From NCBI GenBank assembly GCA_964035545.1, contig OZ037770.1, forward strand, positions 8,686,973-8,750,972: DNA of 64,000 nt, given 5' to 3'. This DNA comes from Bugula neritina. Lineage: Eukaryota > Animalia > Bryozoa. Positions 1-64,000 of the stretch are shown here, in pieces (positions within the stretch are counted from its first letter, which is position 1; each line of letters starts with the position of its first letter). A program made the translations under genes and the position numbers. The notes under the pieces were generated by a model, which saw only the letters and a program-made list of their open reading frames with translations, had not been told where the DNA came from and ran no database searches.

Positions 1-1073
1 ATTCCCATAGAAACTGTCACAAAAAGCCATATTGCAAGCTAGTAATCCTATGACTTGCAATAAGGAATTTTTTGTAAGTTTATTTACCAAGTTTATAATA
101 TTTTTGCGAGCTTATATAGGTTACAATTTCTCATATTATATAAATATGATACAAGCCTATAATACTAAAACCGTAATACGTCGTATCTAATACATAAGTT
201 GCATGTCATTGAAAACTAATACTTTAAATACTTTAAATACTTTAAATACTTTAAATTCTATAACTGCATAAATTTTGTATCAAATAAGATACAGTGTGAT
301 GTACTGTATAAGGCTTAGTTTGCATCCTGCATGACGTTGTAGAAAACACAGCTTTATAAAGAAGCAGCCTATGTGTGAAGTAGGAACTCTACACTATTTG
401 CTGTACGTGGTCTGTTTATTAAGTTGTTGTAGACTACTATGACAATATTTTTGCAATGCTCTATCATATTATATTATATACTAATCTAAAAGTTTATACA
501 AAATAGGAGTTATCTGTTCAGTACTTGGATATGTTGCAAGTTTATATTAGTTTGTAAATTTTTGTTTAAAACGTATCTTGTTCCTTTTGGTCACTACCTG
601 GTTGATTATACAGACATCTCCATTAACACTTAAAACCTACTTTCTCTCATATTATTAGCTACTTAGATGTTGGTAGCAGTTAACAAGTCAATTACTGTGA
701 AGTTTAATGACATTTAACAGATTTAAAAATAATATTATTTGTTTTATCTTTTTTTGCTCTTGAATACTGCTGTGCTTTAATAGAGATATGAGTAGTTATC
801 ACCACAGACTGAATGAAAGGAAGTGCTGGCCAGGTTTATAATAGTCTAAAAATGATTTTTTTGTAGTATAGAGCCAAAATAACTGTACATAAGCAAACGA
901 CACAACAGAGGAAAATATGTAGCTAACGATGCTGTAATAACACAATTAAAGCTGTGATGATTTAACAAAAGCTTTCCAGTGCTCATTTAATTCATCTCTC
1001 AATAATTAATACTCTATTATATCGCAATGCAAGTAGGGGGTACGCCAAATTAGTCCTACTATGTCTTTTGTCA

Positions 1074-1078
<5 letters not shown>

Positions 1079-1126
<48 letters not shown>
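1079..1126. repeat. (AT)n microsatellite
   Basis: Pure AT dinucleotide run. Confidence 0.95.
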
Positions 1127-1132
<6 letters not shown>

Positions 1133-1315
1133 AATGCAGCTTTGAATAATTTCCCTGTTCGTAAAATAAAGAGATTGCAATCATATTAATTAAGGATTTT
1201 ATATTCTATCCTGTAAAGTAATAACTATTGAGTCAGACTATAATATGTTTTGAGTCGGTAAATAACTTTTCTATACCCCATTGCAAATTTGAAACTATAG
1301 TTATAGCTTCTAAAC

Positions 1316-1658
1316 CAGGGATGTCCAACCTTTTTAGAGAGAGGGTCACCAAAAGGAAATATTTTATGGCAAGGGTCACATTGTAAACTTTAGCTTATGC
1401 TGGGGGCCACAGCATCAGTATTTTTCAAATTATTTTATTTTAAATTATTATAAATTGTTACAAAATAAAGTCCTAATAGTTAATGCAAGCTCCATGTTTT
1501 ATTGTAGTATGTGTATAAATAAGACATTTAAAAGGTGATTTTTCACTCTAATTCATGTATATGTGTGAAAACTACTTTTAGCTCTATGCTTTTGAGAGCC
1601 ACATAAATGTAGACTGCGGGCCACATCTGGCCCTGGGGCTGCATTTTGGACAGCTCTG
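1316..1658. mobile_element. Non-autonomous hAT (Charlie/Buster-like) MITE
   Basis: Termini CAGGGATGTCCAA...TTGGACAGCTCTG form imperfect TIRs. Flanked by a degenerate 8-bp TSD with central TA (TTCTAAAC / GTTTAAAC). Confidence 0.7.
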
Positions 1659-2337
1659 GTTTAAACAATAAACCATCACAATTTTAAATGAGTAAAAACA
1701 TTTAAAAAATATACTCTCAATCAAATAAAAAGAATCCGATGCGATGATGCAGAATGTATAAAGTGCGCTGCATGCATTTTTATGCCAAAAAATCAGAATA
1801 CCTAATAAAATATAGTGGTTATTAACTTTGTTAGTAGCTCTACTGTTTATTAATAATAGATATTGGAATATGCTATTAATATATGTCTTTCATTTTGCTA
1901 TTAGAAATTTGAAATGATTCTCTTTTGCATAGTTCACCTCTGTCATGCTTCATACGTCATATAATGTTAAAATAACAAACATGCTTATGCAAAATATGTA
2001 GTATCCATAATTTTGAAAGTGTGCAGCTACAAGAACAATCCTTTTTTCTAACAGCTTATACATTTCCTACATTGCAGCAGTGATAATATACTTTTATAAC
2101 CTTTGCAAGCAGTAAGCGTTAAATAAAAACAAACAAGAAACAAAATATTTTATAAAACCGGTTGCATTGAAGCATGCGCCTAAAAGCTTATTCATAAAAA
2201 TATTTTCATCAAAATATTCAAATATTTTTTGACTTTGGAGTTTAAACATTGAAGGGTTTAGTTGTGAAAATAATTGCAATGAGTTCTATTACAATCATGA
2301 TTCTAGAACCAGTTACTATCTTTAGAGCTCTTTGTGA

Positions 2338-5300
2338 CTAGACAAGACCATCGGATGGATTCTGAGCTACTCTCTGCTTAATCTCTTCAGTTAGAGCTTT
2401 TCTGTTGGGCTGAAACGTTAAGAGCTTTTAAATGCAATAATTCATCCATATTCTTCATAGTGATGTGTATCAACTCCAAGAACACAACTGACATGATTCA
2501 GCAAGTTATAAACTACACAAGGCTAACATTCCCCTGCTGAGTTGTATAATATGGTTTATTCTATAGGCTACAACTTCTATTATGTTAGAAAAAGTCAAAA
2601 TATTGTTAAATAACTCTACTCTGTCAGTAAAGTACATTAGAATATAACATGGATATTTAATTCAGTAGTATAATATAATATAAACTCGTTACACTTTTTT
2701 ACATCAAATATATTTCTCTTAATGCATAAATAAAAGTTTCCAATTTGTAGAATGCATCAAACAAAACGCTAGCAATTCAGCCTCACCTTGGGTCTTGAGC
2801 CGTTAGTTTTTGGAATGTCAGCATATTTGTAGAAAAAAATTCTGATTGGCCACTCAAGAGAGTTGTACATCTAAACAGTATATAATAGTTTAAATTGTAC
2901 ACTAAACCAGTAGTATATAGCAGTCAACATTAAAAATATAAAATATTAATGCGGAAATTGCAAACTAAACATAGTTAAAATAAAGCGATAATTACAAGCG
3001 ACATTTATAAACAAGCAAAACTTTATAACTTGTACCCTAAAAAAGTAATATTTGTACAATCATATGACTTATGAGAATATAAAATTAACACCATTTAGCT
3101 GTATATTCTGTAACTCTGTGAATATATAAATAAGAAGTGCAATATAAACGAACAATACACAACAATAAGTTATATGCAGTTATATACAGTATATGCAGAG
3201 TGCAGGTGCATGTCAAAGTAAATTTCTAAAAATATTGGTGTTACATAAGTGAAACCTTGGTAAAAAATAATCGGTTGACATTCTACCATTTTCAAAAATA
3301 TTTTTATATAACATTTTATTCCACTATTATCAGTAAAAAAAGTCAAAACAGTCTAAATGATAACTATAGCATATAACAAGTTTATAACAACAAAAAGCTA
3401 AAAGGTACTTTTAAACTTTGTTAATTAGTAGTAGGTAGTAACTGTATGTGCTTACTAATGGTGAACATTAATTTCCATTGATTTAATATATCTGTCAACA
3501 GCAATATTTAACTTTTTAGTAATACATAATTATGGCAATATAACTGACAATGGAAAAAGTTTTATGAATTTGATTTGATTAACTTTGACTCACATTTTCT
3601 TTAGCGAACTTCTTGACATCTTCCACAGTCAACCCACTTCCTGGGGCAGGCCTATACAATAATTAGAGAGATGATAACTCATTACAAGCATGCAGCTTAT
3701 AATTTACATAAGGAGATGATAAATAAAAACTTATAGAAATAATAACCTGATAATCCTATTATATGAGTTAAATATATAATATATAATATAGTATATAGTA
3801 ATAAAAAGTACCTACTCTATGACATAGTTGAGGTCATGACCTTTGCCATTGTCTGTACCAATCACCTAGATATAGTAAAAAAGATGCGTTTTTAAATAAT
3901 TGAATGAGGATGCATTACAAAGCATCAAAATATATCAAAAAGATGAAAAATTGAAAACAATAAGCCTACCAAATTGTTTTATTTATCACAATCTCTCTTC
4001 ATAATTCAATGGAAATATAACCACCCACTTGCTGTGCATTAACTTTATTTGTTGAAAATAAATCAAATTTGATAATTAGCATTACCACAGCTGTATTTGA
4101 ATGCAAAGGATATTTTTAAAACACCTTTTTTGAAAATGCACATGTCTTTAAACAAGAATAAAATTGGCACTAACCATACAAATATGTAAATATAATTCCA
4201 TGACACTTCAACAGGCTCTATCTATGGCTACATAGACAAATGTAAGACAATATCAAAGCCAATCTCTTACATACTTATACACCTAGTTTATTGAACTGTC
4301 ACTTGAAACAATTTAACTTTGCAATAGTGCTTGTGTCACAAAACCAGACATGCTATATCAACAGTAGATTAAACAGCTGGTTAGAATATAAACTTACTGC
4401 ACAGGTCCTGACTGAAGGATGTGTCATTAACACATTCTCAATGCTGATAGAATAAACAACTTTCCCATTTATCTTCCACCTTTCAGCATTTGAAAGACGT
4501 CCATAAACATAGAGGAAACCATCTTCATCCATTGACACCATGTCTCTTCAAAGATAATATTCTAACAATTGAGAAGGCAATTGCCTAAAACACTGACTAC
4601 CAGCAATTTTTTGTGCTGAACGATATACTTGTTGCTGATTTGAATAGCTAGCTTTAACCAGAAATGCTGTTTTAGCAAAGTGAATTTTGAACAAAATTTC
4701 TAAAAGTTGTTTTTCTTTATAGATTTATTTGTAGCTCAATTTGGCAAATTTTTATAAACAAATGGGACTATAATAAACCTTCAATTTCAGAAGATGATAC
4801 AACTATTTACTGATTAGCTGCAACCAGATGAGTAGACAATTCCAATGTTGTTCCACAGACTGTTGCAGTATCTTCTTTATAATTGTCAATTTGTTATTTT
4901 TCCACTTACACTTTCCTATTATATCTTTTCTCAAATACTTATAGAATTAGCTAAGTGCTTTGCAAAATATAGCAAGTGCTGCTGATAATATCAAAAATAA
5001 TCTTATTGAGTTTTATAAGCGCAGCCTGTTCAGTTCACAGACAGACTTTATAAGCCAAATATTATGATAATAATGTTCCAACATTGTACTTGGCATAAAA
5101 TATTTTCAGCTTCAAGTTATAAAATATTTTTAATCATCCTATACTCAAACATGGGGCAATGGCTTTTCATCAAATAAATAAAACTCAAAACCAATGCGCT
5201 ACATCTCAGCTCACCCTGTATGGTACCATCCATATTTGTCCATGACCTTAGCAGTGAGCTCAGGTTGATCTTTGTATTCTAGAAAGAGACACCACCCTCT

Positions 5301-8300
5301 GACACACATTTCACCTTTAGTGTTGACAGGAACTGTCACTCCCTCCTCATCTATGATTTTCAGCTGACAAATAATTAAAATAATGCAAAATTTACCTTAA
5401 GTTTTAAAATTCAAATATTTAGCCACATCCTAGATACATCCTAGACACATCTTGGAAACATTTTAGAAACATTCTAAAGACACATTCTGAACACATTATA
5501 GAAACATCATAGACAAATCCTAGAAACATTTTAAACAGCGTATGGTATGCATATTGTTATAATTTTCTGAATTATAATGTTAAAGTGGGTTCATCTATAC
5601 TGCACTGATTCGATTTGCACTCTCCAACACAGGGCAAGTAGTAAGAAGAGAAGATTATATCTATCACAACATGTACACAAGTCAAAACTAATACATTACT
5701 TTATAAAAGCATAAAATATACATCTGTTACTTGCACATTCGGCATCACACTGCCAACTAACTATTTCTAAGTATCACTGTCCGGAAGCGTTCTGCTTCGC
5801 AGGGGGAGGGGGGGAGGGGGGGGGTTATCACGTGCCTAACAGTAATTGGCTTGTAAGCACGTGGCGTGTTTATGCTTCACTGGCCACTACAATATTGATA
5901 ATTTCACATAAGGTTAGTTTTACCTCAACATTAGGCCGTGCTTTTCCAACAGAGTTCAGTTTCTCTGGTGGCAGAAGGCTCAGAGGAACTGGTGTTGTAG
6001 AAAACATAAACTCAGTGCCTCCATAACCATCCTAAAGTATCACGTGTTAACACATAATACAATACTTACTAGTGATATCTACAGATATGCTAATATAGCA
6101 TATTTTATAGCTACTTTAGGTAATGGAGCACAGTGATTTCCCAGCAGCCCCTGTAGTATAATGGTTAGCATGTTAGCTGGCGAGCAGTACTAACCATTAT
6201 AGTAGTATATGAGTTACAGATATTCGCAGTTAACTTGTAACATTTTAAGCTGATTTGCTGGTTAATTGAACAAAGTAATAAACTAAATTCTTTAGTAATT
6301 TACATTTGTTAGTAGAAATCTATTTCTCAATAGATTATTTGTGGCTCTAAGATGTTGAATATTGAAATAGACTAATTAATCAGCTTTGAAATAGGTAATA
6401 ATAAAATATAACTTACCTAAATTCAACCCTTAAAGAAATACGTCACTTACACCTGACATTGGAGCAAATTCCATTAGCTTCTTTTTGAACTCTAGAGAAG
6501 AGAGACAGCCACCAACATTTAGAGATATAACGCTGCTGAGGTCATATTGGGTCCTGTAGGAAGGGTTGTTTACAATCTGGATAATGTAGTTAGTTCTATG
6601 AACTATGAGCTTCACACTGCAAACAAAATATCTTGATTGCAACGAATCAGTATAAACTAGCCGAAAGTAGAAGCTAGAAGTAGGTAATTAGCAAACATTT
6701 GTTGTGAATGATATGTGCAGTGCGTAATCAAAATTGAAAGAGAAAGATTCAATTTTAGATTTCCCTAAAAATTGAAGCGCTATGCAATCAGAAAATACTT
6801 ATTCTATATTGAGTAAATGTCGGTAATTAATTGTTTAAACTACAATGTAAGTATATATCATCAATTCTGTATAAATTAAGCGAAAGATGCAAAAATATGC
6901 TTATTACCGTCAAAAATTATAATTATGATGCTGCTATTTCATCTATACAAAATCAATATTATCTTGAAATTATAAATTATTGGTCTTTACTAAATTGAGA
7001 TATGGGCTGCATTAATACATATAATATGTGCTGTCTTCATTGGTGCATTGTTTTGAAATATAGATTACTGTTAACAAATAAATGAAATAAATATCATAAT
7101 CACAATTGTAAAGTTAGCCTAATTAAAAGGAAATAAAAAATATTTGATGCTATAACGTTTAAAATTTAAATACATAATTTTAGGAGAAAATCTATCTCAC
7201 CGATACTTTTCAGAAATGGATAAAATCTCTTGAAGAGCTTCTTCGTCATTGCAAGAGTTAGTTGCCGGATATATTACCAGATTACTTTTACCCACTAGGC
7301 AGAAGAAAGACATGAGAATGAGCTTTACGTCTCCTTCTATTATGTCACTGCAGCCAACTGTTGACCCCTATGCAATTCACACGAGTCTGCTAGAGCAGAT
7401 AAACAGTAAATAATCTACTGCAAAATTAACAAAGCGTAACTTGACGCAACAAAAAATGCAACAGCAATACTAAGCTGCTCTAACATTGCTGTTAAAAACA
7501 TATTACACAAGTTATATCTAGTAATATGCGGCTGGTAATTATTTAGACAAACCATGACTTTGTGATTCCATCCGGCATATCCAAATGCAATGCCCATACA
7601 TCCATTGTTCAATGTAACTATCTTGGGATCACCTGTTGAACCCTGTCAAGTAATGATATTAGGCTATAAATCGACACGAAGAAGCTATAGTCTGATGGTC
7701 TAAATGTAATTATTAGTAATAAACAAAATTATAAGTTAGTTCAATAACATATTTTATGTACAAAAAAATTGCTGTCCTGATACACAAGTTATTAGTAAAA
7801 CCGAAGTATAACTTGTTTGAGTAAAAAGCTTACTGATGAGCAGAGATAAAGGAATGGGTCTTCTGGTTTCACCAAACTCTGCGCTGCTATTAGCTGTTCA
7901 TCACTCAAGTTTTCTTTCCCAACTTTCATTAAATCAGCAAACGATTTCCAGTCACTAGAATCACAAGATAGTAAATTGTAAGACATATTACTGCGATAAG
8001 AATGTGCAAAAAATTATCTATTATAGGCTACATGTAAATTGATAAACATTAATTATTTTAGACATAGCGCAAAGATCTCAGAGATGTTATGTCTCCAAAG
8101 TTATCTCCACATCTTTGAGTATAGTATGTACCTGAGTATGGAGCACTTGGGGTCAGAAGCAGCATGTTTATCATAGAAAATGTGAGATATACCATGTCCT
8201 TCTCCAGCAGTCATCTCACTTATTACTTTAGTAAACTCTGTGCAAACGTGTTCCTGGTACTTACCAGATGTACAATTTCCTATCAGCACTGCAGTTGGCT

Positions 8301-11293
8301 TTATCTGTGAAGGAAAATAACCAGTGATCAAAGAGTGTACTCTACTTAATAACCTATTTACATAAATTACTACAATTTGTTGTATTATAACTTATATATT
8401 TCCCATTTCCAAGTACTTTTAGGACTTGTTAATTGATTTTACCTGTAATTGAAAAATAACGCACGCGCGCACGCACGCACGCACGCAAGGGCGAGCGCAC
8501 AAACTTTTTATTAAGCCAATGTATGTGACTATTTATTATGGACATTTAATCACTGCAGTATAAAATACATTCTTCTTTAAAGCTATTGCTTGGCATAAAC
8601 TTATCAAAACTTAAGTTTATGAATAAGCACATTTACCTTTGCTGTTGCACTACTACTAATTATTGGAGAGAAGAGCTGGGAGCATGTTGAATTATAATAT
8701 TTCTACAGATGATTTTTGATACATATGCTGAAAACAAAACTATGTTGTATATATAATAATACAGCCTTTTAGTACCCTGTTCAAACCTAAAGTCTTGCAT
8801 GGTTCTAATGATTTTTTAGAATATTTTGTAAGAGTTTTTAGCATTTTGACATTATGATTTGCTTATCATCAAGTAAAACTATTGAATAAAATTAGACAAC
8901 TCCAACACAGTAATAGAGCAGGCTGAAACCCTAGCGTAACACTACTTGCTTATACCATGGAAGCTTCACCTACAGGCATTAAGAAATTTTACAAGTTAGT
9001 TCTAGTCGAGACCAGCACTAGTCTTTTTGCAGAAACGGTGACTATCTTTTAATATAATTTGTTAATTTTTCTAGCCAGGTTTATAATATTATGAACCTGG
9101 CTAACAAAATTAGCAAAGAAAAGTCCATTGAATATAGTGCATATAGCTAATGAAGTGATATATAACAGAGTGTAGCAGGGTGACAAAGTGTGATTCTCCT
9201 ATTTAGTAACCACTCTTACCTTTTTGATCATCATAGTCATCACTTTTGAAATTGGAGAATATAAATAGTTGGCCTACAATGATAAAATATAGGATCAAAT
9301 CATTAAGCTGCTGGTACAGTAACTTTTATAAAACTTTCTCTGAAAGTCTTTTTAGCAGTATAAATTATAGATGAAACAATATTTTAATATAATTACCCAC
9401 ATATTATGCTGAACAAAAAGATTAAATTTTATCAAGACATCTGAAAAGCTTTGGTTTTGAAAATTACTTGCATGAAGGGAAGCACAACTCAATAACCCAA
9501 ACCCTTTTAATAATGATGCTTCTTTTAGGTATTGACAGGTTAAATAAATAGAAGTTGAACCAAACACTTATAACACCATCGGCTTTTTATTTTGAGCGTG
9601 ACCAGAATTAAGCCTAACCAGGTACCTAATCAAATTACTTTCTATAAATTTAAAACCGTGAACGAAAACTAAGAAGTAAGAAAGACTTAATTAGTATTTA
9701 CCGTATACTTCAGACCAATTGAAAGACAGGCTATCAACAATAGAACAGAGTCTGATCCTTGTGAACCAAAACTGCAAAAACTGTCTCCTCTTTTCAATCC
9801 AATCTCTAGCAGCCCTTTTGCCAAATTCATTGCCTATCAAGAAAATATATTAATCAAAAGGAATAGAAATGTTAAGAAACAACTCATAATTGCTTTTGTA
9901 ATTATGATATAGGTAATTTAGTTCAACCTGCTTATTTATTACATGCTATAATATTACAACAGGGCCTATATATCAATTCCATCTTTTTTTAATTTTTACT
10001 TATTGTTATATACTTGGTTATTTTCTGTGTTAGTAGCGGATTGCATATTAAAATGACAATCATCAAGTGTTGATTGATATTAATATTCATTTGCAGTTAT
10101 AATCTTTTTAGAAACTATAAAGAGAAGCTAATATAGAAGCTACTTATAGAACCTAGTGAACTAGTATAGTTTTTACTTGGAGTAAAAGCTTAACACTATG
10201 TTTTACAGAGCAATGTTCTGTTAAGATATGCTCAGTAAATGCTACTCGATCATGACTAAAATGATTTAAAATCATTTCATGGTTTTTTAGAACGAACATT
10301 AAATTTAGCTCCTTTAAGTTTGTGAAATTTGAGTAAAAAAATCTTCCTTGCTTGAACTTTAAGGGTTTTCTTACCCTAAATAGCATTAAATGATTAAGAT
10401 AAATTCAATTGATTTTTTAATAATAAAAAAAGAAGTGTGTAATCTACTCTTCTGGAAAATCAATATAATTACAAATAATTGACTCATCTTTTAATTGATC
10501 ATGCTAATTTTTGAAATATTATCAAATAAACGTGTGGTTTAAAAGAACTAAACACTATCTTTTTAAGTAAACATTACTTTAAAAATTTACAACAATCTTC
10601 AATATACAAAAGTCATATATTTTATTTTGGCCCAACAGTTGAATTTTAATTGAAGTATATTCATTACATGCATCGTGTAGCCGAGGGGGCCATAAAGATG
10701 TACAACACAACATGTAGGATGCTATATAGTGACATGTAATATATATTCGTTTGACTCTAACTTTTGTATTGAAAGTCTAAAGTTCACAGTTGGATTATTT
10801 TTTTTGCAATTGCTAAGATATCTTGTTATAGATACATAACAAGTTCTACAATAATTTCTTTCTAACTGTATAAAAGTATTTGGCTATTTTTGGCCTATTG
10901 CTGTTTCAATTGATGTTTTTTCACTTATTTATATATATTACCTGTGAGCTAATAAAATAGGCTAACATAAAGTATATATAAGATAATCTTCATAATAACT
11001 ATGGAAGTTAATTAAATTGCCTTTTAATAGCAACTGGTGATCTGTTTGACTATTTTTAAACATATCATGATTATCCACTTATAAGAAGGTTTTCCTGAAA
11101 TTATTTTAAATAATATATGAACCTTTTCATACAGTTGGTGATGAGTTAGAGTTTCGTAAGGCTTGGTAAATGTCACATGACACTCTTCATTTCCTGTACA
11201 AGAGTTCCTGATGAGTTCAAGGAGACTCTCTGTTGGAATCGGTACACTGTTGTCAAAGTAGTAGCTCTCACACATCTTCTTGGAGCTAGCCAT
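2338..11293 (-). CDS. ACSF2-like acyl-CoA synthetase / ANL adenylate-forming enzyme, copy A (15 exons, about 580 aa)
   Basis: Phase-consistent GT-AG exons: 11123-11293, 9702-9833, 9220-9273, 8132-8304, 7834-7954, 7553-7642, 7201-7367, 6451-6616, 5924-6031, 5215-5363, 4398-4545, 3816-3865, 3594-3651, 2787-2870, 2338-2409 (1743 nt). ANL motifs: LAKGLLEIGLKRGD, A3 SSGSTGDPK, A5 GYGGTE, GEMCVRG, A7 WYHTGD, A8 GRLSNAERWKING. Confidence 0.9.
5555..5891 (-). mobile_element. Solo LTR of a Gypsy family related to the 36.2-46.3 kb element
   Basis: TG...CA ends (TGTTATAATTT...CTTCACTGGCCACTACA) match the LTRs at 36210 and 45954. 4-bp TSD ATAT at 5551-5554 and 5892-5895. Absent from the homologous intron of copy B. 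Confidence 0.9.
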
Positions 11294-12384
11294 TTTTGTT
11301 AGAGCACTTTACTTGACTTGACATGTATTAGTGTTGACAAGTCACCTACTGCCTATCAGTACTGAAAAATAGAGAAAATAAAGAAATTTTGTAGCAGGAG
11401 GAGCTAATTATTAAGCAGATTAATTTACTGAGCCTAACTTATTCAAATAGCCTATTTCAAGAAATATCTTATACCAGTTCATAGTTCATAGTTCTTATAT
11501 TAGCTAGAGGTCACTGCCCTCATCATTTGCTTATCAAAAGCAGAGTTTATCAGCTCTAGCATTCTTAATGCTCCATTAAGTGAAAGTACATGAAGTAATT
11601 TAGTTTTATGTTCCCAGATGCGATAATTTAGAACACATTAGTATATTTTGCTGATAAAATGCTTTTTAAGCTTGGTTTATTTGTTGAAGCCAATGCTATA
11701 TAAAAGAAAACGTATTTTTTAGCCTTATGTCTACTGCTATACTAACTACAACAATATAGTTTAAACTGTGTTGTATTTAGCCAAAAGTATTGGCATTACT
11801 TAGGATTGCATTTTGCTCAGCAACAAAGCATGTTGTTTGCTTTACAATATTTGCTTATCTGGATTCATTTCACAGCATTTATAATATCAGAAATAAACAT
11901 AGACATAGCCTGCACTACATGCAACACTGTTGGTGGCATACTTGCATTATATAATAGGTGGCCACCTTACCACTTAGTCCTGAAATTGTTGCTTAGTGTG
12001 TATTAATCTATGTTCTGTATTAGCTAAAGGATGGTATCTGTTATATTGGAAGTCAGCTTGTAAAGTGATATGCAACATGTTATGTATGTCAATAGACCCT
12101 GTAGCGCACGAAACACTGCGATTGGCTAATTAACACTGTGCAACTTGCTAGTTATACTGCATATATTGTAAGGTGCAGGTAAAACTAATGCTACACCTAG
12201 ACTATCATTGAGTAGAATCTCAGGCTGAATTGTATACAATGACTGCCCACTAACAACAATATAATGGCTTAACAAGGTCAGCTGTAAGTAGATTTGATTA
12301 TGACAGTCAAGAGAAGACAACTTGATGAGTATACTTGCAGCATTGCTATGTGTAGCTCAAGTTGTCATGATGCAGAAAATGTAT

Positions 12385-12684
12385 GTGGCATTTGTGTGGC
12401 ATATGTGTGACGTATGTGTGACATATGTGTGGCATATGTGTGACATATGTGTGGTATATGTGTGGTATATGTGTAACATATATGTGGTGTATATATGTGG
12501 TGTATATATTAAGTGGTATATATTAAGTGGTATATATTAAGTGGTATATATTAAGTGGTATATATTAAGTGGTATATATTAAGTGGTATATATTAAGTGG
12601 TATATATTAAGTGGTATATATTAAGTGGTATATATTAAGTGGTATATATTAAGTGGTATATATTAAGTAGTATATGTGTGTGTG

Positions 12685-12736
<52 letters not shown>

Positions 12737-12750
12737 TGTGTGTGTGTATA
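12385..12750. repeat. Compound minisatellite (12-14-bp units, AAGTGGTATATATT) followed by (GTGC)n
   Basis: Seen directly; about 11 near-perfect 14-bp units at roughly 12510-12670. Confidence 0.9.
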
Positions 12751-13427
12751 TAATTTGCAAACTATAGACATAAATAACAAAAGCCTTTCTGATTTGTTCA
12801 CATTCTAGTAGCCTCTAAAGCAGTTTAAGGTTATAATTTTACTTTGAGTCTCGCAAATCAATTAAACTTATCTAGTGTATAGTTTGAGTTACATGAATTG
12901 AAACAGAAATCAGTATGTTGCTTTGGTGTTTGAAGTTTCATACTTGCACAACAGAAGGAATCTACTACTATCTTTGTAGCCGCAGTTCACATTATAGGAT
13001 TTTTTTGCCTATTTCTTTATTGCCCTGCTTTATATATAAGCTGATATTGTTACAATAACATGTATTCAAAACATATAGAATCAATAATTTAAAACGTGTG
13101 CAGCTTTGAGAACAAGCAAATACACACTTCATTCTAACAGCTTATATACTATATATATACTATATATACTTCATTGTAGCATCTTTTATAACCTTTGGAA
13201 GCAGTAAGCATTAAAAAAGAACAAACAAGAAACACAATATTTTATAAAACCAGTTGCATTGAAACATGCGCCTAAAAGCTTATTCATAAAGTTTATAATC
13301 AAAATGTTCAAATATTTTTTGACTTTGTTGTTTAGACATTGAAAGGTATAAATGTGAAAAGCGTTACAATAATGTCTATTATAACCATGATCCTAGAACC
13401 AGTCATCGTCTCTAGAGCTCCTTGTAA

Positions 13428-27433
<14,006 letters not shown>

Positions 27434-28344
27434 TTTCGTTAGAGCAATTTACTATGCCTGACATGTAATGCTGTTGACAAGTCACTTACTGCTTGTCACT
27501 AATTGCATGGAGAGTAGAAAAGCAGATGCTGTAGTGAGAGGTGCCAATTATTGTGCACATTCATTTGCTGAGGCTAATTTTTAAAACATAAAACATATTT
27601 CAAAAAAACATTTTACAATGGGTTCAAAGAATAGGTCACTGCCCCCATCATTTACTTACCATAAGCATTGTTCAGTGCAGCTAGCATTTTCAATACTTCA
27701 TTAAGTGCATGTAGTAATTCAGCTTCATGTTCCCAAATGTTATAATTTGAGAAATGTTTGTAAAATTCTGCTCATAGAGAACTTTTTATGCATGGTTTAT
27801 TTGTTAGAGCTAATGCTATATAAAAGAAAGCGTGTTTTTTAACCATATGTCTACTAACTACTACAATGGTTTTAACTGTATGTTGTATGTGGCAAAAGGT
27901 ATTTGCATTATATACTTATGATTTTATTTTGCTGAGCAACAGAGCATGTCGTTTACTTTACAATATTCACTTATCTTGATTTATTTAACAGCATTTATAA
28001 TACCAGAAATAAATATTTTACTGTTACACTTTTGGTGGCTACTGGCATTATATAATAAATGGCTACTTTACCACTTAGGCCTGAAATTGTTGCTCAGTCT
28101 GTTTTAATCTATGTTCTGTATTAGCCAAACAATGGTATCTGTTATATTAGAAATCAGCTTAATGTAAAGTGATTTTATTGTGGTGTTTTAATTATATATA
28201 TAAATGTACTGCGCGTTTATCATCACAGATTAAAATAAAAGTCAAATTAGGAGACTGCACAACAGAAAGTGCTGCATGGGTTTTAAAAGTGTTTAAAAAG
28301 ATAGCTATTTTTCAGTAGTCAAAATCACAGTGTCCTAATAGAGA

Positions 28345-28893
<549 letters not shown>

Positions 28894-28939
28894 CCTGACT
28901 TTTGAAATTACTACTGTTCTCACCAGTTTATAATCTCTT

Positions 28940-31900
28940 TTGTCTCAACTAATTTTATCTTTATGTACTTTTACTTATTACATAGTATTATAAATGAACT
29001 CGTCCTTCTACAGTCGCAAGTTGAGTTTTTTCTCAAACGCACATGCAAATAGTTATGCTCCAGCATTGCAACACACACTCATAACCTACAGTTGTAGCAG
29101 CCCGCAAAATTAAAACAGTGGTGGCAGCAAATGCCACTCAATTTAAGGAGAAAACGATTGATGAGTGATGCCTACCGAAAAGCAGTTGGAAAAGTAGTCA
29201 TCGGTTTAGAAGACAGATAGCCGCTAAAACCTGCTGAAGGCATAGATTCTGCTAAAGGTGAGCCAGCAGCCTTCGATCCTCAAAACTAATCTGATTTTTT
29301 GAGACGAGAAGTCTGAAAGGGGACTATTTAAACAAACACCGCCTAAAAATTCCCATCTTCAGTAGAGAGGAAGATGTCATGCAATGCATCCTGGCATTTA
29401 TTGGTGTAGTAGCGTCTCTCAATGGTCACCTAGAATTGCACTACTGTATTTGCGGCGGTCGCTAACAGACAAAACCGAACTCTAAACCTCAGTTGAGTGC
29501 GTCCGCCCATGAGATGGAGGATGGCTCCAGTCGTGGAACTTGCTGTCGCATGCTGAGAATGCGGTGGTCATAAACTTGTTTGCAAAAACTGCGTGCATTA
29601 CTACGCAGCAAAAGTTAAACTACCGCAGCCTCTGAGATCAACTCGCAACTGTCAGACACAGACCGTGCTTAAACTCAAGACTCGAGAAATGTTTCCTGCA
29701 GAGACCAATAACGCTAAGAAAGTTGAACTGCAACCCAATGATGGCAGCTAACTCTTGCCTGATAAAATAGCCAGCAAAACTGCTACTTTCTTGCTAGGTC
29801 TAGAGTGCACTACAAACAACTTGAGCCGTCGTCTTTTTGACACACTCAGCACACGAGATCGGGTGGATCTGAAGCCATACCAAAGGGAGCATGGCACGTT
29901 GGAAGACGGGTCATTTACTACCTTCTACGGCATTGTTGTGATGCCTGTACGAATAACAGGGAACACACGTTATTGATGCACTTACTTTTAAGTACAAAGA
30001 CGTGTTCAGTAGTTGGAACCACTACGTGGGCCTGACCATGGCTGTCCATCATAGGATTTTTCTGGCTGCGATGACAGTCCCAGTTCAGCAGCCCAACCGC
30101 AAATTGAGTCCAAGAAAGGAGAAAGAGTTGAGTCGGCAAATCTGCAATTTTCTGGACTGCAACTTAAAAGAGCCAGCTCATAGTGTGTGGAACATGCCGG
30201 TGTGCTGGTTCGCAAAGACAGGAGCTGGCGACTCTGTGTAGATTACCGGAAGGTAAATAGCAAGACCATCTAGAACTCATACTCCGTTCTCTGTATTAAT
30301 AAGTCTTTAGATGCAGTGGCCGGAAGTAAGTACTTCAACACTTTAAACTTGCTGAGTGGGTACTGGCAAGTACCTCTTAGTCCTGATGCACAGAACAAGA
30401 CCACGTTCATCAAGCCTGATGAACTCTAGAAATGGAACGTGTTATTATTTGGGCTAACTTTGCTGCGACCACTTTCCGGAAATTCACAGATTATGCCCTC
30501 TGTGGGCTACACTGGAAACCTTTGCTCATGTACTTCGTTGACATAATCGCGATCTCCCCAGAGCTGGCGACTCATGCCAGTCTGCTGTGGGAGATTTTCA
30601 AAAGGCGTCGAAGTGCCGGTCTAAAACTGAAACCCTCCAAGAGTGCCTTTGATGCAGCCAGAGATTTAGTACCTGGGCCATGTTGTTGGCTGGACAAGGT
30701 AGCTACCAACCCCAAAAAAGGTACAGGCAGTTGAAAATTGGACTACCTTTAGGATCTCATTGGAATATGGGCTTTCCTGGGGCTCATAGGGTAATATCAG
30801 CAATACGTGTCAGATTTTGCGGAGATAGTGCGGTCGTCAAATAAGCTCACCTCAAAGAAGGTCCGTTGGCAATAGACCCATGCTGAACAGCAAGCATTCG
30901 ATCGCCTCAAAGGTTGCCTAGTAGAATAACCTATCTTAAAATATGCGATTATGCTAAGAAATACATCCTCGGTACTGAGGCCAGTGATTAGAATGTTGGT
31001 GCAGTCTGTCACACGTTCAGATTAGTCATGAGGTGGTCGTTGCTTGCTACAACAAAGCTGTCTCTACTGCCAAACAGAATTACTGTACTACCTAAAAAAA
31101 GCTCCTGATAGTAATTAAGGCAGTCAAACATTTTCTAGCTGCAAACAGGTCTTGCCTCATTGATATGGCTGTGCAAGAGAGCTAAACCTTTTAGTTACTT
31201 TGCACAATGGCTCGAAATCCTGGCCTAGTTTTTTTAGATCCAACACCAACCCGAGAAGAAAGTCAGTAGTGCGGATGAGCTAAGCTGGCGTCCTGAAAAA
31301 AGATGCAAACAATGCCAGAATATTCAAAAGAGAGTTTAGAGCGGCACGCAGTTATGCTTGAAACATGGTCAGCTTTTGACCTGCGCTCCCATGGGTACGT
31401 AATATGCTTTTCATGCTAAACTCGTCGTTGCTGGGAATGTTGGTAAATTGCATAACATTCAAGAGACGCTATGCGGTGTACTAACCGACCCATACAAAGC
31501 CAAAAAAGAGCGGAGGCTACTCAATGAAAAAGAGCAGCGACAGAGATCTGCTTGTTTTCAGCTATTCTGTCACCACTGGGACTCGCTCCGGCTCAACAAG
31601 GACAGTCTGTTGACCACTACGTTGACCAATGTGGTGGTGAAACCTGAGAGCAAGAGGGTGCCATTTGCTGCAAGTTGATCTGAGGCACTTATAAGCAGGC
31701 TCATGCAGGAGTACAGCAAGTTGCCAAAAAGTTTCAACTTAAATGGTGTTGGCCAGGTATAGGACATGATGTGCGGCTCAAATAAAGACACCAATAATTA
31801 TGACCGCATCCCAGACAGCGCCGAGCAAAAACAGCTGTATGCAAAAAGGCCTTGGTATATGGTTGCTGTCAATCTAGTAGGTTCCATGCCTCTAACCCCC

Positions 31901-32640
31901 AAAAAGGATTGACTGGATTTTGGTTTTTGCAGACCAACTTCCTCGGTGGGCCAACGCCCTGGCTATCCCAGACTCCTCGATTCCAACAGTGGCCTGAGCC
32001 TTAGATCAAAACATGTTCTGCTATCTAGATTTGCCAGAGCAGATACACACAAACCAGAGTGCCAATTTCAGTTTCAGCTTATGAGTGACTTCTGTCAACT
32101 CTGGAGGTGGTGATGCTTTCCAGAGTTTGCTCCTCGATCGGATCAAGAAGAATGAGATGCCGTGCTGCTATACATAATGCATGTGTATTGCAGTGTGCCT
32201 CATGCTAGCACTTTTAAAAATCTCAAATTTCTGATGTTAGGTCTAGAGACCTGCGCTCCCGACTACCTGAACTAACATGTTCCAAGCCCCGGAAGCTCTG
32301 TACACTAGTACGTGGAGGAATAGTTAGGGAAGATGAGAAGCAGAGGCAGGTGCAGAATGAGGAATCCGGGGAGCCTCCGCTTTGTCAGGTAGGAAACTAA
32401 GTCTGAATGGCCAGTCACCGTAGGTGCCGCATACAGTTGGCTAAACTGCAGCCCAAGTTTGTGGGCTTTTACTGTGGTGTTGAGATGCAACCCAATAATG
32501 CATACAAGATAACGCATTCTGGGCAGATTTATATTCAAATTGAAGCTCACTAGAAACCATATTAGGCTAGTCCTAATAGAGAAGGTCATGTGCCCCCTGC
32601 TTAAACCAAGGAGGCAACCAGCACACAGGATAGTTAAGGG
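28940..32640 (+). mobile_element. Heavily decayed Gypsy/Ty3 LTR retrotransposon (5' LTR end, PBS, gag-pol relics)
   Basis: PBS TGGTGGCAGC at about 29119. Relics of protease (TFLLGLECTTN), RT (CVDYRK, LLSGYWQV, AGLKLKPSK), RNase H and integrase are homologous to the minus-strand element. Many stops and frameshifts. Confidence 0.85.
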
Positions 32641-33419
32641 CATCTTTACTAAGAATATCATAAATTTAGCTCACAATGTAGTCTAGGTTCTTGCTATAAT
32701 ATTGTTCTGTGGGTGGCATGCGTATTGCCTGCCTGTGTATGTTTAGCCTGATATTAGACAATGACCAATAAACAGCAAGCTCAATTAGGGCTGCATTATA
32801 TATCAACATTCCATTGTGGCTACTCTATAAAATGAATTACACACCAAGCTATTCACTAGCTTGTAGGCTAGCAGGTCTGTAATTAGTAATGGACAAGCCA
32901 ATATCTTCTCATCTCTACGCGTTCACTGAAGCACGAAGTGATGCGCAGTGCTTATTAGTAAACAAAAATTATCTCATCCTCAGCGTATAAATCACTAATT
33001 TATAGAAAATCTATAAAAGCTATTAGAGACATTACAAAAACCACACTGCAGAAATATCTCAGGATTCCAACAGTGTTTTCTTTTTTCAGATATTATGTTT
33101 TCCTGCTGAGATATTTTACTGGGACTGACATGATATTTTTTCAGCTAAAAATAGGGAAAAATGGGTAGTTTTTTTTCCGTAGCTTAGCCAAAAAATGGAA
33201 AATTAAAATTCCAAAAAACTCGCGCTGAGGAAAAAAGTTATCTACAACATAGTTTTTAAATTTTGATTCTAGCACAATTAGGTAAGATTTTATTTTACTG
33301 GGACGGAATTCTTGTATGATAACAATGCATCATCAGCATAGCAGCTAGAACTAAAAGGTTGCCCTTAACTATCCTGTGTAGCAGGAAAAAAGTTGGGTCA
33401 GGGCCCGAGTATGAGATAG

Positions 33420-34976
33420 TCATACCGAGGTCAGAGGACAGATTTAGATAACTCCACCGTTCTTCACCGCCTTCATAGGGCCCACCGCAGCACCCCCCTA
33501 CTTCAGTACTCTTGAAACTCCCAACCTATTGATGCTTGGTCAAGAGACTACGGTCCCTGACCACCTGACTTTTCACATTCCTGACCTCGATAACTCTGTA
33601 CATGATGATTGTGGGGGAATTGACGGAGCGCATGAAGACCGCATCCAAAATGCTTCAAGAGAAGCAATGGCAGGTACTGACAGAAGACTCAAATAAGCCT
33701 CCCTTATATCAGGTAGGAGACTGGGTCTGAATGGCCAAATACCACAGGCATAACGAACAAGCGGCTAAACTACAGCCTAAGTTTGTGGGGCCCTACTTGG
33801 TAGTAGAAGGTTATGCGCAATCATACGTATCAAATTGAGTGCTCAGGACAGGTGTCAATCCAGAACGAGGCTCACTTGAAACTTTATTGAGCTAGTCCTG
33901 ATGAGGTAAGTAAGGCTCTTCCGTTGCTCGAGCCCAGGAAGCAGATGACAACGCGAGGGCGGCTGCGGCACGAACCCGAGTATGAAGTAGTAGTGCTGCG
34001 GGACAGGGATCTGGTAAAAGATGAGCCACCACCTCCTCCACTCGAGGTGAGGCCACCGCTTCCAGCACCAGCCCCAAAGTCGCCGCCTCCTGTGCCTGAT
34101 TCGGGTCAGGACGTGGAAATGCCTATTTCAGAGGAGAGGTTCACTGTAAACGCCAAGGAAGAAGCCAGTAATGGCTATCTTGTCTAGGCTGCTCCACTTG
34201 TGGAACCTATGTGTCCACCCCTAGAGCCCCCGCTATCTCTGGAGAAAAGTCAGAGGTCATAGCAACCCCCTTCTTACATGCAAGATTTTGTATGCAACTG
34301 CCTACAAAACGATAGATCAACGAGTCAAGCAGTGGGCTACGTCGGAAATTGCCATGAGCAGCGTGATAGTTGTGCGCCCCAGGCCGACAAAAACTTTTTG
34401 CAAATGCGAAACGATGGATGGACTTAGTCTGCCAACGGTGCGAAGGCCATCTATGTTTTTTAGTTCCTTATATGTGTTATCTGTTTTTCTTGATATGTCT
34501 GTGTATTTCTTTTCTCTTCAAATTTCATATGTCCTTTTGATACTTTCACGCAATTTTGATATCATTAGGAAAGTGTCTTCCTGCTGGGGGGTGCAATGGC
34601 CAGCGGAAGTATACCTCCAGGATCCCCTAGTCATGCCGCATCTACAAGCGGTGACACCGTCAGTTAATACGGATGATAATACGAAGACCTTTATCGACCA
34701 ATCAGAGTCAAGCACTCGTTTATAAGCAACGCCTTTCGTTGCCCACAATCAGTCTCGAACAGTGCTAGTAACTAACAGGATAACTATATGTGACCACTCT
34801 TGTATATTCTTCTGACTCATGTATATTTTACTTTTACGCCTACATTGTTTGCCTAAATATAATTTACTCGTTTCTTGATCAACTTGTTTAGTTCCTCACA
34901 TAACCTAACAGTGTAATGCGCTAGTCAAAAGCACGCAGCAATACCAACAATCTAGTAGTGCACAAAACTACAACAA
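33420..34976 (+). mobile_element. Second decayed Gypsy fragment: integrase C-terminus, PPT and 3' LTR
   Basis: PLYQVGDWV, AAKLQPKFVGPY and a Pro-rich tail. PPT CCTGCTGGGGGG at about 34580 is followed by TGCAATGGCCAG (compare LTR start TGTAGTGGCCAG). Probable LTR end ...AACTACAACA at about 34976. It repeats integrase sequence already present at 32.2-32.6 kb, so it is a separate copy. Confidence 0.75.
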
Positions 34977-35760
34977 TATTCGACTTAGGCATAGCTTAGT
35001 GTATTGTAGATGATGCAACACTAAAGTAGCATAGCAAGTATAGGAGTTGTCCCTTTTGATGCACCATAATTTTCCACACTATGCATAAAATGTGTTCAAA
35101 GACTAGACAAAAAAAACCAAATTGAAAAATGTTTACATAAAGTGAAAAATAATAAAATATCAAAAGTTGCACAATTTGCCCTTTATTGATTATATAAACT
35201 CGCGGCACAGCACAAGGCCCAAAGATGTTCCTATTGTTATCTAAAGTCGCCACTCTAATGCCAATTATTTGTGATATAACTATAGCAGCAGCATCGGTCT
35301 AGCGAGAGAGGAAAGTATGTTTATACAGCTGCAAACCAGGGGTGGCTGAGTGAAGTAGTTAGTATTTTATACGAGTGAACTTAGACTCGCGCGTCCAAGC
35401 TAGATAACCACTACCCCAACTAGATGCTGCATTTAGCGATATCTCTTTAAACAGCGTAATACTAATAGCAATGGAAATGTGTAGATTATAATATTATTTC
35501 TAGTTAATTCGCATATTATAGTTGTTATCATACTGATACTATGGTATTTACAATTATATTAGTAACCGAATTGATAATAGAAATCACAATTTTCTATAAT
35601 ATGCATAGTCATGATGGTAATGATTGTCAACTTCGAGCGACTGGGGTTGTATTTGCTGAACTTGATAATCATAAATCATAATGATAATCAAAATCATAAT
35701 GCTATTATTATTATTATGATAATCTTTATGATTATCGAAATGATAATGAACTATAATATT

Positions 35761-36130
35761 AGTCTCTTGATGCGGGTCCTGACCAAAGAGGAATATCATC
35801 CTTCACTCTCAAAATCATATGAACACCTGATCGACCAGCCCACTGCATCAGTTACCACCAGGTCCCAGTCAAATGGCATGCCCACCACTTTCAGGACTAA
35901 CACCTCATTATTTCATGACAGCTTCCTACCCAGGACAATACGTGATATGAAAATAACATTAAATGCTGCTCACGAGAGCCTCATAAGGCCCTGTACTGGC
36001 ACCAAAGTCTTAAAACAGAACTACACTTATGTGATAAAAGTTTTAACTGCATTTAATAATTCTGTTCACCAAACGAGGCACGTCGCTTACACTAATTTAG
36101 TGGTCTAACGTGATTGCATCTTCAAGTAAG
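35761..36130 (+). mobile_element. 3' fragment of a non-LTR retrotransposon (CR1/L2-like ORF2 end)
   Basis: Encodes FRTNTSLFHDSFLPRTIRD, the typical SFFPRTIRxWN ORF2 C-terminus. Absent from the paralogous region at about 55140. Confidence 0.65.
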
Positions 36131-36209
36131 TAAAGTTAGCAGGTAATTACCTAATACTAATAGTAATAACTCACACATTGTGATTGCGCCTCCAAATACT
36201 CATTAGTAT

Positions 36210-36526
36210 TGTTACAATTTTCACAATTATAATAAGTATGGGGATTCGTGTATACTGTAGTTATCCACGTTGCATTGCTAGACACCAGACGAGTAATTAA
36301 GAGAGAAGAAGATTTATTTGACACACTAAGTACACGAGTAAAAGTAGTATAATTTGAGTAGCACACCTATATAAAACATCTATCCTAATACATGCAGCAT
36401 CACGCTCTAACTGAATTATGTTATAAAATACTGTCCGGAAGCCTTTCTGCTTTGCCGGGGGTAATCACGTGCTTAGTGGGGATTGGCTCGTGAGCACGTG
36501 GCGCTTACGCTTCACTGGCCACTACA
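36210..36526 (-). repeat. 3' LTR
   Basis: Direct repeat of 45954-46262; adjacent to the PPT. Confidence 0.95.
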
Positions 36527-36950
36527 CTGCCCCCCTCCAGCAGGGAGCCTAATTCCTGCTAAAAATGAGTGGGAGGGAAGCGTTAAAAAAGAAACACGAA
36601 TATATATATATAAAAAACACAGTACCAGAATAAAATTGTACATAAAAAAAATACCAAGATACACACAATTAATATCTTTATAATCCTATTTACAAAATAT
36701 AGTTTTTCACAGCACCGGTGGAGCACCAGGATGGGTGGAGACGGAAGAGATATATCTGGAGACGAAGGTGGTGTAGGAAGAGAGAGAGTGTGTCACACTA
36801 ATCCATGGGTGCTCAACCTTTTTTGGGAAAAAGCCGTAAAAAAATTTCAGCCACCAAAAAGGCCATTAGAAAGTTTAGTGTCAATCCACTTTCAAACCCC
36901 TTCCCTCCACATATTATTAATGAGAGACTATTTTCACATTTGAGATGCAT

Positions 36951-39014
36951 TTATTCGTTATGAAAAATAAATCCAGGAAAATAACCTGATTTGTTCAGGA
37001 CAGTAAGCATATTTTTGTACATTAATGAGAATAGTATGTTTTGATAATCTGGCTCAATGTCCGATGCCGATGTGTGAAGGAGATCAGCCAGATAGGAGTC
37101 TGTTAGCCTCGATCTAAATTTGCTTTTGGCATACCCCATTCGAGAGAATAGCTGCTCATATTGATATGTACTACCAAACATGCTGAGAAATCTGGCAGCA
37201 AAAACTCCTGATCCTTGGGTAGTAGGTTGGAGGTAGGCTTTGGTATGCTTTAAGCAGGTCTTGGGTCGGGTGCGAAGAGAGGAGCATAAACCAGATTATT
37301 TTTCAGTTGAATAACCTCAATTTGCAAGTGACGAGGTACGTTGACTTGGAGTATTGCTGAAAAAGCAGAGATGTTGTCCTTGATATTTTTGAAGTCCATG
37401 AATCTATTCTCAAACTCCCCTTTCAGTTCTGATAAAATAGTTTTATAACGAATAATAACTATAAAATTCTCTTCAAGTCCAAGACGTCCTGCCAGTGTTG
37501 GAAAGCTTTCTCGGTCAATGTGATATTTATCAAACTCCTCTATCCAAAGCTCCAACATTCCGTCAAATCCACCCACATAGTGATACAGGTCAGATATTAG
37601 CTTGTCCTTGCCCTGCAGTTTTGTATTTAGGTCATTGAGATGAGTGAGTATGTCAACAAAGAATGCAAAGTCATTCAAAAGTTCTGAATCTCTGTTTGGA
37701 GCTTGTATGCTCTTCCTATCATTTTTCCCTTTGACAACCATCGCACCTTTGCAAAGTACGGAATATCTTCATACTCTGCTTGTAATTCATCAAGAGATTG
37801 TCGAAATTGTCAATGTTTCAGACCTTTTGATTTGATGTAGTTTACGGTTTCTTTCACAACCTGAAGAATGTTGTCCATCCTGAGAGTCTTAGCTGCAAGA
37901 TTCTCCTGATGGATAATGCAATGGAATGCAAGAGGCAGAGGATTAATTTTCTCCTCTCTTATTTTGTTAAGTAGCAAGGTGGTGAAGCCATTCCTCACAC
38001 CATTCATAGATGCTGCCCCATCTGTTACAATAGCACTGAGTTTGTCGAGAGCCAAATTTTTAGTCTCTATGGTGGCCATGACTTCATTGTAAACATCTTT
38101 ACTTGTAGTAGTGCTCTTCATGCTTCGTAAAGCTAAGAGATTCTCAGTGACAATGAGATTCTTGTCTACGCCTCCAATAAATATTGACAGCTGTGCTGTG
38201 ACCATTTTATCAGTTGACTCATCAAGTGCTATGGAGTAAGCTAAAAACTCCTTCATCCTGTCTTCCAACTGAGCCTGGATATTTGCACTCAACTGCTCAG
38301 TTTGACGTGTTATTGTAGGCCAAGACAGGGAGATTTTCTAAAAAACCTGCTTAGCTTGCTCATTATCACACATAGTGTCAGCTGCAATCTCAATGCATTC
38401 CTTGATAATTTGACCATCCCTGAACGGTTTACCTGGGAAATAGAGAATGAGTCCTATAAGTATAAACTTAGTTGCATGATGAAAAATAATTGCCCCCTCC
38501 TTGGAATCAAACCCGAGACCTCTGGCTTGCAAGCAAATGTGCTAACCATTACACCACCGGGACCACTGAGTAAACTCAACACTACACATGTTTGAATTAG
38601 AATTGAATTTGCTGAGAAATATGCTGTAATGAAATGCATGTAAATTCAAAAATAAAATTTTAGCTTACAAAACTTGCCTTTTTTATTTATGAGACACGTT
38701 ATCTTTGAACCAACTAGCAGTGCTTTCTTGTGGTCATCTGTCAGCCCTCTCATCATTGATTGTTGTCTCTGACGACAACTTATCAAAGAGGCCACTTTTT
38801 CTTTCCTAAATTCTGGACTCATTTGATTATAAGTTTGGCCATGTTTTATTTCATAATGAGACGTTGCATTCGATCGTTTCATTGTTTTTACTGTGGTGTT
38901 GCATTCAAGGCAAAGCATCCTGCCTGCAGGCAGAGGTACCATCAGGAATTCTACTGCAGATACATCATTGAACTGCCTGTTCTCCTGCTCTACAGTTCTC
39001 GCTCGTTTGCTCAT
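36951..39014 (-). pseudogene. hAT transposase pseudogene (GTF2IRD2/SPIN-like)
   Basis: BED-like CLEC...HYEIKH, SIALDESTD, IVTDGAASM, HCIIHQENL and MFGSTYQYEQLFSRM. Premature stops and frameshifts; one GC-AG intron at 38433-38677. Confidence 0.9.
38492..38564 (-). mobile_element. tRNA-derived element (SINE head or tRNA pseudogene) inside the transposase intron
   Basis: GGTCCCGGTGGTGTAATGGTTAGCAC...GGGTTTGATTCC carries an A box and a degenerate B box. The acceptor and anticodon stems are mispaired. Confidence 0.65.
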
Positions 39015-39340
39015 GCTGACAGTTTGGTTGCTAATTGACTAATACTAATAGTCAGCTAATAATTAATCAAGCATAATGATGAAAAAATGGGGATTCCCCT
39101 TGTCATCACCTTCATTCAGATTTTTCAAGTTTGTCAGTCATGATTCATATAATAGTAAACTTAGAAATTCTAGATTGGTAGGATTAGCGATCTTGACTGC
39201 CTTATTAAAAAGCAAAATTCAACAAGGTTCGAAACTAAACAAAATTTTTATTTTCAACAAGAGGCCAAAAGGCCACATTTACCAGCCCAAAAGGCCGCCA
39301 AAAGTCAAAAGGCCGCAGGTTGAGAATCACTGCACTAATC

Positions 39341-40425
39341 CTTAGTGGCACATTTCAGCTGATTTATAGACTCCTGAAGGGACTTCAACTCACTAGTCGC
39401 TGCTTTTACTCTGGGAACCAACCGATGCACTTCTCTCTCTAGCTCGTTGGTCCTTACTTCGACTTCCCGCAGGTTACGGGCCAGTCGAGAGGAACTGGAG
39501 GAGGACTGACGGAGTCGATGTCTCTTCCGATCTGCTGCGGGAGTGGAAGCGGAAGGTTGTAGGCTTGTGTGTCGATGCGCTGGAGGATAACACGGGGGAG
39601 GGTTTTAGGACGACGGATCGAGTTGGTTGGAGACGGAGTAGAGAAGCCAGGAGGCTTAGTGACAGGTCTTGGTGTAATGGGTCACGGGAAGGGGAGTCCT
39701 TGCTCCAGACGGGTCAGTCGAGCGGGGTCAGTGACGAAGGGCCGGATGAGGTTGAGGAAAACAAGATAAGAACTCTCATCCACGTCGTAAGGGTGTCCAG
39801 GGAAGCAACTCATGGTTCGCTGATGTCTGAGCACATAGTTCCTGTGGTAACTATATTCACCGAATGGACAGAAGGTAATTACGAAATGCTGAGGGAGGTG
39901 GACCCGCAGCCTGCGGTGTGTTGTAAAGTGCTGCTGACACAAACGGCACTCCGTGTTATTCTTGTATCCTCTGTGTTTTTGTATCTCCGTCTCTGTGGCG
40001 GGTGTAGTCCAGCAAAACTTGGATTCTAGCTGGTACGGTAGTTTCCTAGTGGAGGGGGTGTGTGTTGTAGGCTCCGGTTTCCTGGCCATCTCCAAAGGTG
40101 GCATCTCTGGTGAGATGGAAGCGAGTGCATCGTCTACAAAAGTAAAATTATTGTCAGATGGCAAAGAATTTTTACAACATAATTCTAGTGACGATCGACT
40201 GTTACTAGTCTGAGAGTCACAACTTTTATAAGACACTCGAGAGACCAGTTGATTACGTGTAGACTGACCAAGAATGACAGTGTCTAGCTCGAGATCTAAC
40301 AGTTCGTCCGCCATTACTGCGTCCTCATCGTCATTCACAATAAATGTGGTCCCCGGTAACTCTGATTCAATCCGATGGATTAGTTCAGAATTAACTGTTT
40401 CCTGTTTCCATAAATAGGAATACAA
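39341..40425 (-). pseudogene. Gypsy accessory ORF after pol: C2H2 zinc fingers, Pro/Ser-rich linker, PxVxL, basic patch, coiled coil
   Basis: ORF 39682-40425 contains CRLCQQHFTTHRRLRVHLPQH (Cx2Cx12Hx3H). The frame continues past a single TGA to LPRVILQRID. After one frameshift it reads RKRHRLR...NLREVEVRTNELEREVHRL...LKSLQESINQL. Confidence 0.7.
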
Positions 40426-40469
40426 GACTTAGACAGGCTTACCTGTGAACTTGGTATTGATCGATATAC

Positions 40470-43400
40470 TCAATGTTCAGTAGTAGTAGTTGTGAGCTCA
40501 AGAGGTAGTTGCGAAATACGTCTGCCCTTGGCGATGTCAGCGTAGGAAAAGGCCGAGCAGCGTGTTTGCTGCGCGTGGTTGGAACTCTTTGCTCCGGCCG
40601 CATTAATTCCTCCGACTACTCCGCCCTCGCTAAAGTTGATATTTGCGTGGGGCTCACAACTCTTACATTTGCCTGATAGTTCTCTCGTACGGTTTCCCCC
40701 TAGACTTTCATACGCGCCGCTTTGGATGCAGTCACATACAAAATATTTTAAATATGATGGGGGTTGCCTCGTACGTTGTTCCCGCTCTAGGGAAGGTGAC
40801 GCACTCGCCGGTGGACTAGTGAGTACCACTGGCGGTGCTTCTGGTTCACCGGTAGTGATTACTTTTTCCTGTTCTCCGGATGGAGCCCCTCCCTCTGTGG
40901 GGGTTTGCACTTCCGGAACCAGCTCGGTTTTTGGAAGTGATGGTATCAGAATTGGTATAAGAGGCGGCGGGCGCACTTCAGTGGGTAAAAGTGGTCGCTC
41001 GTCTCGTACCAAGTCCTCTTCCTGCGGAATGACCACTTAATACTCGGGTCCATGCCGTCGTAGTCCACGCGTTGTCGTCTGCTTCCTTGGCTCTAACAAC
41101 GGGGGGGGGGGAGACTTCTCCCACTGCGTCTGGGCTAGCCCAATACGGCTTCAAGCAAGCCTCATTTTGGATGGACATTTGTCCTGAGCGCTCGATCTTG
41201 TGGGTATGGTTGGGCATAGCCTCAACTATCACGTAGGGTCCTACAAACTTAGGCTGTAATTTAGCCGCCTGCCCGCGATGCCTACGATAATTGACCATCC
41301 ACACCCAATCTCCTGTCTGATAGAGGGGTGGCTCCTCAGAATCTTCGCGCCGCACCTGCCACTGCTTCTCCCCCAGCATTTCGTGTGCGACCCTCATCCG
41401 TTCCACTAGTTCACTGGCATACTCGTGAACTGAGTTGTCTTGCTTTGGAATTTGGTAGGTAAGATTGTCAGGGACCCGAGTCTTCCTCTCGAGCATCCGG
41501 AGGTTTGGGGTCTCACCAGTGCTGGTGTGTGGGGTGCTACGGTATGCGCGTATGACTTGTGGCAATACCGTATCCCATTCCTCTTGACTGCGTCTGAGGA
41601 GCAGACTCCGGAGCGCATCACCTAGCATCCGGTTGTTGCGCTCCACTACCCCGTTATCCTAGGGATGATAAGGGGTGGTCCTGCTCTGATTCATTGCCCA
41701 GAGGCGGCAAAGGTCGCTCATCAGTTGAGAATGGAACTGAGCGCCTTGGTCAGAGTGGATCTGTTCGGGGAGGCTGAAGTAACAGAAGACATGTTGGTTT
41801 AGCACCCTGACCACTGTCGGAGCTGACGCATCTGGGATCACCAGAGCGTCCGCCCACCTGGTAAAGTGGTCGGTTAATACTAAGATCCAACTGTTGCCTC
41901 TGGGGGTTAGGGGCATGGGTCCGACCAGGTCGACAGCTACTACTTGCCACGGCCTTCCAGCATATAACCTTCGCCGTCCCGCTTCACCAGGGAAACGTCC
42001 ATGCTTGCTGGCCTGGCAGATTTCACACTGTTTTACTCTGAGTCGAACATCACGCCCCATAATGGGCCAATACCGCTGGAGTTGCAATTTAGAGAGCACT
42101 CTCTGGACTCCTGTGTGAGCCTGTTTGTGAATGTCCCAAATTAACTCACGGCGTATGGCAGTGGGGCAGACCACCATTTTCCTCTCCGGGTGTCTGCCGT
42201 GGCAGACCATCTTGCCCGATCCTCAGCAACTCCCAACGTTGACAGAATAGCCGGAACTCGGCGCATCCCTGTCTTATTTGTTCCTCGCTGGGTCGTCGCC
42301 CTTCCTTTTTGGCCCGATATATGTCTGCCACTACTCCAGACAGTTCGTCCTGAAGCTTCTTCAGCTCCCGGACATCATCAGCAAAAAGGTTTGGCGCGGA
42401 GGTTTTGTACAACCTCCGGGGACTCGTCAACCTTCCGTTGGAGTTGACCCTTGTCCCAGTCAAACTGTGCTCCGTGGTGAGCCAGTGTCTCTAACTCACA
42501 TCGTGGGGGACCTCCATCCCTCCTCTCGATGTTGAGACACTGTTTACAACCTCCATCAGGTCGCCGGCTCAAACTATCCGCATTGCTGTGTCTCTCACCT
42601 GGCCGGTGTTCGATCCGGTAGGAGAACTCAGCTAGGATTTCGAGCCATTGGGGGACCTGACTGGACAGCTTTGCTCTCTTGCACAACCAGATAAGGGAGG
42701 CATAATCCGTACGCAGCCGCAACTTCCTGCCGTACAGGTATGGTCTGAAGTGCTTCACTGACTTAAATACTGCCAGTAACTCTTTGCGGGTAGTGCATTT
42801 AATTTCGTTCAGTGGGTGAGAGAGACTTGCTGTAGTAAGCTACTACTACTTCTCGGCCTTTCTGCACTTGGGACAGCACAGCGCCAACATTCTGGCCACT
42901 GGCGTCTGTGTCAAGGATGTACTCCAGAGTTGGGTCTGGGTAGGCCAAGATAGGTGCCGTCAGTAGGCAACCCTTGAGGCGGTCGAACGCTCATTGTTCG
43001 ACCGGGGTCCACTGCCACATCACTCCCTTTGCGGTGAGCCGGTTTAATGGCCGTGCTATCCCCGCAAAGTCTGGTATGTATTGTCTGTAATGCCCCACCA
43101 GACCCAAGAAGGCCCGGAGTCTGGTCAAATCTTGAGGGGTGACCCAGTCGTCTATCACCCCTAACTTCTCGGGATCCGTTGCCATGCTGTTTCCATCGAC
43201 AACATGCCCCAGGTACTTAACCTCCAGCTGCAATAGAGCGCACTTGGAAGGTTTCAGCTTCAGACCGGCGCCTCTGAGTCTTTCAAAAACCTCCCGCAGA
43301 CGACTGATGTGTGTATCGAAGTCTGGAGAGATCACGATGACGTCATCGAGGTAAATCGACAGTGTCTTCTAGTGGAGTCCGCTGAGGACTTGCTCCAACA

Positions 43401-44688
43401 GACTCTGAAAAGTGGCCGGGGCAGAGGTTAACCCGAAGGGCAACACCTTCCACTTCCACAGTGCATCCCGTGTGATAAACGTCGCCTTCTCCGCTCAACA
43501 AGTCTAACGTACTGAAGTACTTGCTGCCGGCTAGGGCGTCCCGTGATTCATCAATACGAGGTAGAGGGTAGGCGTCCTGTATGATCACGCTATCGAGCTT
43601 GCGGTAGTCCACACAAAACCGCCAACTTCCGTCTTTTTTCTGGACCAGCAAGACCGGCGAGCCCCACGCACTGTGGACTGGCTCGATAAGACCGCGATCC
43701 AAAAGATTCCAGACTTGTCGGCTGACCTCCTTTTCTGGCCCCAACCTGCATGTGGGTTGCCGAATAGGGACTGTCCCTGCAGTCAGCAGTATCTCGTGTC
43801 TGACAGCTCCAGTCAGTCCCACGTCATGATCTCCGCTGCTGAACACACCACCGTAGTCGCGTAGCAATTTCGCCATAGTCTGGCGTTCCTCGTTGTTCGC
43901 GCAGCCACCACAAGCTGTCTCGTTTTACTCCCTGATGTGTGTTGGAACAGTCCCCCGCCCCTTTGGAGGGCATCGAGGGGGCCCTTCTGTCGTATCTCCC
44001 AGCCACGGGCCCACGTCCTTCTCTTGGACAGAGTGGAACTGGCCCAACATAGATCCAGCTAGTAGCTTAATGGACTCAGTAAAAAGATTTACGCACTGCA
44101 CCAAGATCTCTTCTCGTGCAGTTAGCTGGTTCAGACTGCTGGCGAGTTAGATTATTTCATGCGCGCCTTCAACTACCCCGAGTCCAGAGATCTGGTTATT
44201 GTTCACTCTGCAGTGGATAGTAGCCCGAGAGCGTCCCGGTACGGTGCAGTTCCGGATTACCTGGACACCTCCCACTAGAGGACGCCCGGACTTATCCACA
44301 CATTGGAGTTCTCGCCCGCCCATCAGCACTGCCGACTTACTAAAGTCGATGCGCATTGGTGCCGCTTCAAAAAGGGCATTCCGAGAATAGCATCCTCCTC
44401 CAGTTGGCTGATGACAAAAGTCTCCTGTACAGCCTGGTCTCGGACACGCCAAGTGAGTTCTATGATACCATGGAAGGGGATACACGACCTACCTGCTAGG
44501 GTGCCATGTTCTCCCGTATACGGTCGTACTCTGTCCCTGTCCTGGCGGGAAAGTGTCTCGAAGACCCTACGACTGAAGAGGTTCGTAGTACAACCGGAGT
44601 CTAGCAAGAAAGTGACAGCTTTACCCGCCATTTTTCCTGGTCGGAAATAACTATCTCCATGTGGTTGTACCTTCACCACACCCCGCAT
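40470..44688 (-). pseudogene. Gypsy pol (PR-RT-RH-IN), fragmented
   Basis: ORF pieces 44323-44688, 43343-43876, 42991-43335, 42378-42758, 41659-42210, 40978-41646 and 40470-41036 carry the canonical motifs. Confidence 0.93.
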
Positions 44689-44699
44689 GCTCAGTTCTC

Positions 44700-45888
44700 C
44701 CTGGGAAGAGCTGCGGGGGTGTTGCCCATGGCTTACGAAGCCTTCGGCGACGGGGCTTGTGCCTGAGCGTGCCCAGGCTCTCCACTGGGCCTTCCGGCTC
44801 TACGTTAGTGGTGGCCTCCTTTTCCTCGGGTTTCCTCGGGTAACCGATGAAACGGTTAGTGAGTGGCAGCGAAAAAGTAACTGGCCGCCGTGCAGGTCGG
44901 CTGGTCTTGCGTAGTACCTGTCATTCGTGGGGAGCATACCGTCGCGTCTGTACAGACGGCCGGAGGTGTGTCTTGCTATGGTCTTTTAGTCTCGGCCCGC
45001 GGAGAGGGAAGGCGTCCGCGGGCCGTGGTAGTTCAACGCCCTTTGATTCCGGGGGTGTCCTCTCTGAGGGCGAGCCTGACTACCGCTTCCCAAGCCCGGC
45101 ATCGCAGATGCCATAGGCAACTGCTGGGGCCTTTGCGGTGGTTGGATGGAGTTGGTGTGAGCGAGAATCGCTACCAACTGTTCTAACATCCCGCCATGCG
45201 ATTCACCTCCGCGTCCAGGGGAGAGGCTTTTGGGGCCGCTGCGGTGCTAGAGAGAGGTAGCGGTGCCGCATATCCTTCCGCGGCGTTTAATTCCAACTGG
45301 TGGTGGGTTTTGTTGTCCCTTATGTAGTTGTGTAGCTAGTAGGTAAGCCTCTCTGGCTCGTAGAGCGTCTTCCACCGTGGTCACTCCTTTGGCTTGCAAT
45401 TGGTGGTGCAGACCCGATTCTTTCAACGATTAGACAAACGCATTATAGGTATAGCGCTCTTGGTGTTACACTGGTAAGTCGCCATACGCAATCTGCGCCA
45501 GTCTCTTCACCATAGCTGCATGCTCTTGTAGCGAAGATCGCGGAGTGCGGCATAACCTCTGCAGGCGGGCCCTGGCGTCTACTGCGGAGATACCGAAACG
45601 GGCCCGCAGCGCAGCAAAGATCTCGCCTATGTTAGTTCCTAGTCCGTACGGTTTGGCCTGCTCCGTCAATGCTCTCTGTAGCTGAATAAGGGCCACTCTG
45701 GGTGGCCATTGAGCGAGGTCTATCACCTCTCTGAATTCCTGTATGAACTGCTCTACATCTTCCGATCCGGTAAAGATAGGAGCTTTCAATCGGTACCGAT
45801 AAGCCTCCTCTCCTTGTAACACTGGACCTTCTGGGGTTATTGTAAAATCAGGCTCACCTTCTCTCTGTCGAGCTGGTTCTCTCGCCAT
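44700..45888 (-). pseudogene. Gypsy gag, fragmented
   Basis: Lies directly after the PBS. KAPIFTGSEDVEQFIQEF...LRARFG is a capsid-like motif. Confidence 0.85.
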
Positions 45889-45953
45889 CTTAGTCGTAGT
45901 TGTCAGTTAGGTTGCATCCGTGCTAGTATATAGAGATCCACTGCTGCCACCAC

Positions 45954-46262
45954 TGTTATAATTTCCACAATTATAATAAGTATGGGGATTCGTGTATACT
46001 GTAGGTATCCACGTTGCATTGCTAGACACCAGACATGTAATTAAGAGAGAAGAAGATTTATTTAACACACTAAGTAAAAGTCGTATAATCTGAGCAGCAC
46101 ACCTATATAAAACATCTATCCTAATACATGCAGCATCACGCTCTAACTGAATTATGTTATAAAATACTGTCCGGAAGCCTTTCTGCTTCGGCGGGGGTAA
46201 TCACGTGCTTAGTGGGAATTGGCTTGTGAGCACGTGGCGCCTACGCTTCACTGGTCACTACA
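45954..46262 (-). repeat. 5' LTR
   Basis: Followed on the minus strand by the PBS. Confidence 0.95.
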
Positions 46263-46797
46263 GTATTACACTAGTAATAATAGTAGTAATACTAAAAGAT
46301 TAATACTAATACTACCAGCAGTAGTATTTCATTTACTAATGTCATTAGTTATAGCATTATTAATAGTGATAATAATAGTTAAACTGATTATAAACCAAAA
46401 TGTAACTATAACTTATAGGGTTTTATAGAAAATCTGCTTTGAATGTCACTAATGGTATTAACAAATTAGCATTTTTGTTATCTACTCTCCCATATACTTA
46501 CATTTTGGTTTCAGTTTAAACTTAGTTCAACCCAAATATTATCATAATATTATAATTTCCAATCTATCCTGTTGAGTTACTGCTGACTAAATGCTAAGTA
46601 ATTGTTATTTGACAGAGCCCTCATGAGTGCTAGAATGGGTGCTAATAGAGCTGATAAAACTAAAAATGAAATGCTTTTAGTGTTCAAATTATAATTATGG
46701 TAAAAAACTGCTCGCAGTAAGCAGTGATTAAAGCATTATATATGATCACCCAATTACACTAGTAGGCTATGTTGTTTTGTAATTGTGTTTTTTTCAG

Positions 46798-49616
46798 ATG
46801 GGAAAAAGCTTTCAAGAACATCCTAACGATCAGAATTTTAGCCCTAATTTTGTAAAAGTGGAACCGCCAACAGGTGAGTATTCTTATGTAACTTGCAGGA
46901 ATTATTGCTTGCTGAATTAAAGTCGTAGTTTGGGTGACCGTCAATTGTGATCTTAACAGATATAGAGATTAAGCTAGAACCTGTAGATGAACTTGTAGAA
47001 GATCCTACAGAAGATCATGCAGAAAATCGTTTAGTGAACGTGGAGATACCAACAGGTTAGCATTTCTATTTGATGGCTAATTTTCTGAGTGATACAGAAA
47101 TTATTGTATGAATGTCTTAATCTTTCATGATTCATCAAATAGCACTTGTTTCTTCACCAGATGTTGAGATAAAGCTAGAACCTGAAAAAGGACACGCCGG
47201 TGAATTTGCAGAACAACAGATATTACGAGTTCGTAAAAAGGTGGCTTTTCAGTGTTTCCATGCTGACTGTGACTGTACTAAGGAATCCAGCCTAGCTATG
47301 CATATGGTAACTCACACAGGAGAAAAGCCTTTCCAGTGTTCTAAATGTGACTATAAATGTAACCGAAAAAGTTACCTGGATAGACATATATTAACTCACA
47401 CGGGTGAAAAACCTTTCCAGTGTTCCAAATGTGACTATAAATGTGCTCTAAAATCTAGATTAGCTAGACACATGTCAACTCACGCAGGAGAAAAGCCTTT
47501 CCAGTGTACCAAATGTGACTATAAATGTAACCGAAAAAGTTATCTGGATAGACATATGTTAACTCACACGGGTGAAAAACCTTTCCAGTGTTCCAAATGT
47601 GACTATAAATGTGCTCTAAAATCTAGATTAGCTAGACACATGTCAACTCACGCAGAAGAAAAGCCTTTCCAGTGTTCCAAATGTAACTATAAATGTAACC
47701 GAAAAAGTTACCTGAATAGACATATGTTAACTCACACGGGTGAAAAACCTTTCCAGTCTCCCAAATGTGACTATAAATGTGCTGTAAAATCTAGCGTAGC
47801 TAGACACATGTCAACTCGCGCAGGAGAAAAGCCTTTCCAGTGTTCCAAATGTGACTATAAATGTAACCGAAAAAGTTACCTGGATAGACATATGTTAACT
47901 CACACGGGTGAAAAACCTTTCCAGTGTTCCAAATGTGACTATAAATGTGCTGACAAATTAAGCCTAGCTATGCATATGTCAACTCACACAGGACGAAAGC
48001 CTTTCCAGTGTTCCAAATGCAAATATAGATGTAATCAAAAAGGTTACCTGTATAGGCATATATTAACTCACACAGGGGGAAAAATTTTCCAGTGTTCCAC
48101 ATGTAACTATAGATGTAACCGAAAATACAGCCTAGCTATGCATATGTCAACTCATACGGGAGAAAAGCCTTTCCAGTGTTCCATTTGTGACTATAAATGT
48201 ACTATAAAATCCAAACTAGCCAGACACATGTTAACTCACACGAGTGAAAAACCTTTCCAGTGTTCCAAATGTGACTATAAATGTGCTCTAAAATCTAGAT
48301 TAGCTAGACACATGTCAACTCACGCAGGAGAAAAGCCTTTCCAGTGTACCAAATGTGACTATAAATGTAACCGAAAAAGTTATCTGGATAGACATATGTT
48401 AACTCACACGGGTGAAAAACCTTTCCAGTGTTCCAAATGTGACTATAAATGTGCTCTAAAATCTAGATTAGCTAGACACATGTCAACTCACGCAGAAGAA
48501 AAGCCTTTCCAGTGTTCCAAATGTAACTATAAATGTAACCGAAAAAGTTACCTGAATAGACATATGTTAACTCACACGGGTGAAAAACCTTTCCAGTCTC
48601 CCAAATGTGACTATAAATGTGCTGTAAAATCTAGCGTAGCTAGACACATGTCAACTCGCGCAGGAGAAAAGCCTTTCCAGTGTTCCAAATGTGACTATAA
48701 ATGTAACCGAAAAAGTTACCTGGATAGACATATGTTAACTCACACGGGTGAAAAACCTTTCCAGTGTTCCAAATGTGACTATAAATGTGCTCTAAAATCT
48801 AGCTTAGCTAGACACATGTCAACTCACGCAGAAGAAAAGCCTTTCCAGTGTTCCAAGTGTGACTATAAATGTAACCGGAAAAGTTACCTGGATAGACATA
48901 TGTTATCTCACACGGGTGAAAAACCTTTCCAGTGTTCCAAATGTGACTATAAATGTGCTGAAAAATCAAGCTTAGCTATTCATATGTTTACCCACACAGG
49001 AGAAAAGCCTTTCCATTGTTCCATATGTGACTATAAATGTACTATAAAATCTAACTTAGCTAGACACATGTTAACTCACACAGTTGAAAAACCTTTTAAG
49101 TGTTTCAAATGTGACCATAGATTTAAGCGAAAGTTCAGCCTAGCTAGGCATATGTCAACTCACACTGGAGAAAAGCCTTTCCAGTGTTCTGAATGTGAAT
49201 ATAAATGTGCTGTGAAATCCAGCCTAGCTAGACACATGTTAACTCACACAAGTGAAAAACCTTTCAAGTGTTCCAAATGTGACTATAAATGTGCTTTGAA
49301 ATGCCACCTGGCTATGCATATGTCAACTCACGTGGGAGAAAAGCCTTTCCATTGTTCCAAATGTGAATATCGATTTAACCAAAAAAGCCACCTGGATAAA
49401 CATATGTTTACTCACACGGGAGAAAAGCCTTTCCAGTGTTCCAAATGTGACTATAGATGTAACCGAAAAAGCCACCTGGATAAACATATGTTAACTCACA
49501 CAGGTGAAAAGCCTTTCCAGTGTCCCAAATGTGACTATAAATGCACTGGGCAACTGATTTTAAATCGTCACATGAGAGTTCATACAGGAGATAAATCTAC
49601 AAAATGCAATAACTGA
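46798..49616 (+). CDS. Tandem C2H2 zinc-finger protein, copy 1 (27 finger units, two with lost ligands, plus one degenerate lead finger)
   Basis: Exons 46798-46873, 46960-47055 and 47161-49616 with phase-1 GT-AG introns. 84-bp repeats with TGEKPF linkers. No KRAB, SET, ZAD or BTB domain recognised. Confidence 0.93.
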
Positions 49617-50371
49617 AGAAGTAAATTTAAATGTATAAGAATGTTGGAGAGCCATAGGCAAAGTGTACATACACAAACTCAACATGTATTTAAACTGTAT
49701 TGTATGTAGCTATAGGTGTAGAAGCAAATCTGCCTTAAGCAAGCAGTTTGCATCTCCTACATAGAACACTCTTTATGTCAAAATAGAAAAAACTTGTAGT
49801 TGAAAAAACTTTTGTTTGATCCACTATTTTATCTGCTGAACTCTCTGGTTTTACTGGTATGGTTATGTATACGTTTTTGGTGTAATGTATTCAATTTCAT
49901 CCCAAATCAAGTCAAATATAGTGATGTATGTTAGCTCTACCAGTTGTCTATATTCTATTGAGTATTCTATTTACTAGGTGCGATTGTGTCTACATCAAAC
50001 ATAATCTTATAATATAACTTTACAATTAACAGCCTATACTAACTATAGACTATTTTTCAATTAGCAATTAAGAGTTGTGCCCTCACAAAGTAAATCGATC
50101 AAACTTTTTGATAAAGAACAAACTCATTAAAAATTCAAAGTCTGTCTGCTACAAAAAATCAATGCTATAGCATTGTTCTTTTAGGGATTAACATTTATGT
50201 ACAAGCACACATATGTATTACCAGTTCCAAAAAAATTTAAAATATTTCTTCATGAAAAATTGTGAAAAAAATAATCTTGAAAGCTTTTCTGTGATTTCAG
50301 TTATTTAGCAATACTGAAGTGGCAGCTATGATATAAGGCTTATTAATCAGTCGTTGTGCTTCCTGTCACCA

Positions 50372-52946
50372 CACAGTTGGTTTAAGGTCATTACTTTCCA
50401 GATTCAGGCACTGCTTTATGTTATATATAAACGGTTTCCAGGGGATAGCTCGAACAGTTTTTGTCTCACATTAACAAATTTTACATGAAAAGATAGCTCT
50501 TGCATTCCTCTTTCATATACTTTTTTAATTTTTCAATAAAATTTTTTTTGAGAAAGTTGTTGCATAATAAGTAAAATTTTACACCCTCCATGTTCCACTG
50601 CTGTAGCACAGGGGATTCATTTTATAAAGTATAAAAGTTAAACTTGACATTCCTTGATATGTTTTCTCTAATATACTTTCTTTGTTTTTTGAAATTCTGT
50701 TTATGCTCTTCACAATTTGGTAAAAACATACACCATTTTGCAAGTTTCACTGCAATTTTCTAAATTCTTCATATGGTGGTTCTAGCTACGCTCCTGTGAC
50801 TAATTATAACATTCCTAGTACGTTTGCCGCTCTGCGCTATCACAATAACATATAGTACCCTCTCGCACAAATTGGCAGTATATTGGATTTCTGCCAATAT
50901 AATGTTCCCTGTTTTACATTAGCACTTAGCTGAATCATCTCACTATGTTACAATAATATATTGAAAATGCCTCAGCACAACATAATTCTTTGTTTGTTTG
51001 GCAGAGTTAATTTCAGCTAAATCACTTCACTTTGCAGTCTTGTCAGTAAAGGTCTGTCTATAGAGCAGCAGGTGTACTTTCAGTTTCTCTAATTCACATA
51101 TGATTATTTTAAGTACATTGTATTCTATAAGATCAATTTAAGGTTTAGTCCAGTGTTCAGTATCTAATTATTATGCATGTATGTTGTCTTACTGTTGAAC
51201 AAAAGTTAAAAAAAACTTTACAATTATAGCCATATTTATTATACATGCGTAGGATTTGCATAAGTTGACAAAAAAAATTGCGACAAAACAGGGTTGAACC
51301 ATAACCAACTAACTCCTCGCTGACGCCTCTAACCTCTAGACCACGCAGTCATCGTTAATAAGACGCGCACTATATGAGTAACTATCATTACATAAATATT
51401 TCGCGCGCAAAAGGGTTATAATTATTAGGCTGTCAATTCATGTTGATAGCAGTCAACTGTTGCAATAGTCTCGGGTTACTAGCAAAGCTAATGGTTTTGA
51501 ACAAATAACCCAAAAGTTTAAAAATAAGTAGCTTGCGTATTACTAGCTACAAAAACAGGTCTGAAATAGACTGGTAAAGCAAGCTCTTATTGTAGAGTTT
51601 GCAGATGTGCTCTAAAATAAAACTTAAACTGTATGGTATTACATAAGTATTTGTATGCGAGAGATAAATGGACATTACTGAGTTTCTGGAAAACAACATA
51701 CTTGAAGTTAACTTTGACAATGGTGTGTTATTTTCATCATACACTAGCACAGATAGGGCCTATAGCATAAATCTCTAATCATATGAATCTTTATGAAGCC
51801 CACAGCTCATGTAAGGGTGGCAAATGTAATTTGAAACTAAAAATTATGTTGCTGCATTTTGTCTAAGGTATATTAGAGAGCAGAATTTGGTTTTACTAGC
51901 CTGCCCCAACGGCATTCTACAATGCAGCTTATATGCTGGCAGTTGTAATAAGTACTGCCAATAGCAAGGTTACTATCACTGCTAGCTCTGTGCAGTATGT
52001 AACCTCTTGAATAATTGCGCCAATTTTAAACTCTTGGAAGTTGGCCAAGTTATCATATCGCAGCCAGCCACCGGAGACAAAGCATCAGAGCTATTTATAT
52101 AATATTATACTGATGCACTTGGTAGCAGAGTGGCTAATCTAATATAGTTCATAGTTCAACACCCTTTACTTTGGGAATACAGCCTCTTTTTTTAGGTTTA
52201 CCTTACAAAGCATGAAAATATCTAAACTGATATTCTGATAATTTAGAGGTACATTTTGAAAACTAGGTTAATTGCACTCGTTTGCACAACAACAATAATA
52301 AATTAGATATTATGCAGGATAATAAAAACACACATAATACTATATAATATATTATAATGATAATAATATAATATTATAAGTACCATTACTGCATTTTATA
52401 AATTACATGGTTGCCAAAAAAATGTATCACAAATTTTGTAATTATACATCAAAAATAGAACTAGCTAGGCAGCAGGTTAGAATAGAGTAAATTTTTAAAA
52501 CATGAAATCATGATTTGACTATTGTTTTATTTAGGCCAACCAACCTAGGAATACAAGATTGGGTTTTAGCTGACAGTTTATAACATTTAGCTTTTGAGCC
52601 AGCAGCACTGGCACTTGTGAAGTATAGGCAAAGTTAGTGAAGCGAGACTAACAAGCATTCAAATACAAGGCATATTGAGACGCAATAACAAGTCAGGAGC
52701 GTATAAATTGAAAAGAATGTGGAAGGGGGACTATGTTTTTCAACAAGCTATAACTTAAACATGAATTGGCTTTTGAAAAAAATAAAAAAGTATATTGGAG
52801 AACATAAGTTTCTTTATCTTTTTATATTTTTTTTGTTCCTGTGACATTCAACCTGTTCGAGCTATCAGCGGAACATTGTTCATATAGAACATAAAGCACC
52901 TGGCAAAGAGCCAGAAAATGAAAAGTATGACCTTAAACCAACTGTG
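50372..52946. mobile_element. Non-autonomous TIR transposon with CAC termini and 2-bp TSD (CMC/EnSpm-like)
   Basis: Perfect 20-bp terminal IR CACAGTTGGTTTAAGGTCAT extends imperfectly for about 100 bp. TSD CA. Precise empty site TGTCAC-CA-CTTTAG at about 57907. Confidence 0.85.
51280..51352 (-). mobile_element. Degenerate tRNA-like SINE head
   Basis: GCGTGGTCTAGAGGTTAG (A box) ... GGTTCAACCC (B box). Confidence 0.5.
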
Positions 52947-53312
52947 CACTTTATGGCTGTTGATCTTTCAACTCGGTTCAACTCCACTGTATGCAATAGT
53001 TGGTACTCAGTTAGAGCACATGCCTGCTAGTTATTTAATTTGTAGTGTTGAGACAGTGGCTTTGCTGTGTTGGCATGTTCAATTAAGTGTAATTACAATT
53101 TTATGCTATGAGAATAACTAGACTACCCCAATGTACAACGTTTTCACACAAAATATTTCACTAAAAATATAGATATATGTCAGATAGATAAATTAAACTT
53201 GTAATATGAAATGCTTATGAAATGTGAATTAAAACAGTACACATTTTCTATTTGTATATAAATTTGTTGCTACTCAGAATGTAAACCTGACTGTTGAATT
53301 TAAATCCAATGG

Positions 53313-54144
53313 TTACTGCCCTCCCCTAATTTGATGAATCTTTCCAATATGATGAGGGTAGTCTACTTCTAAATCTCTAAATGCAGAGTGAAGAAGGATC
53401 GCTCTGTAATGTGGCGCCTGAAAAGGGTTTTCGGGATCATTTGACCTTTTAGGAGAACTCAACATGATCTTTTGAACATACATAGCTATTGGTTGAAGAA
53501 CTCCATCAGGAGAGTTGAGATACACAATTGATCCGCTGTCACCTTCTACCAGTTGACTACAACATTTAAATTTATTACATTATGTGCATCTAAAACAGTG
53601 AGAGCTTTTTGATCGCAGGCTACTGTTGACTTACTGACTTTAATAATAAAAGCATTTTGTTGCTCAGAAATCAATTATGTGGTTATTATTGTCTAACTAC
53701 AGGAACTATATCTAATGCTATTAATTTTTTCAAAATATTTGTGCCCAAATAATTGTTCCAAATAGAAAAAAGCTTCCTTTGTAATTGCTAGGGTTGTTAT
53801 ATTGATTGATTACCTTTGAGTTTCTAAACTAAACATTAATGTCCTGCCACGGGTCCCAACGCTATCTGATGCTGAGGTGTTGCCTGGGCTTGCCAGTGTA
53901 TGTCCTTCAAAATCTTTTACTTTTATATTGTAACGATTTTTGCATAAAGCATCTATCCAGCTAATTGAAAACCCTCCGAAAATGTCTCCGATATTTCTGG
54001 GAGTTGTTGTAGCCAAAGCATTCTGTAGAGATTCAGCCACCTTGCTGTTCTCAATCTGCAGGAGTGCAATGTCATTTGCAATCACATGGTAGCAAGTTTT
54101 ATTGTTTGTTTCTGAATGATGAAAGTTATTGGCAGAACAAGTGT
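53313..54144 (-). pseudogene. 5'-truncated duplicate of the protease domain (Asp and Ser segments only)
   Basis: NDIALLQI and VEGDSGSIVY exons align with 58274-59057. Homology stops at the duplication junction near 54144, so the catalytic His segment is missing. Confidence 0.88.
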
Positions 54145-55763
54145 ATTTTCTCTCTACTCATGCATTTTACTCTCACGCCTATATTGTTTGCTTAAATATA
54201 ATTCACTTGTTTGGTTCCTCACATAACCTCACAGTTTAATGCACCAGTCAATAGCACGCAACAATACTAACAATTTAGTAGTGCACAAAACTACAACAAA
54301 ATTCCACTAAACCCTAGGGCCTAGGACATAGCTTAGCGTATTGTAGATGATGCAACACTAAGGTAGCAGTGTATGTATAGGAGCTGTCACGTTTGATGCA
54401 CCATAAATTACCACACTACACATAAACTGTGTTTAACAACTATACCAAAAAATAAATTAAAAAAACGTACACATAAAATAAAAAATAATAAAATATCAAA
54501 AGTTGCCAATTTGCCCTTTATTATTTATATAAACTCGCGGCACAGCACGCGGCATCATGATGCCTCCCCCTCCCATTGGTATCTAAAGTCGCCACTCTGA
54601 GGCCGATCATTGCTAATACTATAACTATAGCAGTAGCATCGGTCTAGTGAAAAAGGAAAGTACGTTTAAAAGCTGCAAATCGGGGTTTATCGAGTGCAGT
54701 AGTCAGGATTTTATACGAGTGAACTGAAACCCGCACATTCGAGCGTGATAACCACTACCCTAACTAGGTGCTGCATTTAGCGATATCCCTCTAACCAGCG
54801 TAGTAGCAATGGGAATGTGTAAATTATAATATTTCTAGTCATTTCGCATACTATACTCTATACTCTATAGTATTAAAATTATATTGATAACTAAATAAAT
54901 AATAGAAATCACGAGTTTCTATAATATGCATAGTCATGATGATAATGATTGTCAACTTCAAGCGACTAAGGCTTCGAACAGTTCTAAGGTTGTACTTGCT
55001 GAACTTGATAGTCATAAATCATAATGATAATCAAAATCATAATCATTATAATAATGATTAAATTTAATGATGACATCACAATGCTATTATTATTATTATT
55101 ATGATAATCATTATGATAATCGAAATGATAATGAATAAAAATATTGTTTTGTTAGCAGGTAATTACCTAATATACTAATACTAATAGTAATAGTAATAGT
55201 AATAGTAGTAACACTAACTCACACATTGTTATTCCTATTGCACCTACAATTACTCATTAGACTTAGTATTGCACTAGTGCTAGTAGTAGTAGTATTTCAT
55301 TTACTAATACTAATAGTTATAGTATTACTAATAGTAATAGTTAAACTAATTATAAATCAAAATGTAACTTTAACTTATAGGTGTTTTATAGAAAAATCTG
55401 TTTTGAGCGTCACTATTAGTATTAAAAAATTAGCATTTTTGTTATCTACTGTCCCATATATTTACATTTTTGTTTCAGTTTAAATTTACTTCAACCTAAT
55501 TGTTATTATATTATCATTATAGCTTCCAATTTATCCGGTTAGGTTATTGGTGACTGAACGCTAAGTAAATGTTATATGACAGAGCCCTCATGGGTGCTAG
55601 ATCGGGTGCCGTTGGAGCTGATAGAACTAAAAATGAAATGCTTTTAGTGTTCAAATCACGATTATGGTAAAATACTGCTCGCAGTAAGTAATGACTAAAG
55701 CATTATATGATCACCCATTTACACTAGTAGGCTATGTAGTTTTGTAATTGTGTGTTTTTTCAG

Positions 55764-57127
55764 ATGGAGAAAAGCTTTCAGGAAGATTCAAATGATCAGG
55801 AAGTCAGCCCCATCTTTGTAAAAGTGGAACCGCCAACAGGTGAGTATTCTTATGTAAATTGCAGAAATTAATGCTTGCTGAATTGAAGTTGTAGTTTGAG
55901 TGACCATCAATTGTTATCTTAACAGACATCGAGATTAAGCTAGAACCTGTAGATGAGCTTGTAGAAGATCCTACAGAATATCATGCAGAAAATCGTTTAG
56001 TGAAAGTAGAGATACCAACAGGTTAGCATTTCTATTTGATGGCTAATTTCTTGAGTGATACAGAAATTAATATATGAATGTCTTAATCTTTCCTGACTCA
56101 TGAAATAGCACATGTTTCTTCACTAGGTGTTGAGATAAAGCTAGAACCTATAGAAGGACACGCAGGTGAATTTGCAGAACAACAGATATTAAGAGCTCAT
56201 GAAAAGGTAGCTTGCCAGTGTTTCCGGGTTGACTGTGACTTTATTATAAAATCCAACCTAGCTGTGCATATAGTAACTCACACAGATGAACACCTTTCCC
56301 AGTGTCCCAAATGTGACTATAAATGTGCTGACAAATTAAGCCTAGCTATGCATATGTCAACTCACACAGGACGAAAGCCTTTCCAGTGTTCCAAATGCAA
56401 ATATAGATGTAATCAAAAAGGTTACCTGTATAGGCATATATTAACTCACACAGGGGGAAAAATTTTCCAGTGTTCCACATGTAACTATAGATGTAACCGA
56501 AAATACAGCCTAGCTATGCATATGTCAACTCATACGGGAGAAAAGCCTTTCCAGTGTTCCATTTGTGACTATAAATGTACTATAAAATCCAAACTAGCCA
56601 GACACATGTTAACTCACACGAGTGAAAAACCTTTCCAGTGTTCTGTATGTGGCAATAGATTTAAGCGAAAATGCAGCCTAGCTACGCATATGCTAACTCA
56701 CACTGGAGAAAAGCCTTTCCAGTGTTCCGAATGTGACTATAAATGTGCTGCAAAATCCAGCCTAGCTAGACACATGTTAACTCACACAGGTGAAAAACCT
56801 TTCCAGTGTTCCAAATGTGACTATAAATGTGCTTTAAAATTCCACCTGGCTATGCATATGTCAACTCACACGGGAAAAAAGCCTTTCAAGTGTTCTAAAT
56901 GTGACTTTCGATTTAACCAAAAAAGCCACCTGGATAGACATATGTTTACTCACACGGGAGAAAAACCTTTCCAGTGTTCCAAATGTGACTATAGATGTAA
57001 CCGAAAAAGCCACCTGGATAGACATATGTTTACTCATACGGGTAAAAAGCCCTTCCATTGTCCCAAATGTGACTATAAATGCACTACCCAATGGCATTTA
57101 AATCGTCACATGACAGTTCATACATGA
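55764..57127 (+). CDS. Tandem C2H2 zinc-finger protein, copy 2 (10 fingers plus a degenerate lead finger)
   Basis: Exons 55764-55839, 55926-56021 and 56127-57127 are paralogous to copy 1. The stop arises from GGA>TGA just after the last finger. Confidence 0.92.
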
Positions 57128-58273
57128 GATAAATCTATAAAATGTAATAACTAAAGAAGTAAATTTAAATGTATAAGAATGTTGAAGAGCCATAGGCAAA
57201 GTGTACATACACAAACTCAACATGTATTTAAACTGTATTGTATGTAGCTATAGGTGTAGAAGCAAATCTGCCTTAAGCAAGCAGTTTGCATCTCCTACAT
57301 AGAACACTCTTTATGTCAAAATAGAACAAACTTGTAGTTGAAAAACTTTTGTTTGATCCACTATTTTATCTGCTGAACTCTCTGGTTTTACTGGTATGGT
57401 TATGTATACGTTTTGGTGTAATGTATTCAATTTCATCCCAAATCAAGTCAAATATAGTGATATATGTTAGCTCTACCAGTTGTCTATATTCTATTGAGTA
57501 TTCTATTTACTAGGTCGATTGTGTCTACATCAAACTTAATAATCTTATAATATAACTTTACAATTAACAGCCTAACTTACTATAGACTATTTTTCAATTA
57601 GCAATTAAGAGTTGTGCCCTCACAAAGTAAATTGAGCAAACTTTTTGATAAAGAACAAACTCATTGAAAATTCAAAGTCTGTCTGCTACAAAAAATCAAT
57701 GCTATAGCATTGTTCTTTTAGGGATTAACATTTATGTTCAAGCACACATATGTATTACCAGTTCCAAAAAAATTTAAAATATTTCTTCATGAAAAATTGT
57801 GAAAAAAATAATCTTGAAAGCTTTTCTGTGATTTCAGTTATTTAGCAATACTGAAGTGGCAGCTATGATATAAGGCTCATTAATCAGTCGTTGTGCTTCC
57901 TGTCACCACTTTAGGGCTGTTGATCTTTCAACTCGGTTCAACTCCACTGTATACAATAGTTGGTACTCAGTTAGAGCACACAGCCTGCTAGTTATTTAAT
58001 TTGTAGTGTTAGAGGCAGTGGCTTTGCTGTGTTGGCATGTTCAATTAAGTGTACTTACACTTTTATGCTATGAGAATAACTAGACTACCCCAATGTACAA
58101 CGTTTTCACCCAAAATATTTCACAAAAATATAGATATATGTCAGATAGATAAATTAAACTTGTAATATGAAATGCTTATGAAATGTGAATTAAAACAGTA
58201 CAAATTTTCTATTTGTATATAAATTTGTTGCTACTCAAAATGTAAACCTGACTGTTGAATTTAAATCCAATGG

Positions 58274-61200
58274 TTACTGTCCTCCCCTAATTTGATGAAT
58301 CTTTCCAATATGGTGAGGGTAGTCTGCTTCTAAGTCTCTAAATGCAGAGTGAAGAAGGATCGCTCTGTAATGTGGCGCCTGAAAAGGGTTTTCAGGATCA
58401 TTTGACCTTTTAGGAAACCTCAACATGATCTTTTGAACATACATAACTATTGGTCTAAGAACTCCATTAGCAGAGTTGAGATACACAATTGATCCGCTGT
58501 CACCTTCTACCAGTTGACTACAACATTTTAATTTATTACATTATGTGCATCTAAAACAGTGATAGCTTCACAGTCGAAAGCTACTGTTGACTTATCAATC
58601 AATTATGCGGGTATTATTGTCTAACTATATTAAATGCTAATTTTAAAAATATTTGTGCCCAAATAATTGTTCCGAATAGAAAAAGCTTCTTTTGTAATTG
58701 TTTGAGCTGTAATTTTGATTGATTACTTTTGATTCTTCAAACTAAACATTAATGTCCTGCTACGGGTCTCAAGGCTATCTGATGCTGAGGTGTTGCCTGA
58801 GCTTGCCAGTGTGTGTCCTTCAAAATCTTTTACTTTTATCCTGTAACGTATTTTGCATAAAGCATCTATCCAGTTAATTGAAAACCCTCCGAAAATGTCT
58901 CCAATATTTCTGGGAGTCGTTGCAGCCAAAGCGTCCTGTAGAGATTCAGCCACTTTGCTGTTCTCAATCTGAATGAGTGCAATGTCATTTGCAATCACAT
59001 GGTAGCACGTTTTATTGTTTGTTTCTAAACAACAGGAGTTATGGGCAGGACAAGTGTGTTTATGCAAGTAAATTACAGGACATCGACTTCCATCCAAAGA
59101 AATATGCGACCTTACTAGCCAATCTCTATAACAGATCAAAGCTGGAGGCTTCAAGCCAATGCGTTTTTGATCAATCTGTATGGAGTACATATGGCGGGAT
59201 GTAAATTGTTCTACTTCCATCCTGAGTTTTGCTATGATGGAACATTCTCCCTCAGCATTTATGACATCTGAGTAATCGTCAGCCACAACTTCATCAGGTT
59301 GTTGTAGGCTACCTTCATTTGTGGCCATAGCTTCAGAAAGCATGTTAATGAGATTTTGGCATGCCTCTGAGGCCCTCAAAAGTTGCTGATCTGTCAACAC
59401 CAGGTGGGCAGGTACAACTGCGAAGAAAAGCCACTCGTTGTTATTGTAGCTAGATCTGGATTTTGCTTTTACAAGAAGTTCACAGCTCGCTGTTTTTCCC
59501 ATAGTGCACCAATCACGTTTATCTCGATGCTTTATCTCTTTTTTTACACGTAGGGCATGGAACTCGTATTTAGTGTCATCTTCAGCGCGGATATCTACTG
59601 AAATCACAAAATCCTCAAACTTGTTTATGATATCTTCGAAAGAAACATCCTCATAGGTAGGATTGATGATTTTCAGCAAAATGTGTTTGTAGTTGTTAGG
59701 TGATTGCCAATTCGTTGCTAATTTCAGTTTCTTTTCCTGACAAAGTCTAAAATAAAAATTACAAAAATTATAAAATAAAAAATTACGACACCTCATTGAA
59801 GATCACCAATTTAAGCTATTCTTGCAAACTCTTACCCACTGACAAGTTCAACAAGCTTAGGGGGTATAGGCTTCCACCCCTCTTCGTGATAAACACATGA
59901 ATTGAGAAACTCCAAGGCAGTAGCCTCATCTTCCTCCCCACTCAGCTCTGGACTATCCTCTTTTGTTTCTTAAACAGTACAAAATATTAACACTATTCAT
60001 TAAAACAAATAATGATGCACTATTATTATACCAGCATTATAGGAACTACTTAATGGGTAATCAATTGCTGATGACTTAATTTCATATCATGGAATTTTAT
60101 TAGGGCTCAACGCAGTATAGTGAGGACCGAGTAGAGATTAGATATGACAATGTGAACTTTAAATTTATATCAAAGCAAGACCTGTTTAATATCACATAGG
60201 GCAGACAACATAATTGAATATTCAGAGCTAAAAAATCTTTAATACATTATAGTATAATGTATTATTTTTTAATACAATATAGTATAATGCAATATAAAAT
60301 AATATAATGTAGCATAATGTAACATAATATGATATAGTATAGTACAATATAAAATAATATATTAATATAGTATAATATGAAATATTACCATAATTATAGT
60401 AGATATATCACATAATGCAAAATAATGCAATATAATATAATATAATGTAACATAATATGTACTATGTAACACAATATAATGTAATATAATATACGTAGTA
60501 TAATCAATATAATATATGTGATATGCATATATGCCATAAGGCATAAACCCTGAAAGAATTAAGATAGCCTATATGGATATGTGTTATGAAGCTCCTCAAC
60601 GCATACATAAATAAAGAGCATGTGGTTAGTTAGTAGCTAAATGTGACTAGCTAGTGCCACTCTTACCAGACACCAGTGCAAATATTTGTTAAATAACATA
60701 ATTTAGCAAAAAAGTGCGTTATAGGAACACGCTGTATAAAAACTTTTCACTATAAGACACTATTTCTCAAAAAATGAGGCCTAATAAATAAGTTACAAAG
60801 CATTATTTTTTGTTTTTAGCACTGCCATAATTGTAATACTACGCCTGCACAGGACCACGGTGGTGAAAAGTGACCAAGGGTTGTAATGATTGTAATACTA
60901 AAAGCAAATTGGCAGCAGTAACCATAAAATACCAGAAGTAGCTGGCGGTTGAAGATGTACAGAACCAGTCATAGAGACGTTTTCAATATCAGAGTTTGGG
61001 GAGGCTGATCTATATGATGCAGTCATAGAACTTAGCCCACTATCTGTCCCTTCTGCAAGAAAATGAAACATATTGATATCTAGCGCGCATGTAAGGTGCA
61101 TACTTTTTGTATATGGCGGCTAGATTAGCTCAACAAATTACGGTTTAACTTACTATTCTAGGTTATACATTATAGTCAGCTCATTTGGCAGTAAGCGCTG

Positions 61201-63321
61201 ACTTTACAAGTTGCCTGTTTGACGAATAACAACAATTGTTCGTTGCAGGTTATTCGCATAAACGTTACTACATCAAAATTATTTTATAACTTTTATATGC
61301 ATCATATACCGAAATTATTGCCTGTGCTTTCAACTTTGCTAAATATACACAACTATTTTTTTCTTGTGTAGCAGTGAGTATATTAATTTGTGAACGTTTT
61401 ACATTTCATAACAATCACAATTCAATTTGTGAAAGACGTAAATAAAACTACATACCTACTAACATATTAAAGCCTAAAAAGCTTAAATATATATTTTCTA
61501 ATAATCATTCAATTGAAAAATTAAAAAAGACTAAGTTTCGCATCTAACTCACTCAACTCCGAGACTCTTAATGGTTCAAAACTATCCATTTGGAGTATAG
61601 AATCAGAATCTGCCAGGGTTGAATTCAAATCCTCCCCACCTGTTTTCAATTAGTCAAAATTATGATAAAGAGGATAGATTGTAAGTTTTGTAATGACTAA
61701 CTACAAGTATACTTTATTGCAAAAATTTTACTGCTGCGTTACTATAGTTATATTATAGGAATAAACAGTCAAAGAACTGCAATGTCAGTATTATCTCTAT
61801 GGATTAGGGCCTACAGCTACTTCCATATAGAGAATCCAAAAGTCTCCTACGCTTATGATTGTCAAAAATCAATATAAATTAATGGAAGAAATTGAATTAT
61901 ATATATGAGGTGTTATTTGCATGTTATTGATGGTTTTGTGTAATAAATTCTTTATCTCTGTGCGTATTCATAAAAATAATTTGATTATATATATACACCA
62001 ATAATATATCTATAGATATTGCCAGTGGTCATTAAATTATGGTATGTTAAGCCATGGTTTATAAAAATCTTTATTAATTGTTATATTATATATAAACATA
62101 TTTCTATTACCCAAACAAGACAATGCGGAGATAGGTAAGGTGAGAAAAATCTTTAAACATAATATTATATACAAATTTTGCTAATTTTTAACTATATTAT
62201 ATCTTAGCATGTATCAACTACATGATACTATGCTGAATCAATTTTTGGTGATGCATTAGGCAAACTAGACACACTATTTTAGCAAAATTATCAGCACATA
62301 TTATGTAGGTTAAAAGTTAGTTGAAATTGCTGTGTATGTAACATTACAATATAATAAGTAATTGATGATGTAAGTCGTAATTTTATTTTACCTGCTCTAT
62401 GATCAGTTTCTGTCATGTATTTTTGAATGAGAGAACCCATACTCCGTATACCACAGTGCTCGGCAATCTCAACTGGCTTCAAATGGTTAACATTTTTCAA
62501 TTCTAGTATTGCCTTTTGATCTCTTAAAGACAAGATCTTTAGCAAACACTCCATTTTGTCCACTTCATCGGTATAAGCCACACTGTGCACTGGCGAATTT
62601 GTAAAAGTTCTAACTTGTTTTCTGGTGATATCCTGCGGTTTATCATATTCATGAGCTCTGTAAAAAGACCACTGGAGCTGACATTTAGTGCAAGGTGCAC
62701 TACAGTCTGTCCAAGATTGTTTTGAGTTGCCAACAGAGGACAAAGTATTTCCGATGGATGCTCATCCATAAATGTTTTTAAAACTTTAGTGCTGCCTCTT
62801 TGTATGGCAACATGGAGCAAAGTATTACCTGCATGGCATTTGGCATTGTAGAGGTTAGTAAACTGCTTTTCCATGATAAAGTTGATGAAGAGCTTTAAAA
62901 CTTCTGATCTGTTGTAGTGAGCTGCGAAATGCAAAGGTGTATACCCAGAATAATTTTGGCTTCCTAAAAGTTCACGCATGTCTTCTGGTGGTAATAAGTC
63001 AATTATCTTCTGCAGTGTGTCAACCTTTGTATAAACAGTTGCCCAGTGTACCGGCGTGTTTCTCTCTCTATTCTGAGCCTTTAGCAGCTGATGTCTCATG
63101 TCACGATCCAAACAGAGTAAAATAGTAGACATTGTGTCTTCTTTTGACTTTTCTGCGGCTCTGTGTGCAGCTGAAGCACCTTCCTCATCTTGGGCAGTCA
63201 GTAGCTCCAGCTTCTGCTGCTGAGAAAGAGGGTCTAGTAATCTGTTTATAGCGTGTAGATCTTCCTCCATAACAGCCTTATACAAAACACTCTTGTCATT
63301 GGTAGACATGACAGCGGACAC
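58274..63321 (-). CDS. Ankyrin-repeat / trypsin-like serine protease fusion gene (frameshifted at about 62594 in this sequence)
   Basis: Phase-consistent exons 62392-63321, 61553-61639, 60933-61052, 59836-59968, 58727-59746 and 58274-58517. About 7-8 ANK repeats (TPVHWA, TPLHFAA, TLLHVAI), an acidic Ser-rich linker, then the triad motifs AVVPAHLV, NDIALIQI and EGDSGSIV. First ATG at 63309; further 5' exons are possible. Confidence 0.82.
60240..60535. repeat. Degenerate pentanucleotide (TATAA/TGTAA)n satellite in an intron
   Basis: Seen directly. Confidence 0.8.
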
Positions 63322-64000
63322 CTAACTACTAGTTTCAATCTTCTTATGTCAGTGTGATAGCATTGTGTGAAATTGGGCAAATTCCTTGCTACATCTTATA
63401 TTGATTGTATTATTGATTTATTAATTCAAGCGAGTAATCAATCTGAAAACTGTTTTCTTTTTATCCTTGAATAAATTTCTCAATATCACTCTCAAAGTAT
63501 TTTGCTAATTATGTGAGACTATAATTTCTTTAGCCTTATTTTTTAAACAAATAATTGCTTTGTTTGCTGGAAAAAAGAGTCTTAACCAGTATTAGATTAA
63601 CTCACTATACAAATATGAACAGCAATTCTATGCAACATTATATATGCATTAGGTTTGAATTGAAACTGCATAATAGAAACTATATAAACAATATAGTTTT
63701 ACAAATAAGGCCATATTGTAGTGAATTTTGCCAGTTCACTATTATTATGTGTGGGTCTACTTAAACAAAGCCATTGCACCAGGTTGCTAAGATAACTTTA
63801 TTATTTACACAAATACAAGAAGGTTATTTACTGCTAGCATGAATAGAAAACGATTACATAATTAGTGAGCTTTAATACACAACTACTCTAAATGAAGTCC
63901 CAAGCTGCTCTGCCGGCTAAATACTCAGCACACTGCAACTACGAGTAGCTAGCTCCACCTGCTATCAATTAGTGTGACTGTCCTGATTGGTGGTTACTAG

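What the first reader, a model, noticed from the sequence alone, without database searches (positions are those of the whole stretch)
58274..63321. Ankyrin-sensor / trypsin-like protease fusion gene hidden across six exons: candidate intracellular sensor-effector protease
Seen: ORFs listed separately (260-aa ankyrin ORF, 357-aa unknown, 70-aa unknown) join through canonical GT-AG sites with matching phases (1,1,1,2,2) into one protein of about 850 aa. It has ANK repeats, an acidic Ser-rich linker and a domain with His (VVPAH), Asp (NDIAL) and Ser (GDSGS) in chymotrypsin order. Asp-to-Ser spacing is about 92 aa, as in trypsin. The GDSGS motif is missing from the ORF track because it lies just after a splice acceptor, upstream of the called ORF start. 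No signal peptide is evident in the visible exons. Established: H-D-S with GDSG defines clan PA proteases; FAM111A is an intracellular animal example, and repeat-sensor plus trypsin-like protease architectures occur in bacterial and fungal cell-death/defence systems. Inference: this may be a ligand-activated or autoinhibited cytosolic protease of animal innate immunity or cell death. I do not recognise a characterised animal family with this architecture.
Basis: partly seen in the sequence, partly recalled or inferred. Interest (0 to 1): 0.85.

Follow-up and report, generated by a model that had tools for sequence, protein, structure and literature searches.

The report
Bryozoan ankyrin-fused trypsin-fold protease gene, frameshifted
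This is a six-exon bryozoan gene that joins ankyrin repeats to a trypsin-shaped protease domain from an undescribed, bryozoan-only family that normally uses cysteine, this copy having serine instead and a 22-base deletion that breaks its reading frame as assembled.

Summary
Six minus-strand exons (63309 to 58274) have canonical GT..AG introns in phases 1,1,1,2,2. His (VVPAH), Asp (NDIAL) and Ser (GDSGS) are present, Asp to Ser is 93 residues, and GDSGS lies 15 nt after the last acceptor.

The exons do not join into one ORF as assembled. Exon 1 changes frame near 62590 and the CDS is 2522 nt. A conspecific read set carries 22 more bases there; with them exon 1 is open and the CDS encodes 847 aa. 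This haplotype is therefore a frameshifted allele.

The protease domain has no Pfam or PDB sequence match. A model of a natural paralogue that spans both exons has the chymotrypsin (PA) fold, closest to rice NAL1 (Z 14.6).

The family was found only in Bugula-like bryozoans and has about 24 loci in this genome. All 13 paralogues I could read have Cys (GDCG, once GHCG). Only this gene and its truncated duplicate have Ser (AGC, one step from TGC).

Ankyrin exons lie upstream of 5 of the 13 paralogues. RNA contigs from a relative join exons 2 to 5; the exon 1 to 2 join is inferred. The proposed sensor-effector or immune role is untested.

This scan already described the same family elsewhere in this genome (s1-472040, s1-447101).

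The parts
62392..63309 (-). Exon 1: ATG at 63309-63307 and the ankyrin-repeat array. It ends at the GT donor at 62391-62390 (phase 1). The frame shifts inside this exon in this assembly.
   Evidence: Pfam Ank_2 E 2.6e-23 on 63309-62542. Three-frame translation shows frame A stopping at 62539 and frame B running to the donor. A relative's RNA contig ends exactly at 62392.
62589..62590 (-). Site of a 22-bp deletion relative to conspecific reads. It shifts the frame and gives a premature stop at 62541-62539.
   Evidence: read-laying table 4 shows an X2 contig with 22 letters put in behind 62589. X1 contig 8 also has 22 gaps. With those letters exon 1 is open and reads ...LLQIRQDKGENTAVHSVAY..., an ANK motif.
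61553..61639 (-). Exon 2 (87 nt), acidic and Ser-rich linker.
   Evidence: AG acceptor and GTGAGT donor. An X1 contig covers exactly these 87 nt and joins on towards exon 3 (joint 61044->61553).
60933..61052 (-). Exon 3 (120 nt), Ser-rich linker.
   Evidence: Canonical splice sites. X1 joints 61044->61553 and 59969->60939 lie within 1-8 nt of the model. X1 has no depth in the neighbouring introns.
59836..59968 (-). Exon 4 (133 nt), acidic linker ending in ...KLVELVSG.
   Evidence: X1 joint 59746->59836 is exactly intron 4, with GT..AG on the minus strand. The Bugula protein P0001 joins the E4 and E5 equivalents.
58727..59746 (-). Exon 5 (1020 nt). It encodes a small N-terminal alpha/beta subdomain, barrel 1 and most of barrel 2 of the PA-fold protease domain. 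His114 is at 59406-59404 and Asp254 at 58986-58984. An acidic insertion of about 100 aa lies between them.
   Evidence: H114 and D254 are invariant in 30 family sequences. The paralogue model has the PA fold.
58999..59052 (-). Conserved Cys-Cys-Cys-His cluster (C232, C239, C247, H249 in exon-5 numbering) just before the catalytic Asp. It may be a structural zinc site.
   Evidence: C232, C247 and H249 are invariant and C239 is at least 90% conserved in alignment A2. Zinc binding is inference only.
58274..58517 (-). Exon 6: the GDSGS nucleophile motif (Ser codon AGC at 58498-58496), the last strands of barrel 2, the C-terminal helix and the stop at 58276-58274.
   Evidence: Translation. The acceptor AG lies 13-16 nt upstream of GD[CS]G in all the paralogues. 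The paralogue exons align with it.
52947..54148 (-). Truncated duplicate: the last ~110 codons of exon 5, intron 5 and exon 6, also with GDSGS. It lacks the His region and all upstream exons.
   Evidence: 89% identity to 57907-59061. ORFs. Genome search hit at 82% over aa 228-339.

Best explanation
The locus is a real six-exon gene of a bugulid bryozoan closely related to Bugula neritina.

In intact alleles it encodes an 847-aa protein without a signal peptide. The protein has an ankyrin-repeat array (exon 1), an acidic, Ser-rich, probably disordered linker of about 115 aa (exons 2-4), a small alpha/beta subdomain, and a chymotrypsin-fold (clan PA) protease domain (exons 5-6). The protease domain resembles the serine-protease domain of plant NAL1 most closely. 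Its candidate triad is His114 and Asp254 (exon-5 numbering) plus the Ser of GDSGS.

The domain belongs to a sequence-orphan family found only in bryozoan-like sequences, with about 24 loci in this genome. Other family members carry Cys at the nucleophile position. This gene and its truncated duplicate carry Ser instead (AGC, one base from TGC).

Inferred mechanism: the protein is a cytosolic endoprotease, and the ANK array brings in a partner or substrate, or holds the enzyme in check through the flexible linker. The fold and the invariance of His and Asp are shown. The layout is shown by recurrence in paralogues. Catalysis and any regulation are inferred.

In the haplotype assembled here, a 22-bp deletion in exon 1 shifts the frame. 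This allele should therefore yield only a truncated ANK protein or be degraded, while other alleles in the species are intact.
For: Gene model. All introns are GT..AG with matching phases. Contigs from a relative's RNA-Seq-labelled run cover exons only. They show the exact E4/E5 joint and approximate E2/E3 and E3/E4 joints. One contig ends at the E1 donor and another starts at the E2 acceptor.

Frameshift. The CDS is 2522 nt. With the 22 nt of the X2 allele it is 2544 nt and exon 1 is open.

Fold. The AF2 model of paralogue P0007 has pLDDT 72 and pTM 0.70. Its structural matches are:
- NAL1: VIA Z 14.6 over 240 aa, Foldseek E 9e-7
- DegS/HtrA: Z about 12
- FAM111A: Z 11.9
- HAV 3C: Z 11.0
The ESM Atlas shape and feature searches point to Nal1_C, Trypsin_2 and S64 clusters.

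Conservation. H114 and D254 are invariant in 30 sequences. GD[CS]G is present in all E6-type exons read.

Spacing. Asp to Ser is 93 aa here, against 94 in NAL1 (D291 to S385; PMC12012508).

Layout. ANK exons lie upstream on the same strand at 5 of 13 paralogue loci. Bugula predicted proteins P0025, P0019 and P0034 combine ANK repeats with this domain.

Range. phmmer against 1.84 billion proteins gave 18 hits. A profile search gave 11. All are Bugula neritina or unnamed contigs.
Against: - The exon 1 to exon 2 junction was not seen in the listed read joints, and neither was the exon 5 to exon 6 junction for this gene. The latter rests on paralogue proteins and a conserved acceptor.
- No RNA data from the window's own species were available.
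- The fold evidence comes from a paralogue about 25% identical to this gene. The joined protein of this gene was deliberately not built or searched, and a model of exon 5 alone was inconclusive (pLDDT 64; barrel-1 matches at Z 4-5).
- Triad geometry could not be measured, because no coordinates were available.
- Several observations fit a lineage under relaxed constraint:
  - this copy has the longest branch in the family tree (2.37 against a median of 0.87);
  - it is frameshifted here;
  - its duplicate is truncated;
  - the B. neritina counterpart of the duplicate has a stop and a frameshift.
Confidence: 0.72

Rival explanations
1. The locus is a decaying gene. The Ser-bearing lineage has lost function in this species and is only a transcribed or silent pseudogene. 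The intact-looking downstream exons reflect recent decay rather than selection.
For: - 22-bp frameshift with a premature stop in exon 1 of six.
- Longest terminal branch of the family tree.
- Truncated duplicate 5 kb away.
- The B. neritina copy of the duplicate has an in-frame stop and a frameshift.
- Ka/Ks against that copy is 0.38 overall and above 0.7 in exon 6.
Against: - The conspecific read set X2 shows only the 22-nt-bearing form at that place, in its one contig there.
- Exons 2-6 have no stops, and all family-invariant residues are kept, including H114, D254, the Cys cluster and GDSG.
- The relative's RNA contigs cover all exons.
- The Ka/Ks figure compares paralogues, one of which is broken, so it overstates relaxation.
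Confidence: 0.2
2. There are two genes. The ANK exon is a separate gene or a remnant, and the protease gene starts at or after exon 2.
For: - No read joint between 62392 and 61639 appears in the listed rows.
- About half of the paralogue loci have no ANK exon within 8 kb upstream.
- B. neritina contigs with the E4-E6 copy lack E1-E3 within 10 kb.
Against: - The donor at 62392 is in phase 1, as exon 2 requires.
- The relative's RNA contig stops exactly at that donor and another begins exactly at the exon 2 acceptor.
- With the 22 nt restored the whole CDS is in frame.
- Exon 2 has no start codon context of its own.
- ANK plus protease occurs in five other loci and three predicted Bugula proteins.
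Confidence: 0.1
3. The domain is a domesticated viral 3C-like cysteine protease captured from a picorna-like virus and later fused to host domains.
For: - The family nucleophile motif GDCG matches the 3C type.
- Foldseek finds picorna-like polyproteins at E 3e-5 to 1e-3 and HAV 3C at Z 11.0.
Against: - Cellular proteases score higher: NAL1 Z 14.6 and HtrA/DegS about 12.
- The Asp context NDIALL is the cellular S1-type motif (own knowledge).
- There is no Pfam Peptidase_C3 hit.
- The intron position is conserved across dispersed loci.
- Ser-bearing members exist (this gene, and L045).
- No viral genes lie nearby.
Confidence: 0.06
4. The domain is a non-catalytic pseudoprotease that uses the PA fold as a binding scaffold. 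Haptoglobin, HGF and the scabies-mite SMIPPs are comparable cases.
For: - The long insertion between His and Asp, and the extra Cys cluster, are unusual.
- No activity data exist.
- Inactive PA-fold proteins appear among the structural matches.
Against: - His, Asp and the nucleophile with its GD.G context are kept in every member read.
- The only change seen at the nucleophile is Cys to Ser, which preserves chemistry.
Confidence: 0.1

Closest known systems
Rice NARROW LEAF 1 (NAL1) serine-protease domain (PDB 8PN2, 7Y77, 8PMM)
   Same: It is the best structural match (Z 14.6 over 240 residues; Foldseek E 9e-7). It is an intracellular PA-fold protease with extra N-terminal domains. Its Asp to Ser spacing is 94, against 93 here (PMC12012508).
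   Different: There is no detectable sequence similarity, and no Pfam Nal1_C hit. NAL1 has an ATP-binding domain and forms a hexameric cage, whereas this protein has an ANK array and a disordered linker. His to Asp is 57 aa in NAL1 and 140 aa here. The family nucleophile is mostly Cys. NAL1 is a plant protein and this is an animal one.
FAM111A/FAM111B (vertebrate intracellular trypsin-like proteases)
   Same: Both are intracellular animal PA-fold proteases with non-protease N-terminal regions. FAM111A SPD matches at Z 11.9 (8S9K).
   Different: There is no sequence match. FAM111 has no ANK repeats and uses Ser. The structural score is lower than for NAL1 and no better than for HtrA.
HtrA/DegS/Deg family (Pfam Trypsin_2)
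   Same: PA fold with Z 11-12, and regulation by appended domains.
   Different: There is no Pfam Trypsin_2 hit and no PDZ domains. HtrA proteins act in the periplasm or in organelles, whereas this protein looks cytosolic.
Picornavirus-type 3C cysteine proteases
   Same: Chymotrypsin fold with a Cys nucleophile in a G-x-C-G motif, as in the 13 paralogues read here.
   Different: Structural scores are weaker (Z 11.0; Foldseek E >= 3e-5). There is no Peptidase_C3 hit. The family is cellular, contains introns and is multi-copy, and this copy has Ser.
Ssy5 (peptidase S64) and repeat-sensor plus trypsin-like protease proteins of bacterial and fungal defence systems
   Same: The concept is shared: an intracellular PA-fold protease held in check and coupled to a sensing or binding module. 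Atlas feature neighbours include S64 clusters (a lead only).
   Different: No sequence or profile link was shown, and no NTPase or NLR module is present. The functional analogy is untested.

Membership tests
Clan PA (chymotrypsin-fold) peptidases | Two six-stranded beta-barrels with the active site between them | tested here: met
   Met for the family through paralogue P0007. The AF2 model has pLDDT 72. 110 PDB chains match at Z >= 8; those listed are PA-fold proteins, with NAL1 best at 14.6. The model of the window's exon 5 alone gave only barrel-1 matches at Z 4-5, which is inconclusive because exon 6 is missing from it.
Clan PA (chymotrypsin-fold) peptidases | His, Asp and a Ser or Cys nucleophile in that order, with the nucleophile in a G-D-S/C-G turn | tested here: met
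   VVPAH (H114), NDIAL (D254) and GDSGS are present. H and D are invariant in 30 sequences. GD[CS]G is in every E6-type exon read, with one GHCG.
Clan PA (chymotrypsin-fold) peptidases | Triad residues within hydrogen-bonding distance, and proteolytic activity | not testable with these tools
   Model coordinates are not returned. In the model, secondary structure places the His after a strand at the start of a short helix, the Asp before a strand, and the Cys in a turn before a hairpin, as in chymotrypsin.
Peptidase S1 (Pfam PF00089 Trypsin) / Trypsin_2 (PF13365) | Match to the Pfam profile | tested here: not met
   No hit at E <= 1 for exons 5 and 6, and none at E <= 10 for paralogues P0007, P0024 and P0025. 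No PDB sequence hit with the family profile.
NAL1 family (Pfam PF25819 Nal1_C) | Match to the Nal1_C profile | tested here: not met
   No hit in hmmscan of the paralogues at E <= 10. The genome-wide search with PF25819 found nothing, but its controls did not ring either, so that search is uninformative.
NAL1 family (Pfam PF25819 Nal1_C) | ATP-binding domain and hexameric cage | not tested
   The ~55-aa alpha/beta subdomain before the protease domain has no significant structural match (Z about 5). Oligomeric state is unknown.
Picornavirus 3C-like proteases (Peptidase_C3) | Profile match and closest fold | tested here: not met
   No Pfam hit. The viral structural matches are weaker than the cellular ones.
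Ankyrin-repeat proteins | Tandem 33-residue ANK repeats | tested here: met
   Ank_2 E 2.6e-23, Ank_4 1e-14 and Ank 1.6e-12 on exon 1. The repeat across the deletion site is broken in this assembly.

The most novel reading that the evidence does not exclude
Bryozoans have evolved their own expanded family of cytosolic proteases, NAL1-like in fold and tethered to ankyrin arrays, in which the nucleophile switches between Cys and Ser. These would act as innate-immune or cell-death sensor-effectors. Binding of a ligand or pathogen factor to the variable ANK array would release the protease, which would then cleave downstream substrates. Presence/absence and null alleles, such as the 22-bp deletion here, would be kept by balancing selection.
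Probability: 0.1. Interest if true: 0.85.

Novelty: new variant of a known kind. Interest (0 to 1): 0.55.

Why it matters
Cellular proteases with the chymotrypsin fold are described as serine enzymes, and the Cys versions are known mainly from RNA viruses. This is an intron-bearing animal gene family in which both nucleophiles occur. The window's gene is a Ser member (AGC) among Cys paralogues (TGT/TGC).

That gives a natural pair for asking how the nucleophile is exchanged within one fold. It also shows the single-step AGY/TGY codon route discussed since Brenner's 1988 argument on serine codons (own knowledge).

The fusion to ankyrin arrays, the expansion to about 24 loci and the restriction to one phylum make the family a candidate lineage-specific regulatory or defence system. 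It would also extend NAL1-like intracellular proteases from plants and bacteria to animals.

For this particular locus the practical message is more modest. It is a frameshifted allele of the gene, so annotation pipelines will split or drop it.

Tried and rejected
1. Pfam on exons 5 and 6 and on paralogues gave no protease family.
2. A profile search of PDB sequences gave only chance hits at E > 0.2.
3. A search of the window's own genome with PF25819 Nal1_C found nothing, but its controls were also silent, so it is uninformative.
4. I folded the window's exon 5 alone. It gave pLDDT 64 and only Z 4-5 matches to barrel 1, which is inconclusive.
5. I found only an unrelated integrase/SCAN transposon ORF and no Pfam domains. 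That note was therefore not tested.
6. I used B. neritina contigs as an orthologue check. They turned out to match the window's duplicate copy, to be broken and to lack E1-E3, so they neither link nor unlink exon 1.
7. I tried to polarise Ser against Cys with a tree. It has no outgroup, and the window copy sits on a long branch that groups only weakly with L025. The direction remains open, more so because a second Ser member exists on a metagenome contig.
8. Literature searches (NAL1 with FAM111, NAL1 with Ssy5, ankyrin with cysteine nucleophile, Bugula with protease) found nothing relevant.
9. Every search used single exons by reference or natural database proteins. No junction-spanning pattern was searched either.


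Full report
WHAT IS THERE

The window is AT-rich eukaryotic DNA (about 30-35% GC). It lies on contig C6 of a 216-Mb assembly. The closest database proteins are hypothetical proteins of the bryozoan Bugula neritina, at 88% identity. The organism is therefore a close relative of that species.

On the minus strand I read six exons:

| Exon | Coordinates | Length |
|---|---|---|
| E1 | 63309-62392 | 918 nt |
| E2 | 61639-61553 | 87 nt |
| E3 | 61052-60933 | 120 nt |
| E4 | 59968-59836 | 133 nt |
| E5 | 59746-58727 | 1020 nt |
| E6 | 58517-58274 | 244 nt, including the stop |

- E1 is an ankyrin array (Pfam Ank_2, E 2.6e-23).
- E2-E4 are acidic and Ser-rich.
- E5 holds VVPAH and NDIAL. E6 begins QLVEGDSGS, 15 nt after its acceptor.
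- Asp to Ser is 93 residues. His to Asp is 140 residues, because of an acidic insertion.
- The N-terminus (MSTNDKSVLYKAVMEED...) has no hydrophobic signal sequence.
- An in-frame stop lies 12 nt upstream of the ATG.

THE FRAME PROBLEM

The 260-aa ANK ORF and the exon-1 donor are in different frames. The ANK frame stops at 62539. A second frame carries ANK-like sequence (SPVHSVAYTDEVDKMECLLKIL...) down to the donor at 62392. The six exons add up to 2522 nt, which is not a multiple of three.

I laid two public runs on the locus. X2 is labelled with the same coded organism, covers introns, and is 97-100% alike, so it behaves as DNA of the same species. One X2 contig carries 22 extra letters behind 62589. 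The contig of the second run (X1) over exon 1 also has exactly 22 gap letters.

With those 22 letters, exon 1 is open for 313 codons plus one base. It reads ...LLQIRQDKGENTAVHSVAY..., a regular ANK repeat. The whole CDS becomes 2544 nt, or 847 aa.

The assembled haplotype therefore carries a 22-bp deletion, flanked by CAG microhomology. The deletion frameshifts the ANK domain and creates a premature stop in the first of six exons.

TRANSCRIPT SUPPORT

X1 is a 2016 run labelled RNA-Seq from a 'symbiont metagenome'. It is 90-95% alike, so it comes from a relative. It has depth on every exon and none in the intron bins 61177-61357 and 61720-62262. Its joints are:
- 59746->59836, which is exactly intron 4;
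- 59969->60939, against 59968/60933 in my model;
- 61044->61553, against 61052/61553 in my model.

One contig covers exactly the 87 nt of E2. The exon-1 contig ends exactly at 62392. This shows spliced E2-E3-E4-E5 RNA in the relative and fits use of the E1 donor.

An E1|E2 joint and an E5|E6 joint were not among the listed rows. The E5|E6 join rests on three points:
- Bugula proteins P0007, P0024 and P0025 run across it.
- An acceptor lies 13-16 nt before GD[CS]G in every paralogue read.
- Phase 2 fits on both sides.

No RNA from the window's own species was available.

WHAT THE DOMAIN IS

Exons 5 and 6 have no Pfam match. The family profile finds no PDB sequence.

Instead I folded P0007, a 462-aa natural Bugula protein that spans both exon equivalents, using a 24-row family alignment. 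The model has pLDDT 72 and pTM 0.70.

The model has the chymotrypsin fold:
- Rice NAL1 matches best: Z 14.6 over 240 residues, Foldseek E 9e-7.
- DegS/HtrA follow at about Z 12, then FAM111A at 11.9.
- Umb-toxin proteases, many S1 enzymes and HAV 3C (Z 11.0) come next.
- Viral picorna-like proteases match more weakly.
- ESM Atlas searches by shape and by language-model features point to Nal1_C, Trypsin_2 and S64 clusters and to unnamed mollusc clusters. These are leads only.

In the model, the His follows a strand at the start of a short helix. The Asp precedes a strand. The nucleophile sits in a turn before a hairpin, and a C-terminal helix closes the domain. This is the arrangement in chymotrypsin. 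I could not measure distances, because coordinates are not returned.

A model of the window's exon 5 alone was weak (pLDDT 64) and matched only barrel 1 of PA proteases at Z 4-5. That is inconclusive, as expected for a truncated input.

THE FAMILY

phmmer over 1.84 billion representative proteins found 18 relatives. A profile search over 5.8 billion proteins found 11. All are Bugula neritina proteins or unnamed metagenome or Logan contigs.

In the window's own genome the exon-6 type finds 15 to 25 places on seven contigs.

Across 30 sequences, nine exon-5 positions are invariant: V110, H114, R175, R207, C232, C247, H249, N253 and D254. C239 is nearly invariant. The C-C-C-H cluster just before the Asp may be a structural zinc site. 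That is inference, by analogy with the zinc sites of HCV NS3 and picornavirus 2A proteases (own knowledge).

All 13 paralogue loci I could read carry Cys at the nucleophile: GDCG twelve times and GHCG once. In the twelve whose codon was read it is TGT ten times and TGC twice. Only this gene and its truncated duplicate carry Ser, coded AGC. A metagenome contig from another organism (L045) has a further Ser member, GDSGL.

A tree of exon-5 equivalents puts the window copy on the longest branch (2.37 against a median of 0.87). It groups weakly with a Cys paralogue. Without an outgroup the direction of the switch stays open.

ANK exons lie upstream on the same strand at 5 of the 13 paralogue loci. 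Bugula predicted proteins P0025 (1071 aa), P0019 and P0034 combine ANK repeats with this domain. The fusion is therefore a recurrent layout, not an accident of this locus.

STATE OF THIS LINEAGE

Window 52947-54148 is an 89%-identical truncated duplicate. It holds the last third of E5, intron 5 and E6, and arose in a segmental duplication that also copied part of the neighbouring zinc-finger gene region.

Two B. neritina contigs carry the counterpart of that duplicate, and it shares the duplicate's diagnostic residues. That copy has E4-E6 with an in-frame stop in E5 and a frameshift in E6, and no E1-E3 within 10 kb.

Together with the 22-bp deletion and the long branch, this leaves a real chance that the Ser lineage is under relaxed constraint. 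Against that:
- exons 2-6 of the main copy are open;
- all invariant residues are kept;
- the conspecific reads show an intact exon 1.

HOW IT MOST LIKELY WORKS

Shown:
- an ANK array, a disordered acidic linker and a PA-fold domain in one phase-compatible gene;
- an invariant His and Asp, and a conserved nucleophile turn;
- no signal peptide.

Inferred:
- It is a cytosolic endoprotease.
- Its ANK array recruits a partner or substrate, or masks the active site until released.

NAL1, FAM111 and Ssy5 are comparable intracellular PA proteases with regulatory N-terminal parts (NAL1: PMC12012508; the others from own knowledge). The immune or cell-death sensor-effector idea fits a lineage-specific, expanded, fast-diverging family. 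Nothing tested here bears on it, and I rate it at about one in ten.

COMPARISON AND NOVELTY

The domain works like a clan PA protease and looks most like NAL1. It fails every sequence-based membership test (S1, Trypsin_2, Nal1_C, Peptidase_C3), so it should be called NAL1-like in fold only. I found no paper on it.

Within this scan the same family was already described on other DNA of this genome. Note s1-472040 covers an ANK-fused NAL1-like Cys protease. Note s1-447101 covers the Cys nucleophile and mentions Ser sister genes. My results agree with both, and this window supplies such a Ser sister. Those notes are not independent evidence.

VERDICT

- Novelty: a new variant of a known kind.
- Interest: moderate, 0.55. 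It is higher for the family than for this broken allele.

Noticed in passing
window 58999-59052 (minus strand): C232, C247 and H249 are invariant and C239 nearly invariant in all family members, just upstream of the catalytic Asp. This may be a structural zinc site inside a PA-fold protease.
   Followed up: partly
window 52947-54148, and 49662-50372 against 57200-57909: A segmental duplication copied the 3' end of the protease gene (89% identity) and the region downstream of the C2H2 zinc-finger gene (98% identity). Zinc-finger arrays lie at 47127-49616 and 56264-57127.
   Followed up: partly
L043 4800-6359 and L044 (B. neritina contigs VXIV02002375.1 / VXIV02002376.1): The Bugula neritina counterpart of the duplicate copy has an in-frame stop in exon 5 (IALLQI*NSK) and a frameshift in exon 6. 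It is annotated there as two hypothetical proteins (P0001, P0002).
   Followed up: yes
L045 2515-2799 (ENA metagenome contig ERZ27264286 k141_1437124): A family member from another organism has GDSGL at the nucleophile, so Ser members exist outside this genome.
   Followed up: partly
window 60270-60530 (intron 3): An AT-rich repeat shows extreme read depth and many rearranged joints in both runs. It looks like a dispersed or satellite-like repeat.
   Followed up: no
L041 1836-4979: A 1048-aa ORF with SCAN plus integrase (Integrase_H2C2, rve) domains lies upstream of one paralogue. It is a transposon-derived gene or an insertion.
   Followed up: partly
G000 C7:11.98-12.44 Mb, C3:6.7/13.4/21.6 Mb, C2:31.27 Mb, C8:9.12 Mb: There are about ten further exon-6-type matches (a cluster on C7).
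   Followed up: no
window 40001-46000: A GC-rich block (52-54% GC) sits in AT-rich surroundings. Earlier scan notes place a Gypsy retrotransposon nearby (39341-40425).
   Followed up: no
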